DNA of 64,000 nucleotides, from NCBI GenBank assembly GCA_944358895.1, contig CALVSB010000007.1:140-64139 (forward strand). The letters run 5' to 3'. Below the pieces are notes generated by a model. The model was given only the letters and a program-made list of their open reading frames with translations. It was not told the DNA's origin and did no database searches. This document shows positions 1 through 64,000 of the stretch, in pieces. A program made the translations under genes and the position numbers. Position 1 is the first letter of the stretch; the number at the start of each line of letters is the position of its first letter. This stretch comes from an uncultured Bacilli bacterium. GTDB taxonomy: Bacteria; Bacillota_I; Bacilli_A; RFN20; CAG-826.

Positions 1-182
1 AGGCACTTCCTGACCGCGACCTCGCTTTGCTCGTTGAGGTAGCCATGGGCCGTGTCGAAGTAGTTGTAGCCCTCCTCCAGGAAACGGTCGACCATCCGGC
101 TGACCAAGTCGAAGTCGATCTCGCCGTCCTTATACGGCAGCCTCATCATCCCGAAGCCGAGCTTTCCCTTTGCGCGTTCCAT
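1..182 (-). CDS. aldo/keto reductase, N-terminal fragment (gene continues past the left edge)
   Basis: Manual minus-strand translation from ATG (182..180) gives MERAKGKLGFGMMRLPYKDGEIDFDLVSRMVDRFLEEGYNYFDTAHGYLNEQSEVAVRKC, open to position 1. LGFGMMRLP and NYFDTAxxY..SE are typical AKR N-terminal motifs. AGGAG SD (complement of 190-194) lies 7 nt upstream. Confidence 0.6.
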   Translation of the reverse strand, partial: MERAKGKLGFGMMRLPYKDGEIDFDLVSRMVDRFLEEGYNYFDTAHGYLNEQSEVAVRKC

Positions 183-203
183 GTTTTTTCTCCTTTATTC
201 AAT

Positions 204-225
204 AAAAGCCCGCAAAAGCGGGCTT
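204..225 (-). terminator. rho-independent terminator of the atp operon
   Basis: Stem GCCCGC (208-213), loop AAAA, stem GCGGGC (218-223). On the minus strand it is followed by a T-run, just downstream of the atpC stop (231). Confidence 0.6.
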
Positions 226-230
226 ATCGT

Positions 231-4402
<4,172 letters not shown>

Positions 4403-4404
4403 AG

Positions 4405-4941
4405 TTAATCCTCCTCCGCCAAAAGCTTCTTCCGCTCCGCGTCGAGCTTCCCTTCGAGGGAACGCTCGATGAGGCGGCCGTCGATGTAGATCCGGTAGCC
4501 CCCGATGAGGGCGGGGTCGATTTTGTAGTCAAGGCGAGCCTTCTCGCCTCCGAGGGCATTCCTCAGTTCGTCTTTTTCCTTCGATGAAAGCGGCCGGGCT
4601 GAGTAGACAAGGCCCCGCCTGTATCCGTGCTTGAGGTCATAAGGCCGGCGGAAACCTTCCCTCGCCTCTTCCGGGTCGAAAGCGGAACGGGCCTTCCTGA
4701 ACGCAACCCCGGCCCAGGCCTTGAAGTAGCCGGGGGCGGAGGCGAGGAGGCGGTCGAGCTTTTCCTTTTTCCGCCTCCCATCGACCGCTGGGCTATTGAG
4801 GTAGGAAAGGAGAAGCGGTTCGGCCTCAAGGACGTCGAGGAAAGACTTGAGGGCCTGGTAGGCTTCCTCTTCCTTTCCCCGCTCCTTGCTATAAAGGTAG
4901 AGGGCTTCGCCAATGGAAAATGAAGCGCTACTTCTCTTCAT
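4405..4941 (-). CDS. atpH: F1 ATP synthase delta (OSCP) subunit
   Basis: 178 aa between atpF and atpA. C-terminal ALIGGYRIYIDGRLIERSLEGKL matches the delta/OSCP consensus. Confidence 0.85.
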   Translation of the reverse strand: MKRSSASFSIGEALYLYSKERGKEEEAYQALKSFLDVLEAEPLLLSYLNSPAVDGRRKKEKLDRLLASAPGYFKAWAGVAFRKARSAFDPEEAREGFRRPYDLKHGYRRGLVYSARPLSSKEKDELRNALGGEKARLDYKIDPALIGGYRIYIDGRLIERSLEGKLDAERKKLLAEED

Positions 4942-5470
4942 GCTTCAGTTCCTCGGCCACCGCTTCCCGGATGGCCGCGTCTTCTTTTTCGCTGAGGCTC
5001 CGCCCAAGGGCTTTCTTGGCCGAAGCCGTGGCCGTGACGATAATGGCTTCCTTCATCTCGCCCTCGGCCTTCTTTTTGGCCTCGGCGATGTCTTTTTCGG
5101 CTTCGAGCTTGAGCGAGCGGGCCTCTTTTTCGGCCGCGCCCACGATCATGGCCGCGCGCTTGCTGGCATCGTCCTTGCTCGAAGCGATGATCTTGTTCCC
5201 TTCTTCCCGCGCTTCCGCGAGAATCGAGTCCTTCTTCCGAAGGGTCTTCTCGACTTCTTCCTTCCCCCGCTCGGAGGAACGAATGTTCCCCTCAATGTAG
5301 TCCTTGCGGGCCTTCACGAATTTCTTCACCGGCTTGTAGGCAATGAAGTAAAGGGCCACGAAAAGGACGACAAGCGCCAGAAGATTGATGAGGAAGCTCC
5401 AAAGGTTGGGGACGAGCTTCCCGATGAAATCGCCCGCATCGAACGGGGCGTCATCGAGGAAGAGCGCCAC
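4928..5470 (-). CDS. atpF: Fo ATP synthase b subunit
   Basis: 180 aa. One N-terminal TM helix (LLALVVLFVALYFIAY), then a long charged helix rich in A/E/K. Positioned between atpE and atpH. Confidence 0.85.
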   Translation of the reverse strand: MALFLDDAPFDAGDFIGKLVPNLWSFLINLLALVVLFVALYFIAYKPVKKFVKARKDYIEGNIRSSERGKEEVEKTLRKKDSILAEAREEGNKIIASSKDDASKRAAMIVGAAEKEARSLKLEAEKDIAEAKKKAEGEMKEAIIVTATASAKKALGRSLSEKEDAAIREAVAEELKHEEK

Positions 5471-5473
5471 GGC

Positions 5474-5713
5474 TTAGGCTCTCCCGCCGAGAACGAAAAT
5501 GATGAGGATGGCGATGACGAGGCAGTAGATGGCCGTCGATTCGTCCAGAGCGACGGCAAGAACCATCGTTGACTGCAGCTTCTTCTGCATTTCGGGCTGC
5601 CGGGCCATCGCCTTGATGGCCGAGGAGCAAATGATAGCCTCCCCGATGGCGGATAGGCAGCCGATGCCGACGGCAATCGCCGCCGCGATCGCGATAATAC
5701 CCAAATCTGTCAT
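5474..5713 (-). CDS. atpE: Fo ATP synthase c subunit (proteolipid), Na+-type ion-site signature
   Basis: 79-aa helical hairpin with ARQPE loop. Helix 1 has IGEAII and helix 2 has ALDESTAIYCLVIAI. Confidence 0.92.
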   Translation of the reverse strand: MTDLGIIAIAAAIAVGIGCLSAIGEAIICSSAIKAMARQPEMQKKLQSTMVLAVALDESTAIYCLVIAILIIFVLGGRA

Positions 5714-5739
5714 AAGTACCTCCTTTGGGCAACCTCCCC

Positions 5740-6615
5740 CTACCTGGTTTCCGCGGCCGCCGGGCGCTCGCGGTCGAGGAGGGCCGGGGAGCTTTCTTCG
5801 CTCACCGGGCGCTCAGCCGCGATCCAGACGGCGTTCAGGGAGCAGAAAACAAGCGTCTGCACCCCGCCGGAAAAGAGGGAAAAGTATAAATTGAGGACCC
5901 CGATCGGTATCGGGGCGAGCCAAATCTGGGTCCAGACGGTCGATTGGTCGGGGTCCCAGAGTGGGAAATAATGGGCTTGGGCCATGGCCGTCAGGCTTCC
6001 GAAGAGGACGCCCGAGAGATTCGAGAGGGCCCATTGGATAATGCCGATGATGATGGTGCCGGAAAGGGCGTTCCCGAATAGACGCATCGTCGTCGAGAGG
6101 ATCGGGCTCCACATCGTGATGAGGTTGACCGGGAGGAAGACGGCAATCGGCTCAACGTAGCGATGGAAATAGCTCCAGCGGCTCCATTTGAGGCCTTGGT
6201 ACTGGATGATCGCGAACATGATGATGGCAAGTGAGAGAGGCGCGGCCAGCCAGTCGATGACGCTTGGAAGGCCGAAAAGCGAAAAGTTGAAGGCAATGAA
6301 AAGGTAGGCAAAGAGGGTGAAGAAATAGCCGCCCCAAGGCTCGAACACCTCGTAGCCCATCGTGTTGACGGCGAAATGGTCGACGAAGTTGACGTACTGC
6401 TCGGCGTAGAACATGAGGCCGGAGGGGCGCTTTTTGTATTCCTCGTTCTTGAGGGCCTTCCTAGCCCGAAGGCCGACAATGGCCCCAAGGACAAGGAGAA
6501 CGACCATCACGATGAGGGAAGAAACGAGGGCCGGCTCGATCTCAAAGTCGAGCATGTGCGCGACTTTTTCGTCGATCGTCTCATAAAGCAGGGCCGGCAC
6601 CGTCGTCATGGTCAT
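5740..6615 (-). CDS. atpB: Fo ATP synthase a subunit
   Basis: 291-aa polytopic membrane protein. MRLFGNALSG contains the essential Arg motif of subunit a. Positioned upstream of atpE. Confidence 0.9.
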   Translation of the reverse strand: MTMTTVPALLYETIDEKVAHMLDFEIEPALVSSLIVMVVLLVLGAIVGLRARKALKNEEYKKRPSGLMFYAEQYVNFVDHFAVNTMGYEVFEPWGGYFFTLFAYLFIAFNFSLFGLPSVIDWLAAPLSLAIIMFAIIQYQGLKWSRWSYFHRYVEPIAVFLPVNLITMWSPILSTTMRLFGNALSGTIIIGIIQWALSNLSGVLFGSLTAMAQAHYFPLWDPDQSTVWTQIWLAPIPIGVLNLYFSLFSGGVQTLVFCSLNAVWIAAERPVSEESSPALLDRERPAAAETR

Positions 6616-7139
6616 TCCTTGGTTTCACTCTTATCAGCTGGCTTGTCGCTCACGAGGCGCAGATCGAGGAAATGGGCCAGGAGGGAGACGACGGTGAGCG
6701 GGGCAAGGCCCCCGAACGCCGTCCAGAAGTTGAAAGCGTCGAAGCCGCCGAACCACTCGCTTCGGAAGGTGCAGATCCCGGCGACGACAAGGACCCCGGC
6801 ATAAAGGAGGATGCGGAGGAAATTGAAGGCCAAAGTCAGGGCGAGGCTACCGGCCGGAATGTCGTCTTTCCTCAGGAGCGCCCGGGCTCCGAACGTCATG
6901 CTCCAGTAAGCCAAAAGGCCGGCAAGGCTCCCGAGCAGCCAGCCGAGGGGATAGGCCCCGAGGGGATAGCCGTCAGCGGCATGGAAGAAAAAGAGCGGCA
7001 GCATCGCGAGGAACGGCACAATCGTAAGAAAAGCCAAAATGACGAGGGACTTGCCCTCGGGGCTCGAGGCAAGGAAGCGTTTGACCAATTTGTTCATGCT
7101 AACAGGTTTAGGATAGGTCAATGGGGTCGAATTTTTCAA
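6612..7139 (-). CDS. AtpI-like small membrane protein (first gene of the atp operon)
   Basis: Four predicted TM helices, overlapping the atpB start by 4 nt. The track start is TTG (7139); the ATG at 7097 (MNKLVKRF) is an alternative. Function inferred from position only. Confidence 0.5.
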   Translation of the reverse strand: MKNSTPLTYPKPVSMNKLVKRFLASSPEGKSLVILAFLTIVPFLAMLPLFFFHAADGYPLGAYPLGWLLGSLAGLLAYWSMTFGARALLRKDDIPAGSLALTLAFNFLRILLYAGVLVVAGICTFRSEWFGGFDAFNFWTAFGGLAPLTVVSLLAHFLDLRLVSDKPADKSETKE

Positions 7140-7190
7140 GCGCTAGCGCGTAAAATAGAGACCCGGCCGGAAAGCGAACCATGAAAGCGC

Positions 7191-7219
7191 TTGCATAGAT
7201 CTTGCCCCGCCCATAAAAT
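7191..7219 (+). promoter_or_regulatory. sigma70-type promoter for the nucleoside kinase gene
   Basis: TTGCAT (7191-7196), 17-nt spacer, TAAAAT (7214-7219). AAAGGAGG SD follows, then ATG at 7249. Confidence 0.4.
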
Positions 7220-7248
7220 GAGCGGCTAAACACGCAAAGGAGGCAATT

Positions 7249-8901
7249 ATGCCATTCACGATAAAATGCCAAGGCCAGGAAAAGACCTACGACGAAAAGC
7301 TCTCCCTCCTCACCCTCGAAAGGGATTTCGGGATCGAGCCGGAGCACTTCATCGCCGCCATGGTCAACAACCGGGTCCGCGACCTCAACTACGAGGTCTA
7401 CTACGACGCCGAAGTCGAGTTCCTCGACCTCTGCGACCACGAAGCCATGAAGATCTACGAGGCCACCCTCCGCTACATCGTGGCCATGGCTTTCCACAAC
7501 CTCTACCCCGAGCTGAAGATCCGCTTCGCCTATAACGTGAGCCGCTGCATCAGCGTCCACCTCATCGATTCGAAGATGGTGGCCAACACGGCGATGCTCC
7601 TCAAGGTCAACCACGAGGTCGAACGGATCGTCGCCGCCGACTATCCGATCACCCGAACGGTCGTGCCCAACGAAAAAGCGGCCGAAATCTACCGCGAAAG
7701 GGGCTTCGACGACAAGATTTCGCTCTTGGCCTACCGCCCCGAGAAGACCGTCCACCTCAACGAGTGCAACGGCTACGTCGACTACATGTACAGCCACCTA
7801 GCCCCCTCGACCGGCTACATCAAGGACTACAAGATCCGCCTCTATGCCCCGGGCTTCCTCGTCCAGTACCCGCGCTCGGAGTGCGGCGGCAAGATCCCGC
7901 CCTTCGAGGATGCCCCGACCTTCGGCCGCACCCTCAAGGAAAGCCACGACTGGGCCAAGATCGCCGGTATCGACACGGTGGCCAAGATCAACCACGAGAT
8001 CGAGCATAACGGGAGCGTCGAGTTCATCAACATCTGCGAAGCCCGCCACAACCGGATGCTCGCCGAGCTCGGCCAGCTCATCGAAGACGACATCGAGGAC
8101 ATCCGCCTCGTTTGCATCGCCGGGCCCTCGAGCTCGGGCAAGACGACCTTCGCCAATCGCCTCCGGATCGAGCTCCTCTCCCGCGGCATCCATCCGATCC
8201 GCATCTCGATCGACGACTACTACAAGACCCGTGGGGAAGCCCCGCTCGACGAAAGCGGGAAGCCCGACCTCGAATCGATCGGGGCCCTCGACACCGAGCT
8301 TTTCAACCAGAACATGCTCGACCTCATCAACGGGGAGGAAGTCCAGCTCCCGAAGTTCGACTTCAAGGTCGGCCACCGGGTCCCCGGGCGCAAACTCCGG
8401 GTCCATCAAGACGAGCCGATCATCATCGAAGGCATCCACGCCCTGAACGATCTCCTCACCCCGTCGATCTCCAAAGCCAACAAGTTCAAGATCTTCATCT
8501 CGCCCCAGGCCCAGATCAACCTCGACGACCATAACCCGCTTTCCCTCACCGACCTCCGGCTCATCCGCCGCCTCGTCCGCGACTACAAGTTCCGGGCGGC
8601 CCCGGCTGAAGAGACGTTCTCCATGTGGGACAACGTCAGGGCCGGCGAGTTCAAATGGATCTATCCCTTCCAGGAAGGAAGCGACTTCGTGTTCAATTCC
8701 TTCCTCCCCTACGAGCTGGCCGTCATGCGGAAGTACGCCCTGCCGCTTCTAAGCAACATCGACAAGGAAAGCCCCTACTTCCCGTTGGCCGAGCGCCTCA
8801 TCCGGATGATGAAGTTCTTCCTCGACATGAAGGACGAATGGGTCCCGAGCAACTCGCTCATGCGCGAGTTCATCGGTGGCAGCTGCTACGCTGACGTCTG
8901 A
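7249..8901 (+). CDS. nucleoside (uridine-type) kinase with N-terminal ThrRS/TGS-like domain
   Basis: 550 aa. P-loop GPSSSGKTTFANRL and uridine-kinase/PRK-like C-terminal half (IIIEGIHALND). The long N-terminal extension is typical of this Bacillota fusion. Confidence 0.8.
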   Translation: MPFTIKCQGQEKTYDEKLSLLTLERDFGIEPEHFIAAMVNNRVRDLNYEVYYDAEVEFLDLCDHEAMKIYEATLRYIVAMAFHNLYPELKIRFAYNVSRCISVHLIDSKMVANTAMLLKVNHEVERIVAADYPITRTVVPNEKAAEIYRERGFDDKISLLAYRPEKTVHLNECNGYVDYMYSHLAPSTGYIKDYKIRLYAPGFLVQYPRSECGGKIPPFEDAPTFGRTLKESHDWAKIAGIDTVAKINHEIEHNGSVEFINICEARHNRMLAELGQLIEDDIEDIRLVCIAGPSSSGKTTFANRLRIELLSRGIHPIRISIDDYYKTRGEAPLDESGKPDLESIGALDTELFNQNMLDLINGEEVQLPKFDFKVGHRVPGRKLRVHQDEPIIIEGIHALNDLLTPSISKANKFKIFISPQAQINLDDHNPLSLTDLRLIRRLVRDYKFRAAPAEETFSMWDNVRAGEFKWIYPFQEGSDFVFNSFLPYELAVMRKYALPLLSNIDKESPYFPLAERLIRMMKFFLDMKDEWVPSNSLMREFIGGSCYADV

Positions 8902-8918
8902 TCGTAACTTTTGCCAAA

Positions 8919-8946
8919 AGAGGCCGCAAAAGCGGCTTCTTTTTTT
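8919..8946 (+). terminator. rho-independent terminator
   Basis: GAGGCCGC, loop AAAA, GCGGCTTC hairpin followed by TTTTTTT, 18 nt after the stop. Confidence 0.6.
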
Positions 8947-8955
8947 GCGATTTCG

Positions 8956-8984
8956 TTGAAGAATCCCCTTTTTCTATCTAAACT
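8956..8984 (+). promoter_or_regulatory. promoter ending 6 nt before ATG (leaderless candidate)
   Basis: TTGAAG (8956-8961), 17-nt spacer, TAAACT (8979-8984). ATG at 8991 with no SD. Confidence 0.4.
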
Positions 8985-8990
8985 CGACGT

Positions 8991-9707
8991 ATGAAGCAAA
9001 CCCTTGGTCTCGTTTCGCGCCTCCGCCTCTACCTCGGCCTCCTATGGAAGATTGCTATCATCATGGTCGGAGGAGTCGGGATTCTCCTCAATCTCGAGAA
9101 TGCCGGGGACTTCATGAACGGGTCCTATCTCTTCTATTACTTCACCATCCTGTCGAACCTCGTCATGATGGCCTCGGCGATCCTTTTCATCGTCATCGAC
9201 ATCGTCTCGCTTGAACGCGGGGAGGAAGCCAAGCTGACTTTCTTCCGCCTCTTCCGCCTGGCCTCGGCCGTCGCGGTCGCCCTCACGATGGCTGTCTTCT
9301 TCGCCTTCCTCCTCCCGAGTTCCGGCCCGGGGTACGCCGAAAGCCCGGCCAATCTGACCGTTCACTTGATCCTCCCCCTTCTCGGGATGCTCGACTTCAT
9401 CGTCTTCGAAGGAGCGAAGACCCGCCTTCTCCAAGCCTTGGCCGGGACGGCCTTCCCGCTTCTTTATCTCGTGTTTGTCTATGCGGTGGCCGGTCCCCTC
9501 GGCCTCGCCTTCGATCCCTCGGGCGCCAAGGTCCCCTACTTCTTCCTCGATTACCGAAAGCTCGGCTGGTTCGATCTCGGCAGCGGCAACCTCGACTTCG
9601 GGGTTTTCTACTGGATCCTCATCCTCCTAGCCATCGTCCTCGCCATCTCCATCCTGCTCGTCGCCCTCCAAAAGCTCTTGCACCTAAAGAAAAAGCGCTC
9701 CGCCTAG
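8991..9707 (+). CDS. polytopic membrane protein (possibly Pr6Pr family)
   Basis: 238 aa with about six hydrophobic helices. The YFTILSNL motif recalls Pr6Pr-family membrane proteins; this assignment is tentative. Confidence 0.65.
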   Translation: MKQTLGLVSRLRLYLGLLWKIAIIMVGGVGILLNLENAGDFMNGSYLFYYFTILSNLVMMASAILFIVIDIVSLERGEEAKLTFFRLFRLASAVAVALTMAVFFAFLLPSSGPGYAESPANLTVHLILPLLGMLDFIVFEGAKTRLLQALAGTAFPLLYLVFVYAVAGPLGLAFDPSGAKVPYFFLDYRKLGWFDLGSGNLDFGVFYWILILLAIVLAISILLVALQKLLHLKKKRSA

Positions 9708-9727
9708 GAGCGCTCCCTCGCCCCGCC

Positions 9728-10852
9728 CTAACGCGGGGCCTTTTCTTTGCTCGGGAGGGCGACGAAGCGCTTCTTCGTCTTCTCGTAGCTGGCCACGATT
9801 TCCCCGTAGTAGGCCTTGCGGAGGCTTTCGTAGCGTCTCTTCGCCTCGGGGGAGGCGGTCGCGAGATACAAAGAAGCGAAGATCTTCTCGAGGCGGAAGA
9901 AGCTTTCGTAGAGGCTTAAGAGGGTGATGAGAAGGAAGTAGGACTTCCGGCTATAGATGAGAAGGGGCGAGGAATGGGCGATCTCGCTGCTCATCTCGTA
10001 GACCTTGCTGTAGCTATGGAGGCCGGCGATCCGCTCGACCCCGTCGCGGAAGTTGAGCTTGAAGCCCTCCGTCGCCTCGGCCCCGTCGATCTCGTAGAGC
10101 CAGCCGTACTCGATGAAGCGCTTCATGTCCTTGCTCTTGAGACCGTGGGCCCGCATCTCCTCCTTGATCTCGAGAAAGACCTTGTCGGTCTCCTCCTTGC
10201 TTTGGATGGCTCCCCGGAAGGCGAGGGCATACTGGAGGTGCCTGAGATAGGACTGGACGGCCTTCTCCCCGGCCCCGACGAGGGCAAGGAGGATGCATTC
10301 GTTCTCGTGGAGGGTCCGCCAGGTCGAGAAAGCTTCCGTCTCGTAGCCCCCGACGAGGAGCTCGAGGATGCAACGCGCCATCGATAGCCCCTTGGAAAGG
10401 ATGTCGACGAAGAGGGTTTCCCGGGGATCGCCCTTCTTTTTTCCCCGAAGGGTACCGAGGATGAAGTTGAGATAGAGCGAAAGGGTCGACACTTCCGGCA
10501 TGTAAGGGGAAAGGAGGGAGCCTTCGCTATAGGAGAGATGCTCGTTGGTGTAGTACTTGTCGAGGGCATAGGAAACGATGAAGGAAGCGTAGGAGGGGTC
10601 GTCCTTCAGTTCGGCCTCCTTCTTGTCGGGATGGGTTTGGAGATAGAAAGTGTGTTCCCCGACGAGGTAGAAGATGATCTTGGCCGGGCTATAGGCAAAG
10701 CGGGCCAGGACCGGCGACTGGCTCGAAAGGGTCGGGATCGCCCCGAAAGCGGCTTCCGAAAGCTCGTAAAGGAAGCCGACGTCCCCTTTGTAGGTGGGAA
10801 GGGCGACTTTCAGGAAGTCAAGAAACGATTCCTTGGAAAACTTGCGTTCCAT
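9728..10852 (-). CDS. hypothetical helical protein, translationally coupled to glpK
   Basis: 374-aa ORF. Its ATG (10852) lies 1 nt after the glpK stop, with GAGGAGG inside the glpK 3' end. I recognise no family motif. Confidence 0.7.
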   Translation of the reverse strand: MERKFSKESFLDFLKVALPTYKGDVGFLYELSEAAFGAIPTLSSQSPVLARFAYSPAKIIFYLVGEHTFYLQTHPDKKEAELKDDPSYASFIVSYALDKYYTNEHLSYSEGSLLSPYMPEVSTLSLYLNFILGTLRGKKKGDPRETLFVDILSKGLSMARCILELLVGGYETEAFSTWRTLHENECILLALVGAGEKAVQSYLRHLQYALAFRGAIQSKEETDKVFLEIKEEMRAHGLKSKDMKRFIEYGWLYEIDGAEATEGFKLNFRDGVERIAGLHSYSKVYEMSSEIAHSSPLLIYSRKSYFLLITLLSLYESFFRLEKIFASLYLATASPEAKRRYESLRKAYYGEIVASYEKTKKRFVALPSKEKAPR

Positions 10853-10853
10853 C

Positions 10854-12338
10854 TTACCTCCTCGGCTTGAAGGCCCTGGTTGCCTTCACGGCCTGCAGCC
10901 AACCGTCGTAGAGGCGGCGGGCTTCTTCCTCGGAAATCGAGGGAACGTAGCGCCGGGCGAACTTCCGATGGGCGAAAAGCTCTCCCTCGTCATGGTAGAA
11001 GCCGGTCGCGAGGCCAGCCATGTAGGCCGCTCCGAGGGCGGTCGTCTCGATTTGCTCGGGAACGAGGATCTCGCTCCGGAGGATGTCGGCCTGGAACTGC
11101 ATGAGAAGGGCATCGCTCGAGGCCCCGCCGTCGACCTTGAGGGTCGTGAGGGGGAGGCCGGTTTCCTTTTTCATCAGCTCGATGACGTCCATCGACTGGT
11201 AGGCGATCGAATAGAGGGCGGCCCGGGTTATGTTATGGCGGTCGCTTCCGCGGGTCAGCCCGAAGACGGCTCCCCTGGCTTCATCGTCCCAGTACGGAGT
11301 CCCGAGGCCGACGAAGGCCGGGACGACATATACCCCGCCGGTGTCGGGCCGGCGGAGCGAGTACTCCTCGACGTCGGAGGACTTCTTGAACCAGTTCATC
11401 TCGTCCCGAAGCCACTGGACGACGGCCCCGCCGACGAGGACGGATCCCTCGAGGGCGTAGCTAGCCTTGCCCTTCCGGAGTGCCGCGACCGTCGTGAGGA
11501 GCCCTCCTTTGGTAAGGACGGGCTTTCCGCCGGTATGCATGAGCATGAAGCAACCGGTCCCGTAGGTGTTCTTCCCTTCCCCGGGGCGGAGGCAGCCTTG
11601 CCCGAAGAGGGCGCTTTGCTGGTCGCCGATGATGCCGCGGATATGGATGTGGCAATCGAAGAAGGTGGCCTCGCCATAGTCGTCGTCGCAGTTCCTGACG
11701 TCGGGGAGCATCGAACGGGGAACGGCGAAAAGCTTCAGCAAATCCTCGTCATATTGAAGGGTATTGATGTTATAGAGCATCGTCCTCGAGGCATTGGTCG
11801 CATCCGTGAGGAAGCTTTTTCCCTTCGTCATCTTGTAGACGAGGAAGGAGTCGATCGTCCCGAAGGCGAGTTCGCCCCGCCGGGCCCGTTCCTCGGCCCC
11901 CGGCACCTTTTCGAGGATGTAGCGGATCTTGGAAGCGCTGAAATAAGGATTGATGAGGAGGCCGGTTCGCTCGCGGATGAATTCCTCTTTCCCTTTGTAG
12001 CGGTCGCAGATCGCGGCGCTGGCCTTCGACTGCCAGACGATGGCATTGTAGATCGGGCGCCCGGTCTTCTTTTCGTAGACGACGGTCGTCTCCCGCTGGT
12101 TGGTGATGCCGATCGAGTCGATGTCGTCCCAGGTGGCCCCGGAAACGATCATGATTTCGTTGATGACGTCGACCGTCGAGATCCAGATCCGCTCGGCGTC
12201 GAGCTCCACCTCCCCGGGCCGGGGGTAGATGGGCTCGAGCTCGCGGCTTGCTTTGTAACGGGCGATCCCGTCTTGGTCGACGAGAAGGGCCCTCGTCGAA
12301 GTCGTCCCTTGGTCAAGGGAGAGAACGTATTTTTTCAT
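10854..12338 (-). CDS. glpK: glycerol kinase
   Basis: 494 aa. LSLDQGTTSTRALL and GAAYMAGLATGF are FGGY-kinase/GlpK motifs, with end-to-end similarity to GlpK. Confidence 0.97.
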   Translation of the reverse strand: MKKYVLSLDQGTTSTRALLVDQDGIARYKASRELEPIYPRPGEVELDAERIWISTVDVINEIMIVSGATWDDIDSIGITNQRETTVVYEKKTGRPIYNAIVWQSKASAAICDRYKGKEEFIRERTGLLINPYFSASKIRYILEKVPGAEERARRGELAFGTIDSFLVYKMTKGKSFLTDATNASRTMLYNINTLQYDEDLLKLFAVPRSMLPDVRNCDDDYGEATFFDCHIHIRGIIGDQQSALFGQGCLRPGEGKNTYGTGCFMLMHTGGKPVLTKGGLLTTVAALRKGKASYALEGSVLVGGAVVQWLRDEMNWFKKSSDVEEYSLRRPDTGGVYVVPAFVGLGTPYWDDEARGAVFGLTRGSDRHNITRAALYSIAYQSMDVIELMKKETGLPLTTLKVDGGASSDALLMQFQADILRSEILVPEQIETTALGAAYMAGLATGFYHDEGELFAHRKFARRYVPSISEEEARRLYDGWLQAVKATRAFKPRR

Positions 12339-12345
12339 TTGCCTA

Positions 12346-12374
12346 ATTATCTTGCCTTATGCCCCTTAAGTAAA
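12346..12374 (-). promoter_or_regulatory. glpK promoter (leaderless candidate)
   Basis: Minus strand: TTTACT (12374..12369), 17-nt spacer, GATAAT (12351..12346). ATG at 12338 is 7 nt downstream with no SD. Confidence 0.45.
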
Positions 12375-12383
12375 CGCGCGGGG

Positions 12384-12410
12384 AAAAAGAAAAGAGGGCC
12401 GCGGCCCTCT
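12384..12410 (-). terminator. rho-independent terminator after pepP
   Basis: AGAGGGCC/GGCCCTCT palindrome (12393-12410), followed on the minus strand by TTTCTTTTT. It sits directly after the stop at 12413. Confidence 0.6.
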
Positions 12411-12412
12411 CT

Positions 12413-13705
12413 TCACTTCTTCTGGGTTTGGAGAAGATGCTCGATTTGGTCGGCTTCCTTCGGGATGTCCCTCGTCAGGATGTCCGACCCGTGCTCGGTG
12501 ATGAGGAGGTCGTCCTCGATCCGGATGCCGAAGCCGAGGCGGGAGAAATAAAGTCCCGGCTCGTCGGAGATGACCATCCCGGCCTCGAGGGGGATCTTCC
12601 GGTAGGAACGGTCGCTCGGGGAGAGATAGGGATCGTGGGTATCGAGGCCGATGAAGTGGGAGACGCTATGGAAATAGACGTCCTCCACCTTCTCCCCTTC
12701 GGCAAGGAGGCCCCGCCGCGGGAGTTCCCGCTCGTAAAGGGCAATCACGGCATTCTGGAGCTCCTCGATGGTGACCCCGGGTTTAGCGAGGTCGGCCGTC
12801 ATCTTGTTGGCCTCGAGGACGAGGTCATAGGCGGCGCGCTGCTCCGGGGTGAACTTGCCGCTCGCCGGGTAAGTCCGGCTCACGTCGGCGCAGTAGTAGC
12901 CGTTCCTAGCCCCGAGGTCCATGAGGACGAGGCCGCCCTCCGGGACGGTGTCGACGGGCTTCGGGTAATGGAGGCAGGTCGTGTGGACGCCGCTCGCCAT
13001 GATGGTGTTGAAGGACTCGCCCTGATAGCCGTTGCTGTCGTTGATGGCGTGGCGGAAGGCATCGGCGAGTTCGTATTCCTTGCGCCCGGGGGCGAGGATC
13101 TTGAGGGCGGCGTTGATGCCGAGGTGGGTCGACTTGATGGCGCTCCTTAGTTCCTGGATTTCCCCGACGCTCTTGCGGAGGCGGAGCTGGGTAACCAGTG
13201 GGTAGGCATTGAGAATGTTGACGCTTTGGTAAGCGCTCTTGATGGTCGAAAGGAAGTCGTCGATGTAGGTATCGTCGGCGATCTTGAGCTCGCGGTCGAG
13301 ATCGACGTAAAGGCTCGCGATGTCCCCGAACTGGCTGATACTCGGCGAGAGGGTCGCGTCGAGCTTCCCTTGGAACGAGAAGTTGACAAGGACGTTATGG
13401 ACGCCCGAGCGGGCCTCGGCTTCCTCGAGGGTGAGGCGGCGGCCGTACCACTTCTCTTTCCGCTCGTCGAAGGGCGAGACGAAGAGGAATTCCTTCCGCT
13501 CCCCCTCGACGTTGATGAGGAGCAGCATGCTGTCGGGCTGGTCGATGCCCGTGAGGTAATAGAAGTTCCGGGCGACCTCGAAGGGGTAATCCTCGTCGGC
13601 CGACTTGCATTTCTCGACCCCGGAAAAAAGAACCATCGCCGACTGGGGCTCCATCATGTTGATGAGCTTCTCGCGGCGCTCGCTGTATTCGCTAGCCTTG
13701 ATCAT
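12413..13705 (-). CDS. pepP: Xaa-Pro aminopeptidase (M24B)
   Basis: M24 motifs YCADVSRTYP, HSVSHFIGLDTHD, VISDEPGLY and GIRIEDD. Start trimmed to ATG 13705 (MIKASEY), preceded by AGGAGG (complement of 13713-13718). The track's 67-aa extension overlaps yigZ. Confidence 0.88.
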   Translation of the reverse strand: MIKASEYSERREKLINMMEPQSAMVLFSGVEKCKSADEDYPFEVARNFYYLTGIDQPDSMLLLINVEGERKEFLFVSPFDERKEKWYGRRLTLEEAEARSGVHNVLVNFSFQGKLDATLSPSISQFGDIASLYVDLDRELKIADDTYIDDFLSTIKSAYQSVNILNAYPLVTQLRLRKSVGEIQELRSAIKSTHLGINAALKILAPGRKEYELADAFRHAINDSNGYQGESFNTIMASGVHTTCLHYPKPVDTVPEGGLVLMDLGARNGYYCADVSRTYPASGKFTPEQRAAYDLVLEANKMTADLAKPGVTIEELQNAVIALYERELPRRGLLAEGEKVEDVYFHSVSHFIGLDTHDPYLSPSDRSYRKIPLEAGMVISDEPGLYFSRLGFGIRIEDDLLITEHGSDILTRDIPKEADQIEHLLQTQKK

Positions 13706-14300
13706 GGCTTGGCCTCCTGTAGATAAAGCATTCTTCCTCCGCCGCCACCCGGAGTTCCGGGAAGAGGGCGAGGAAGGCGCTAAGAATTGTAGCATCTGCG
13801 CGGACGGGGAGAACGATGCTCTCCCCGAAAGTCGGTTTCTCGATTTCCAGTCCCATCCGCTTGGCCCGGTCGAGGACGAGGTCGTAGGAAGGATAGGGAA
13901 CCTCAAGGAGGGCCTTGCGGCCCGTCGCTACCTCATATGGATCGGCCTTAGCCACCAGGTCCTTGGCGAGGTCGGAGTAGGCATGGGTCAGCCGCCCGAG
14001 CCCCAGCTTCGTCCCGCCGAAGTAGCGGACGACGAAGATGGCGCACTCGTCGAGTCCCGAACCGCGGAGGACGTTGAGGATGGGAAGCCCGGCCGAATGG
14101 GAAGGCTCCCCGTCGTCGCTACTGCCCTCGGCCGCGCCCTTCTTGTAGGCATAGCAATAATGGGTGGCCTTGGGGTAAAGCTCCTCGATTTTGGCCTTCG
14201 CTTCCTTGAAGTCGGCCCCCAAAAGGGGCTGCAAAACCCCTATGAAACGGCTGGAAAGAATCTTTTCCTCTTGGACGAGGGGTTCCTTGACCGTAAGCAT
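13692..14300 (-). CDS. yigZ: YigZ/IMPACT family protein
   Basis: HYCYAYK...SSDDGEPSHSAGLPILNVL...VVRYFGGTKLGLGRL is the IMPACT/UPF0029 signature. ATG 14300 is preceded by AGGTGG; the track start is GTG 14309. Confidence 0.85.
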   Translation of the reverse strand: MLTVKEPLVQEEKILSSRFIGVLQPLLGADFKEAKAKIEELYPKATHYCYAYKKGAAEGSSDDGEPSHSAGLPILNVLRGSGLDECAIFVVRYFGGTKLGLGRLTHAYSDLAKDLVAKADPYEVATGRKALLEVPYPSYDLVLDRAKRMGLEIEKPTFGESIVLPVRADATILSAFLALFPELRVAAEEECFIYRRPSHDQG

Positions 14301-14309
14301 CAAAGCCAC

Positions 14310-17300
14310 CTAGGAAAGGAAGCCACAAGCTTGCTCAAGGTAGGAACCGGTCCCGAAGTACTTGGCGTCGCCCGTGAGATCGAGCGGGGTGCCAGCAAGG
14401 ATACTGATTTCCGATTGGGAGAGCGGCTTGCCCGTCGAGCTAGAGACCATAGTGCTAGCGATCTCAACTTGGCTATGGATGTAGCGCCCGCCGGCCAGAA
14501 GCTCGTAGAAATAGGAGTCGAGGAGGGTAGCGCCGAGCCCAATGACATCGGCGTTCTCGAGTTTCACCCCCTCATTGTTGAGGGCGTTGACCAGGCTGGC
14601 GTAGGACTGATCGGCTGAATGGTCAAGAACCGCGTTCCCGCCGGCGAGAACCTGGTAAAGGGCCGTATAGAAGGAACGGTAAGGCAGGAAGGAATCCGCC
14701 CTCAGCCCAGCAAGAGTCGAGGGGAGGCTTCCGCCGACGGCGTCGATCTCGAGACGCGGTTTGCTTAGGCTCTCGAGCCCCGATACGGTGCTGATCTGCT
14801 GGGTACCGGAGGGATCCACCGCCACGACGAAGCCGAGGAAGCCGCGGTTCGGGCTGCCGTTTTGGTAAGCAAGGCCCGAGGCGTAGGAACGGTTGACGAG
14901 GCTCGTCACGAAGTTGTTGGCCACCGAGGTTTCCGCCACCGGGACGGCTTCGCTCCCGGCCGGCACCGCCTCCATGAGGCCGAGGGTGCTGCCCGAGGCA
15001 AGCCAAAGCTGCTTGAAGGCATCGGAAGCACCATCGAGGAGGGGGATGGAGATGTTTGAAGCAGCCTCATAAAGGGCCACCGCCATCGTGATGTCGGCGA
15101 GGTTATTACTCAGATAGGTCAGTCCGCCGGGGTAGGCCGCTTCGCGTTCCTCGGAGGTCGGGGCCGCCCCGTCGGCAGCCATGTTGGCTTCTTCGTAAAT
15201 CGACTCGTGGAGCGAGGCGATGAGATTCCGCTCGGTCTGAACCGGGTCGGACGTCGTCTCGTGGAGGAAGAGATTGCCGAGGTCGACCGAAACCGTTTGC
15301 GCGGCCTCCGGCACGTTGATCGTGAACTTCAGGAAGTTCTGGATGAGGACGTCGCCGGAAATGTAGGCGAGGTCAGCGGCATTGATGTCGGCCGCCAAAA
15401 TGGTTCCATCGGTCTCGAAATTGGCGTTGAAGACGCCGTTCTCGTTGAGAAGGAAGGAGGCGATTTCGTAAACGTAATCGACATCGCCTTCGCTCGAAGA
15501 GCCGCTTAGAAGCGGGGCGAAGAAATCGTCGGCGCTTTCGATTTGGTCGTAGCTTTCAGCCTCGTAGTCGTAGAGGACGTTCCCGAGGAAGCGGACGAGG
15601 GAGGGGATGGCCCCGATCCGGTACTGTTCACTCGTCAGGAGATGGTAGGTCGAGAGATCGTAGACGAAGGAGAAGTTGGCGATGTTCTCACTGGCGAAGA
15701 CACTCTTGCTGAGGGCCTCATCGAGGTAGACGTCGGTCGGGCCGATGAGGGAGCTTTCGCCCGCCGCGGCTGCCGTATTCTTGAAGGAGTAGACACCGTC
15801 GACGGCTTGGACAACGCCATAGGAGCCATCGAGATGATAGTAAAGGCTGGTCGGAGCCGCGCCGCTCCCGACGTACTCGATTTCCGAGAGGCGGAGGCTG
15901 CCCCGCTCGCCTTCGAGCTTCCGGTCGGTCGTGACGCTCGACCACTCCCCGAGGTTGATGGCGTCGCCGAGGAGGTATTCGGCCCCGTTGGCGATGACGC
16001 CGTCGCAGAAGTCGACGTCGTTGAGGCTATAGAGAATCTTCCCGAGGGAAGCCGGGTTGATGTCCTCGAAGTTGAGGATCCCTTGGTTGGAGAAGTCGAG
16101 AGCGAGGCTCCCGTCGACGGAAAGTTCCTGGAAGACGGTGTTGAGAAGCCCGCCGTCCATTCCGTCGCTCACCAAGGCATCGACGGCTTTCGCCCCAAGA
16201 TTCGCTTTCGTCCCGAAGTCGTCATTGAGGGACCCGGTCGCGGCGAAAAGGGCGGAAGTCAGCTTCGCCCCAGCCGAACGGAAGCCCCTTTCGGCATCGA
16301 GGACCGGATTGTAGGCCCGCGTGTAGAGGGCGGTCTCCACCATCATGTAGAAGAGGACGCCTTGGAAGACGGTGAGGGCACTATCGACGGGGATGCTTGC
16401 CCCGGAAGCGGAGTCGGTCACCGCAAAGCCGGGGGTCGCCTCGAAGGGCACCGAGTTGAAGACTTTCGAGCCGGCCATTTCCCGAAGGAGGAGGCGGATT
16501 TCGTCGATGGCCTCTTGGCTGAGCGTCTCGAAGCTCGAGAAGAAGGAATTGAGGCTCTCGGCACCGTAGACGACGTCGACGAGGGAGGCGATTTCCTCAT
16601 CGCCGAACCACCGGAGGGCAAGGGCCGAAGAGAGGGATGATCCGTCCGGGACCGCCGGCCATTCCGCCTCGTAGTAGGCGAAATAGGGATTCGATCGGGC
16701 GAAGTCGACCCCCTCGAAGGCAACGCCGCTGCCATCTTGGAGAGCGCTCCGGATGGCGTTGGGGACCATGTCCTTGAGAAGCGGCGAGCCGCTCACGAGG
16801 GAGAGGACGGAGGAAAGTTCCGCCTTGTCTTCCGGCAGGGTCACCGGACCCGACCCGCCGAGGCCGTCGATGACGGAGGAAAGGCCTTCGGAATCGACGA
16901 TTTGCTCGAGGCTTACCACCTCTTCGCCGGCTTCCGAGGCGAGGAAGTCGCCCCAGTTCCGCTTGCCGGGGTCCTCATCGCCGTAGGAAAGGGCGGGATA
17001 ACGCTCTTCGGCGAACCCAGCGGCTTTCGCCTCGGCGTCGGCGTAGCCTAGGTAGGCGTTGACCGGGTTCTCGTCCGAGAAATAGAGGCCGGCGATGGTC
17101 GTGTTGTCGCTAAGAAGGGTATTCAAGGCTCCGACGAAAGCGTTCGGGCTCCCCTCGGAGACGGCATTGAAGATAAAGGAAGACGACATGTTGGCCAGAA
17201 GGCCGCCGACCTGCCCGCCATCGACGTTATCGAGGCTCGAAAGGTCGGTCGAGCCGAGAAGGCCGGCATACATGGCGACGTAGCTGAGGCGCTCGTTCTC

Positions 17301-20300
17301 GGCGTCCCCATAAGGCCGCGCGAGGAGATCGCCTTGGCTGCCCCAGCGCCCGGTGTAATAGAAGTCGGCGCCGTCCAGCGAGAAGGAATCGCCTTCAGCG
17401 GAAGCCGATTCGAGGTTGAGGGGGATGGCCGGGTAAACGATCTCGCAAGAGGCGGCCGCATCGAGGATCCCGTAAAGGGCCGTCCTTGCCCCCTCGGCCT
17501 TCGCCTCGTCGGCGAAAAGCTCGGCGAAGGAGAGGCTCCCGAAGTCAATGCCGAGGCTCTGCCCTTCGGCAAGGGAGTCGGCGAGAGCGACGAGGGAGGC
17601 GATTTCGCCGGTCGTCCCGTCGCCGTTCCAGAAGGCGCTCCGCTCCTCGAAGGACATGAAGCGGGAAGAGCCTTCCTCAGTGAGGGCCCGGGCGAGGATT
17701 TCCTCGATCCGGGCGGAAGAGGCGCCGTCGGAGCCGTAGAAGCCCGAAGCCTCGAGGGACGAGGCCAAGAGGTTCTCGAAGACAGTGTATTCCCCGAAGT
17801 CGGAAGAGGATGAGCGTTCCTCGGCAAGGGAATCGAAGATCGCGCTCGCGGCGAGGTTCCGGAGGAGGATTTCGGCATCCGGGGTGCCGCTCAGGTTCTC
17901 GATCGAGAAATCGGTCTCGGCGCTCAAGGCACTGGCTCTCCGGACGACGGCGGCCAGGCGCCCCATTTCCTCATCGTCGTAGGGGGCCGAAAGGAGGCCG
18001 TAGTTCACGTCCGCGCTTCCCCGCTCCCCGTAATAGTAATTGGCATTCTCGAGGGTTGCGCCGTTGGGGAGGGAAACGTTCTCGACGGCATCGCTTAGAA
18101 CCGAGGCGAGGCCGGGATAGACGAGCCGGCTGTCGTTGGCGGCCACGAGGAAGGCGGCGAGGCTTTCTTCCCGCTCGTCGAGGAGGGTTTCCTCGGCCCC
18201 TTCCGGGAAGAGGCTTCCGACGTCAACGTTCCCGGAAAGCTCGAGCCCGGTCTCCTCAAGGGAGGAAAGGGTGTCCATGAGGGCGTCGATTTCCTCTTCC
18301 CAAGAGGCAAAGCGGGCCTCGTCTTCCATCCCGGGGGCATCGATACCGGCGATGACTTCGTCGATGCGCTCGGAGGTCAAAGCCTCGCCCTCGTCCCCGT
18401 AGTAGCCGCTCGACGACAACATATCGTCGACGATTTGGACGAAAGCCGGGTAGTAGCCTTCTTCTCCCGCGGGCAAGGTATTGAAAACGTAGCTTCGGGC
18501 CGCTTCCCGAAGAAGGTTCTCGGCCGCGGGCGAATCAACAACGGAACCGATCGAAATGTTAGCGATGTCTTCGACGAGCGAGCCGTAGAGCATGACATAG
18601 CTGAGGGTCCGGGCCTCCTCTTTGTAATCGGCGGAGGAAGCCTCGACCAGCCATTCGGAATTGACGGCATACCCTTCCCCGATGGAAGCGGCTCCCGTCT
18701 CGACGATGCTCGCCAAAGCCGGGCGGACGATCTTCGAATCGGCCGCCGCGACGAGAATGTTCTCGAGGCGGGCCCGCTGGAGGCTATAGCTCGTCCCCTG
18801 GGCGAAGAAGGACATCGGGTCGGAGGCGAGGCTATCGGTGGAAACCCCGCTCTCCTGGATGGCCGCGACGGTCGCGACGAGGGCCTCGTTCTCGACGTTC
18901 CAGGCGTCGACGATCTCCGCGAAGTCCTCCCGGTCCCCGCGGACGGAAACGACGTAATCCTCGGCCTCGCCTTCGGCGAAGAGGCCACTATCCTCGAGCA
19001 GGGTTCCGAGGATGCCCTCGTAGGCCGTCTTGGCCTTCCCGGCGGCAAGGGAATTGAAAAGGCGGCTCTCAGAAAGGGACTGGAGGAGCGGGCGGACGAG
19101 GTATTCCGGAGAGACGTCGTTGATGTCGAGGGAAACCTCCCCGTCATCGCCAATGGCGTCGGCGATGCCGGTCGAGGGGTCGAGGACGGCATAGACGAGC
19201 TTGCTCATCGCTTCGGCCTCCCTTTCGAAGATGTTGCCGCTAACGGCGACGGTTTCTTGGTAAGAGGCGAGGGTCGGCTCATAGAAAGCCGCGAGGTTGC
19301 TCAGGCCCTCGGACGAGGGGAAGGAAGATGCAATTTGCTCGGAGAGAAGACTGTAGAGGGAATAGTTGAGAACCCGGCCGAAAATGGTGAGGTCGGTGGC
19401 GTCGTGGAGCAGGAAGTCGAGGGGCTCGGGGCTCAGTTCCTTGAGGCTGATCCCGCCGTCGACGGCAATCGAGTCGATCCCGCCGAGGGAGAGGATGTCC
19501 CGGAGGACGAGGGCGAAGCAATGGGCTTCTTCCTTCCAAAGGTCCTGGCTCGCCTCGACGTCGGCAGCGCTGCCGCCTTCGACGGCGGTCGAGCGGATGT
19601 CTTGGGCGAGGGCGGCAACCCCGTCCCCGTCCGGCACCTTGAAGAAAGAGGCGGCTTCGCTTCCGGCCGGAAGGTTGTCTTCGATCATCTTCGCGACGAT
19701 CCGGGGGAAGGAATACGTATAGGTCCCGTCATCCTCGCGGCTGACGAAGAGGTCGCTCGTCGCAAGGACGCTCACGATGTTCTCGACGGCGCCAGGGTCG
19801 CTGTCGAAGACGTCGATCGTCCCGCCGTCAAGTAAGCCCGCCGCTCCAAGTTCGTTGATGGAATTGACCAAAACATCGAGGTTTTGCCCTTCCTTTTGCC
19901 AATCCGCCACGTTGCCGAAGGAGAAGCCTTCCTCGAAGAAGGGGGCGAAGGTCTCGTTTTTCGCCAGGAGGTTATCGAGGACCGGGCCGAAACAATCGCG
20001 GAAGATGAGACTGTCGTCGAACTTGGCGAAGGCCTCCTCGAAGGAAACGTCCTCAAAGGAAGCGAGATCCACCTTCTCGGCAATGGTCGCATCGACGAGT
20101 CCCGAATCCATGACGTTCAGAAGAGCCGCGACGAAGTTCTCCATCTCGGTCCCGGTCGCTTCCGGGCTGAGGGAGGAAAGCGTCGAGCCGAGGTTGGACG
20201 GCTCTTCAAGCCCGATCGTCGAGAAGACGAGGCCGATAAGCGAGACGATGTTGGCGTTGTTCTCCCCGCCCACGACCGGGTTGAGCATCGGGCTCGTGGC

Positions 20301-22703
20301 GACGGCCACCAAAAGGTCGGAAAGTTCATTGGCGTGGTCGGCAATCGTCGAAATGGCATGCTTCAGCTTCCCGCCGGTCAGAGTCTGGCCGTTCAAGGAA
20401 GCGAGATAGGAAATGATGTCCTGGGCATCGAGAAGGGTCGAAAGAAGGTTGCTCAATTGGCTTCCGATGTTCGGGACGTCGAAGTCGAAGCTCAGTTCGA
20501 CCCCGAGGTTGGCGACCGGCGAATTCTCACCTTCGAGGAAACCTTCGAAAGCCTGGGGGATGATGGCCGTGGCCAGCTTCGAAGCGTCGAGATCGGCCAG
20601 GCCGGCTTCAAGGCCGGCGGCTAGGCCCTCGTCGACTCCAACGAAGCTCTTGTCGGGGGCAAAGTAGATGCCGGGCATGGCTTCAACGTGGAGGAGGAAC
20701 TCCTGCCCCGCTTCCGTCGTCGCGAAATCCCCGACGACGTTGAGGAGAGCCCGCCATTCAGGAAGGATGGTCGACTGGTCGGCCGCCATCTCAGCGGCGA
20801 TCGGGGAAAGGTCGATGGCGTCCTCGCCGCTAAGCTTGAGGGCGTCGTTGAGGTTCTCGCCGAGAAGCTTTACGAGTTTCGGAGTGGCGTTGAGGAGGAA
20901 TTCGGTTCCCAGAAGCGGCGTGATTTCCGCGTTCTTTGTCCCGCCTTCGGCTTTCTTCGAGGTCTGGGGCACCCCAACGAGGGCAGCCTTGGCCTTTTCG
21001 AAATTGCCCTCTTCGAGAATCGGGGCGAGGAAGTCCTGGTAAGAGAAAGGCTTCGTTTCCCCGTTCCAATCGGGGATGGCGTTGCAAACGGCTAGATAAA
21101 GATCCTCGTCGACGTTGACGAGGTTGACGGTCGAAAGGAAGAAATCGGCGAAGATCTCGCCCCATTTGATGTCTTCGTAGGCTTCTGGAATGAGGGTCGG
21201 CTTGCCGTCCTCCGGGGCAAAATCGACCAAGGTCACGGCTGGGAGGAAGTCGGCGATCGTGAGCTCGTCGGTCGCGACTTTGCCGCTTTCGTGGTCTTTG
21301 AAGGCCTGGATCGTCAGGGCGCTTTCGATGAGGGCGTCGAAGATCTTGAGGTTCTCCCCGTCGAGCGACTCGAAGATCGAAGCGACGAGGGAAGCGTTCT
21401 CTTCGCTTAGGACATTGCCGGCGACTTCGGAGGAGGATCCGAGTTCCCCGGTGTCGGGATCGACGACCCCGTCGATGAGATTCGAATGGATGACCTCGTC
21501 GTAGATGTCGGCCAGTTCTTCAAGGGTCAGCTGGTAGTTGTTGTCGGAGAAGTCGATGCCGGTCCCGACCTTGATGTAGCTGGAGACCGGGTCGATGTTC
21601 TCGAGGATGGAAAGGCCGTAGGGCAGAATGCCGGTCACGAGGCGGCTGCTCGCAAGGCTCCGGAGGGCTTCCGGGGCGGCCGAGGTGGTAAGGAGAAGCG
21701 GCCACTTGATGTTATCGAAACCCTCTTCCGAGATGACGCCCGACTGGACGGCAATCGTGAAGACCTCGGCCAAGGAGGATACTTCGCTAAGGAAGGACAT
21801 CTGGACCTTCTCCTGCTCGCCGAGGGAGACGCTCGTCGAGGTGAGGAACTCGACGAGCTTCATGTCGAGGGTCTTGCCGTTCTGGTCTTTGTTCCAGGCG
21901 AAGAAAGCCTGGGCAAAGGCCGAGTTGTCGTAGGCTTTGACCGCCCCGTCGATGGCTTGGTAGACGGAGTTGTCGACGGTGTGGAGGGTCGTCTGGTCCT
22001 CCTGGTCGAGCTGGCCGGCGTGCCAAGCGGCGCTCAAGGAGTTGGCCATGCTGGTAAGCGGAGCGACGAGCATGGCCAGGCAGATGATTGAAACGAGGCA
22101 GTTGGTAAGGCCGCCGACGAGTTTTCCCTTGCGGTAAGAAGCTTTCCGCTTGTCCTTCCGGATGAAGCGCTTGAAGGCGAGGTGCCACAGAAGGAAGACG
22201 AAGAAGGCCCCGAAAATGGCGATGAGGACAGCATCGACCATGATGAGGAGGAAGGAAATGAGACTCACCGCCAAGGAGAGGGCATAGGCCGAAAGATCGG
22301 CCGGAGCCATGTTCACGTTCAGGGCTTTGCAGAGGTTTTCGATGTAGCCGGAAACGGCCGCGAAAGCCGTCGTGCCTTCGCTAGCGATGGTGACGCTCGT
22401 CCCGTTCACGTTCAAGGTAAAAGCAGGCAGTTCCCAGCTGCTTCCCAGGCCGAACTGGGCAAGGTCGAAGTTCCCGACGGCGTTGACGATCGGCTGGAGG
22501 GTCAGCATCGCCACCGCCGCCAAAATGGCGAACATGACAAGCCGGTAGGTCCCGTACCTCCACCCTCGGAAAAGGCCGCGGACGAAGCCGAGGAGGGCGA
22601 TGATCAAGGAGCCGGCAAGAAGGCCGATGGTCACATAATTGACGATGTCGACGATGGTGGAGGGGTCGATGCCCGCACTGAGAAAACCCGGAACTGCAAT
22701 CAT
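14310..22703 (-). CDS. giant membrane-anchored acidic repeat protein (~2800 aa), unknown family
   Basis: Uninterrupted 8.4-kb ORF. The N-terminal ~230 aa carry about six hydrophobic helices. The remainder is acidic and rich in S/A/L/E, with repeated ~215-230-aa modules. ATG 22703 is preferred over the track TTG 22739, which would lie in the predicted -35. Confidence 0.9.
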   Translation of the reverse strand: MIAVPGFLSAGIDPSTIVDIVNYVTIGLLAGSLIIALLGFVRGLFRGWRYGTYRLVMFAILAAVAMLTLQPIVNAVGNFDLAQFGLGSSWELPAFTLNVNGTSVTIASEGTTAFAAVSGYIENLCKALNVNMAPADLSAYALSLAVSLISFLLIMVDAVLIAIFGAFFVFLLWHLAFKRFIRKDKRKASYRKGKLVGGLTNCLVSIICLAMLVAPLTSMANSLSAAWHAGQLDQEDQTTLHTVDNSVYQAIDGAVKAYDNSAFAQAFFAWNKDQNGKTLDMKLVEFLTSTSVSLGEQEKVQMSFLSEVSSLAEVFTIAVQSGVISEEGFDNIKWPLLLTTSAAPEALRSLASSRLVTGILPYGLSILENIDPVSSYIKVGTGIDFSDNNYQLTLEELADIYDEVIHSNLIDGVVDPDTGELGSSSEVAGNVLSEENASLVASIFESLDGENLKIFDALIESALTIQAFKDHESGKVATDELTIADFLPAVTLVDFAPEDGKPTLIPEAYEDIKWGEIFADFFLSTVNLVNVDEDLYLAVCNAIPDWNGETKPFSYQDFLAPILEEGNFEKAKAALVGVPQTSKKAEGGTKNAEITPLLGTEFLLNATPKLVKLLGENLNDALKLSGEDAIDLSPIAAEMAADQSTILPEWRALLNVVGDFATTEAGQEFLLHVEAMPGIYFAPDKSFVGVDEGLAAGLEAGLADLDASKLATAIIPQAFEGFLEGENSPVANLGVELSFDFDVPNIGSQLSNLLSTLLDAQDIISYLASLNGQTLTGGKLKHAISTIADHANELSDLLVAVATSPMLNPVVGGENNANIVSLIGLVFSTIGLEEPSNLGSTLSSLSPEATGTEMENFVAALLNVMDSGLVDATIAEKVDLASFEDVSFEEAFAKFDDSLIFRDCFGPVLDNLLAKNETFAPFFEEGFSFGNVADWQKEGQNLDVLVNSINELGAAGLLDGGTIDVFDSDPGAVENIVSVLATSDLFVSREDDGTYTYSFPRIVAKMIEDNLPAGSEAASFFKVPDGDGVAALAQDIRSTAVEGGSAADVEASQDLWKEEAHCFALVLRDILSLGGIDSIAVDGGISLKELSPEPLDFLLHDATDLTIFGRVLNYSLYSLLSEQIASSFPSSEGLSNLAAFYEPTLASYQETVAVSGNIFEREAEAMSKLVYAVLDPSTGIADAIGDDGEVSLDINDVSPEYLVRPLLQSLSESRLFNSLAAGKAKTAYEGILGTLLEDSGLFAEGEAEDYVVSVRGDREDFAEIVDAWNVENEALVATVAAIQESGVSTDSLASDPMSFFAQGTSYSLQRARLENILVAAADSKIVRPALASIVETGAASIGEGYAVNSEWLVEASSADYKEEARTLSYVMLYGSLVEDIANISIGSVVDSPAAENLLREAARSYVFNTLPAGEEGYYPAFVQIVDDMLSSSGYYGDEGEALTSERIDEVIAGIDAPGMEDEARFASWEEEIDALMDTLSSLEETGLELSGNVDVGSLFPEGAEETLLDEREESLAAFLVAANDSRLVYPGLASVLSDAVENVSLPNGATLENANYYYGERGSADVNYGLLSAPYDDEEMGRLAAVVRRASALSAETDFSIENLSGTPDAEILLRNLAASAIFDSLAEERSSSSDFGEYTVFENLLASSLEASGFYGSDGASSARIEEILARALTEEGSSRFMSFEERSAFWNGDGTTGEIASLVALADSLAEGQSLGIDFGSLSFAELFADEAKAEGARTALYGILDAAASCEIVYPAIPLNLESASAEGDSFSLDGADFYYTGRWGSQGDLLARPYGDAENERLSYVAMYAGLLGSTDLSSLDNVDGGQVGGLLANMSSSFIFNAVSEGSPNAFVGALNTLLSDNTTIAGLYFSDENPVNAYLGYADAEAKAAGFAEERYPALSYGDEDPGKRNWGDFLASEAGEEVVSLEQIVDSEGLSSVIDGLGGSGPVTLPEDKAELSSVLSLVSGSPLLKDMVPNAIRSALQDGSGVAFEGVDFARSNPYFAYYEAEWPAVPDGSSLSSALALRWFGDEEIASLVDVVYGAESLNSFFSSFETLSQEAIDEIRLLLREMAGSKVFNSVPFEATPGFAVTDSASGASIPVDSALTVFQGVLFYMMVETALYTRAYNPVLDAERGFRSAGAKLTSALFAATGSLNDDFGTKANLGAKAVDALVSDGMDGGLLNTVFQELSVDGSLALDFSNQGILNFEDINPASLGKILYSLNDVDFCDGVIANGAEYLLGDAINLGEWSSVTTDRKLEGERGSLRLSEIEYVGSGAAPTSLYYHLDGSYGVVQAVDGVYSFKNTAAAAGESSLIGPTDVYLDEALSKSVFASENIANFSFVYDLSTYHLLTSEQYRIGAIPSLVRFLGNVLYDYEAESYDQIESADDFFAPLLSGSSSEGDVDYVYEIASFLLNENGVFNANFETDGTILAADINAADLAYISGDVLIQNFLKFTINVPEAAQTVSVDLGNLFLHETTSDPVQTERNLIASLHESIYEEANMAADGAAPTSEEREAAYPGGLTYLSNNLADITMAVALYEAASNISIPLLDGASDAFKQLWLASGSTLGLMEAVPAGSEAVPVAETSVANNFVTSLVNRSYASGLAYQNGSPNRGFLGFVVAVDPSGTQQISTVSGLESLSKPRLEIDAVGGSLPSTLAGLRADSFLPYRSFYTALYQVLAGGNAVLDHSADQSYASLVNALNNEGVKLENADVIGLGATLLDSYFYELLAGGRYIHSQVEIASTMVSSSTGKPLSQSEISILAGTPLDLTGDAKYFGTGSYLEQACGFLS

Positions 22704-22710
22704 GTTAATG

Positions 22711-22739
22711 ATTGTAAGGCACTCATGGGGTCGAAGCAA
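22711..22739 (-). promoter_or_regulatory. promoter of the giant gene (leaderless candidate)
   Basis: Minus strand: TTGCTT (22739..22734), 17-nt spacer, TACAAT (22716..22711). ATG 22703 is 7 nt downstream with no SD. Confidence 0.45.
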
Positions 22740-22782
22740 TCGAGCAAACCGCGACTTTCTCCTTAGCGCATGAGAAATCGTT

Positions 22783-22788
22783 TATAAT
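22783..22788 (+). promoter_or_regulatory. -10 box of the CPBP gene (leaderless candidate)
   Basis: TATAAT (22783-22788), 7 nt before ATG 22796. No convincing -35 found. Confidence 0.35.
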
Positions 22789-22795
22789 CCCGAGG

Positions 22796-23680
22796 ATGCT
22801 AGTACCTATGGACAGCCAACCGGGCAATCGCTTCTTTGCCCACCGGCGGCGTTGCACATGCGGCAAGGATATCGATGCGGCCCGCGACGCTTGCCCCCAT
22901 TGCGGGCGCATCTACGACGATCCTTGGACCCGCCGCTTCGCCCGGATTTGCCCCCTTGGCACTTATCGGGAATTGATTCTTTTCCTTTTCGGCCTCGTCG
23001 GCTTCCAACTCCTCGGATTCCTTCTTTCGTTCATTGCCCAAGCCTTCGCCCAAGAAGTCCTCGTTGGAGCCGGGCTAACCGGTGGATCGCTCCAGCAAGC
23101 CCTCATCGACTACACCCGTTCGGCCGCCTATTCGAGTTTCGTCAATTATGGGGCGTATGTCCTCTTCTTCGTCGCGGTCCTCATCGTCATCTGGCCCGAC
23201 CTGGCCTACATTGCCAAGCGGCAGTTCTCCAAGTGGCAGAATTACCTGATCGGCGGCGGCCTCGGCATCGTCCTCATCGTCGCCTCGATCCTTTGGAACA
23301 TAATCGTCATCCTGCTCGGCGGCGGCACGAGCGACAACCAAGCAAGCGTCGTCAATATAGTTACCTATTCGCCCATCCTTGGAATTGTGATTACCGGAAT
23401 TATAGGCCCGATTTGCGAGGAATTTGCCTATCGGGTCGGCCTTTTCAACCTCGGGATGCGGATCAACCGCTTGGCCGCCTATCTCTTCGCCACGGTCGTC
23501 TTTGGCCTCATTCACATGCACGATTTCGCTTCCGTCAACGAATGGCTCAATTTCCCCTCTTATCTAATTGCCGGCGGCATCCTCGCCTTCACCTATGACC
23601 GCTTCGGTTTGTCCGCTTCGATTACCGCCCACGTCGTCAATAATCTCTACGCGGTCATTTTGACCCTCATTGCCCAATGA
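22796..23680 (+). CDS. CPBP (CAAX) family intramembrane glutamic endopeptidase with N-terminal zinc ribbon
   Basis: CEEFAYRVGLF, FGLIHM and ITAHVVNN are the CPBP motifs. N-terminal CTCG...CPHCG forms a zinc ribbon. Polytopic. Confidence 0.85.
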   Translation: MLVPMDSQPGNRFFAHRRRCTCGKDIDAARDACPHCGRIYDDPWTRRFARICPLGTYRELILFLFGLVGFQLLGFLLSFIAQAFAQEVLVGAGLTGGSLQQALIDYTRSAAYSSFVNYGAYVLFFVAVLIVIWPDLAYIAKRQFSKWQNYLIGGGLGIVLIVASILWNIIVILLGGGTSDNQASVVNIVTYSPILGIVITGIIGPICEEFAYRVGLFNLGMRINRLAAYLFATVVFGLIHMHDFASVNEWLNFPSYLIAGGILAFTYDRFGLSASITAHVVNNLYAVILTLIAQ

Positions 23681-24603
23681 ACGTCCAGCGCTTTCAGTTT
23701 TTGGATGGGTTTTCACTCAAGATCCTGGCCCTCGTCCTCATGTTCCTCGACCACCTCGGGGCTTTCATGACAATGTACCTCACTCCGGTCGAAGGCACGC
23801 CGCTCTTCATTGCCGTCACCATCTTCCGCGCCGTGGGCCGGCTCGCCTTCCCCCTCTTCGCTTTCTTTGTGGCCGAAGGCATGCGAAAGACGCATGACCG
23901 CGGCAACTATCTCCTCCGCTTTGCCATCCTTTTTGCCATCGTCCTCATTGCTCAGGCAGGCTTAAGTGCCATTCCTTCCTTTGCCTCGGTATCGACCTTG
24001 GCTCAGCCCTTCGGTGACCTTCTCTCCTTCGCGGCGATTGCCTACCTTTACGAAAAAGGCGGCAACTGGCGCTTTCTCATCGCCCTGCCGGTCCTTTATC
24101 TCCTCGGGTCCGGGATCATCAACATCCTGAACAATAACGGTGTCCAGACCTACGTGCCCCCTTATCTTCTCGCCCAGTACAACATCGTGGGACTCGTTCT
24201 GTTCCTCCCTCTCTATTTCCTCCCGAAGGTGATGGAAGGGAAACTCCTTGGGGCAGGGCTGATTCAAAAGGAAGGAAGCGAAATCCTTTTCCCCCGCCCC
24301 GATAGCTATGGGGAGGCAGCCTACCGCCGCCACACGAATGCTCTCAATGCCTCCATCGTGGCTGCCGTTTTCGCCATCTGCTGGATTGTCTCTTATCTAA
24401 CGCCTTACTTCGGCTTTTACTTCGAGCCGCTCGGCCAGACCGGCATCTCCTTCGAGATGTACGGGATCATCGCCGCTTTCTTCCTCCTTCTATATAACGG
24501 CCGCCGCGGCTACCACGCGAAATGGTGGGTCTACTTCGAATGGTCGTTTTTTCCGGTGCATATCCTTTTGCTCGCCGGGATATTTGCACTAATATCACTC
24601 TAG
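23677..24603 (+). CDS. TraX family membrane protein
   Basis: 308-aa polytopic protein. N-terminal LKILALVLMFLDHLGAF is typical of TraX-family acyltransferase-like proteins. Overlaps the upstream stop by 4 nt. Confidence 0.8.
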   Translation: MNVQRFQFLDGFSLKILALVLMFLDHLGAFMTMYLTPVEGTPLFIAVTIFRAVGRLAFPLFAFFVAEGMRKTHDRGNYLLRFAILFAIVLIAQAGLSAIPSFASVSTLAQPFGDLLSFAAIAYLYEKGGNWRFLIALPVLYLLGSGIINILNNNGVQTYVPPYLLAQYNIVGLVLFLPLYFLPKVMEGKLLGAGLIQKEGSEILFPRPDSYGEAAYRRHTNALNASIVAAVFAICWIVSYLTPYFGFYFEPLGQTGISFEMYGIIAAFFLLLYNGRRGYHAKWWVYFEWSFFPVHILLLAGIFALISL

Positions 24604-24619
24604 CCAAGGAGGATTAACC

Positions 24620-24925
24620 ATGCTCAAGCACGTCAAAGAAGAAACCGAATTCGATTCCATCATCAAGGAAGGGAAAGTCCTGGTCGACTTCTATGCCGAT
24701 TGGTGCGGACCTTGCAAGATGGTCGCCCCGATCGTCGAGAAGCTCGCCGGCGAGTACGAGGATATGAACTTCCTCAAGATCAACGTCGACGAGGCCCCGC
24801 GCCTTGCCGCCCGCTTCGAGGTCTACTCGATCCCGACGCTCCTGCTCTTCGAGAACGGCAAGCTCACGAACAAACAGGTCGGCTATGTCCCGGAGCCCCG
24901 GCTCAAGGCCTTCATCGGGAAGTAA
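24620..24925 (+). CDS. trxA: thioredoxin
   Basis: 101 aa with WCGPC active site. AAGGAGG SD upstream. Confidence 0.96.
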   Translation: MLKHVKEETEFDSIIKEGKVLVDFYADWCGPCKMVAPIVEKLAGEYEDMNFLKINVDEAPRLAARFEVYSIPTLLLFENGKLTNKQVGYVPEPRLKAFIGK

Positions 24926-24934
24926 GGAAACAGC

Positions 24935-24972
24935 AAAAAAGAGGCGCTTCTCGACGGAAACGCCTCTTTTCT
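24935..24972. terminator. bidirectional terminator between convergent trxA and the DUF3737 gene
   Basis: GAGGCG (24941-24946) / CGCCTC (24961-24966) stem, flanked by an A-run upstream and a T-run downstream. Confidence 0.55.
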
Positions 24973-24981
24973 TATGCTTTC

Positions 24982-25830
24982 TTAGCCTTCGACGACGATC
25001 AGGCCGTGATGTTCGTAGACGTCTGGTTCGTCGATGATCTTCGTCCCCTTGCCGACATGGACTTCCCCCGAAGCCATGTTGGTAATGGAGGGAACCGGCC
25101 CGATGACGTTCCCGTTCACTTCGCTGTTCTCGAAGGCGAGATCGCTCTCTTCCCCGAAGGTGCAGTCGACGAGCTTCAGGTTCTTGCAATAACAAAGGGG
25201 CTGATGGGAATTGATGCGGCAACGGATGAGGGTCAGGTTCTCGCTATACCAAGCGAGGTACTCGCCCTCCAAAGTCGAGTCGACGATGGTGACGTCCTTC
25301 GCGTGCCAGAAGGCATCGCGCCCGACAAAGGAGCAGTTTTCAAACCTTGAATCGGAGATGTACTGGAGGGAATACTTCCCGTCGAGCTTCATGTTTTTCG
25401 CCTCGATCTTCGTGGTGTCGAGGAAGGAATACATGCTCTTCACGGTCGCGTTATGGACCTTGATGGAGGAAGACTTCCAGCCGAATTCGTCGCCTTCGAT
25501 CTCGACGTTCTCGAGCGCGATGTCACGGCATTCCCGGAGGAATTTGACCGAGAGGATCTTGGTGTCGAAGAAGCTGACCTTCTCGGCATACCAAAGGGCC
25601 GCCCGGGCCAGGTCGGTCAGGGTGCAATTCCTGACCGTGCCCTCCTTCAAGTGCCAAAGGGGATAGCGGAGGGCGATTTCCGAGTCCTCGAGGAGGAGCT
25701 TCCTCCCCTCCTTGAGGGGCGACTCCCCGTCCTCGGGTCCCCCGAAGCGGCAATTCCTTACCTCCGCGTCCTTGAGACCGTAGAGGGACCGCTCTTTTTC
25801 AAACGTTTTTCCTTCGATGATGTTTTTCAT
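24982..25830 (-). CDS. DUF3737 family (beta-helix) protein
   Basis: 282 aa. N-terminal FEKERSLYGLKDAEVRNCRF and repeated IxNC/ENS beta-helix turns resemble DUF3737 proteins. Confidence 0.75.
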   Translation of the reverse strand: MKNIIEGKTFEKERSLYGLKDAEVRNCRFGGPEDGESPLKEGRKLLLEDSEIALRYPLWHLKEGTVRNCTLTDLARAALWYAEKVSFFDTKILSVKFLRECRDIALENVEIEGDEFGWKSSSIKVHNATVKSMYSFLDTTKIEAKNMKLDGKYSLQYISDSRFENCSFVGRDAFWHAKDVTIVDSTLEGEYLAWYSENLTLIRCRINSHQPLCYCKNLKLVDCTFGEESDLAFENSEVNGNVIGPVPSITNMASGEVHVGKGTKIIDEPDVYEHHGLIVVEG

Positions 25831-25884
25831 ACCCTGAGAATCTTACAACCTCCGTCAAGTTTCCTTTGTCTTATTCGCTTTGAG

Positions 25885-25893
25885 TGCTACAAT
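25885..25893 (+). promoter_or_regulatory. extended -10 promoter of the tRNA pair
   Basis: TGcTACAAT (25885-25893), 10 nt upstream of the tRNA-Asp 5' end. Confidence 0.4.
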
Positions 25894-25903
25894 ACGGCGC
25901 GCC

Positions 25904-25980
25904 GGATCATTGGTGTAGCGGCCTAACATGCCTCCCTGTCACGGAGGAGACCACGGGTTCGAATCCCGTATGATCCGCCA
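25904..25980 (+). tRNA. tRNA-Asp (GTC)
   Basis: Hand-folded cloverleaf. Acceptor GGATCAT/ATGATCC, anticodon arm CCTCC-CTGTCAC-GGAGG, T arm ACGGG-TTCGAAT-CCCGT, encoded CCA. Confidence 0.9.
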
Positions 25981-25987
25981 CTTGATT

Positions 25988-26061
25988 GCAGGTGTAGTTC
26001 AGTGGCAGAACACCACCCTTCCAAGGTGGCTATACGGGTTCGATTCCCGCCACCTGCTCCA
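25988..26061 (+). tRNA. tRNA-Gly (TCC)
   Basis: Acceptor GCAGGTG/CACCTGC, D arm GTTC/GAAC, anticodon arm CCACC-CTTCCAA-GGTGG, T loop TTCGATT, encoded CCA. One A-C mismatch at the base of the T stem. Confidence 0.85.
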
Positions 26062-26166
26062 GCAAGGCGCATCCCCGGTTCGGCCGGGTTTTATTTTGGA
26101 CCAAAGGCCGTGCTCCTTCAGCAAATATGCCCTCGGAGCATGGTAGACATGAGGAGGAAGCGCAGG

Positions 26167-26742
26167 ATGAACCAGGAAATACTCTTCGCCACCCATAACC
26201 GCGGCAAGCTCGAGGAAGCCCGAAATTATCTTTCGCCCCTCGGCTACCTCGTCTATGGCCTCGACGACCTCTTTTTGAGCGAGGAAGTCGTCGAAGACGG
26301 GAAAAGCTACGAGGAAAACGCCTACAAGAAGGCCAAGGCCTTCGAGAGTCTCCCCTTCCCCGTCTTCTCCGACGACTCGGGCCTCGAAGTCGAGGCACTG
26401 GGTGGGAAGCCGGGCCTTTTCACCGCGCGGTTCGCCTCCGAAAAAGGCGGCTACAAGGAAGCGATGGCCGCTTTGGCCCAAGCAACGGAGGGAAATCCCC
26501 GGGCGCGTTATGTCTGCACCATCTGCCTCCTGGAGAAGGGGCAGAAGAAGCCTCTCTTCTTCACCGGCGTCTGCGAAGGCGAAATCCTCAAGGAGCCCGT
26601 CGGCGACCACGGCTTCGGCTTCGACCCGGCCTTCAAGTCGAAGGAAGGGGTCTATTTCGGCCTGGCGAACCAGGAAGAAAAGGCCAAGGTCTCCCACCGG
26701 GGGAGAGCACTCCTCAAGCTAGCTACCTATCTCGCCATCTAG
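26167..26742 (+). CDS. rdgB: non-canonical purine NTP pyrophosphatase (RdgB/HAM1)
   Basis: ILFATHNRGKLEE, SDDSGLEVEALGGKPG, GFGFDPAF and SHRGRAL motifs. Start trimmed to ATG 26167 (AGGAGG 9 nt upstream), because the track ORF would overlap tRNA-Gly. Confidence 0.9.
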   Translation: MNQEILFATHNRGKLEEARNYLSPLGYLVYGLDDLFLSEEVVEDGKSYEENAYKKAKAFESLPFPVFSDDSGLEVEALGGKPGLFTARFASEKGGYKEAMAALAQATEGNPRARYVCTICLLEKGQKKPLFFTGVCEGEILKEPVGDHGFGFDPAFKSKEGVYFGLANQEEKAKVSHRGRALLKLATYLAI

Positions 26743-27476
26743 AGACCGAGAATCGGCAAAAGAATGAAGGAGAGGTAGAGAAGGAGCTGAGCCCCGAGAT
26801 ACGGGAGCATGATGTAGAAATCGCGCCTCCGGATGTCCTTCCGGAAAAGGGTATAGGCATTGAGGCCGTCGCTTAGGGCAAAGAGGGCGGCTCCGAAAAG
26901 TCCGATGAGCGTTTCCGTCAAAGAGAAGGGGGTTTTGCCGTCGAAAAGCCGAAGCAGGAAGAAAAAGAAGAGGCTCGTGACGAAGGCAAAATAGACCGAA
27001 CCGGCCACCGTGATGGGCCGGTTTTTCTTTGTGAAGTGGTACATCGGATAGGCAATGAGAACGGCCATGCCCGGGAGGTAAAGAAGCCCCCACGGGAAGA
27101 AGGAAGCGTAGTCGGGAAAGAAAGCCCCGATGGCCATGAGGAAGGCCACGTGGGCCAGAAAGAAGGCGAAGATGCCGAGGAGAAGGTAATGATTCCCCCG
27201 CTTCTTGTAGAGCAAGAGGAAGTCCCCGACGATCGAGAAAAGGAAGCCGAAGATGGCGGGAAGGAAGAGGACCGAGTATCCGGCCATGAGAAAAAGGGAG
27301 GACAGGGACAGGAAGGAAAGGGGAATGATCTTGGTGAGCCGTCGGCCCGTTTCGTTTTCCTTGTAGACGAAGTAGAGGTGGACAAGGGACGAAAGAAGGA
27401 AAAGCCCGAGGGCGATCATCGCCAGGACGAAGAGGGTCCGCTGGGCGGACTCGATCGTGATTTCGGGCGGGATCAA
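26739..27476 (-). CDS. YhhN-family membrane protein (lysoplasmalogenase-like)
   Basis: 245 aa with about eight TM helices. IVGDFLLL and ALSDGLNAY motifs are typical of YhhN. Confidence 0.7.
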   Translation of the reverse strand: MIPPEITIESAQRTLFVLAMIALGLFLLSSLVHLYFVYKENETGRRLTKIIPLSFLSLSSLFLMAGYSVLFLPAIFGFLFSIVGDFLLLYKKRGNHYLLLGIFAFFLAHVAFLMAIGAFFPDYASFFPWGLLYLPGMAVLIAYPMYHFTKKNRPITVAGSVYFAFVTSLFFFFLLRLFDGKTPFSLTETLIGLFGAALFALSDGLNAYTLFRKDIRRRDFYIMLPYLGAQLLLYLSFILLPILGL

Positions 27477-28237
27477 TCCTTCTTCTCCTTGCCCTCAAGC
27501 CGGCCGAGGGCGGCCTGGCCTTTGGCCCTAAGCTCGGCCATATGTTCCTCGATAGCCTCGAAGAACTTGTTTTCCTTGTTCATGAACGGGAAAAGGACGG
27601 ACTGTTTCTTCTTGAACTTTTGGTAGTAGTCCTGGAGGACCATCTTGGCCTTTTCCCAGGAGGCGACGAAGCGGGGATCCTTGACGGCCGCCCGGAGCTT
27701 CCGGAGAACGCCCATCGAGTAGGCAAAGTCGCAAAGGAGGAGGCCGGTCGCAAGGCCGATGGGGTAGGAAAGGGCAATCCAGTTGTCCATGAAGAAAGTG
27801 CCGACGGTGAGGAAGGGCTTCCCGAGAAGGAGGACATAAAGGGCAGCCCCGACGAGCCAGAAGAAGGAGAAGAGGGGGCAAATCAGGCCCATGAAGTTGC
27901 CGGGCTGCTTGCTATAGTCCCAAAGGCGGACCTTCATCCCCTTCACGAAGATGAGGCCGGCGATGAGCTCGATGACCGTGAGGGCCACCCCGAGGACGAG
28001 GATCTCGACGATGGTATTGAGCCACCCCATTCCGGAGATGCTCTCCCAGGGAATGAAGGCATCGAAGGCATAGAGAACGGCAAAGCCGAAGCCGTAAAGA
28101 GGAATGAACGGCCCGGCCAGGAAGCCCGGCTTCACCCACCGCTTCTGGGAAACGAAGCGCCGGAAGAAGAGTTCGAGCACGAAGCCGAAAAGGCCTCCGA
28201 CGAAGAAGAAGGTCAGCAAGGTTATGAAAATTTCCAT
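27473..28237 (-). CDS. membrane protein, 'putative ABC-transporter type IV' (DUF1113-like) family
   Basis: FGFVLELFFRR...PGFLAGPFIPLYGFG motif. Start trimmed to ATG 28237 (MEIFITLL). Confidence 0.65.
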   Translation of the reverse strand: MEIFITLLTFFFVGGLFGFVLELFFRRFVSQKRWVKPGFLAGPFIPLYGFGFAVLYAFDAFIPWESISGMGWLNTIVEILVLGVALTVIELIAGLIFVKGMKVRLWDYSKQPGNFMGLICPLFSFFWLVGAALYVLLLGKPFLTVGTFFMDNWIALSYPIGLATGLLLCDFAYSMGVLRKLRAAVKDPRFVASWEKAKMVLQDYYQKFKKKQSVLFPFMNKENKFFEAIEEHMAELRAKGQAALGRLEGKEKKD

Positions 28238-28297
28238 GCTGCATTTTAGCATGGGGGGAATCGATAAACCATCGACGGCCATTGGAGATGGAAAGAA

Positions 28298-28327
28298 TTG
28301 TCAAGGCGATTGCAACGTTTGTAAAAT
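28298..28327 (+). promoter_or_regulatory. promoter of the AAA+/T4CP/ClpP cassette (leaderless candidate)
   Basis: TTGTCA (28298-28303), 18-nt spacer, TAAAAT (28322-28327). ATG 28334 is 6 nt downstream with no SD. Confidence 0.4.
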
Positions 28328-28333
28328 TGAGTA

Positions 28334-29182
28334 ATGAAGACCACCGAACGCACTGTCCTCGGAATCGAAAGCCTCGAGGAACTATTGGAGGGCTGGGACC
28401 ATATCCGGAGCAACCGCAAGATGCTCCGCGGCCCCCTTATCCTCCCCAATTACTTCATGGAAGTCGACGGCGAGAGCTCGATTGCCGAAACCCTCGCCCG
28501 CCTCGTCGACAATCTCTCCAAGGACAGCGTCCTCATGTCCTTCCAGGGGAAGGTCAAGAGCTTTGCCTATTACCTTCCCTACACCGCGCCGGGCGAGAGC
28601 GATTTCCCGGGGCTAAGGACGTTCGACGCCATCTACAAGAAAAATCTTTGCCGCTTCGGCATGCCCTTCGAGGGCGTCATCGCCATCGACATCACCGAGT
28701 GGATCCTCGCGAAGGCCACCAAGAGCGAGAAGTTCCTCGCTTTCCTCGCCTACATCGCGACGATCGACGAAAAAAGCCTCATCATCTTCGTCTCGACCGC
28801 CCGGCAAGCCCTCTATAACAACGAAGCCTACGCGACGATCGCCGCCCGGACCCGGGTCCGTTACGTGAGCATCGGGGAAAGCGACGAGGAAAGGGCCCAT
28901 ACCCTTTTCCTCCAGTGCCTCGAAGAAGGCGGCTTTTCCCTGGCTCCGGAAGCCGATGCAACCCTCCGGAGCGTCATTTCCTTCGTCCTCTCGGTCGGGG
29001 ACAACCGCGGCTACCGGGCGATCCGCGAGCTGGCGAGCGAAATGATCTACGACCAGCTTTCGAGCTGCTCGCCCCACGACGTCCTTCTCAAGGAAGACGT
29101 CGAGAAATATCTCGCCGAGAGCGACTGGGGGAAGCGCTACGGCCGCCTGAGGGCCGGGGCCAAGATGGGCCTCGTCGGCTAG
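28334..29182 (+). CDS. degenerate SpoVK/CbbX-like AAA+ protein (Walker A and B lost)
   Basis: 282 aa. Collinear by eye with SpoVK/CbbX AAA+: LGIE..., then YFMEVDGESSIAETLARL where hxxxGxPGTGKT is expected, GVIAIDITEW where LFIDEAY is expected, SLIIFVSTARQ, and RVRYVSIGESDEERAHTLF. No GK[ST] P-loop anywhere. Confidence 0.55.
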   Translation: MKTTERTVLGIESLEELLEGWDHIRSNRKMLRGPLILPNYFMEVDGESSIAETLARLVDNLSKDSVLMSFQGKVKSFAYYLPYTAPGESDFPGLRTFDAIYKKNLCRFGMPFEGVIAIDITEWILAKATKSEKFLAFLAYIATIDEKSLIIFVSTARQALYNNEAYATIAARTRVRYVSIGESDEERAHTLFLQCLEEGGFSLAPEADATLRSVISFVLSVGDNRGYRAIRELASEMIYDQLSSCSPHDVLLKEDVEKYLAESDWGKRYGRLRAGAKMGLVG

Positions 29183-29197
29183 GAAAGGAGGACCGCC

Positions 29198-30838
29198 ATG
29201 GCCAAAGAAGAGTTCAGCTATCTCAAATACATCAACCCAGCGCCGGCGAGCCGCCACTTTTTGACCGACGAGGAAATCGGGGAGTTTGCCCCCGAGGTCG
29301 ACCTCGAACCCGGAAAGGCCAGCGAAGGCGGGGTTCCGGTCTACACCCGCGACGGGAAGAAAGCCGCCATCCTCGGGAGCGACCGCCACGCCCTCGTCAT
29401 CGGCGCTACCGGCTCGATGAAGACCCGGGCCGTCCTCATCCCGACCCTCTATAGCCTCGCCTGCCATGGCGAGAACATGATCGTCTCCGATCCCAAGGGC
29501 GAGATCTTCGAGAAGACCTCCGGCTTCCTCAAGAAGAACGGCTACGAGGTCCATTGCCTCAATTTCCGGGACGGCAAGAAATCGTCGACCTGGAATCCCC
29601 TCGACCTTCCCTATGCTTTCCTGAGGGAAGGCAACGTCGATCGTTCGATCGAGCTCGTCACCGGCTTTGCCAGCATCCTTTGCAACAACCTCAAAAGCGA
29701 GCGCGACCCCTATTGGCATAGCGCGGCCAAGCAGCTCATCCAGGGCCTCTCCTTCCTCCTCATGTCCTTAGCCGAAAAGTCCGAGCAGGTCACGGTCAAC
29801 AACGTCATGGCGTGCCTGGCCGAAATTTCGGCCGAAGAGGGGGAATATACGGAGAATTTCAGCGAGCTGGTCAATTCCTTGCCCGGCACCTCCTTCATTT
29901 CCCGCTACCTGACCGGAACCATCAACAACGCCAAGAACACCGCCCGGTGCATCACCTCCCTCGCGACGACGGCCCTCGGGCCCTTCGACGGAGCTTCGAT
30001 CAAGCGCCTGACGGCCAAAACCTCCTTTTGCTACCAGGATTTCGCCGACCCCCGGAAGAAAGTGGCCTTCTTCATAGTCGTCCCCGACGAAACGGACACC
30101 TTCAACGGCATCACGGCCACCTTCGTCAAGGAGATATACGAGTACCTGATCGACCAGGCCTCGAAGCGCCCGACCCTCGCGCTCCCCCGCCGCCTCAATT
30201 TCCTCCTCGACGAATTCGCCAATCTCCCGAAGATCGACGGCATCACCTCGATGATTTCGGCCGCCCGCTCCAGGAACATCCGCTTCTACCTCGTCGTTCA
30301 GAACAACGCCCAGCTGGAAGCCACCTATGGCCGGGCGCTGGCCCAGACCATCAAGTACAACTGCCAGAACTGGATCTTCCTCGCCAGCCGGGAAGCCGAA
30401 CTTCTCTCCGAGGTCCGCTCCGTCATCGGGGGCGACCCCGAGCCGCTGGCTTCCATCGCCGACCTCTCGTCCCTTTCCATCCGCTTCCCCCGGGTCGAGA
30501 GCATCGTCCTCAACGACCGGAGCAATCCCTATTTTGCCCGGCTCCTCGACATGTCGCGCTACCCGGGCCTCTGGAAGGAGACGGGCCCCAACCCCAATAA
30601 CCCCATCCCCTACCCGGCGGCCTATCCCTCGACCCGTCAAGGCGCCGTCCACGACTTCGACCTCGCTAAGTTCGTGGCCGAGGAAGTCGACGACGACGCC
30701 GAGGATGTCCTCGTCGAGTACCTCACCCTGAAGGAGCAAGGGGTCAGCAAAGAAAGCTACAAGGCCTTCAAGAAGAGCCGCCGTGGCCAAGAACTCCTGA
30801 AGCGGAAGAAAGAATTCAACGACTTCAACATCATTTGA
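29198..30838 (+). CDS. VirD4/TraG-type (type IV coupling protein-like) ATPase, no TM anchor
   Basis: 546 aa. HALVIGATGSMKTRAVLIPTL, MIVSDPKGEIFEKT, STWNPLD, LNFLLDEFANLPKI and SRNIRFYLVVQNNAQLEATYG match T4CP conserved blocks. GGAGG SD upstream. No hydrophobic N-terminus. Confidence 0.8.
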   Translation: MAKEEFSYLKYINPAPASRHFLTDEEIGEFAPEVDLEPGKASEGGVPVYTRDGKKAAILGSDRHALVIGATGSMKTRAVLIPTLYSLACHGENMIVSDPKGEIFEKTSGFLKKNGYEVHCLNFRDGKKSSTWNPLDLPYAFLREGNVDRSIELVTGFASILCNNLKSERDPYWHSAAKQLIQGLSFLLMSLAEKSEQVTVNNVMACLAEISAEEGEYTENFSELVNSLPGTSFISRYLTGTINNAKNTARCITSLATTALGPFDGASIKRLTAKTSFCYQDFADPRKKVAFFIVVPDETDTFNGITATFVKEIYEYLIDQASKRPTLALPRRLNFLLDEFANLPKIDGITSMISAARSRNIRFYLVVQNNAQLEATYGRALAQTIKYNCQNWIFLASREAELLSEVRSVIGGDPEPLASIADLSSLSIRFPRVESIVLNDRSNPYFARLLDMSRYPGLWKETGPNPNNPIPYPAAYPSTRQGAVHDFDLAKFVAEEVDDDAEDVLVEYLTLKEQGVSKESYKAFKKSRRGQELLKRKKEFNDFNII

Positions 30839-30851
30839 CGAAGGAGGATTT

Positions 30852-31442
30852 ATGGACGACAACGTCAAAATCGTGCAAGCCCAAAGCGAGGTAACGGCTC
30901 TCCTCACCCGGGAGTTCATCGCCAACCGCAACCTGCTCCTTTACGGGGAGATCAACGAGCAGACAGCCAACGACATGCTGATGCTCCTCACCAAGATGAG
31001 CGCCGAGGACCCCTCGGCCCCGATCAACCTTTACATCAACTCGCCGGGCGGCGACGTCCAGGCCGGGCTCACCATCGTCGACGTCATGAACTCGCTCAAG
31101 TGCCCGGTCAACACCATCTGCTACTCCCTCGCGGCTTCGATGGCCGCGGTCATCCTCGCGGCCGGTGACAAGCGCTATGCCCTCAAGCACGCGACCATCA
31201 TGATCCACCAACCCCTCGTCGGGGCCCAAGGCTGGCTCAAGAACGACGACGTGAATGCCATGGCCGAGCGCTCGAACCGCATCCGGCGGACCATCGAGGA
31301 AATCCTGGCCGAATCGACCAAGGGCAAGACCAGTCTCGAAGCCATGCACGAAGCCTGCTCGCGCGACCATTTCCTCACCTCGGAAGAAGCCCTCGAAATG
31401 GGGCTCATCGACGAAATTCTCGGGCAAAACCCCAAGATTTGA
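30852..31442 (+). CDS. clpP: ClpP-family serine protease, divergent N-terminus
   Basis: 196 aa. LYINSPGGDV, SLAASMAAV (Ser), IMIHQPL (His), SRDHFLTSEEALEMGLIDEI (Asp). AAGGAGG SD upstream. Stop is contiguous with the next gene. Confidence 0.88.
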   Translation: MDDNVKIVQAQSEVTALLTREFIANRNLLLYGEINEQTANDMLMLLTKMSAEDPSAPINLYINSPGGDVQAGLTIVDVMNSLKCPVNTICYSLAASMAAVILAAGDKRYALKHATIMIHQPLVGAQGWLKNDDVNAMAERSNRIRRTIEEILAESTKGKTSLEAMHEACSRDHFLTSEEALEMGLIDEILGQNPKI

Positions 31443-31451
31443 TTGGATTTT

Positions 31452-34400
31452 ATGTCAGAATCCCTGCGCTTCGGACTCTTAGTAACGATCCTGGTCCTCG
31501 CCTCGGCCATCGTTTTCCTCTTCCTATTGGCCCTCGTCCTGGCCCTCGGAAGGAAGACGCGGAACCGCTTCTCGGCCTGGGCTTTCCTCACGGCCATCTT
31601 CGTCCTTTCCTGTTTCAGTTACGGCTTTTTGAACTACGTCGTAACCAGTGGTTCCTCGCCTTGGGAGAGCGTCTTCCAAGGCTTTTACCGCGGGGCTTCG
31701 GCCTTTGCTCTTCAAAATAGCCCCGACATCTTCGAGGGAGCCGCGCCCGAAGGCTCGAGTCCCATCCTCTTCGATTTGGCTTTGGCCGCGAAGATTCTCC
31801 TCCTCTATGTCGGATCCCCGGTTCAGCTCGCCTCCCTCTCCCTTTCCCTCATCAGCACTTTCTACCGCCGCTTCCGGGCCTCGTTCGACAATGCAATCGC
31901 TTGGCTTAGGGGGTGGGGAAGACGCCTCCACTTCCATCCGGAAAAGCGCCGGCCCTACAAGACCGTCGTCTATACCGACCTGCCCTACCGCGACATCGAG
32001 TACTTCCTCCGCTCGCTCAAGAAGGACAAGGAGATGATCCTCCATGTCGTCGTGCCGCGTTCGGCCGAGGCGACGGGGGAAGGCGAGGAACTCGCTTCCA
32101 TCCTGAAGCTCAACGAATATGCCGTCTACGAGGACTACCTCGACGACTTTTCGAGTTTCAAGCTCCACCTCCGTTCCGGCCTCGTCCGCGGACGCATCAA
32201 TTTCTATTCCCTCTTCCGGGAAGACGTCGACAACCTCAAGTTCGCCAAACTGGCTCTCGCCTATTGCGAAGACCTCGAAAGGCGGGCCAAGCGGAAGAAA
32301 CTCCGCCTTTTCCTCCGGAGAATCGGCCTCAAGGTGAAAGACGCTCGTACCATCGTCGACCGGCACCTCGTTCGCTTCTACGTTTCCTTTCAGGACGAGA
32401 AGTTCAACGCCAAGCTCGACTTCATGAAAGGAAGCAAGGGGGCCATCAAGCTGGTCAACGAGTACAGCTGGGCCGCGACGAAATTCGTCTACAAGAATCC
32501 GCTCAACCGGCTGCTCGACTTCAACCTTCCTTCCGATGCGGACGGCGAGCTCGCGGCCAGGCGGCTCCGCGGGGAAGGGGTCAGCGACCTCCATGTCTAC
32601 CTCCTTGGCTTCGGCCATATCGGGCAAGCCCTTCTCGACCGGATGTTCCCCTCCTACCAGTTTGCCCTGCCTATGGGAAGCAAAGGCCAAGGAAGCCTCC
32701 TTCCTTCGGGTCTCCCGCCCCAAAAGGTCCGCTACCACATTTACGACGAGGACGCCGACGAGAAGCTGAAGGAATATCTTTCCCGCTATCCCTCCTTCTA
32801 TGAGGCCAACTACGAGCCGGGGAGCAACTATTTCGAGCGCCCCTTCATCGACGGGAAAAAGGAGAAGCTCCCTTTCTCGCCCCACCGGGTCAAACTCGAT
32901 AGCGAGGCCACCTACGCTTCGGTGGCCAAAGACATCGCGGATGCTCTTTCTTCAAGGCAGGCCATGGAAGCGGGCCAGCTCCCGAACCAAGCCATCGTCA
33001 TCGTCTCCCTCGGGAATAGCGAAGCCAACATCTCGGCCGCCCTTTCCCTCCGGAAAGCCTTCCGGCGGGCGATGGCCGTCAAGAACAGGGGCTTCGGGGA
33101 ATGGGGAAAGCGGAAGGCTCTCGTCATCTATCCCTACGTCAAGGAAAACGATGCCTACCGTCCCGACGAACGCCTTTTCGCCTCCCTCATCACGATGAAG
33201 GCCAAGCTCGAAAGCGAAGCCATCTCCAAGAATCAAAAAGATGCCTTCAACGAAATGAACGCCCGCCTCTCGCCCTCGCTCAGCCGTTATTGCTATTCCG
33301 ACCTCTTCCTCCAGAAGAGCGAAAAAGAGGACAATCTTGCCAAAGTCGTCGCGGCCTACAAGAACCTCGAGCGCGATTCGCATTTCCACGAGCCTTTCTC
33401 CTTCTTCGACGATATCGTGAGGAGGAGAAATCCCAAGATCGCGGACATCATCGAGGAGCGGCGCCTCTTCGTCTTCAACCTCGATAGCGGCGATGCCTCC
33501 GATGCTGTCTCCTACCTCCGTCCCCATCTCAACGTCGCCTCCTCCCTCCTAGGCGTACCCCTTTCACCCTACGTACGGAAGCTCAAGCGCTTCTACAAGA
33601 AGGAAAGCCGCTGGGCCGCGGAGGCCTTCAAAGGCCACGAAGTTACGGCCGAAGGGCGGCGCTTCCTCTCCCTCAAGGCCGCCCGGGCCAAGCAAAGCCC
33701 GGCTCGCCTCGCTTCCCTCTCCTACCGCGAGCTGAGCGCCTACCTCTGGGCCAACGAGGACGTGCCTCTCGTGACCTTTGGGCGGGGCGGCTATCTCTAT
33801 GACGTCTTCGCCGATCGCCTCGGCGAGCTCGGGGCCCTCACCAATTGGTCCTATTCCCACCCCATCGCTTCCCCGAGCACCATCAACGGCTCGCCCCTCA
33901 TGGCCGGCTTTGCCGCCCCCGAGGCAAAGGGAGGGGGCGCCAAGGAAAAAGCCCGCCTTCTCAAGAAGGAGCGGGAGGCCATGAACGAGGAGTTCGACCG
34001 CTCGGGATATCTCGCCCAGCGGGACAACGTCGAACCGGTCCTCGCCCTCCCCTACAAGCTTTTCTTCCTCGGCTACCGCCTCTCTTTCGGAACGAAGAAG
34101 GAGCGGCGCCACACGGCCATCTCGCCGCTCGCCCAAGGAAAGAGACTCCGCAACGAAAAGCGCGATCCCTCAAGCGTCATTAATGACCTTCTCCTTTCCT
34201 CGGCCTTCCGGCCCGAGGCTGAGTCGCTTATCAGCGAAGATGAACTTAAGTCCCTTCAGGACCTTCTTGCTCGCATTGAGTCTAGCGGCTATGCCGCTTG
34301 GCGAAAGACCGGGGACAATGCCTCCTCGGTCAAGGAAGCGGTCCTCCAAGCCTTCATGGCGATCTATGGGGACATTCTGCCGCGGACCCGTCCCCTCGGG

Positions 34401-35216
34401 GCGGCCTTGGCTTCCTACGAGCATAACCGCTGGGTCATCCAAAAAGCCCGGGATGGTTTCTTCCCGATCCGGAAAGAAGAACTAGGGAAACGAGCTTATG
34501 ATGGCGGTTCCCTCAAAAACAAGCTGAGTCAGGCCCATAACTGCGTCGCCACCTCGCTCGGCCTCTACCAAATGGCTTTCGAGGCCATGTCGGCCGTCAT
34601 GGACAAGGAGACCGAAGACCTCTCCGGGATTTCCAAGGATAAAGTCTTCCCTTGGGAAGAGGACATTGCCGGCTTCCTTTTGCCGGGCGGCTCTTCGAAG
34701 GCCTACGACCCCCGCTTTGACGAAGGCGAGCGCTTCGCCCTTTACCGCGTCCTCCTGGCCTTCGAGCTCTCCGCCAAACTGGGGCACAAAGGCCAAGAAA
34801 GGATGGAAAATTTCCGAAAACGCGTGCAAAACGCCATCGGAAAGGACGAAAAAGACGTCTATCCCATCTTCAAAGCCTGCATCAAGGAGGAACTCGATCG
34901 TCCTTCCTTCCTCCTAGCGGCCATCCTCCTCGCCGTTTCCGACGGCTCGCACGGAACCCCCTTCGGCATGGCCAAGACGACCTTCCATAACGACCTGGCG
35001 ACCTTGGTGGAAATCGACGACCGCCTGACGACCCTCGGGGGTGATCCCATCGACATCTTCCTCGAGCGGCGCCATCCTGACCTTTATCGGGCTTCCGGCA
35101 CCCTGGCCGGCCTCTTCGCTGCCACCTACAACCACACCCATTTCGAGTGGCGGGCCGAGGTCGACAAGAGCGGAGAAGACGGCCAACTGTCAATCGACGA
35201 AGGAAGGGACAAATAG
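31452..35216 (+). CDS. 1255-aa membrane protein with Rossmann (TrkA-N/RCK-like) domain and RyR-like C-terminal region
   Basis: N-terminal 3-4 TM helices (LLVTILVLASAIVFLFLLALVLAL...). LHVYLLGFGHIGQALLDRM...YHIYDED forms GxGxxG plus an acidic beta2 end. AIVIVSLGNSEANISAAL is present. SYEHNRWVIQKARDGFFP (nt ~34410-34470) is RyR-like. TTG 31443 is an alternative start. Confidence 0.8.
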   Translation: MSESLRFGLLVTILVLASAIVFLFLLALVLALGRKTRNRFSAWAFLTAIFVLSCFSYGFLNYVVTSGSSPWESVFQGFYRGASAFALQNSPDIFEGAAPEGSSPILFDLALAAKILLLYVGSPVQLASLSLSLISTFYRRFRASFDNAIAWLRGWGRRLHFHPEKRRPYKTVVYTDLPYRDIEYFLRSLKKDKEMILHVVVPRSAEATGEGEELASILKLNEYAVYEDYLDDFSSFKLHLRSGLVRGRINFYSLFREDVDNLKFAKLALAYCEDLERRAKRKKLRLFLRRIGLKVKDARTIVDRHLVRFYVSFQDEKFNAKLDFMKGSKGAIKLVNEYSWAATKFVYKNPLNRLLDFNLPSDADGELAARRLRGEGVSDLHVYLLGFGHIGQALLDRMFPSYQFALPMGSKGQGSLLPSGLPPQKVRYHIYDEDADEKLKEYLSRYPSFYEANYEPGSNYFERPFIDGKKEKLPFSPHRVKLDSEATYASVAKDIADALSSRQAMEAGQLPNQAIVIVSLGNSEANISAALSLRKAFRRAMAVKNRGFGEWGKRKALVIYPYVKENDAYRPDERLFASLITMKAKLESEAISKNQKDAFNEMNARLSPSLSRYCYSDLFLQKSEKEDNLAKVVAAYKNLERDSHFHEPFSFFDDIVRRRNPKIADIIEERRLFVFNLDSGDASDAVSYLRPHLNVASSLLGVPLSPYVRKLKRFYKKESRWAAEAFKGHEVTAEGRRFLSLKAARAKQSPARLASLSYRELSAYLWANEDVPLVTFGRGGYLYDVFADRLGELGALTNWSYSHPIASPSTINGSPLMAGFAAPEAKGGGAKEKARLLKKEREAMNEEFDRSGYLAQRDNVEPVLALPYKLFFLGYRLSFGTKKERRHTAISPLAQGKRLRNEKRDPSSVINDLLLSSAFRPEAESLISEDELKSLQDLLARIESSGYAAWRKTGDNASSVKEAVLQAFMAIYGDILPRTRPLGAALASYEHNRWVIQKARDGFFPIRKEELGKRAYDGGSLKNKLSQAHNCVATSLGLYQMAFEAMSAVMDKETEDLSGISKDKVFPWEEDIAGFLLPGGSSKAYDPRFDEGERFALYRVLLAFELSAKLGHKGQERMENFRKRVQNAIGKDEKDVYPIFKACIKEELDRPSFLLAAILLAVSDGSHGTPFGMAKTTFHNDLATLVEIDDRLTTLGGDPIDIFLERRHPDLYRASGTLAGLFAATYNHTHFEWRAEVDKSGEDGQLSIDEGRDK

Positions 35217-35240
35217 ATTTTCGCGGCCGCGCGGACCGCT

Positions 35241-35258
35241 ATAATCGAGACGAAGGAG
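35241..35258 (+). promoter_or_regulatory. internal -10 box plus SD for the fifth cassette gene
   Basis: TATAAT (35241-35246), then AAGGAG (35253-35258) 8 nt before ATG 35267. Confidence 0.35.
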
Positions 35259-35266
35259 ACTTGCCC

Positions 35267-36220
35267 ATGAACCAAAGCCAAGCCCGTGCCGATTCCTTCC
35301 TTTTCGCCCTCCTCGACCTCCAAGCCGACGGGGCTTTCCAAGACGGCGTTTCCCTTGTCGGATTTCCTGACGAGGAGCCGGAGACCTTCATTGCCTTTTT
35401 GCAGGATCTGGCCTGCTGCTCTTTCTTCTCGAAAGGGACATCTTCTATCGATGTCGTCCTCAAGAAAGAGGGGCAAGGCAAGAGCCAGATTGAGGAGACG
35501 TTCAATAAATTTGTTCCTTTTCTTAAGAGCGAAGGCCTCGACATTGCCGTCCGCTTTCTTAAGGAAGGGGCACCCGCTTCTTCCAAACGCGTGGCCATTG
35601 TCTATGCAGCGGATGAAGATATCGCCCGCGGCAGAGTGACCAGCATCCTCATGCCGGGGAATTTCCCCTTGCCTAAGAAGGCCCATGTCGAAAAAGAATA
35701 CGGATTCCGCCTCGGCCATGCCGAGGCCTGGCTCGATAAGTCCTTCGACGGGAAGGCTATCGCTTTCCCGGGCGAGATTCGCCTTGCTCCCCGCCCTTTT
35801 GAACGAAAGGAGAAAGGCTGGCAAAAAGCCTATTCGGCTCTTTTCGCCTACTACGTGGAAGGCTATTTGAAAAACGAAGACGTCCTCACAGAAGCCAACA
35901 CTTGGTTTTCCTATTTCCAAGGCAAGGCGCCGGAGGAACGTTACGAGCTCATCAAGGCGACCTATCGGCGAAAGGCCGGAAGCCCGATCGAAGCGGCTCT
36001 CCATGACCTGGCCGCGGAGGAGCACCGCCGCTGGGAACTAAGGACCTTGGTCTATGCTGATCCGGAGGTCATCGCCGACAAGGCAAGAAAAGGCATGATG
36101 GTCGGCTTCGAACGCTTGGTCGATGCCTATCTATCGTCCCCGTCTTCGCGCGACATCATTGTTTACGACTACCTCGACGTCCTCGCGGCCTTCGATTTCC
36201 TCTTCGGCGACCGCTTCTAA
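35267..36220 (+). CDS. hypothetical cytoplasmic protein with RyR-like EHxRW motif
   Basis: 317 aa from MNQSQARADS. C-terminal LAAEEHRRWELRTL echoes the YEHNRW motif of the upstream giant. The track start (35147) would overlap the previous gene by 70 nt and lacks an RBS. Confidence 0.65.
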   Translation: MNQSQARADSFLFALLDLQADGAFQDGVSLVGFPDEEPETFIAFLQDLACCSFFSKGTSSIDVVLKKEGQGKSQIEETFNKFVPFLKSEGLDIAVRFLKEGAPASSKRVAIVYAADEDIARGRVTSILMPGNFPLPKKAHVEKEYGFRLGHAEAWLDKSFDGKAIAFPGEIRLAPRPFERKEKGWQKAYSALFAYYVEGYLKNEDVLTEANTWFSYFQGKAPEERYELIKATYRRKAGSPIEAALHDLAAEEHRRWELRTLVYADPEVIADKARKGMMVGFERLVDAYLSSPSSRDIIVYDYLDVLAAFDFLFGDRF

Positions 36221-36245
36221 GGTTAACCTTCGCTTGCCGAAAGCC

Positions 36246-36251
36246 TACAAT
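36246..36251 (+). promoter_or_regulatory. -10 box of the HAD gene (leaderless candidate)
   Basis: TACAAT (36246-36251), 7 nt before ATG 36259 with no SD. A weak -35 TTAACC lies 17 nt upstream. Confidence 0.35.
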
Positions 36252-36258
36252 CCTATCG

Positions 36259-36900
36259 ATGAAAAAAGCAGCCTTCATTGATTTGGACGGAACGATCTTC
36301 GACAGTGAGCGCGTCTATCAGCGTTTCTGGAAAGAAGCGATTGCCGGAGCCGGGTTCGACCCCTTTTTCTGCGATACCCTCAAACATCGAAGTGCCGACC
36401 GCGCCTTAGCCACGAGCTATCTTCGCTCGATCTACGGGCCGGGCATCGACGTCGAGCTCGTCCGAAAGCTTCGGGACGAAGGGATGAAAGAGTGGCTGGA
36501 GGAAAACCGCTACGAGGTGAAGCCCGGGGTCATCCAAGGCCTCGTCTACCTTCGCTCAAAGGGAATCAAGCCCTACATCGTGACGGCTACCCCCAAGGAA
36601 AAGGCCGTGAAGACCCTTTCGGAATATGGCCTCCTTTCCTATTTCGAAGATGTCATCTCGGCCAAGGATGTCGCGCACGGAAAGCCGGCTCCCGATTGTT
36701 ATCTAAAGGCCATCGCCGAGGCGAAAGTAACGCCCGAGGAAGGCCTTGCCATCGAAGACGCTCCCAACGGGATCGAGGCTGCGCTCGCCGCCGGGCTCGA
36801 CACCTACATGGTTCCCGACTTGAGCGAACCCGACGAAGCGATGAAAGCCCGCCTCAAGGGCGTTCTTCGCAACTTCAACGAAATTCGCCGCTATTTGTAG
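36259..36900 (+). CDS. HAD-IA family hydrolase (beta-phosphoglucomutase/phosphatase-like)
   Basis: FIDLDGTIFDSE (motif I), VTAT (motif II), K...EDAPNGIEAALAAG (motifs III/IV). Confidence 0.85.
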   Translation: MKKAAFIDLDGTIFDSERVYQRFWKEAIAGAGFDPFFCDTLKHRSADRALATSYLRSIYGPGIDVELVRKLRDEGMKEWLEENRYEVKPGVIQGLVYLRSKGIKPYIVTATPKEKAVKTLSEYGLLSYFEDVISAKDVAHGKPAPDCYLKAIAEAKVTPEEGLAIEDAPNGIEAALAAGLDTYMVPDLSEPDEAMKARLKGVLRNFNEIRRYL

Positions 36901-36960
36901 ACGCAAGGCCGCAACTATCGCTCGATTTGCCTCTATTAGACGGGCTGTCCATGTTATCCT

Positions 36961-37734
36961 ATGCCCATGGAAACCTGTCTCAATGCATCGCACCTCATCA
37001 AGCGTTTCCCCCTAAGCAAGAAACAAGCCAAGGAACGAAACACGTCCAGCCGTTTTCTCACGGCCGTCGACGATGTTTCCTTTCAGGTTGGGCGCGGGGA
37101 GATTTACGCCCTTCTCGGGCCTAACGGAGCTGGCAAGACGACCTGCCTCCGCATGATTGCCGGGCTCATTTCCCCGACGAGCGGAACCATCGAAATCGAC
37201 GGCAAAACCCTAACTAAAAGCACGGATTCCCTTCGCGGCCGCATCGGCTTCCTTACCTCGGAGCTGAAGCTCGATCCCTTCTTCACGCCCAATTACACCT
37301 ATGCCTTTCTTTCGACCCTTTATGGCATCGAGGAGGAAGCCATGAAAAAGAAGCGGGATGCTCTTTTCGCCCGTTTCGGGATCGACAAGTTCGCCGAAAC
37401 GCGGATCTCGGAGCTTTCAACCGGCATGAAGCAGAAATGCTCGCTCGCGATGTCGATCGCCGGCGATCCGGAACTCATTGTCTACGACGAGCCGACCAAT
37501 GGCCTCGACATCGTGGCCTCCCGGGCCGTCGAGGACTTTTTGGCCGATGAAAAAGCCGCTGGGCGGGCCATCGTCATCTCGACCCACATCTTCTCGTTGG
37601 TCGAGAAGCTGGCCGACCGCGTCGGCTTCCTCATCGACGGCAAGATGGCCCTCGAAGGGGTCAAAGCGGAAATCGCTTCTGCTCACGGCAGCATCGAGGA
37701 AGCCTTCTTCGACGTCTACGGAGGTGAAAAATGA
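36961..37734 (+). CDS. ABC transporter ATP-binding protein
   Basis: Walker A GPNGAGKTT, signature LSTGMKQK, Walker B LIVYDEPTNGLD. Confidence 0.92.
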   Translation: MPMETCLNASHLIKRFPLSKKQAKERNTSSRFLTAVDDVSFQVGRGEIYALLGPNGAGKTTCLRMIAGLISPTSGTIEIDGKTLTKSTDSLRGRIGFLTSELKLDPFFTPNYTYAFLSTLYGIEEEAMKKKRDALFARFGIDKFAETRISELSTGMKQKCSLAMSIAGDPELIVYDEPTNGLDIVASRAVEDFLADEKAAGRAIVISTHIFSLVEKLADRVGFLIDGKMALEGVKAEIASAHGSIEEAFFDVYGGEK

Positions 37735-38897
37735 AACGGATCCTAGCCATCGTCAAAAAGGAGTTCCGCCGCTACTTCACCGATCCCCGGATGCTGGCGG
37801 CTCTCTTCCTTCCCGGCATTCTCATTTTCGTCCTCTATACCGTAATCGGGGAAATCGTGAAGGACGTCGTTGCCCCGAGCGTCGAGCCGACCTACTCCTA
37901 CCGCATTGCCTATAGCGACAATAGCGGCTCCCCCGCCCCGGCCATCCTCTCGGCCTTCGACGCCTATCTCGCCGGGACCGGCCACGAAGGGGAAACCGCC
38001 TATGTCACCTATGCCCCCGAGGCCATCGAGGAGCAATGGTCGCTCCTCGAAAAGGGCGACCTCGACCTCGTCATCCGCTTCTCCAACGACTTCGAGCTCG
38101 ATCTCGGGAAGCTCACGCCCAGCAAGCCGAACATCGACTTCTTCTACAACGCCTCCCGCTCGGAAAGCGAGACGGCCTACGGGGTCTTCACTTCCCTCGT
38201 GAGCATTTACGACGGCTATACGGTCAATGCCTCCGGCGAGGCGCCGAACGTCGGCGGCCAGTCCTTCGCGATGAACTCCCTCATGGCCTTCATCTTCCCG
38301 ATGGTCATCATTTCCCTCCTTTACTCGAGCTGCCTTTCCATCTGCCCGGAATCGATTGCCGGGGAAAAGGAACGCGGGACTTTGGCCTCGATTCTCGTCA
38401 CGCCGATCAAACCCTACGAGTTCGCGGCGGGAAAAGTCATATCCCTGACCGTCCTCTCCGTCCTCTCGGGCATCGTTTCGGCCCTCGGAACCATCGCCAG
38501 CATCCCGATGATGCTCAGCGGGTTCAGCATCAATCTCGGCCCCGCGGCCATCGTCGGCCTCTTCTTCTGCATCATCGCCATCCTTCTCATGATGGTTTCC
38601 CTGGCCAGCTTCGTCTCAGCCTTCGCCAAGTCGGTCAAGGAAGCCACCTCGTATCTCGGCCCCCTCTCGGCCGTCCTCATCATCCTGGCCATCCTGCCGA
38701 TGATGGTCGATCTCTCGCCTATCGGCTTTGCCTTCGTCCCCTTTATCAACGTCATCGGGTGCATGTCGAGCGTCTTCGTCACCCCGGTTCCCTTGGCCTA
38801 TTGGGTCATCTCCATCGTCGAATCCTTGCTCGTCTCGGCTTTCTTCGTCTATTTGACCGTCCGCATGTTCCGAAGCGAACGAGCCATGTTCGGCTAG
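37731..38897 (+). CDS. ABC-2 family permease
   Basis: 388 aa. N-terminal TM, large extracytoplasmic loop, then 5 C-terminal TM helices. 4-nt overlap with the ATPase gene. Confidence 0.8.
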   Translation: MKRILAIVKKEFRRYFTDPRMLAALFLPGILIFVLYTVIGEIVKDVVAPSVEPTYSYRIAYSDNSGSPAPAILSAFDAYLAGTGHEGETAYVTYAPEAIEEQWSLLEKGDLDLVIRFSNDFELDLGKLTPSKPNIDFFYNASRSESETAYGVFTSLVSIYDGYTVNASGEAPNVGGQSFAMNSLMAFIFPMVIISLLYSSCLSICPESIAGEKERGTLASILVTPIKPYEFAAGKVISLTVLSVLSGIVSALGTIASIPMMLSGFSINLGPAAIVGLFFCIIAILLMMVSLASFVSAFAKSVKEATSYLGPLSAVLIILAILPMMVDLSPIGFAFVPFINVIGCMSSVFVTPVPLAYWVISIVESLLVSAFFVYLTVRMFRSERAMFG

Positions 38898-38919
38898 AAT
38901 AAAGAAAAAGGAGACTTCC

Positions 38920-40329
38920 ATGGAAAGAAAAGGCGTCCGCTTTGGCTGGAAGAACTGGCTCATCGTCCTTTTGGTCGGCTTGGCTGGCCAACTGGCTTGG
39001 GTCATCGAGAACAACCAAATCAACCTCTGGGTCTATTCCCAAACCCAGAACTCCAACTACATCACCGTCATGACGACCGTCTCGGCGGTCGCAGCGACCC
39101 TCACGACCTTTTTCATGGGGGTTTTGAGCGACCGGCTCGGCAAGCGGAAGATCTTCATTGCCGGGGGATACGTCCTCTGGGGCATCTCGGTCGGGGCTTT
39201 CGGCCTCGCCAGCTTCTCCAACATGGAAGCGATGTTCGGCGCCGCCTCCGCGGCCCTCGCGGTCGGCATCTCGATGGCGCTCTTCGATACCATCATGACC
39301 TTCTTCGGCTCGACGTCGAACGACGCATGCTTCAATGCCCTCGTGACTGACATCACGGTCAGGGAAAACCGCGGCAAGGTCGAATCGGTCCTTTCCGTCC
39401 TGCCCCTCGTCGCCAACGTCGTGATGCTCTTCGCCCAGATGCTTTGCGGGGCCAACGCCGACCTCGACCCGGAGATGAGCATTGCCGAAAACGCGGCCAA
39501 GACGGCCGGCGGCTGGCAGCTTTTCTTCCTCATCTTCGGCATCGTCGTCGTCATCGTCGGCATCGCTTCCTTCTTCCTCATCGACGACTCGCATCTCGAG
39601 CCGAGGAAGGAAGGCAACTACTGGGCCAACCTCTTCTATGGCTTCCGCCCGAGCGTCGTGAAGAAAAACGGCCGCCTCTACCTGGCCCTCCTCACCTTCA
39701 TGGCCTTCAACGCGGCGGTCGATAGCTTCCTCCCCTACTACATGGTCTATTTCCAGAACCCGGTCGAGCTCGGCGGCCTCGGCTATAGCGGCGACAATGT
39801 CTTCCTCTTCTATTTGGCCTTCGCTATCATCCTCGTCCTCTCGGCGGCCGTTGCCATCGTGGCCGGCGTCTTCATGGAACGGCTCGGCAAGAGGAATCTC
39901 ATCTACCCGGCGATGAGCCTAGGCCTCCTCGGATCGCTCCTCCTCGCCGCCGTCCCGAATCCCGAGCCTTGGTTCGTCATCATCGCGGCGACGATCCTCA
40001 TGAGCGGCTATCTCGTCGGAACGGCGTGCCTTGGGGCCATCATCCGCGACTATACCCCGAAAGGGGAAGTCGGCCTTTTCCAAGGGGTAAGGATGATCTT
40101 TGCCGTCATGATCCCGATGATCGTCGGAAGCAATGTCTCCCAGCTCGTCTTCAACCTCACGAGCGAGCTCTACGAGTCGACGACCACATTCGAGGAAATC
40201 TATGCCCCGAACGCGAACATGTTCTACGTGGCGGCGGCCTTCATGGCTTTGGCCGTGATCCCGGGGTCGTTCTTCTTCTTCGCCGAGCGGAAGACGCGTC
40301 AGGAGGGCCCGGAAGAAAAGCCCGAATAG
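38920..40329 (+). CDS. MFS transporter
   Basis: 469 aa with about 12 TM helices. GVLSDRLGKRK loop 2-3 motif. AAAGGAG SD upstream. Confidence 0.85.
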   Translation: MERKGVRFGWKNWLIVLLVGLAGQLAWVIENNQINLWVYSQTQNSNYITVMTTVSAVAATLTTFFMGVLSDRLGKRKIFIAGGYVLWGISVGAFGLASFSNMEAMFGAASAALAVGISMALFDTIMTFFGSTSNDACFNALVTDITVRENRGKVESVLSVLPLVANVVMLFAQMLCGANADLDPEMSIAENAAKTAGGWQLFFLIFGIVVVIVGIASFFLIDDSHLEPRKEGNYWANLFYGFRPSVVKKNGRLYLALLTFMAFNAAVDSFLPYYMVYFQNPVELGGLGYSGDNVFLFYLAFAIILVLSAAVAIVAGVFMERLGKRNLIYPAMSLGLLGSLLLAAVPNPEPWFVIIAATILMSGYLVGTACLGAIIRDYTPKGEVGLFQGVRMIFAVMIPMIVGSNVSQLVFNLTSELYESTTTFEEIYAPNANMFYVAAAFMALAVIPGSFFFFAERKTRQEGPEEKPE

Positions 40330-40330
40330 C

Positions 40331-40365
40331 GAAAAGCGGCGGCAAATCCGCTTTTCCTTTTTTTG
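40331..40365 (+). terminator. rho-independent terminator after the MFS gene
   Basis: GAAAAGCGG (40331-40339) / CCGCTTTTC (40348-40356) stem followed by a T-run. Confidence 0.6.
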
Positions 40366-40388
40366 TCTTTGCTCGGTCCCTTCAAAGA

Positions 40389-40413
40389 AAAAAGGCTCGC
40401 GGGAGCCTTTTTC
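40389..40413 (-). terminator. terminator after the lipoprotein gene
   Basis: GGCTC/GAGCC stem flanked by an A-run and a T-run, 20 nt beyond the stop of the minus-strand gene. Confidence 0.45.
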
Positions 40414-40431
40414 TTCATGCTTTGAACCGCC

Positions 40432-42108
40432 TTAGGCGAGGGTATAGACGACTTCTTTCGCCGCGTCGGTTTCGACCAGGTTCTTGGTCCAGCTTAGGCC
40501 AGAGGCGGCAAGGCCGTCGATGCGCCCGCTATGGAAGCCGTATTCGTAGGGATAAGCGTAAGTGGCCGTTCCGTCTTCCTGGCTCTCGGCCACGGCCTCG
40601 CCGGTCAATAGTTGGATGTCGCTCGTCACCTTGTCGATGGCTCGACTGATGCTCTGGCCGTCCTTCTCGTAGGAAATGACGAGATCGTATTCGCCTTCGA
40701 TCTGGCAATAGAAGTCGGCGTCGGCCGTGACGATGAAGGAAGAGGTTCCGTCTTGCCCGGAATTGACCGGGGAAACGCCATACAGCGAGGTGGTCGTCGG
40801 GGTCGCCCTTACCGCCGGTTCGATCGAAGCGATCCCCGCTTGCTTGAGAGAGTAAGCGATGACGTTCTCGGCGGTTTCGCCCTCGGCGGCATCCGGAGTT
40901 ACCGTAATCGCGTACTGGTCGGCGGTTTCTTCGACGGCTGCTGTCACATTCAGGCCGGCCGGGAGCTGATAAGTGCCGATCAGTTGGCCCGCGAGGTCGC
41001 TGTCGTAGACATTGACCTGGTGGGTCGTTTCATAGAGGCCGATGTCGATTTCGGCCGGTCCGTAGACCGCCGCGAGGTCGACGGGGTTCCCGGCCAAGTG
41101 AGGAGCCGAGCCTTCGGCATAAACGGCCCGGTAAGCGAGCTCTTTTCCGAGATTGTCCTCAACCGAAGCCGCAGCATCGACGATAGGTTCGGTCCCTTCG
41201 GCTTCGTTGGCGAGGCTCAGGCGGTAATTGCCGTTCTCGTCGATAAGGGAGGCAACCTTCAAGCCGGCCCCATGCCGGACATAGGTTTCCTTGACTTCGT
41301 CGCCGTAGCGGACCACGACTTTGTGCATGGCATCTTCTTCCGCGTAGACGGCGGCCAAGTCGACGACCGGGTGCGAGGAGAGGAGGCCGATTTCGTGCCG
41401 TCCTTCCTTAAGCGAAGGATCGAGGAGGTAAAGGCGGTAGTCGCGTTGCCCGCGCTCATCGATGAAGGCCTCGATATCAAGGGAAGAGGCGAGTTCCCCG
41501 AAGTCCTTGAAGGTCCCGCTCCCGGGATATCCGCGGAAGGTAAAGCCAACGCACGTGTATTGCTTCCCGAACTCCGAAGAGGCTTCTTCGTGGACCAAGG
41601 TCGCGTAATCGACCGCGAAATCGCCCGCAAAAGTCCCCCATTCGAACGAAGATTCAACGGCAGACGGGAATTCTCCGCCGTCCACCCTCACGAGGCTCGT
41701 TCCGTTGTAGTAACGGAAATCGACGCTATAGACATCTTTCTCGAAACTGGCATACACGGAGCAATCGGCCGTGACGGAGGAGAGATCGACCGCCGTCCCG
41801 TCGTCATAGGTCCCGGCCCATCCGACAAAGGAGAGGTATTCCCCGTTTTCGAGGGCTTCCTGGGCAGCCTCGTCGTGCGAGAGGAAGTCATAGTCGGCGC
41901 TCAGCCGGAGGTCGACCGGATCCCCGGCGATGCAATAGCCGTACCCAACGAGCTGCGGCTCGGCCGAATCGTCGTAAAAGGAGACGGTCACGGGCGCCGG
42001 CGCGACGTAGGAATCGCTATTGCTGGCCGCCCCGCACGAAGCCAAGGCGAGGAGAGGGGCCGCGAGCCCCAAAAAGCGGGCAATTTTCTTCACGGGGCAA
42101 TTATCCAT
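40432..42108 (-). CDS. lipoprotein, unknown function
   Basis: Signal peptide plus lipobox: MDNCPVKKIARFLGLAAPLLALAS-C-GAASNS. The mature part is acidic, rich in Y/D/V/A and beta-rich. Start trimmed to ATG 42108; the track start is TTG 42156. Confidence 0.78.
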   Translation of the reverse strand: MDNCPVKKIARFLGLAAPLLALASCGAASNSDSYVAPAPVTVSFYDDSAEPQLVGYGYCIAGDPVDLRLSADYDFLSHDEAAQEALENGEYLSFVGWAGTYDDGTAVDLSSVTADCSVYASFEKDVYSVDFRYYNGTSLVRVDGGEFPSAVESSFEWGTFAGDFAVDYATLVHEEASSEFGKQYTCVGFTFRGYPGSGTFKDFGELASSLDIEAFIDERGQRDYRLYLLDPSLKEGRHEIGLLSSHPVVDLAAVYAEEDAMHKVVVRYGDEVKETYVRHGAGLKVASLIDENGNYRLSLANEAEGTEPIVDAAASVEDNLGKELAYRAVYAEGSAPHLAGNPVDLAAVYGPAEIDIGLYETTHQVNVYDSDLAGQLIGTYQLPAGLNVTAAVEETADQYAITVTPDAAEGETAENVIAYSLKQAGIASIEPAVRATPTTTSLYGVSPVNSGQDGTSSFIVTADADFYCQIEGEYDLVISYEKDGQSISRAIDKVTSDIQLLTGEAVAESQEDGTATYAYPYEYGFHSGRIDGLAASGLSWTKNLVETDAAKEVVYTLA

Positions 42109-42218
42109 CGAAAGCAAGCAAGTGTGAAGATTTTTCCCATAGGGAATGAGCCTCAAAAAGGGCGTTGCCCCGTTATTGGGCTGGGCGTATACTTGTCCCC
42201 GGAAAGCGTTTTAGAGCT

Positions 42219-42689
42219 ATGAAAAAGAAATACCCAGTCAAAATTGCTTCGGCCATCAGCATCGTGGCCATCATCGTGAGCGTCTTCTCGATGTTCGCCC
42301 CGGCCTTCGACGAAGACGCCGGTTCGGTCCGCGGATCCTTCTTCGACATCATGTGGGGGCTCCAGTCGGATGCCTATCAGGTCTCGATCGTCCTGACCGT
42401 CGGCTTCTGCCTGTTGCTTCTGGCCTTCGTCGTCGCTTGCTTCGGGCTTAGCCTCACCGACAAGGGCACCCGCCTCTTCGGGATCGTCCTTCTCCTTCTC
42501 GCCGTCGCCGGCGGAACGATCTGCCTCTTCTCGATCCCTCTCTACGTCGGAGCCAATGCCGAGGTCATCGGCAACATCGAGAACACCGGCGTCACTTCCC
42601 TCGGTGCCGGAAGCATCGTCCCGGCCGTCTTCGCCTACATCGCCGCCCTTCCGGGCCTCTACCTCTTGCTTAAGAAAAAGGAAGCCTGA
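42219..42689 (+). CDS. small membrane protein (4 TM)
   Basis: 156 aa from MKKKYPVKIASAISIVAIIV, with four hydrophobic helices. Family unknown. Confidence 0.6.
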   Translation: MKKKYPVKIASAISIVAIIVSVFSMFAPAFDEDAGSVRGSFFDIMWGLQSDAYQVSIVLTVGFCLLLLAFVVACFGLSLTDKGTRLFGIVLLLLAVAGGTICLFSIPLYVGANAEVIGNIENTGVTSLGAGSIVPAVFAYIAALPGLYLLLKKKEA

Positions 42690-42698
42690 GCGCTTCCC

Positions 42699-43148
42699 TT
42701 AATCTTGTTCGCCCGCCTTCTCCTCGAGGAGGCGGGTTTTGTTTTGCTCCACCGCCGCCACGATCTTGTCGACGCAGTCGTCGAGGTGCTTTTCGATTTC
42801 CTCGCCCCAGAAGCGGAGGACCGTGTAGCCTTCGCCTCGGAGGCGGGCGTTGACCTCTTTGTCGCGTTCGATGTTGCGCTTGATCTTCTTGACCCAATAC
42901 TCGCGGTTGGTCGTGAGCTTGGCTTCGTTTTCCGCGAAGTTCTTCCCGTGCCAGAACTCGCTGTCGCAGAAGATGGCGATCTTGAGCCCCTTCATCGAGA
43001 CATCGGGGTGACCGAAGATATATTTGCTGTTCTTCCGGTAACGGAGGCCCTTCGCATAGAGGGCCTTCCGAAGGCGGACCTCGATGCCGGTCTCCTTCCC
43101 GCGGATGGCCGACATGATCTTATGGTTGAGCTCGGGCGAACGTTTCAT
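42699..43148 (-). CDS. vsr: very short patch repair endonuclease
   Basis: 149 aa. IEVRLRKAL...GLRYRKN...GHPDVSM...IAIFCDSEFWHG...REYWVKKIKRNIERDKEV...GYTVLRFW matches Vsr throughout, including the PD catalytic Asp and FWH. Confidence 0.88.
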   Translation of the reverse strand: MKRSPELNHKIMSAIRGKETGIEVRLRKALYAKGLRYRKNSKYIFGHPDVSMKGLKIAIFCDSEFWHGKNFAENEAKLTTNREYWVKKIKRNIERDKEVNARLRGEGYTVLRFWGEEIEKHLDDCVDKIVAAVEQNKTRLLEEKAGEQD

Positions 43149-44878
43149 TCGAATTGGGCTTGGTAGAGGGAGGCGTAGAAGCCGCCTTCTTTGAGAAGCG
43201 AGGCATGGGTGCCGCTTTCGACGATCTTCCCGCCGTCGAGGACGAGGATGAGGTCGCTATGCTCGACGGTCGAGAGCCGGTGGGCCACCACCAAGGACGT
43301 CTTGCCGGCGAGGAGGCGTTCCAAGGAGGCGCTCAGCCGCTTTTCGGTGAGGACGTCGATGCTGCTCGTCGCCTCGTCGAGGAGGACGACTTCCGGATCC
43401 ATCAGGATGACCCGGGCGATCGAAAGAAGCTGGCGCTCGCCCTTCGAGAGGCCGCTGTCGTTGCCGATGCGGGTGTCGTAGCCGTTCGGCAGGCGGTCGA
43501 TGAAGGAGGAGGCTCCCGCTTCCTGAGCCGCCTTCTTGATTTCTTCGAGGGAAGCGTCTTCCTTCCCATAAGCGATGTTTTCCCGGACCGTCCCGTCGAA
43601 GATCCAGGTATCCTGAAGGACCATCCCGAAGCGGGCGCGGAGATCCTTCCGCGGGAAGGAAGAAGCCGCTTCCTCCCCTAAGAAGAAGCCGCCCTTTTGG
43701 GGATCGTAGAACCGCATGAGGAGGGAGATGATGGTCGTCTTGCCCGAACCGGTCGGTCCGACCAGGGCGGCCGACTGGCCTTCCTTGAGGGCAAAGGAGA
43801 CGCCCTTGATGACCTCTTTCTTGCCGTCTTCGTAGGCAAAATGGACGTCCTTGGCCGCGATCGAGGCGACTTTCCCAAGGATTTCTTCCTGCCCGGTCTC
43901 GCTTTCCTTCGGGAGGCCGACCGCGGAAGAGACCCGGTCGAAGCTCGCGACGGCATAGGCGATTTCGCTGACGACGGAAGAAACCTCGTTGAAGGGCTGG
44001 GTATAGGTGCTGGCATAAGTGAGGAAAGCCGAGAGGTCGCCGACGAGGAAGACGATGCCCACTTGCCAGTTGCCGGCGATGAAGAGGGCTCCGACGATAA
44101 GGACGGCGCAGTTGACGACGGCGTTCACGAGCCGGGTGAGCGGATTGATGATCGAGGCTCCCATGTTGGCTTTGAACGTCGCCTCCCGGTAGGCCTCGTT
44201 GATATTCTCGAAGCCTTCCGTCCGCTCGTCCTCGGCTCCGAGGGCATAGACCGATTCGCTTCCTTCGAGGGTCTCGGAAAGGAAAGCCTGGAGCTCGCCG
44301 CTCTGCTTCCCCTGCCGCTTGTAGTGCTTCGAGTTGAATTTCGAGATGAAGCGGGAAACAAGGAGGGAAATCGGGGTCAGGACGATGACGATGAAGCCGA
44401 GGATATAGTTGAGGCTCATCATGAAGGCAATCGTGAGAACGATGGAAATGATCCCGTCGTAGAGGGAGGCAAAGCCGGTGACGAGGCCGTTGTTGACGTT
44501 CTCGACGTCGGACATGAGACGGAGGGTGAGGTCGCCTTCGCTATGGGAATCGAGGGCGGAGAGGTTGGCGTCCATGTAGGAGGCGAAGACAGCCGTCCGC
44601 ATTCTCGTCACCACCCGTTGGCCGACGAGATAGGTAAGGTAGTCGAAAAGGTAGCGGAAAGCCGTCCCGAGGACGAGGAGCACGCCCATGAGGACGAGGT
44701 AGACCGAGATATCCTTGTTCCCGGCTTCGTCGAAAAGAACGTTGATGGCCTTGCCGGCGAAGAAGGGAATGAGGAGTTTGGCCGCGGTCGAGATCGTCCC
44801 GGAAAGGAGGGAGAAGGCGAGGAGGCCGCGCGAGCCTTGGAGGTACCCCCAAAGGAGAGAAAGTTTCTTTTTCTTCAT
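43145..44878 (-). CDS. ABC exporter, fused TMD-NBD (heterodimer partner B)
   Basis: 577 aa. Six TM helices, then Walker A GPTGSGKTT, signature LSKGERQ, Walker B VVLLDEATSSID. Confidence 0.92.
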   Translation of the reverse strand: MKKKKLSLLWGYLQGSRGLLAFSLLSGTISTAAKLLIPFFAGKAINVLFDEAGNKDISVYLVLMGVLLVLGTAFRYLFDYLTYLVGQRVVTRMRTAVFASYMDANLSALDSHSEGDLTLRLMSDVENVNNGLVTGFASLYDGIISIVLTIAFMMSLNYILGFIVIVLTPISLLVSRFISKFNSKHYKRQGKQSGELQAFLSETLEGSESVYALGAEDERTEGFENINEAYREATFKANMGASIINPLTRLVNAVVNCAVLIVGALFIAGNWQVGIVFLVGDLSAFLTYASTYTQPFNEVSSVVSEIAYAVASFDRVSSAVGLPKESETGQEEILGKVASIAAKDVHFAYEDGKKEVIKGVSFALKEGQSAALVGPTGSGKTTIISLLMRFYDPQKGGFFLGEEAASSFPRKDLRARFGMVLQDTWIFDGTVRENIAYGKEDASLEEIKKAAQEAGASSFIDRLPNGYDTRIGNDSGLSKGERQLLSIARVILMDPEVVLLDEATSSIDVLTEKRLSASLERLLAGKTSLVVAHRLSTVEHSDLILVLDGGKIVESGTHASLLKEGGFYASLYQAQFE

Positions 44879-46596
44879 GCCACTTCTCCTTTCTGGATGT
44901 CAGCCAGTTCTTTGTAAGAGGGACAGGTTGCCAAAAGTTGCTCATGGGTTCCCCGGGCAACGATTTCGCCGTGTTCGAAGAAGAGAATCTCGTCCATCCC
45001 CTCGACGAGGGAAAGGCGGCTGGAGATAAGGAAGCGCGTCGGGAAGAGGGTAGGCAATTCGTCCCGGATTTTCTTTTCGGTCAGGTAGTCGAGGGCCGAA
45101 AGGGAATCGTCGAGGAGGAGGATGGGAGCGGGGCTCAGGAAGGCCCGGGCCAAGGCGAGGCGCTGCTTCTGCCCGCCCGAGAAATTGCTTCCTCCCTCCT
45201 TGATCGCCACCTCCAGGGGGTTTCCCTTCTCCTGAAGGAAGGCCAGCGCTTGGGCCTTCTCGAGAGCGAGGAGCATTTCCTCGTCGCTAGCTTCCGGCTT
45301 CGCGAGCCTCAGATTGTCGCGGACCGTCCCGCGGAACAGGGTGATTTTTTGGGGCACATAGGTAAAAAAGGACCGCAAATCGAGCTTCTTTTGGCCGTTT
45401 TCGCTTATGACCTGGTCGCCGAGGAGGATTCGCCCTTCGCTCGGGGCGAAAAGTCCGCTCAGGAGTTTGAGGCAGGTCGATTTGCCCGAGCCCGTTCCGC
45501 CGACGAGGCCGATTCCCTTGCCGTAGGGTAGCTCAAACGAAAGGTGGGATACGGCCCGCCCGCCGTCTTTGGCCCCGTAGGCATAGGAAACGTCTTCGAA
45601 GGCGATTGGGGTTCCCTCATTGAAGACGAGCGGCGAAACGAGCTCGCCCTTTTCGGGGATCGGGATGGCGAAATAGGCATCGAGGCGGCGGCGCGATTCC
45701 CGCGCTTTGTTGAGCGAGGTGATGAGCCTCGACCACATGGTCAGGGCCGCGAGCGAGGAGACGAGGTAGGAAATGAGCGAGGCGATCGATCCTTGGCTCA
45801 GCCCCGCGATGCCGCTTTCCGGAACCCCGAGGCAAACGACCAGGACGATGCCGAGGTCGATGAAGAGGAAAGTAAACGGGTTGATGATGGAATTGAGGGT
45901 GCCCATCCGCATCGAGTTGCGCTCATAGCCTTTGGTCGCCTCGTAGTAGCGCTTCTTCTCCTTCTCCTGGTTGTTGAAGGCCTTGATTTGCCGCCGGCCG
46001 CGGATATCGTCGCCCGAGACGGTCGACAGACGGTCCAATGACGATTGGATGTCGCGGTAGCGCCGCGGCGAAAGAGCCATCACGATTCCCATGATGGCCG
46101 CCGAAAGAAGGGTCGCGCCGGTGAAGATGAGGCCAGCCCACGGGGAGACGACGAAACTGAGGATGAGGGAGCCGAAAATGAGGAACGGCGGGCGGAAAAT
46201 GAGGCGGATGAACATCATCACCCCGTTTTGCATCGCAAAGGCATCGTTCCCGATGAGGGTCGAGATCTTGGCCTTGGAGAAGGTATCGAGATCCCTTTCC
46301 CCGAGGGCAAGCGTTCGCTCGAAAAGAGCGCTCCTTAAATCGTGGCCGTAGTCGGCTGCGACCCGGCTCGCCAGATACTGGGCCACCATCGTCGAGCCAA
46401 AGCCGACGAGAGCCAAGGCCAGGATGATGCCGCCGAAAAGGAGGATCACATCCATTCGCCGCTCGGCGATGCCGTCGTCGATGACGTAACGGACAAGGAA
46501 AGGCGTGGCTAGCTCAGCCACGCATTCGACGAGTTTCATGAAGGGGGCGAAGATGACCTTCGCGCGGTACTTCTTCAAGGGGGTCAGGGCGGTCAT
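44875..46596 (-). CDS. ABC exporter, fused TMD-NBD (heterodimer partner A)
   Basis: Walker A GGTGSGKST, signature FSGGQKQR, Walker B ILLLDDSLSALD. Start trimmed to ATG 46596 (MTALTPLKKY), preceded by AAAGGAGAAG. The track extension overlaps the upstream gene. Confidence 0.9.
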   Translation of the reverse strand: MTALTPLKKYRAKVIFAPFMKLVECVAELATPFLVRYVIDDGIAERRMDVILLFGGIILALALVGFGSTMVAQYLASRVAADYGHDLRSALFERTLALGERDLDTFSKAKISTLIGNDAFAMQNGVMMFIRLIFRPPFLIFGSLILSFVVSPWAGLIFTGATLLSAAIMGIVMALSPRRYRDIQSSLDRLSTVSGDDIRGRRQIKAFNNQEKEKKRYYEATKGYERNSMRMGTLNSIINPFTFLFIDLGIVLVVCLGVPESGIAGLSQGSIASLISYLVSSLAALTMWSRLITSLNKARESRRRLDAYFAIPIPEKGELVSPLVFNEGTPIAFEDVSYAYGAKDGGRAVSHLSFELPYGKGIGLVGGTGSGKSTCLKLLSGLFAPSEGRILLGDQVISENGQKKLDLRSFFTYVPQKITLFRGTVRDNLRLAKPEASDEEMLLALEKAQALAFLQEKGNPLEVAIKEGGSNFSGGQKQRLALARAFLSPAPILLLDDSLSALDYLTEKKIRDELPTLFPTRFLISSRLSLVEGMDEILFFEHGEIVARGTHEQLLATCPSYKELADIQKGEVA

Positions 46597-48005
46597 CAGG
46601 CTTCTCCTTTTCGCTTGTTTTCTTCCACGTTGCCAGCGGGATCGTTGCTGTCTTTCAAAACAAAGGAAAGATCGTGGTCCTCCCCTTCCATCGACTCGAA
46701 GGTAATGTCGTTGCGCGACCGCGAGGAAACATTGAGGAAGACGAAGTTCTTGCGCTTCTTGCTGACGGCCGCCACCCCGTCGATCAACCAGTGGGTCGGC
46801 CCCGAGTGGAAGCCGCAATAGAGAGCTTGGGTGTCGACGACGAACAGGCTGCCGCTCGCCATGTTGAGTTCGAGGTCAAAGGCGCCCTCTTCTCCTTCGA
46901 CTTCGCGGATGACAATGCGGCCGGGCCCCTGGTCGAGGTAGCCTTCGGCCCCATAGGCATCGAAGGTATCGAGGAAGCAATCAACATCGAAATACGGGGC
47001 GTCGGCTATGGCCCCTAGTTCGTTCCCGATGCGGTCGAGGGCCGAACGGAACTCCGCATCCATTTCGTCGAGCAGGTAGTTTTTGAAAAGAGGGTCTTTC
47101 CTTTTGAAAGAGAGGGCATACTGCCCGATCAAGGCGTAGCGGAGAGCCATGAAAAGATAGCCGCGGTCGTTCTCTTCGCCAGCCAGCAGCCTCATGATCC
47201 GCAAGCACAGCTCCGGGAGGATGTGGGGATTGCTCCCTTTGCTCTCGATGAACATTTTGTAGACGCTATGGAAGAGGGTCATGTAAATGCCGCTCGCGGC
47301 CTCGCGGTCGGCTTTCGCGCCGATGCCATTCAGAAAGCAATCGCCCAGGTACATTTTCCCGTAGTCATTGCCAAGGGCCGAGCTGTGGGCGTAGCACTTG
47401 AAGGCGTCTTCGATCCCACTATCGTTGCCAGCCATCTGCTCGAGGCAACGTCCAAGGCGGGCCAAGGCAAAGCCGTCGCCAGCCAAGGCATCGCTCGCAT
47501 AGTAGGAAAAGGCCGCCTTGTAATCGACGTTCGTGAAACGGGAGCCAAACTCGTATAGCATCCCGATGCGAGTCAGGGCATAGGGGTTGCCTTCCGCGGC
47601 AAAATCGCTCGAATATTGCAAAAAGAGGGCTTCATTGCGGGAGCTTTCGTTAAGAAGGCCATCGTCGTAGAGGTCGAGAAAAGCCACCTTGTAGCATTTG
47701 GATGCGGCCGAGCGATTGTTCGGGAACATGAGCTTTCCGACTTTGGCCAAGGTTTCTTCCGAAAGGTCGAGTCCACTGGCTTCGGGAACGACGTCGGCGA
47801 AACCGCAATGCGGGCAAAGGGCCGTCATCGAACCGTTCCGATCCTCGACCCAATCGGTTATCTCGCCGGTCGGAAAGGCCAGCCCGCAATGGGGGCAACC
47901 GCACGTTTTGCTGGCCAACACCTCTTGGGCGTTGTCTTTCATCTTGGACTGATAGGCGAAGACGAGTTTGGCGTCTACGCTCTTGCTTTTGATTGGCTTC
48001 TTCAT
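46596..48005 (-). CDS. Sel1-like repeat protein with N-terminal double CxxC zinc ribbon
   Basis: CGCPHCG...CPHCG, followed by Sel1/TPR-like units (ALTRIGMLYEFG, ALARLGRCLE, GKMYLGDCFLNGIGAKADREAASGIY). Start trimmed to ATG 48005 (MKKPIKSKS). Confidence 0.7.
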   Translation of the reverse strand: MKKPIKSKSVDAKLVFAYQSKMKDNAQEVLASKTCGCPHCGLAFPTGEITDWVEDRNGSMTALCPHCGFADVVPEASGLDLSEETLAKVGKLMFPNNRSAASKCYKVAFLDLYDDGLLNESSRNEALFLQYSSDFAAEGNPYALTRIGMLYEFGSRFTNVDYKAAFSYYASDALAGDGFALARLGRCLEQMAGNDSGIEDAFKCYAHSSALGNDYGKMYLGDCFLNGIGAKADREAASGIYMTLFHSVYKMFIESKGSNPHILPELCLRIMRLLAGEENDRGYLFMALRYALIGQYALSFKRKDPLFKNYLLDEMDAEFRSALDRIGNELGAIADAPYFDVDCFLDTFDAYGAEGYLDQGPGRIVIREVEGEEGAFDLELNMASGSLFVVDTQALYCGFHSGPTHWLIDGVAAVSKKRKNFVFLNVSSRSRNDITFESMEGEDHDLSFVLKDSNDPAGNVEENKRKGEA

Positions 48006-49072
48006 TCCGCACGATTGTAACACATTGGGGGGACTTCCCTTTATATAAAGGGGGTCTTGTGTATAATGGCCACGTGGCAAATCGCATCTATAAGTACGGT
48101 AAATTCGTTTGGCCCGGCCTTGTCTTTATCTTGGGCCTCATCCTTCTTGCCGTTGGCCTCTGGCGCGACGCAGACGCGGCGGCATCCTTGTTCGGAAGCC
48201 TTCCCGCCATCGTCGTGACTCTCGTTTCCGTCATCGCTCCCTTCCCCTTCTTTGTCTTCATCGGAATGGCTGGATCGCTCATCGGGGTTGCCGTTCGAGG
48301 GAAGCATGAGCGACTCCCTTGGTACTCTTATCTCATTGCGACGGCCGTCTCGATTGCTTCCGGCCTCCTTTTCGGCTATCTGGTCCTTGTCGAATACCTC
48401 GGTAGCGCACTTCTCTCTTATGCCCTCGGCGCGATCGTCGTCCTTCTCGTCGCCCTCCCCTTCATGCTTCTTGAGAAAGATGCCAGCGGGGAACTCGCAG
48501 TGCGTCTGGCTTCTGCGATCCTGGTTCCGTCGGTTTTGGCCTTGGCCCTCCTCTTTACCCTGAGGCTTGGCTTCCCGCGCCCCGTCTATGCCGGCGACGC
48601 CGTGGAAGACCTCGCCATGACTGCTTTCCCGGCGACCGTTCCTCTCCTCGCTTCCGCTTCTTTCGTCGGGCTTAGCCTCATGGCTCTCTTGCCCGGCAAA
48701 CGGGACAAAGCCCTCTTCTTCGCCGGGGCCGCCTTCGCCATCCTTTCGATCCTCGGAGCCGTCGCCTCCCTCTCGGACGGCGCTTCTTACCTGACGGCCA
48801 TAGGCATTTCGTTTCTTATCGGCACTTTCCTCGGAGTGGCCTTCGCGGTTCTCCTCGTCATGCCCTATTTCTACCGCCAGGGGAAGAAAAAACTCGTCTA
48901 CAAAAGCCCCGTCACCCCTGCCATCAAGCGGAGGCAGCTCGAGGAACTAAGGGAACAGGCAAATGCCAACGCCCTGCGCCTAAGGCGGAAAAACAATTCG
49001 TTCAAGGCCGTTGTCCCGGCCGACGAACCTTCGCTTCTCAGCCGTCGAAGAAACTATCTCCATCATAAATAA
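47993..49072 (+). CDS. polytopic membrane protein, unknown family (start uncertain)
   Basis: About nine hydrophobic helices and a basic C-terminal tail. The track start is TTG 47993. An in-frame GTG at 48074 lies 6 nt after a TATAAT (48062-48067) and is an alternative start. Confidence 0.6.
   Translation: MASSFRTIVTHWGDFPLYKGGLVYNGHVANRIYKYGKFVWPGLVFILGLILLAVGLWRDADAAASLFGSLPAIVVTLVSVIAPFPFFVFIGMAGSLIGVAVRGKHERLPWYSYLIATAVSIASGLLFGYLVLVEYLGSALLSYALGAIVVLLVALPFMLLEKDASGELAVRLASAILVPSVLALALLFTLRLGFPRPVYAGDAVEDLAMTAFPATVPLLASASFVGLSLMALLPGKRDKALFFAGAAFAILSILGAVASLSDGASYLTAIGISFLIGTFLGVAFAVLLVMPYFYRQGKKKLVYKSPVTPAIKRRQLEELREQANANALRLRRKNNSFKAVVPADEPSLLSRRRNYLHHK
48014..48019 (-). promoter_or_regulatory. 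-10 box of the Sel1-ABC-ABC-vsr operon (leaderless or near-leaderless)
   Basis: Minus strand TGtTACAAT with hexamer at 48019..48014. ATG 48005 is 8 nt downstream; only a weak GCGGA is present instead of an SD. Confidence 0.35.
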
Positions 49073-49095
49073 GGCCGCAAAACGCGGCTTTTTTC
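49071..49095 (+). terminator. rho-independent terminator
   Basis: GCCGC (49074-49078) / GCGGC (49084-49088) hairpin followed by TTTTTT, immediately after the stop. Confidence 0.6.
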
Positions 49096-49160
49096 TTGAA
49101 AACGCCAAGTCTACATCGTCAAAGACCAATGGTAGAATAGCAGTTCAGTTGGCCTTGTAA

Positions 49161-49166
49161 TATAGT
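49161..49166 (+). promoter_or_regulatory. -10 box (leaderless candidate)
   Basis: TATAGT (49161-49166), 7 nt before ATG 49174 with no SD. Confidence 0.3.
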
Positions 49167-49173
49167 TGTCCCG

Positions 49174-50286
49174 ATGAAACGGGCCCTAGCCTCAAGCAAA
49201 TACCTCCTTCCCTACAGGAAGGCAGCCAAGAAAGACCGCATCTTCGAAATCGACTTTCTCCGGGGATTCGACATCATTCTAATGGTGGGGCTCCACTTCG
49301 CTTGCGCCCTCATGCTTTCGGGGCAAATCTTCAAATGGGCCGGCGAAGGCCCAGAACCGGAAGGCCTGAGGGATCTTTTCAGCCTCGGGCAAGAGGTCTT
49401 TCTCATCATCAACTCCGGGCAGCTTTTCATTCTCGAATTTTTCTTTTCGATGCTCTTCGTCTTTCTTTCGGGCATCTCCACGGCATTTGCCAAATCGAAT
49501 TCCCTCCGCGGCTTTTACCTGCTGGCCGTTGCCATTGGCCTTTCGCTCTCCCTCGATCTCCTTTCTTTTTTGCTTGGCGTCGACTTTCACATCTATTGCG
49601 GCATCCTCCACGCCATCGCGCTGTCCATTATTCTTTATTCCTTTGTCGACTGGCTGGTGAAAGGCAGGCTTCGCTATCTCTTCCCAATCGCCATTGCCCT
49701 TTCCCTCGCCACGATCCTTTGTTCGTTCTTCGGGCGCTACTACCCGGGCGACCAGTCTCTCTTCGGCCAGCTGGTCCATCTCATCGATCCCGGCTATGTT
49801 CATAGCCCGAATACTTACATCGACCTCAATAACGGATCGACGATCTTCAACCCGACCAACGTGATGCCGAAGGATATGGACCAAGCGTGGAAGCTTCTCT
49901 TCGGCCTCGCCGGTTTCGGCGACGACTACTTCCCGCCCCTCCAATGCTCGGCCATCCTCTTCCTCGGGGCCTGTTTTGCCAAAGTCGTCTACCGGAAAAA
50001 GCGTTCCCTGCTCCCCACTCTCAAGGCGGTGCCGGGCTATTACGTCTTCGACGTCGACGGCATCAAGCTTCCGGTCTATGGCCTTCCCCTCATGGCCGTT
50101 GCCCGGCTTCTTTCCGGCTCGCCCCTCGAGGCCGCCCCGCTCCTTGTCGAAAAGCGGAAGCGGACATGGGCCAAGCCCATCCTCTTCCTCGGGCGCCATT
50201 CGCTTTATGTCTATCTCATTCATATGCCGGCGGTGTATCTCCTCATCGGTGCTGTCTTGCTGCCAATGGGTTATAGCCTCGTCTAG
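49174..50286 (+). CDS. DUF1624/heparan-alpha-glucosaminide N-acetyltransferase-like membrane acyltransferase
   Basis: 370-aa polytopic protein. N-terminal RIFEIDFLRGFDIILMVGLH is the family's signature. Confidence 0.7.
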   Translation: MKRALASSKYLLPYRKAAKKDRIFEIDFLRGFDIILMVGLHFACALMLSGQIFKWAGEGPEPEGLRDLFSLGQEVFLIINSGQLFILEFFFSMLFVFLSGISTAFAKSNSLRGFYLLAVAIGLSLSLDLLSFLLGVDFHIYCGILHAIALSIILYSFVDWLVKGRLRYLFPIAIALSLATILCSFFGRYYPGDQSLFGQLVHLIDPGYVHSPNTYIDLNNGSTIFNPTNVMPKDMDQAWKLLFGLAGFGDDYFPPLQCSAILFLGACFAKVVYRKKRSLLPTLKAVPGYYVFDVDGIKLPVYGLPLMAVARLLSGSPLEAAPLLVEKRKRTWAKPILFLGRHSLYVYLIHMPAVYLLIGAVLLPMGYSLV

Positions 50287-50304
50287 CCAGGAAGGGATAA
50301 AGCT

Positions 50305-51915
50305 ATGGGAAAATCGATTTACGACCAATTCAAGCATGCTGCGAACGCCTATCCGAACAACACGGCCGCCGTCTTCGAAGGACACAAGTGGACCTTCAAG
50401 GAACTAGACAGGGAAATCGAGGTGGCAAGCCGCAAGCTCGTGACCCTCGGGGTCAAGGAAAAAGACGTCGTCGCCGTGGCGATGCCCAATTGCCCCGAAG
50501 CCCTCTTCCTTTTCTACGCCATCAGCAAGATTGGGGCGATCTCTTATAACATCCATCCCCTTACCCCCGCCTCTCTCATGGCCGTCCACATAAAGAAATC
50601 AGGGGCCAGGATTCTCATTTGCCTCGCCAATGCCTGCTACGACCACCGGATGGTCCTGCCCGACAGCGTCACGATCGTCTCCGTCAATCCCTATTGGCGG
50701 ATCAATCTCATCAAGGCTCTCGTCCTCTTCCACATTTCCAAGCGGGCCCATGGGATCAAGGGCTATGCCGGCATCCACCCGGCGAAGTCGAGCCCGACCG
50801 TCCATCCCGATCCCGACGATGATGCCGTCTATCTCAATACCGGGGGCACGAACGGCGAACCGAAGATCGTCCGTCTATCCTCTCGTTCGATCAACAACCT
50901 GGCTCTCAAGGGCTATCCCCTTTTCGGCGGCCGCCTGAAAGACATCAAAATGCTGACCGCCATTCCTCTTTTCCATGGCTTCGGCCTCGCGATGGGCGTC
51001 CATACCCCCATTTCCTGGGGAGCCTCGACGGTCCTCGTTCTCAAGTTCAACACCCGGGAAGCCATCCGCTATATCCGCAAGGGCGAAGCGACGGTCATCA
51101 TCGGGGTTCCGGCCCTCTACAACGCCCTTCTCTCGCGCGAGAGTTTCTACGGCCCTTGGCTCAAGAAGCAAATCGTTGCCTTCATTGGGGGCGACTCCGT
51201 TCCCGAATCGCTCCTCGACCAATGGAACACGACGATGTCGCGCTTCCTCTCCTCGGCCCGCCTTTTCGAGGGATATGGCCTGACGGAGACCGTCAACGTA
51301 ACGAACGTCAATACCTATGGGCGGGCCAAGCGTGGAACGATTGGCAAGCCGCTCCCCAACCTTCGGGAAATCATCGTCGATCCCGAGACCGGGGTTCCCC
51401 TCCCCACCGGGAAAAGCGGGGAAATCTGCATCGGTGGCGACTGCCTCATGAACGGGTACCTGAACGACGAGGAACTAACCCAAAAGAGTTTCCTCACGAT
51501 CGAGGGGAGACGTTATTTCCGGACGCGGGATTTTGGCTACATCGACGAGGACGGCTACCTAACCTTCCGGCAGCGCCTCCGGCGGATCGTCAAGATCAAT
51601 GGGGAGACGGTTTGTCCCTCCGACGTCGAGGACGTCGCCCTCTCCCTCTTCGATGTCTACGAAGCCTATTGCTTCCCGGTCGAGGACAAGCGAAAAGGTC
51701 ATGTCCTCTGCCTGGCCGTCGTTCAAAGGGAAGGCCCGAAGGGACACGTGAAGGAAGAGGCCATCGAGCAGGAAATCTACGCGGCGGTCCAAAAGAATCT
51801 GCCGCCTCAATATAAGCCAGCCAAGATCATCTTCCTCGAGCACCTGCCGCGGACGCCGGTCGGGAAGATCGATGCCGCGGAATTCGAGAAGATCAAAGGC
51901 GAAATCCGCCTATAG
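50305..51915 (+). CDS. AMP-dependent synthetase/ligase (acyl-CoA synthetase-like)
   Basis: 536 aa. YLNTGGTNGEPK (AMP-binding motif I), EGYGLTET, TRDFGYIDEDGYL, and C-terminal PRTPVGKID. Confidence 0.85.
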   Translation: MGKSIYDQFKHAANAYPNNTAAVFEGHKWTFKELDREIEVASRKLVTLGVKEKDVVAVAMPNCPEALFLFYAISKIGAISYNIHPLTPASLMAVHIKKSGARILICLANACYDHRMVLPDSVTIVSVNPYWRINLIKALVLFHISKRAHGIKGYAGIHPAKSSPTVHPDPDDDAVYLNTGGTNGEPKIVRLSSRSINNLALKGYPLFGGRLKDIKMLTAIPLFHGFGLAMGVHTPISWGASTVLVLKFNTREAIRYIRKGEATVIIGVPALYNALLSRESFYGPWLKKQIVAFIGGDSVPESLLDQWNTTMSRFLSSARLFEGYGLTETVNVTNVNTYGRAKRGTIGKPLPNLREIIVDPETGVPLPTGKSGEICIGGDCLMNGYLNDEELTQKSFLTIEGRRYFRTRDFGYIDEDGYLTFRQRLRRIVKINGETVCPSDVEDVALSLFDVYEAYCFPVEDKRKGHVLCLAVVQREGPKGHVKEEAIEQEIYAAVQKNLPPQYKPAKIIFLEHLPRTPVGKIDAAEFEKIKGEIRL

Positions 51916-51943
51916 AAAGTCAAAATCAACCGCAAAAGGGGCT

Positions 51944-52351
51944 TCAAAGTCCCTTTTTCATTTTCGCTAGGACGTCGAGGAAGTCGGTTGAGAGTTGCCT
52001 CCCTTGGAGGTCTTTTTCGCTAAGGAAGAAGACTTCGCCCTCCCTCGAGGAATGAATTTCGCCATGGAAGGAAGAACTCCTGAACAGGAGGCAAAGGTGG
52101 CGGGTCTTCTCCGAGGGCAGGTTCCATTCGAAATAGCCGCATTCCTCGATTTCGTCCACGATGAGGCCGGTTTCTTCCTGGCATTCCCGGATGGCTCCTT
52201 CGACGATCGATTCGTTTACTTCGACGTGGCCGCCGGGGAAATTGATGCCGGGCCAATCCTGCTTTTTCCGGTCCTCGACCAGGAAAGTCCCGTCCTTCCG
52301 GTAAAGCATGATCATGGTGGTAAGGATCGTTTGGCCGCGCTCTTTCTCCAT
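51944..52351 (-). CDS. NUDIX hydrolase
   Basis: Nudix box GGHVEVNESIVEGAIRECQEETGL. AGGAGG SD upstream. Confidence 0.88.
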   Translation of the reverse strand: MEKERGQTILTTMIMLYRKDGTFLVEDRKKQDWPGINFPGGHVEVNESIVEGAIRECQEETGLIVDEIEECGYFEWNLPSEKTRHLCLLFRSSSFHGEIHSSREGEVFFLSEKDLQGRQLSTDFLDVLAKMKKGL

Positions 52352-52393
52352 CGTTAGGTCCTCCTAAGCGTCTTCGATATAATAATTCCGACC

Positions 52394-53395
52394 ATGGAAT
52401 TTTCATTTGGAAAAAGCGATATTGCCGCCTTCGAAAGGCTGCTCCGTGCCTATGACGAAGCAATGAGCCGCGATGCCGAGCTGAATAATTCGACCGGTGT
52501 TTCTTTGAGCGAGGCCGAGCTAAGAAAACTCGGGGCCAAGAAACTCGACCCCCGCGTCTATGAGAAAGACCCTTACTACCAGGCGCTTTCGGGCCTTGCC
52601 AAGCGAAAGGCCAAAGGCGCAACCCTCGGGAAAACGACAATCAAGGCCCGTTCGCCGTTTTTGGCTAATGAGGAAAGATCCAAAGAAGGAGATGCAGCTT
52701 CAATCGTCCAGCCCTACGGCTACTTGGATCGGGATTTTGCTTACCCATCGATCAGCGAGAACAGGCGCATCTGGATGAGCCTATGCCCGCACGAGATTGA
52801 AACAATGCGGGAAGCCGCCCAAAAGCTGACGGGAAGGGTTCTCGTTTTAGGGCTCGGGCTCGGGTACGTTCCTTACCTCCTGTCCTTAAAAACGGATGTC
52901 AGTGAAATCGTGGTCGTCGATAGCGATCCAGGTATCATTCACCTTTTCAAAGAAGAACTGCTCCCCCGCTTTTCCTATAGCGAGAAGGTCAAAATCGTCA
53001 AAGAGGATGCCTTTGAGTATTTGGACAAGAAGCACCCCCGCTTCAACGGGGTCTTTGCTGACCTTTGGCACGATCAGGAAGATGGTTTCCCCCTGTACTA
53101 CCTCCTCCGGAAGAGATTGGATGCGTTTAACGTTCCGGTTTTTTACTGGATTGAGAAAACAATCATCCTCTACGTACGAATGGGCCTTCTCATTCTGGCT
53201 GACGAAGAGTTTAGGGCTGACGATAAAGAAGACGAAAAATACATGGAAGCCGAAACCCAGTCAGATGCAATTGTTAACGCCTTGCATTTTGTCTTAAAGG
53301 GAAGAAAAGTTGACTCATATAAAGCTTTCGAGGAGATCATCTCTGATGATTCCATCAGAAAGATCATTCCTGAATTGGATATCGATATTGAATAA
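52394..53395 (+). CDS. class I SAM-methyltransferase/spermidine-synthase-fold protein, unknown function
   Basis: VLVLGLGLGYVPYLL...VVVDSDP...FADLW resembles spermidine-synthase-like Rossmann motifs. The gene is visibly AT-richer than its neighbours. Confidence 0.6.
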   Translation: MEFSFGKSDIAAFERLLRAYDEAMSRDAELNNSTGVSLSEAELRKLGAKKLDPRVYEKDPYYQALSGLAKRKAKGATLGKTTIKARSPFLANEERSKEGDAASIVQPYGYLDRDFAYPSISENRRIWMSLCPHEIETMREAAQKLTGRVLVLGLGLGYVPYLLSLKTDVSEIVVVDSDPGIIHLFKEELLPRFSYSEKVKIVKEDAFEYLDKKHPRFNGVFADLWHDQEDGFPLYYLLRKRLDAFNVPVFYWIEKTIILYVRMGLLILADEEFRADDKEDEKYMEAETQSDAIVNALHFVLKGRKVDSYKAFEEIISDDSIRKIIPELDIDIE

Positions 53396-53431
53396 TAAAG
53401 GTTCGTCTATTCCTAATAAATTTAATATTTC

Positions 53432-53458
53432 ATAACTACGTTTATGTTATGTAGTTAT
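53432..53458 (+). terminator. possible terminator hairpin
   Basis: ATAACTAC (53432-53439) / GTAGTTAT (53451-53458) inverted repeat 37 nt after the stop. Only a weak T tract follows. Confidence 0.3.
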
Positions 53459-53969
53459 ATAGGTTTTAACGCCTGCTGCTATTTGAATTTTCAGTCGTTT
53501 TCATCATCGAATTAGAACTTCTTTGGCGTCGCCTTTCTATCGTTTCCCGAATACGTATGCATTGAACTCTTAACAGTGACTTTTGCTTTCTTTGACTTTA
53601 TCTGCTGACACTCCACGCATGATTCAAACTTCAAGCTTTTTAGTTTTTGCCTACTTATGGGATAGAAAAATTAAGGCTTATGGTCTTAGCGGTTTCATAA
53701 TGGTTTCTTTGTATTGTTTTGACTTCGGTACCATCTCTTCACCATTTGTACCTTAAATGCCCAAACCAATAACTATTTCTTATTATTCCTAAGGAGCAAA
53801 TATCTTTTCTTATAAGCGTATCAATTCCTCACGGCAAACCGCCTTGTGACCCTTCTTAACATATCCAAAAACCACAGAACCGCTAACATGAAAATATCTT
53901 TGGTTCGTCGTCATCGAAGAACTTTTACGGAACGTAAAAAACGCTCTCCTAACCTCTCTTAAAGAGGTA

Positions 53970-53991
53970 TATAATCCGCCTTCCGTGGAGG
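53970..53991 (+). promoter_or_regulatory. -10 box and SD of the second ABC exporter pair
   Basis: TATAAT (53970-53975), GGAGGA (53986-53991), ATG 53999. Confidence 0.4.
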
Positions 53992-53998
53992 AACGAGC

Positions 53999-55945
53999 AT
54001 GCGTGAAAAGACCAAGGCTTTAAGACGGCGAGCCTACGAAGCACTTTCCTACAGCAAGGAAGATGCAGCCGTCGATAAACAAGACAGGAAGAAGACCCTT
54101 CCGATTTACCTAGCTTGCCTCAAACCGAGCTGGAAGTACATCGTCATCTTTCTCTTTATCATTCTCGTGGATGTCGCTCTCGAAATCATGATTCCGTTCA
54201 TGAGCGGCCTTTTGATCCGCTACGGCATCGAAGGTTACGGGGCTCTTACCCCGAGCGGCGCGCCTCAACCCCTCATTGTCGGCGGCGGCCTCGATCAGCC
54301 GGCCATGGCTTCCGTTTGGCTTTACGGCGGCATCATGGTGGCCTGCGCCTTCTGTGCCATCTTCTTCCAGACCGTCGGCATGAAGATGGTCGCCATCCTT
54401 TCGAGCGATTTCGTCGAGCGCCTTCGCAACACCATTTTCGGGAAGGCCGAAGAACTCTCTTTCTCCAACATCGCCAAGTTCCCGGTTTCGAAGCTCACGA
54501 CGATGCTCTCCAACGATTGCAACAACATCCGTTTCTTCGTCCTCATGTTCATCCGGATGGGGGCCAAGCAAGGGTTCATGATTCTCTTCTGCTTTGCCTT
54601 TATCTTCTCCCTTAACTGGTTCATCGGGGTCATCACCGTCCCGCTCACCATCCTCTCATTCGCCATCATCATGCTGATCATCAAGAAGACGCGTCCGGAA
54701 TTCATCATGACCCAGACGGCCATCGACTATGTCAACCGCGAGGTCGAGGAGGACACCGACGGCGTCCGCGAAGTCAAGGCGTTCTGCCGGGAAGGCCACA
54801 TGGATGAGAAATTCGCCGAGGCCAACGAGAACCTTACCTACGTCACCTATTCCTCTGTTTCCAAGATGGGCCTTTCCTCGGCTATCACGACTTTCTCCAT
54901 CAACGTCACGATCGGCCTCATCCAGCTCCTCGGGGGCTTCTCGATGATCAACACGGCCAACGGGAACGAACTCTGGCAGCTCTTCAACAACGGCAATCCG
55001 CTCTTCGATGCCGGCGAGCTCTCGATGCTCACGTCCTTCGCGGCCCTATTGACCTTGGCTTTCTCCTACATGACCATGCTCTTCCAGTATTACGGACGGG
55101 CCGAGGCTAGCAAGGAGCGTATCGACCGCCTCCTCTCGGAGAAAATCGACATTCTCTACAACCCGAAGGAACGGGAAGAAGGCTTCGATCCGGATTCCCT
55201 TTCGAGCGGCGAAGTCGAATTCGACAACGTCCTCTTCTCTTATGTCGGCGATCCCAAGAAGCCGGCCCTCGGACCCATTTCCTTCAAGATCGCGGAAGGC
55301 ACGACCGTCGGCATCGTCGGCGGCACGGGCTCGGGCAAGAGTTCGCTCGTCAACCTCATCCCGAGACTCTTTGACCCGACGGAGGGAACGGTCAAGGTCG
55401 GCGGCCACGACGTCAAGGACTACTCCCTCAAGGCGCTCCGCAACGACATCGGCGTCGTCCTTCAGAACAACCTCCTCTTCACCGGGACCATCCGGAGCAA
55501 CATCCAATGGGGCAAGAAAGGCGCAAGCGACGCCGAAATCTACGAAGCCCTCGACGTGGCCCAGGCCAGCGACTTCGTCAATTCGTTCGCCGACAAGCTC
55601 TCGACCCCGGTCACCCAGGGCGGGCGCTCGGTCTCGGGCGGCCAGAAGCAGCGGCTTTGCATCGCCCGGGCCGTCATCAAGAAGCCGAAGATATTGATTC
55701 TCGACGACTCGACCTCGGCTTGCGATACCGACACCTCGGCCCGCATCCATTCCCAGCTCCGGAACAAGCTCAAGGGAACGACCGTCTTCCTCATCGCCCA
55801 GCGGATCGATTCGGTCAAGGACTGCGACATCATCTTCGTTCTCGATAACGGAGCCCTCGTCGGCAAGGGAACCCACGAGGAACTCATCAAGAACTGCAAG
55901 ATCTACCAAGAAATCGAAGAAATCCAACGGAAGGGGGTCGACTGA
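53999..55945 (+). CDS. ABC exporter, fused TMD-NBD
   Basis: 648 aa. Walker A GGTGSGKSS, signature VSGGQKQR, Walker B ILILDDSTSACD. Confidence 0.92.
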   Translation: MREKTKALRRRAYEALSYSKEDAAVDKQDRKKTLPIYLACLKPSWKYIVIFLFIILVDVALEIMIPFMSGLLIRYGIEGYGALTPSGAPQPLIVGGGLDQPAMASVWLYGGIMVACAFCAIFFQTVGMKMVAILSSDFVERLRNTIFGKAEELSFSNIAKFPVSKLTTMLSNDCNNIRFFVLMFIRMGAKQGFMILFCFAFIFSLNWFIGVITVPLTILSFAIIMLIIKKTRPEFIMTQTAIDYVNREVEEDTDGVREVKAFCREGHMDEKFAEANENLTYVTYSSVSKMGLSSAITTFSINVTIGLIQLLGGFSMINTANGNELWQLFNNGNPLFDAGELSMLTSFAALLTLAFSYMTMLFQYYGRAEASKERIDRLLSEKIDILYNPKEREEGFDPDSLSSGEVEFDNVLFSYVGDPKKPALGPISFKIAEGTTVGIVGGTGSGKSSLVNLIPRLFDPTEGTVKVGGHDVKDYSLKALRNDIGVVLQNNLLFTGTIRSNIQWGKKGASDAEIYEALDVAQASDFVNSFADKLSTPVTQGGRSVSGGQKQRLCIARAVIKKPKILILDDSTSACDTDTSARIHSQLRNKLKGTTVFLIAQRIDSVKDCDIIFVLDNGALVGKGTHEELIKNCKIYQEIEEIQRKGVD

Positions 55946-58023
55946 TGGAAAACTACAGCAACGGGTTCACGGCCGCCGGCAAGGGGCCGATCGTCAACGA
56001 CGTCCAGATCGAGTATTCCTGCGGCAAGGAAGGCTATCAGGAAGTGACTGCCACCTACTCGAAGCGGCGGCAGGGTTACGGCAAGCCGAAGCATTCCTGG
56101 AAGTCCCTCCTCCGGGTCATGAGCTACCTCGGGCCGGACAAATGGCTCTTCGTCCTCGTGACCTTCATCACGGTCGGGATGATCTTCATCAACCTCTTCT
56201 CGGCCTTCCTCGCGGCCCCGCTCGTCGACGCCGTCCTCCAGCCGGCCGTCTATTCGATCAGCGGCAACTGGCTCATCGGGGGAAGCGCCCAAGGCTACTA
56301 TGCCGCCTCTTTGTCCCACCAGCTCCCGCTCTACGGCTGGCTTTTCAATCTGATTGATTGGAATGCCGCCGCCCCGTGGGAACAGGCCTTTGCCTTAACC
56401 GGCATCATCATCGGCTGCATGATGGTGGTTTACGTCATCGGCTTCCTCCTTTCGACCGCCCAGGTCTATCTCATGACCCGGATCGGGTCGAGCTCGCTCA
56501 TGCGGCTAAGAAACGACATGTTCGACAAGCTCCAGAAGCTGCCGCTCCGCTATTTCGACCAGACGCCGCATGGCGACACGATGTCGCGCTTCACCAACGA
56601 CGTCGATGCCTTGGCCCAGCTCTTCAACACCGGGATCATGGAGATCTTCACCTCGGTCATCATGGTCGTCGGGGTCCTCATCTTCACCTTCCTCGTCAAC
56701 TGGTTCCTGGCTCTCATCGTCTGCATCATGGAACTCATCGCGGCCGTCATCGTTTCGATCAACGTCCACCGCTCGGTCGGAGCCTTCTCCGAAACCCAGG
56801 TCTCGATGGGCGAGTTCAACGGCATCGCCGAGGAAGTCCTCTCCGGCCTCAAGGTCGTCAAGTGCTTCAACAAAGAAGAGGACATGGCCAAGCTCTTCAA
56901 GTCGATCGACTATGTCCATACGCTCCATAACCGCCGGTCGGTCTTCCTTTCCTCGTGCAACATCCCGATCGTCAACAACATCAACAACATGGCGACAGCC
57001 ATCACCGTCATGATCGGGGCCGTCCTCATCGTGACCGGGGCCGACTGGGGCTTCTCGGTCACGGCCGGGACCCTTCTCTCCTACGTCGTCTTCATGCGGA
57101 TGCTCGCCCGCCCGATCAACTCCATCTCCAACCTCCTCACGGCCATCCAGGCCTCTTTGGCCGGGGCCGAGCGGATCTTCCAGATGGTCGACCAGCCGCA
57201 AGAGCCGTCGCTCCAGGAAGCCAAGTGGCGCTCCTACAAGGCCGATGACGGCAAGTTCTACTGGACCAACGGGACCGAGCAGAAGCCCGTCCGCGGCGAA
57301 GTCGAGATGAACCACGTCTGCTTCTCCTACCTCCCGGGCCAGAAGATCCTCGACGACATCACGATGTATGCCCATCCGGGCCAGAAGATCGCCCTCGTCG
57401 GCTCGACCGGGGCCGGCAAGACGACGATCACCAACCTTCTCACGAGGTTCTACGACATCGATTCGGGCGAGATCCTGATCGACGGCATCAACCTCAAGGA
57501 CATCGACCGCGTCTCGATGCGTCGCTCGATGACCTTGGTCCTCCAGGATACCCACCTCTTCTCGGGAACCATTTACGACAACATCCGCTTCGGCCATCTC
57601 AAAGCGACCGATGCCGAATGCGAGGAGGCGGCAAAGATTGCCTGCGCCGATAGTTTCATCCGGAAGCTGAAGAACGGCTACAACACCTTCATCGATGCCC
57701 ATAACGCCTCGCTCTCGCAAGGTCAGAGGCAGCTCCTCTCGATTGCCCGCTGCGCCGTCTCCAACCCGCCGATCCTCATCCTCGACGAGGCAACGAGCTC
57801 GATCGACACCCGGACCGAGCGCCTCATCTCCAAAGGCATGGAGAACATCATGAAGGGCAAGACGACCTTCGTCATCGCCCACCGCCTTTCCACCATCCGC
57901 TACGCCGACTGCATCATGGTCATGGACCACGGACGCATCATCGAGCGCGGCAACCACGAGCAGCTGTTGGCCCTCAAGGGCCGCTACTACGAACTCTGGA
58001 CCGGCAAGGCCGAACTCGACTGA
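55945..58023 (+). CDS. ABC exporter, fused TMD-NBD
   Basis: 692 aa. Walker A GSTGAGKTT, signature LSQGQRQ, Walker B ILILDEATSSID. 1-nt overlap with the upstream partner. Confidence 0.92.
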   Translation: MENYSNGFTAAGKGPIVNDVQIEYSCGKEGYQEVTATYSKRRQGYGKPKHSWKSLLRVMSYLGPDKWLFVLVTFITVGMIFINLFSAFLAAPLVDAVLQPAVYSISGNWLIGGSAQGYYAASLSHQLPLYGWLFNLIDWNAAAPWEQAFALTGIIIGCMMVVYVIGFLLSTAQVYLMTRIGSSSLMRLRNDMFDKLQKLPLRYFDQTPHGDTMSRFTNDVDALAQLFNTGIMEIFTSVIMVVGVLIFTFLVNWFLALIVCIMELIAAVIVSINVHRSVGAFSETQVSMGEFNGIAEEVLSGLKVVKCFNKEEDMAKLFKSIDYVHTLHNRRSVFLSSCNIPIVNNINNMATAITVMIGAVLIVTGADWGFSVTAGTLLSYVVFMRMLARPINSISNLLTAIQASLAGAERIFQMVDQPQEPSLQEAKWRSYKADDGKFYWTNGTEQKPVRGEVEMNHVCFSYLPGQKILDDITMYAHPGQKIALVGSTGAGKTTITNLLTRFYDIDSGEILIDGINLKDIDRVSMRRSMTLVLQDTHLFSGTIYDNIRFGHLKATDAECEEAAKIACADSFIRKLKNGYNTFIDAHNASLSQGQRQLLSIARCAVSNPPILILDEATSSIDTRTERLISKGMENIMKGKTTFVIAHRLSTIRYADCIMVMDHGRIIERGNHEQLLALKGRYYELWTGKAELD

Positions 58024-58036
58024 TAGGCCGAAGGAA

Positions 58037-58069
58037 AGCTAGGCACGCATCGGAACGCCTGGCTTTTTT
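58037..58069 (+). terminator. rho-independent terminator of the ABC pair
   Basis: AGCTAGGC (58037-58044) / GCCTGGCT (58057-58064) stem with one mismatch, followed by TTTTTT. Confidence 0.55.
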
Positions 58070-58177
58070 CTTGTTATCCTGAAATAGCTGGGCCAAAAGT
58101 CCCGCAAAAAGCGCCTAAGTTCAAGCAAAACAGCATGCCAGCCTTGTAATTGTTAAGAAGGAGATTAAAGTAAAAGA

Positions 58178-58262
58178 GTCTAGCCGGCGCAATGTATCAA
58201 CGTATTTTCTCCTTTCGCGCCGACGGGCAAGCCAGCCAGGCTGAAGTGGGCCTGGCTTTTTA
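58178..58262 (+). ncRNA. candidate small RNA (two hairpins, terminator, CU-rich loop); speculative
   Basis: Possible promoter TTGTAA (58144-58149), 16-nt spacer, TAAAGT (58166-58171). Hairpin 1: CGGCGC (58185-58190) / GCGCCG (58217-58222), with a 26-nt loop containing TTCTCCTTTC. Hairpin 2: AGCCAGGC (58234-58241) / GCCTGGCT (58250-58257) plus a T-run. Confidence 0.2.
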
Positions 58263-58286
58263 AGTTAAAAGCCCCGAAGTGATGTG

Positions 58287-58325
58287 TGCCCATCCTCCTG
58301 TGTCTAGGATTCGGGGCACGCATCA
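58287..58325. repeat. 39-bp direct repeat, left copy
   Basis: TGCCCATCCTCCTGTGTCTAGGATTCGGGGCACGCATCA. 36/39 identical to 60184-60222. Confidence 0.8.
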
Positions 58326-58340
58326 TTCCTAGAACTCGGA

Positions 58341-59612
58341 TCAATCGCGAAGGGTCGCTAGCGGGACGACATAGACGCCGTCGTCCCTTCGATAGGCATA
58401 GCGCGATTTGGTTATCACCATAAGATAAAGCGGCTTTTCGACCAAGTCTTCCTGAAGCTTGAGAAGGTTTTTCGCTGCCCCATCGATCGCTTCATCGTCG
58501 CCTAGCTTAATTTCGATGAGGCCGAAGGAACCATTTGAATAGACTATGACGGCATCAGCCTCAAGTCCTCTTTTGTCTCGGTAATGGTAAAGTTTGGCGT
58601 TGATGGATTCGCTATAGACCTTTAGGTCTCTTATGGCCAGCGATTCGAACAAAAAGCCGAAATATCTAATATCCCTAAAAAGAGAAGAAGGCGTCAATCC
58701 CAAGGCGGCTGTAGCGATAGATGGATCGACAAAATAGCGGACCTCTTTTGTTCTGATGGCCGTTCGGCTTCGCAAATTCGGGTTCCACGCCCTGACGTTA
58801 TCGAGAATGTAAAGCCTTAGGAGCACTTCTTCGAACTTATTCATCGTTTCCTTGTCGATGCCAACGTCGTCGGCAAGAAGCGAAGAAGGGCATGGAGTGC
58901 CTATGTTTCGAGCGTAGGAGCGAACCACCTTTTCGGCAATTTCTACATTTTTATGTAACTTGATGCCTCTTACCGAAAACATGTCTTCGTTGCAGAGCAT
59001 GTCGCAGTAATCGATGGCTTGCTGCAAAGCGACATCTTCCTTTTCCCCGATGGCCAGGGGCCAACCCCCGCGGCAAATCCAAAAAGCGTAGTCTTCGATA
59101 TCGGCCTTCGATACGGATGGTTCGAATTTGCCTTCCCCCAATTCGGAAAGGGAAACGGCCCCATTGCTATCCCCGCTTTCGAAAAGGGACATCGTCCTTA
59201 GTTTTTTGATGGTTATTCTTCCGTTTCCGGTGTGCCTTTCCTCTTCTTCTTTTTCCCCGCTGTCATAGGCGAGCCGATCAGTCACGCTTCCCGTCAAAAT
59301 GAATTGACCGAACTCATCGTTTTTGTCGACTTCGGTCTTGATCGAATCCCAAATGAACGAGATGATTTGCCATTCGTCTATCAATATTGGCTTCGGGCCT
59401 TGAGACAAGAAAAGCGAAGGGGCGTTTTTGGCGAACAACACGTTTTGCCTTCTTGTGTCGGCTGGCAGCATTTCAATGATGGTTCTAGCGTGGCGGGAGC
59501 ACGTCCTCGTCTTTCCACACCATTTCGGGCCGACCACAAGAACAGCCCCCTTGCTCTTCAAGGAGAAATCTAGCGATTTGTCAAATAAGCGCGGCAAATA
59601 CTCTTTTTTCAT
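58341..59612 (-). CDS. AAA_14/DUF4143-type ATP-binding protein
   Basis: 423 aa. Walker A VVGPKWCGKT, Walker B ILIDEWQ, ILTGS, and the C-terminal restriction-endonuclease-like region typical of this family. Visibly lower GC than the flanks. Confidence 0.82.
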   Translation of the reverse strand: MKKEYLPRLFDKSLDFSLKSKGAVLVVGPKWCGKTRTCSRHARTIIEMLPADTRRQNVLFAKNAPSLFLSQGPKPILIDEWQIISFIWDSIKTEVDKNDEFGQFILTGSVTDRLAYDSGEKEEEERHTGNGRITIKKLRTMSLFESGDSNGAVSLSELGEGKFEPSVSKADIEDYAFWICRGGWPLAIGEKEDVALQQAIDYCDMLCNEDMFSVRGIKLHKNVEIAEKVVRSYARNIGTPCPSSLLADDVGIDKETMNKFEEVLLRLYILDNVRAWNPNLRSRTAIRTKEVRYFVDPSIATAALGLTPSSLFRDIRYFGFLFESLAIRDLKVYSESINAKLYHYRDKRGLEADAVIVYSNGSFGLIEIKLGDDEAIDGAAKNLLKLQEDLVEKPLYLMVITKSRYAYRRDDGVYVVPLATLRD

Positions 59613-59653
59613 GGAATAAATTTACCTTCAAATCGAAATCGGGACAACTAAAT

Positions 59654-59740
59654 TCGAAGAAATGGCGAGCATTTAGTCGAAGAAATGGCTAACGTTTAAT
59701 CGAAGAAATGGCGAGTATTTAGTCGAAGAAACGGCAAAAA
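59654..59740. repeat. 23-bp tandem repeat, about 3.7 copies
   Basis: TCGAAGAAATGGCGAGCATTTAG (59654-59676), TCGAAGAAATGGCTAACGTTTAA (59677-59699), TCGAAGAAATGGCGAGTATTTAG (59700-59722), and partial TCGAAGAAACGGCAAAAA (59723-59740). Lies 42-128 nt upstream of the ATPase start. Confidence 0.85.
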
Positions 59741-59786
59741 CATCAGGGGCGAGACCGGATTTCGTCGCTTCGGCCGCGGAACTGGG

Positions 59787-60002
59787 TCAGGATGTCGGAA
59801 GAGAGAAACCGCGAATTGCTGCCGTAACGTAAACGTCGACTTTGCCCCGATTCATGGGGGTATTCAGTATCCCGTAAAGTTTGATCGTCCCCTTCCCTCG
59901 CCGCTCGGCCTCAGTGATGGCAAGCTGGGCTTCGTCTAGGAGAATGTAGTATGTTTCCCCATCGCCTTTTATTTGCGATTTCAGATACGCGGACAGTTTC
60001 AC
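59787..60002 (-). pseudogene. fragment of a second AAA_14/DUF4143-type ATPase
   Basis: The 71-aa ORF contains YYILLDEAQ (Walker B-like) and VDVYVTAAIRGFSL, where the family has VDxYxTGSNSxxLS. No Walker A and no C-terminal domain. Confidence 0.4.
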
Positions 60003-60033
60003 GGGGTCTTGACAATCTTCATTTTCGTCGTCT

Positions 60034-60177
60034 TCAAGCGAAAGGGCGATGATTCGCCCAGAGGCCGACTTGCTTCATGAAGCTCTCGCTTCGTTCCTTT
60101 CCCTCCGGATGGAAACCCCTTTCCCCGTTTTTGCATTTTTTGACACATTCAAGCTTGAATTGCGGCGAATATTTCAT
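60034..60177 (-). pseudogene. remnant of an IS3-family-like OrfA/HTH N-terminus
   Basis: MKYSPQFKLECVKKCKNGERGFHPEGKERSESFMKQVGLWA resembles the N-terminus of IS3-type helper/HTH proteins (MKYSxEFKLxCVxxY). Truncated after 47 aa, with no transposase body. Confidence 0.35.
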
Positions 60178-60183
60178 AAAAAA

Positions 60184-60222
60184 TGCCCCTCCTCCTGTGT
60201 CCAGGATTCGGGGCACACATCA
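60184..60222. repeat. 39-bp direct repeat, right copy (also the feo operon terminator hairpin)
   Basis: TGCCCCTCCTCCTGTGTCCAGGATTCGGGGCACACATCA. On the minus strand it forms a TGCCCC/GGGGCA stem followed by TTTTTT, just after the stop at 60239. Confidence 0.8.
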
Positions 60223-60238
60223 AAGACGGGGCTTTCCG

Positions 60239-60454
60239 TCATTTTCCTTGTTCTTTCGACTCGGAGCAGCAGGAGCAGGCTGCCTTCTCTTCCTTCTTTT
60301 TCATGGCCCGGTAGGAAGCAACGAGCATTTTTCCCCGCCCCGAGCAATCGCAGCCCGATGGCCGGCCTTCCTTCTTCCGCTTGAAATGGCGGTAAAGGAG
60401 GAAGGCGAAGTAGATGGCGAGAAGGGCAAAGGTAAGGTAATAGGCCCAATGCAT
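60239..60454 (-). CDS. FeoB-associated Cys-rich membrane protein
   Basis: 71 aa. One N-terminal TM helix, then GCDCSG...CSCC. Lies immediately downstream of feoB. Confidence 0.8.
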   Translation of the reverse strand: MHWAYYLTFALLAIYFAFLLYRHFKRKKEGRPSGCDCSGRGKMLVASYRAMKKKEEKAACSCCSESKEQGK

Positions 60455-60455
60455 C

Positions 60456-62723
60456 TCAGTCGGCTCCCTTCATCTTTTCTTCAAGGCTCTTCTTCTTGTT
60501 GTAGAAGTAAGCGAAGGTGAAGAAGCCGGCAAGGAGAAGGACAACGATGGCGATGGTCCAGGGATAGTCGCACATCAGGAAGAAGGCCGTTCCCCCGACG
60601 TAAGAGACAAGAAGCCAGAAGAGGATCGTCCAGCCCATCTTTCCCTTCGGGAGCTCGGCATGGGCCGTGGCCACGGCGGCAAAGCAGGGAATGGTCAAGA
60701 CGTTGAACATGATGAAGGCGAAGAGGGCGCCCGAGGTGATGGTTCCCCCGCTTAGGCTGACCGCCTGGACGATGGCCTCGACGGCTTCGACGTCGCTTCC
60801 GGCGAACTCGGCGGTCCCGAGGATCGCCGCCCCGAGGTAGCCCATCGTCATGATGACGTTTTCCTTGGCAATGAGGCCGGTGATGGCCGTGACGGCGAAG
60901 GCCCATCCCCAGGCCGTCCCGAGCTGGTAGCCGAAGCCGAGCGGGGTAAAGAGGGGCTGAATGAGGCGGCCGATGTCGGCGAGGATCGATTCGCCGATCT
61001 GGTTATTCTCCAGGTAGGTGTAATCCCAGCGGAAGTGGGAGAGGACCCAGACGGCGATCGTCGTGAGGAAGATGATGGTGAAGGCTTTCTTGAGGAAATG
61101 CTTCCCCTTGTCGTAGATATGGATAGCAAGGGCCCGAGGCTGGGGAAGATGGTAGGAAGGAAGCTCCATGATGAAGGGCGGGACCTTCTCCCTCATCGTC
61201 GTGAGGTGCATGGCGATGATCGAGATGATGGCGACGCCGATCCCGGCAACGTAGACGAGGAGGGCGACGAGGTCGCTGGCGGCCCAGCCGAAGTCAGCGG
61301 CCAAAACGCCAGCCACCGCAGCCAGGATCGGGGCTTTGGCCATGCACGAGAAGAAAGGAATGACGCGGATGGTCTGGATCCGCTCCTTTTCGGTGTTGAG
61401 GCTCCGGGTGTTGATCATGGCCGGAACCGAGCAGCCAAAGCCCATGATCATCGGGAGGAAGGCCCGGCCCGAGAGGCCGAACTTCCGGAAGACCCGGTCG
61501 AAGATGAAGGCAACGCGAGCCATGTAGCCGCTGTCCTCGAGGATGGAGAAAAAGAAGAAGAGGAAGAGAATCTGGGGAATGAAGCCGATGACGGCGAAGA
61601 GTCCGCCGAGGACCCCGTCAACGATGAAGCCCTGAAGCGGCACGAGGGAGGGGTCGGTGAACCATCCGCTCACGAGGGTACTGAGGCCCCCGGTCAGGCA
61701 GTTGACGAAATTGGCCAGGATGACGCCCGGGGACATGATGGCCCCGTCGGCATAGAAGAGTCCCTCCCACATCGTGCCCTCGGCGAAGGTCCCCTGGATG
61801 AGGCCCGAATAGGACAAATAGAGGAAGTCCTCGCTGAAGACGAGGTGGAAGATGACGAAGAGAAGGACGATGAAGATCGGGATGCCGGCCCAGCGGTTGG
61901 TGAGGACCTTGTCGACCTTGTCGGAAAGCGATAGCTTTTCGCTTTCCTTTTGCCGCTTTCTCTTGGTGGCTTCCTTGCAAAGCTTCTCGATGAAGGCATA
62001 GCGTTCGTCGGCAATGGCGGCTTCCAAGTCCGACCCGTCTTCCTGCGCCAGCTTCTGGACCTCCTCGTAAGGAAGGGGGTTAGCCTTTGCCTCGAGTTCG
62101 TCTTTCTCGAGGGCCTTGACGGCATGGAAGAAAGGGCTCGAAAGTCCGGCGGCCTCGTAGGCCTTCTCGGCCTTCGAGTAGATTTCTTTTTCCGGGAGGA
62201 CCGAATGGCCTTTACGCGGAGATAGGGCGGCGTCCCGGGCCGCTTCCATGAGTTCCTTCAAGCCCTTTTCCCGAAGGGCCGAAATGAGGACGACTTTGAC
62301 GCCGAGCCTCTCCTCGAGGGCCTTGACGTCGAGTTTCCGCCCTTCCTTCTCGAGAACGTCGACCATGTTGAGGGCGATGACGAGCGGAACGTCCATCTCG
62401 AGGACTTGGGTGGACATATAGAGATTCCGCTCGAGGTTGGTCGCGTCGACGACGTTGATGACGACGTCGGGATGCTCGTCGATGATGAAATTGCGGGCGA
62501 CGACTTCCTCTGGCGTATAGGGCGAGAGAGAATAAATCCCCGGCAAATCGACGATATCCATTTCGCTATCCTTCGAAAAACGGTAGGTTCCGCTCCGCTT
62601 TTCGACAGTGACGCCAGGCCAGTTGCCGACATAGGCCCTCGACCCGGTAAGCGAATTGAAGAGGGTGGTCTTGCCGCAGTTGGGATTGCCAAACAAGGCG
62701 GCTGTCAATTTCTTCTGTTCCAT
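60456..62723 (-). CDS. feoB: ferrous iron transporter FeoB
   Basis: 755 aa. N-terminal G domain GNPNCGKTTLFN...DLPG, then a polytopic permease domain. Confidence 0.96.
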   Translation of the reverse strand: MEQKKLTAALFGNPNCGKTTLFNSLTGSRAYVGNWPGVTVEKRSGTYRFSKDSEMDIVDLPGIYSLSPYTPEEVVARNFIIDEHPDVVINVVDATNLERNLYMSTQVLEMDVPLVIALNMVDVLEKEGRKLDVKALEERLGVKVVLISALREKGLKELMEAARDAALSPRKGHSVLPEKEIYSKAEKAYEAAGLSSPFFHAVKALEKDELEAKANPLPYEEVQKLAQEDGSDLEAAIADERYAFIEKLCKEATKRKRQKESEKLSLSDKVDKVLTNRWAGIPIFIVLLFVIFHLVFSEDFLYLSYSGLIQGTFAEGTMWEGLFYADGAIMSPGVILANFVNCLTGGLSTLVSGWFTDPSLVPLQGFIVDGVLGGLFAVIGFIPQILFLFFFFSILEDSGYMARVAFIFDRVFRKFGLSGRAFLPMIMGFGCSVPAMINTRSLNTEKERIQTIRVIPFFSCMAKAPILAAVAGVLAADFGWAASDLVALLVYVAGIGVAIISIIAMHLTTMREKVPPFIMELPSYHLPQPRALAIHIYDKGKHFLKKAFTIIFLTTIAVWVLSHFRWDYTYLENNQIGESILADIGRLIQPLFTPLGFGYQLGTAWGWAFAVTAITGLIAKENVIMTMGYLGAAILGTAEFAGSDVEAVEAIVQAVSLSGGTITSGALFAFIMFNVLTIPCFAAVATAHAELPKGKMGWTILFWLLVSYVGGTAFFLMCDYPWTIAIVVLLLAGFFTFAYFYNKKKSLEEKMKGAD

Positions 62724-62726
62724 GGT

Positions 62727-62954
62727 TCAAGCCTTCTCCTCAACCTCGATGCAATGAGCTTCGTCCTTTCTTAGCGAAAGCTCATAGCCGCGGATCGTTA
62801 TCTCAATCGGGTCGCCGAAGGGGGCGCGCTTGCGAAGATAGATTTCGGCTCCCGGGGTAATTCCCATGTCGAGAAGATGGCGGCGGACCCGCCCCTCCCC
62901 GCCGGTCTTGATAACCGAGGCCGTGGCCCCGACCTTTAGTTCATCTAGCAGCAT
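62727..62954 (-). CDS. feoA: FeoA family protein
   Basis: 75-aa SH3-like protein with RRHLLDMGITPGAEI...GDPIEITIRGYELSLRKDEA. Confidence 0.85.
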   Translation of the reverse strand: MLLDELKVGATASVIKTGGEGRVRRHLLDMGITPGAEIYLRKRAPFGDPIEITIRGYELSLRKDEAHCIEVEEKA

Positions 62955-62964
62955 GAGAAACCCC

Positions 62965-63180
62965 CTAACAGCTGACGGCGATCATCCCCGCCACATCCTT
63001 CGAGATGGCTAGGCGCGTGCCCCGGACCTCGCAAAGGGCCGAGGAGCCGCTTTTCCCAAGCAGGACGATGGAGGCGTCCCTCGTGATGCCGAGGGAAGCC
63101 AGGTGTTTGGCGACGTGAGCGTCGCCCCCGACCTTCACGACCCGAAGAGGGACATTGGTCGGAGCAATGAGCAATGGCAT
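62965..63180 (-). CDS. feoA: FeoA family protein (second copy)
   Basis: 71 aa. VAKHLASLGITRDASI...CEVRGTRLAISKDVA. AGGAG SD 7 nt upstream. Confidence 0.8.
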   Translation of the reverse strand: MPLLIAPTNVPLRVVKVGGDAHVAKHLASLGITRDASIVLLGKSGSSALCEVRGTRLAISKDVAGMIAVSC

Positions 63181-63191
63181 GTTTCTTCTCC

Positions 63192-63244
63192 TAGTTGCCT
63201 TAAGGTAACCGTCAATATCTTAGTTACCTATGGTTTACTGTCAA
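63192..63244 (-). promoter_or_regulatory. feoAAB promoter with two operator-like boxes
   Basis: Minus strand: TTGACA (63244..63239), 16-nt spacer, TAAGAT (63222..63217). Box 2, TAGTTACCTATGGTTTAC (63221-63238), fills the spacer. Box 1, TAGTTGCCTTAAGGTAAC (63192-63209), contains the near-palindrome GTTGCCTTAAGGTAAC and lies between the predicted TSS and the SD. The boxes are 12/18 identical. Confidence 0.45.
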
Positions 63245-63308
63245 CCCGCAAAACGCCTTCTAATCCCAAAATCGAGGCTTGCTAGCCCCAAAGGGCGGCG
63301 ATTGCCTC

Positions 63309-63314
63309 TATAAT
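63309..63314 (+). promoter_or_regulatory. -10 box of the DtxR-family regulator gene (leaderless candidate)
   Basis: TATAAT (63309-63314), 6 nt before ATG 63321 with no SD. Confidence 0.35.
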
Positions 63315-63320
63315 CTCTCC

Positions 63321-63701
63321 ATGGAAATCGATAAGGATATACACGAATCGGGCGAGGATTACCTCGAGAGGATCCTGATGCTCGAGGAAACCAAAGGAAC
63401 CGGGAAGGTTCACGCCATCGACATCGCCAACTCCCTAGGCTATAGCAAGCCTTCGATCAGCAAGGCCATTAAGAAGCTTTCCAGCCTCGGCTATCTCGAG
63501 GTCAACCGGCGAGAGGAAATCACTCTTACCGAAACGGGCCTCGAAGTCGCTTCCAAGACCTACGAGCGCCACCGCTTCCTCGGCAACTGGCTCGTTTCCC
63601 TCGGCGTCAGCCCTGAGCAGGCCTTCAAGGACGCCTGCAAAATCGAGCACGACCTAAGCGAAGAAACCTACAACGCCCTGAAGGAGCATTTCGACAAATA
63701 A
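63321..63701 (+). CDS. DtxR/MntR-family metal-dependent transcriptional regulator
   Basis: 126 aa from MEIDKDIHESGEDYLERI. Winged HTH (IANSLGYSKPSISKAIKKL) and a metal-binding helical domain (YERHRFL...CKIEHDLSEE). The track start is TTG 63279. Confidence 0.85.
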   Translation: MEIDKDIHESGEDYLERILMLEETKGTGKVHAIDIANSLGYSKPSISKAIKKLSSLGYLEVNRREEITLTETGLEVASKTYERHRFLGNWLVSLGVSPEQAFKDACKIEHDLSEETYNALKEHFDK

Positions 63702-63702
63702 C

Positions 63703-64000
63703 ATGCGCATCGTCTCTTGGAACGTCAACGGGATCCGCTCGGTCCTCGGAAAGGGCTTCTACGACTCGCTTTCCTCTTTGTCCCCCGACGTCGTTTTCGT
63801 GCAGGAAACCAAGTGGACCGACGGCCCGAAAAACATCTTCCCCGAACCGTTGCCCGGCTACCAGGAAGTCCATACTTCGAGCAAGGTTCGCAAGGGATAT
63901 AGCGGAACCATGGCCTATTTCAAGGAAAAGCCATTGAGCATTCATTTCGGCCTCGACGATGGGGCTTACGACGAGGAAGGACGGGTCATTACCCTTGAAT
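63703..64000 (+). CDS. xth: exodeoxyribonuclease III, N-terminal part (runs off the right edge)
   Basis: Manual translation from ATG 63703 gives MRIVSWNVNGIRSVLGKGFYDSLSSLSPDVVFVQETK...YSGTMAYFKEKP, open to the window end. WNVNG and QETK are ExoIII/AP-endonuclease motifs. Confidence 0.85.
   Translation, partial: MRIVSWNVNGIRSVLGKGFYDSLSSLSPDVVFVQETKWTDGPKNIFPEPLPGYQEVHTSSKVRKGYSGTMAYFKEKPLSIHFGLDDGAYDEEGRVITLE

Follow-up and report, generated by a model that had tools for sequence, protein, structure and literature searches.

Gene Organization of the Locus

Within the 64,000-nt window (the whole stretch of DNA analyzed here), five closely packed, codirectional genes occupy the + strand. They encode a degenerate P-loop protein that weakly resembles AAA+ proteins (g1; 28334–29182, 282 aa), a VirD4/TraG-type coupling-protein (T4CP) ATPase (g2; 29198–30838, 546 aa), a ClpP (g3; 30852–31442, 196 aa), a large membrane protein (g4; 31452–35216, 1254 aa from its ATG or 1257 aa from a TTG at 31443), and a protein with no assigned family (g5; 35267–36220, 317 aa, with its ATG inside an ORF spanning 35147–36220). 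On direct rereading, the layout, promoter, and Shine–Dalgarno (SD) motifs were as the initial annotation had described them.

A promoter-like site (28298–28327), composed of TTGTCA (28298–28303) and TAAAAT (28322–28327) with an 18-nt spacer, ends 6 nt 5′ of the g1 ATG; it matches at 10 of 12 positions, scores highest in the 27.4–37.2 kb interval, and from its position would yield a leaderless or nearly leaderless mRNA. SD-type sequences stand 5′ of g2 (AAAGGAGG; g1–g2 gap, 15 nt) and g3 (GAAGGAGG; g2–g3 gap, 13 nt), a spacing that indicates cotranslation of g3 with g1 and g2. The TTG start of g4 immediately adjoins the clpP TGA, with the ATG 9 nt further, and direct reading of this junction revealed no upstream SD. 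g5 begins 50 nt past the g4 stop with its own TATAAT (35240–35245) and AAGGAG (35253–35258). Terminator-like sites on the + strand within the cassette were not above chance (17, against 14.1 ± 3.3 in shuffles).

Base composition tracked that of the surroundings: per-gene GC was 0.56–0.61 in the cassette and 0.55–0.63 in the flanks, and GC3 of g1, g2, and g4 (0.77–0.85) was like that of adjacent genes. The cassette thus does not look like a recent island, in line with the native composition proposed earlier. Annotation covered every gene within ±10 kb (Pfam) and the 20 largest ORFs further out. These neighbors are all housekeeping genes—an ATP synthase operon, ABC transporters, FeoB, thioredoxin, and similar—and annotation of the window turned up neither a relaxase, VirB4, or integrase gene nor ClpX/A/C; the claim that such genes are absent from the entire 64 kb holds for this annotated set.

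A Degenerate P-Loop Protein Paired with a Soluble Coupling-Protein ATPase

Profile searches returned no family match for g1, which belongs to a new P-loop family. The initial annotation had called it a dead SpoVK/CbbX-like AAA+ protein that had lost both Walker motifs. The P-loop is indeed dead in the window lineage, where Walker A reads DGESSI, but many relatives retain an unbroken GxGK[ST]. VIAIDITEW makes up the Walker-B-like segment, and the Walker B glutamate is missing across the family, with Ile/Val at the catalytic position. CbbX is the top solved-structure match, and the alignment runs in register from Walker B via sensor 1 and the arginine region to the lid, but its E value is subsignificant (0.24), so the AAA+ resemblance is a weak one. 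An F-x-G motif (F70-x-G72), invariant in an 11-sequence alignment, sits 21–23 residues past the P-loop lysine, roughly the place of pore loop 1 in Clp-type AAA+ proteins (27 residues in ClpX and FtsH). A single-sequence structure model of g1 was unusable (pLDDT 42). In size, g1 falls in the ~280–300 aa range shared with CbbX/SpoVK/EccA proteins, from which it differs in its degenerate Walker A, its substituted catalytic glutamate, and an added tail that is putatively ClpP-docking.

This C-terminal tail, M-G-L-V-G (29165–29179), contains an [ILMV]-G-[FL] motif that recurs within the last 12 residues of 43/68 g1 proteins (0.7 expected). ClpX and ClpA dock on ClpP through an [LIV]-G-[FL] loop, and the g1 tail resembles it, although the motif is an internal loop in Clp unfoldases. 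Among the ClpP-linked loci examined, all but L011 (Y-G-F) carry the tail, and g1 of the ClpP-less loci L012 and L018 lacks it. Two observations count against a ClpP-coupled reading: L016 has the tail with no ClpP nearby, and 15 g1 proteins of a Lachnospiraceae clade finish in VFTSQF(N/S)Y, with no IGF-like tail. The conserved tail provides new support for the idea that g1 is an adaptor.

The assignment of g2 as a T4CP-like protein free of membrane helices was borne out. It matches Pfam T4SS-DNA_transf (E = 8e-45) and passes the NCBIfam model “VirD4-like conjugal transfer protein, CD1115 family” (270 bits; cutoff 250), and a hydrophobic-segment scan found no membrane segment. Like VirD4, TraG, and TrwB, it combines a nucleotide-binding domain with an all-alpha DNA-binding domain (TrwB_AAD_bind, E = 2e-19; it also matches TrwB 1E9R) and shares the Walker A variant G-x-T-G-S-[KM]-K-[ST] and a Walker B DEF, here intact as GATGSMKT and FLLDEF. 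Unlike these proteins, g2 lacks the N-terminal membrane anchor, is sometimes fused to an RyR domain in relatives, and is chromosomally encoded beside g1 with no relaxase, VirB4, or mating-pore genes among the annotated genes. Distant relatives of g2 occur on conjugative plasmids at ~31% identity.

ClpP, the RCK–RyR Membrane Protein, and g5

As claimed, the Ser-His-Asp triad of g3 is intact (Ser96, His119, Asp172). Alignment with canonical ClpP fails over residues 1–21, and relative to ClpXP, ClpAP, and ClpCP the N-terminal gating region is not conserved. Identity is only 43–49% to ordinary housekeeping ClpPs, compared with 49–58% to those aligned from four other loci of the system; on these values, g3 could also be the cell's general ClpP, which counts against a dedicated role. 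A ClpX-like ORF lies within 6 kb in 58/79 of the closest ClpP loci elsewhere; unlike this typical clpP–clpX pairing, g3 has no clpX partner beside it. The locus resembles the Clp systems in placing a triad-intact ClpP, a hexamer-type ATPase, and an AAA+-like partner bearing [ILMV]-G-[FL] in one operon. It differs in that the sole cassette subunit with intact Walker motifs is the VirD4/FtsK-HerA-type g2, and in having no zinc-ribbon or N-domain adaptor.

The initial description of g4 as a membrane protein with a Rossmann domain and an RyR-like EHxRW motif was supported, for the RyR part by indirect evidence. Three hydrophobic segments (residues 2–20, 42–60, and 102–120; 31455–31811) precede an RCK/TrkA_N-like region at approximately residues 170–610 (31959–33281; limits estimated from the model's secondary structure), which comprises tandem RCK-like Rossmann domains with GFGHIG at 386–391. 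This stretch is the conserved portion of g4 family proteins. Foldseek placed CASTOR/DMI1 RCK gating rings at the top of the matches to the g4 model, and the relative at L053 matches TrkA_N (E = 0.0018). Residues ~975–1045 (34374–34586) appear to form an RyR domain, too divergent for Pfam and recognizable through intermediates: hhalign related A8 to A10 with 95% probability, and A10 matched solved RyR structures at E = 2.7e-20. All family members share E990-H991-x-R993-W994, and His1029 falls within AHNCV.

RyR domains bind or cleave cADPR-type signals, with H-x-x-W plus a downstream His as ligand residues, and known RyR-domain (PF02026) proteins include TrkA_N–RyR architectures and phage RyDEP (PMC13232231). 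g4 shares both the H-x-x-W plus downstream His and the association of RyR with a Rossmann/RCK domain, and relatives carry canonical RyR domains, T4CP-fused or adjacent. Besides its divergence, the g4 domain differs in context, being tied to an ATPase–protease module where known proteins work as free-standing sponges or glycosidases. The EHxRW motif recurs in g5 as EHRRW, but the RyR-likeness once proposed for this protein is unproven, its match spanning 18–23 columns at 6–20% probability. g5 was found only in the window lineage and is tentatively included in the module.

A Conserved Core Pair with Movable Accessories

A survey of related loci recovered conserved synteny in unrelated genomes, centered on two genes. 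A g1 homologue was present in 71/86 distinct loci from Clostridia and Bacilli, within 400 nt of a T4CP-like gene in all 65 pairs measured, and the g1 and T4CP pairwise-identity matrices were correlated (r = 0.92, reached by 0/500 permutations). The pair is the core of a widespread module of gut and rumen Firmicutes, of which the window cassette is one elaborated form. The earlier view of the five genes as one fixed cassette did not survive this comparison: the invariant unit is g1 + T4CP, and ClpP and RyR proteins are frequent, movable accessories.

The GSMK clade, as well as L052, L082, and L093 of the GSKK clade, has ClpP 3′ of the pair; it lies 5′ in L008, in divergent orientation in L017 and L028, and 4.5 kb upstream in L022/L023, and in L034 and L069 it adjoins a second, divergent T4CP-like gene. 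Several independent arrangements therefore link ClpP to the pair. Against a general coupling, 54/71 g1+T4CP loci have no ClpP within 6–8 kb, and coupling there would need a distant housekeeping ClpP. RyR-type components of any form occur in only 14/71 of these loci, and RyR linkage takes four shapes: fused to the T4CP (L043, L044), as ~100-aa ORFs (L080, L089), as membrane–RCK–RyR proteins (the window, L006, L011, L017, L028, L053), or as mid-size proteins (L058, L075). At L015, a g4 homologue stands without any T4CP nearby. A relative with an 87% identical g4 has the cassette at the same position.

Candidate Functions of the Module

The reading to which we assign about an even chance is a degradation machine in which a T4CP and a pseudo-AAA+ protein are coupled to ClpP, with nucleotide control through RyR/RCK and a possible part in defense. 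Here, g1 would form a ring or adaptor whose [ILMV]-G-[FL] tails engage ClpP at its hydrophobic pockets, like the IGF/IGL loops of ClpX/ClpA. In the resulting stack of rings, the T4CP-like g2 would recognize substrates and drive them to the ClpP chamber, and the RyR domain, here on membrane-anchored g4, would bind an adenine-nucleotide-type ligand and gate or localize the machine. T4CPs are DNA-dependent ATPases and, to our knowledge, are not established as protein unfoldases, which weighs against this reading.

An unlikely alternative is that g1–T4CP acts as an FtsK/TrwB-type DNA-handling motor, regulated by RyR/RCK, with the part of ClpP limited to clearing protein adducts in its path; such a motor could serve repair, strip covalently or tightly DNA-bound proteins, or process incoming relaxase–ssDNA. 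The TrwB matches of g2, the fact that the natural T4CP substrate is a relaxase–DNA adduct, and the majority of loci with the pair but without ClpP all favor it. However, neighbor clustering revealed no recurrently linked nuclease, helicase, or recombinase, and the IGF-like tail together with repeated ClpP capture points to a central role for proteolysis. A minimal export or membrane-targeting device, in which the T4CP feeds a g4 channel with an RCK gating ring and ClpP provides quality control, seems improbable. Canonical T4CPs do hand substrates to a membrane channel, and g4 has three membrane segments and RCK gating rings as its best structural matches. Yet so few loci carry an RyR-type component, its form in L043/L044 and L080/L089 has no membrane part, the g4 homologue of L015 lacks T4CP company, and reading the g4 N-terminal sequence disclosed no K+-channel TVGYG-type selectivity motif.

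We give a similarly low probability to g3 being a housekeeping ClpP that works with a distant ClpX/ClpC and is adjacent by accident, with g4 and g5 as unrelated neighbors. Its 43–49% identity to ordinary ClpPs, intact triad, and native composition would fit, but the adjacency recurs across different orientations and T4CP clades. Adjacency by chance would be expected at ~1% per locus (a rough estimate assuming 1–3 clpP per ~3 Mb genome), and the cotranslation signals, the missing clpX, and the tail's presence in ClpP-linked loci bar L011 and absence from L012 and L018 also speak against an accident. Close to refuted is a decayed integrative conjugative element with the coupling protein as its only survivor. 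The CD1115-family match and the distant relatives on conjugative plasmids and in the conjugative context of L094 suggested it; against it stand the intact ORFs, a pair coinherited in dozens of species, the cassette position shared with the close relative, and the failure to find relaxase, VirB4, or integrase among the annotated genes of the window or the other annotated loci. Among annotated neighbors, conjugation genes lie near only one related locus, L094, which has no g1, and no g1 homologue turned up when two g1-family proteins were run by tblastn against 72,556 plasmids and one of them against 50,697 phage records.

Relation to Defense Systems

As a degradation machine, the module may represent a novel regulated type, and its role would most likely be in conflict or defense—degrading invader proteins, or suicidal proteolysis—with specialized housekeeping as the alternative. 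PADLOC made no assignment, as had been expected, and neither PADLOC nor literature searches yielded a description of the module. On these searches the module is undescribed, a result that does not indicate function. With known ATPase–protease defense pairs (IetAS; Lon- or caspase-type effectors of CBASS and type III CRISPR), the module shares an operon that joins an ATPase to a serine protease, a patchy distribution, and possible nucleotide-signal control; it differs in its protein families and in having no cyclase/TIR signal generator at the locus. Its loci are also unlike typical defense islands, and the cassette is native in composition, which counts against a defense role. Related T4CP-like or g4-like genes do have neighbors of conflict type: DUF4062–NACHT proteins at L030 and, by sequence clustering, at L033, L035, L037, and L053, along with a DUF4062 protein at L015 and a GAP1-M protein at L031.

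Cassette Organization and Genomic Setting

The five co-directional open reading frames described in the initial annotation were all found on the + strand: g1, encoding a degenerate AAA+-like protein (28334–29182; 282 aa); g2, a type IV coupling protein (T4CP)-like ATPase (29198–30838; 546 aa); g3, a ClpP (30852–31442; 196 aa); g4, a membrane RCK/RyR-like protein (31452–35216; 1254 aa, with a TTG at 31443, flush with the g3 stop, as a second possible start); and g5, a protein with an EHRRW motif (35267–36220; 317 aa). Direct reading of the junctions recovered the same expression signals as that annotation: a promoter-like TTGTCA–18 nt–TAAAAT ending 6 nt 5′ of the g1 ATG, GGAGG-type Shine–Dalgarno (SD) sites upstream of g2 (15-nt gap) and g3 (13-nt gap), no SD at the g3–g4 junction, and a TATAAT and AAGGAG of its own before g5, which begins 50 nt after the g4 stop. 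The TTGTCA/TAAAAT pair is the region's best promoter-like site (10/12 positions match). Because its −10 element (in the stretch 28322–28336) ends 6 nt from the g1 ATG and no SD is present, the operon mRNA may be leaderless.

The cassette's composition is native, as first proposed: GC content is 0.56–0.61 per cassette gene versus 0.55–0.63 in the flanks, and GC3 resembles that of neighboring genes. Those neighbors are housekeeping genes, including an ATP synthase operon, ABC transporters, FeoB, thioredoxin, and Ham1. The reported absence of relaxase, VirB4, integrase, and Clp ATPase genes holds for the genes annotated in the window, where several open reading frames are unscanned or lack a Pfam match.

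The g1–T4CP Pair Is the Conserved Unit

We scanned GTDB species representatives by g1 and then by T4CP alignment; the latter scan gave 494 relatives, and the 80 best were retrieved. Local HMMs classed 86 distinct loci. Most of the loci are from metagenome-assembled genomes (MAGs), and locus counts are not phylogenetically independent. A g1 homologue accompanied a T4CP-like gene at 71/86 loci. ClpP was also present within the locus at 17 of these 71, an RyR-type protein or domain at 14, and both at 6. The two core genes lay within 400 nt of each other in 65/65 measured pairs, and their pairwise identities co-varied (r = 0.92, 65 pairs; a value reached by 0/500 permutations). This co-variation and constant adjacency identify g1 plus T4CP, rather than five genes, as the invariant unit: Synteny is conserved for the pair across Clostridia and Bacilli but not for the cassette as a whole.

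Arrangements around the pair vary. A relative with an 87%-identical g4 has all five genes in the same flanks, and the metagenomic T4CP homologues compared are more distant (36–43% identity). Among the related loci from other genomes, thrS and infC at L004 flank the series ~282-aa gene, T4CP, ClpP; L005 has a trio of ~282-aa gene, T4CP, and ClpP beside STAS/SpoIIE genes; and L006 has a g4 homologue followed by g1 (9151–9996), T4CP, and ClpP. Two further L006 candidates, a downstream 285-aa protein and an upstream 1244-aa giant, proved not to be homologues of g1 or g4.

Clostridial carriers belong to Oscillospiraceae, Acutalibacteraceae, Lachnospiraceae, and Ruminococcus; those among the Bacilli comprise Erysipelotrichaceae, Izemoplasmatales, and uncultured "Bacilli" and Mollicutes MAGs. 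The module usually lies in plain chromosome with conjugation genes absent. Searches by tblastn returned no g1 homologue in 72,556 plasmids (two g1-family proteins as queries) or in 50,697 phage records (one g1-family protein). T4CP-like relatives occur in ~490 species-level gut and rumen Firmicute genomes, and carriers of the gene include cultured Lachnospiraceae, Oscillospiraceae, and Blautia-related strains; Lachnospiraceae bacterium XPB1003, AB2028, and NK4A179 and Brotonthovivens ammoniilytica are cultured carriers. Since genome pipelines name this ATPase a "VirD4-like conjugal transfer protein," conjugative elements are probably overcounted in these taxa.

Other T4CP-like genes lack g1, have the Walker A GASGSKKT, encode 719–867 aa, and lie beside ~1330-aa DUF4062+NACHT STAND proteins. 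The latter assignment was Pfam-tested at L030 (3858–7859) and extends to L033, L035, L037, and L053 by membership in the same sequence cluster. At L015, a g4 homologue adjoins a 1012-aa DUF4062 protein (636–3674), and at L031, a GAP1-M protein lies near a T4CP-like relative.

A Coupling-Protein ATPase without a Membrane Anchor

Profile searches upheld the assignment of g2 as a VirD4/TraG-type T4CP (Pfam T4SS-DNA_transf, E = 8e-45; TrwB_AAD_bind, 2e-19; TraG-D_C, 1.6e-20). The protein also scores 270 bits against NCBIfam NF045973 ("CD1115 family"; cutoff 250), and its closest solved structure is TrwB 1E9R (E = 4.8e-7). Both Walker motifs are intact (A, GATGSMKT; B, FLLDEF), the GSMK variant of Walker A occurring in 32 of the 120 closest clusters. 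Hydropathy agrees with the earlier view of g2 as free of transmembrane helices: The peak over 19 residues is 1.15 and no hydrophobic segment is present, so the protein has no N-terminal membrane anchor.

T4CP function is defined by a membrane anchor together with conjugative linkage. g2 is a member of this family by sequence but has neither: No linkage to relaxase, VirB4, or mating-pore genes was found among the annotated window genes or at L004–L006, L016–L018, L096, and L097. Plasmid T4CPs are only ~31% identical to g2. The sole true conjugative context seen was L094, with a VirB4-like gene and a lysozyme/M23 hydrolase; its T4CP-like locus lacks g1 and has a canonical GSGKT Walker A.

Two variations on the T4CP-like gene were seen in passing. 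At L053, L068, L086, and L087, its C terminus bears one to three copies of an unassigned ~100-aa module (YYDILENDEGEFLF...LYYDGG.HA...). Some Bacilli loci hold two GSMK-type T4CP-like genes a few kilobases apart (L016, 950–2512; L024, 1745–3337), with ClpP not nearby; there, g1 is immediately preceded by a 1190–1270-aa protein that is not related to g4.

g1, a Candidate Degenerate AAA+-Like Protein with a Putative ClpP-Docking Tail

Neither g1 nor g4 or g5 matched any entry in Pfam, NCBIfam, PHROGs, or PADLOC, and a word-indexed protein search with g1 returned near-identical sequences only. The g1 family was assembled from neighbor genes of T4CP homologues; some of its members have weak Pfam matches to AAA_22, AAA_16, KAP, and AAA. 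The window protein had been described as a dead SpoVK/CbbX-like AAA+. Its Walker A is indeed lost (DGESSI), and among 177,635 distinct solved-structure sequences a 21-sequence g1 profile ranks CbbX (3ZUH, 3SYL) first, but this match is weak (E = 0.24). The 117-position alignment stays in register across Walker B, sensor 1, the arginine region, and the lid. An earlier 11-sequence profile found no match among solved structures. Because SpoVK/CbbX had been named beforehand from the sequence, the appearance of CbbX at rank one is meaningful corroboration for what is still a candidate AAA+ assignment. A single-sequence AlphaFold model of g1 (pLDDT 42) was too poor for a fold search.

Among 71 family members, many have SGVGKT, SGAGKT, PGVGKT, or GAGKS at the Walker A position, whereas others are degenerate there. 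The Walker-B-like strand, hhhhD-[IV]-x-E-W (IAIDITEW in the window), keeps its Asp and has Ile/Val at the catalytic-Glu position family-wide. R174 does not vary in the 11-sequence alignment and is almost invariant in the family at large. F70-x-G72, likewise invariant in that alignment, lies 21–23 residues past the P-loop lysine, near the position of a Clp-type pore loop 1, which in ClpX and FtsH falls 27 residues past this lysine. A second, longer g1-like paralogue (~690 aa) ending in IGF/LGF occurs at L054 (9536–11641), L058 (6903–8930), and L082 (3955–6036), all of which already hold a g1–T4CP pair.

The C terminus of g1 resembles the tripeptide by which unfoldases dock on ClpP (IGF in ClpX, IGL in ClpA, LGF/VGF in ClpC). 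The motif [ILMV]-G-[FL] falls within the last 12 residues of 43/68 full-length g1 proteins, against 0.7 expected from how often the tripeptide occurs in the remainder of these proteins. Representative C termini read ...KIGFGQ, ...RIGFGGKV, ...HIGFGGGI, ...LGFIGD, and ...LGLIGE; that of the window protein is ...AKMGLVG. Of the ClpP-linked loci examined, only L011, with Y-G-F, departs from the motif. It is missing in the ClpP-less L012 and L018 and present in L016, which has no nearby ClpP. In one Lachnospiraceae clade, the g1 terminus is VFTSQF(N/S)Y. ClpP stands beside the g1–T4CP pair in several separate arrangements. The tail, together with this repeated recruitment where most of the closest ClpPs elsewhere have ClpX-like neighbors, is the main evidence for g1 as a ClpP-docking subunit, and we regard its C terminus as docking-like by analogy with the Clp unfoldases.

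A Divergent ClpP with No Annotated Unfoldase Partner in the Window

That g3 is a ClpP with an intact Ser/His/Asp triad is well supported: Pfam CLP_protease matches at E = 1.1e-51, S96, H119, and D172 are invariant in the ClpPs of the system, and the top solved structure is Bacillus subtilis ClpP (E = 3.6e-37). The protein nonetheless falls under every NCBIfam ClpP cutoff (NF001368, the best, 167.6 bits vs. 249; TIGR00493, 150.8 vs. 308.6). Its alignment to B. subtilis ClpP begins at residue 22, and conservation therefore does not extend to the N-terminal gating segment. No gene annotated in the window encodes a ClpX/A/C/E partner, whereas a ClpX-like gene lies within 6 kb at 58/79 of the nearest ClpP loci elsewhere. 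Treating the system ClpPs as a sharply separate subfamily was rejected, housekeeping ClpPs being 43–49% identical versus 49–58% within the system.

RyR-Type Domains Recur with the Pair

An exhaustive HMMER search of 1.84 billion proteins yielded just 25 representative g4 relatives. These relatives share the N-terminal half and an invariant GFG (within the Rossmann motif GFGHIG in g4); an E-H-x-R-W is likewise invariant, in 21 family members. An AlphaFold model from a 22-sequence alignment (pLDDT 67.6, pTM 0.72) is matched best by Foldseek to the CASTOR/DMI1 tandem-RCK gating rings with probability 0.99–1.0, but with E = 0.02–0.04 and a target-normalized TM-score of 0.36. Pfam TrkA_N does not match g4 and reaches E = 0.0018 in the relative at L053.

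Direct comparisons of the g4 region with RyR were negative by Pfam, by HMM against solved structures, and by hhalign against an RyR1 segment (probability <1%). EHxRW proteins recur beside g1–T4CP in other lineages, with sub-threshold Pfam matches to RyR and TrkA_N. Through these neighbor intermediates the RyR-like call on g4 was confirmed: An alignment of the g4-family EHxRW region matches one of RyR segments from the neighbor proteins (hhalign 95.4%, E = 2e-8), and the latter aligns with solved RyR domains (E = 2.7e-20; bacterial 3NRT, 3e-9). RyR domains (PF02026) bind or cleave 2′/3′-cADPR via an H-x-x-W pair and a downstream His (2026 preprint, PMC13232231), and g4 has counterparts of these ligand-contact residues in H991, W994, and H1029.

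Canonical RyR domains also accompany the pair itself. At L043 (7983–10028) and L044 (7965–10166), one is fused to the C terminus of the T4CP-like protein (...LAKNTHEVWSKTRMEQGWVYG...HPCLVEYDALPESEKEFDRNT...), joining ATPase and RyR domain in one gene. Stand-alone canonical RyR open reading frames of ~100 aa directly adjoin g1–T4CP at L080 (4495–4827) and L089 (1357–1659).

The suggestion that the motif recurs in g5 stands for EHRRW itself and extends only doubtfully to an RyR domain: The RyR match covers 18–23 columns only (hhalign 6% and 20%), the downstream H-x-C motif is missing, and comparisons with g4 and with the RyR set aligned just the short EHRRW helix. g5 is seen solely in the window lineage, and we count it as a module member tentatively.

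A Candidate ClpP-Coupled Machine and Its Alternatives

Judged by sequence, the module appears to be a ClpP protease whose set of partners is without precedent. We found no published description of the T4CP-like/g1/ClpP/RyR combination, and VirD4, TraG, ClpP, RyR, and DUF4062 are unmentioned in two large conflict-system surveys. To our knowledge, all characterized ClpP partners are canonical AAA+ unfoldases. In its proposed working the module is most like ClpXP/ClpAP, but it has no canonical unfoldase among the annotated genes, the Walker A of g1 is dead, and its ClpP lies under curated cutoffs. We see an even chance that it forms a ClpP-coupled T4CP/pseudo-AAA+ machine. In such a machine, g1 would be the interface ring docking on ClpP, and the T4CP hexamer, whose subunit is the only cassette member with intact Walker motifs in the window lineage, would provide ATP-driven substrate recognition and translocation. 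The RyR/RCK component would sense an adenine-nucleotide-type ligand and, in the window, also serve as a membrane tether.

About half of the credence placed in that machine extends to a defense role. DUF4062-NACHT, GAP1-M, and DUF4062 neighbors hint at conflict or defense; weakening this, the loci are not classical defense islands and PADLOC is silent. As anticipated, PADLOC-DB 2.0.0 returned nothing for g1, g3, g4, and g5 and a weak mad8/HerA match for g2 (E = 1e-4 or worse). The recurrent RyR link points to a novel branch of nucleotide-signal immunity or, at the least, a ligand-gated protease of a new kind. The most ambitious version, a new class of ATP-dependent protease that is at once an immune effector, is in our view rather unlikely. 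Its motor would be a VirD4/FtsK-HerA-type hexamer rather than an AAA+ protein, and a pseudo-AAA+ adaptor ring, docked by C-terminal IGF-type tails, would feed ClpP. RyR binding of an ADP-ribose-type nucleotide signal would activate or localize the machine, with the domain free, ATPase-fused, or membrane-anchored via an RCK gating ring. Targets could be plasmid or phage proteins (e.g., relaxase-type substrates of type IV secretion systems) or, in abortive infection, the cell's own proteome.

Other readings assign the same genes different work. The T4CP-like ATPase might be a DNA-handling motor, as its family membership would allow, with ClpP merely clearing adducts; the docking-like g1 tails are the evidence for a closer coupling, and we hold this reading to be unlikely. 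An export device with g4 as its channel, to which the RCK-ring match of the g4 model is relevant, appears distinctly improbable; RyR-type components accompany only a minority of the pairs. We gave equally little weight to a housekeeping ClpP in a chance neighborhood, and next to none to a decayed integrative and conjugative element, the reading that the T4CP family name would invite; we rejected both on the evidence of synteny.

If the T4CP does power the ClpP-coupled machine and RyR does switch it, the more radical reading is that of a categorically new ligand-gated immune protease. A coupling-protein ATPase with a pseudo-AAA+ adaptor would, if real, widen the rules for powering self-compartmentalized proteases and give T4CPs a role beyond conjugation and secretion; the old question of whether T4CPs unfold or translocate proteins would become testable. 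The RyR linkage, fusions included, would tie a newly recognized ADPR-signal-binding fold to a host effector machine.

Additional Features of the Window

Directly 3′ of g5 lies a HAD-family hydrolase gene (36259–36900) with its own promoter-like site (36223–36251). HAD genes also flank the module at L004, L007, L009, and L010 (after ClpP) and at L018 (before g1), and a tie between hydrolase and module is possible. About 5.6 kb upstream of the cassette, a giant open reading frame on the − strand (14313–22739) has no Pfam family on record; it encodes 2809 aa from the first start codon, whereas the public gene call gives 3031 aa. Genes for a Pfam TraX-family membrane protein (23677–24603) and a Vsr-like endonuclease (~42690–43140) both lack conjugation or restriction–modification genes among their annotated neighbors. 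Two low-GC patches, 52000–54000 (0.46) and 58000–60000 (0.49, both against ~0.59), may be small acquired segments; the second contains an AAA_14+DUF4143 ATPase gene on the − strand (58344–59612).
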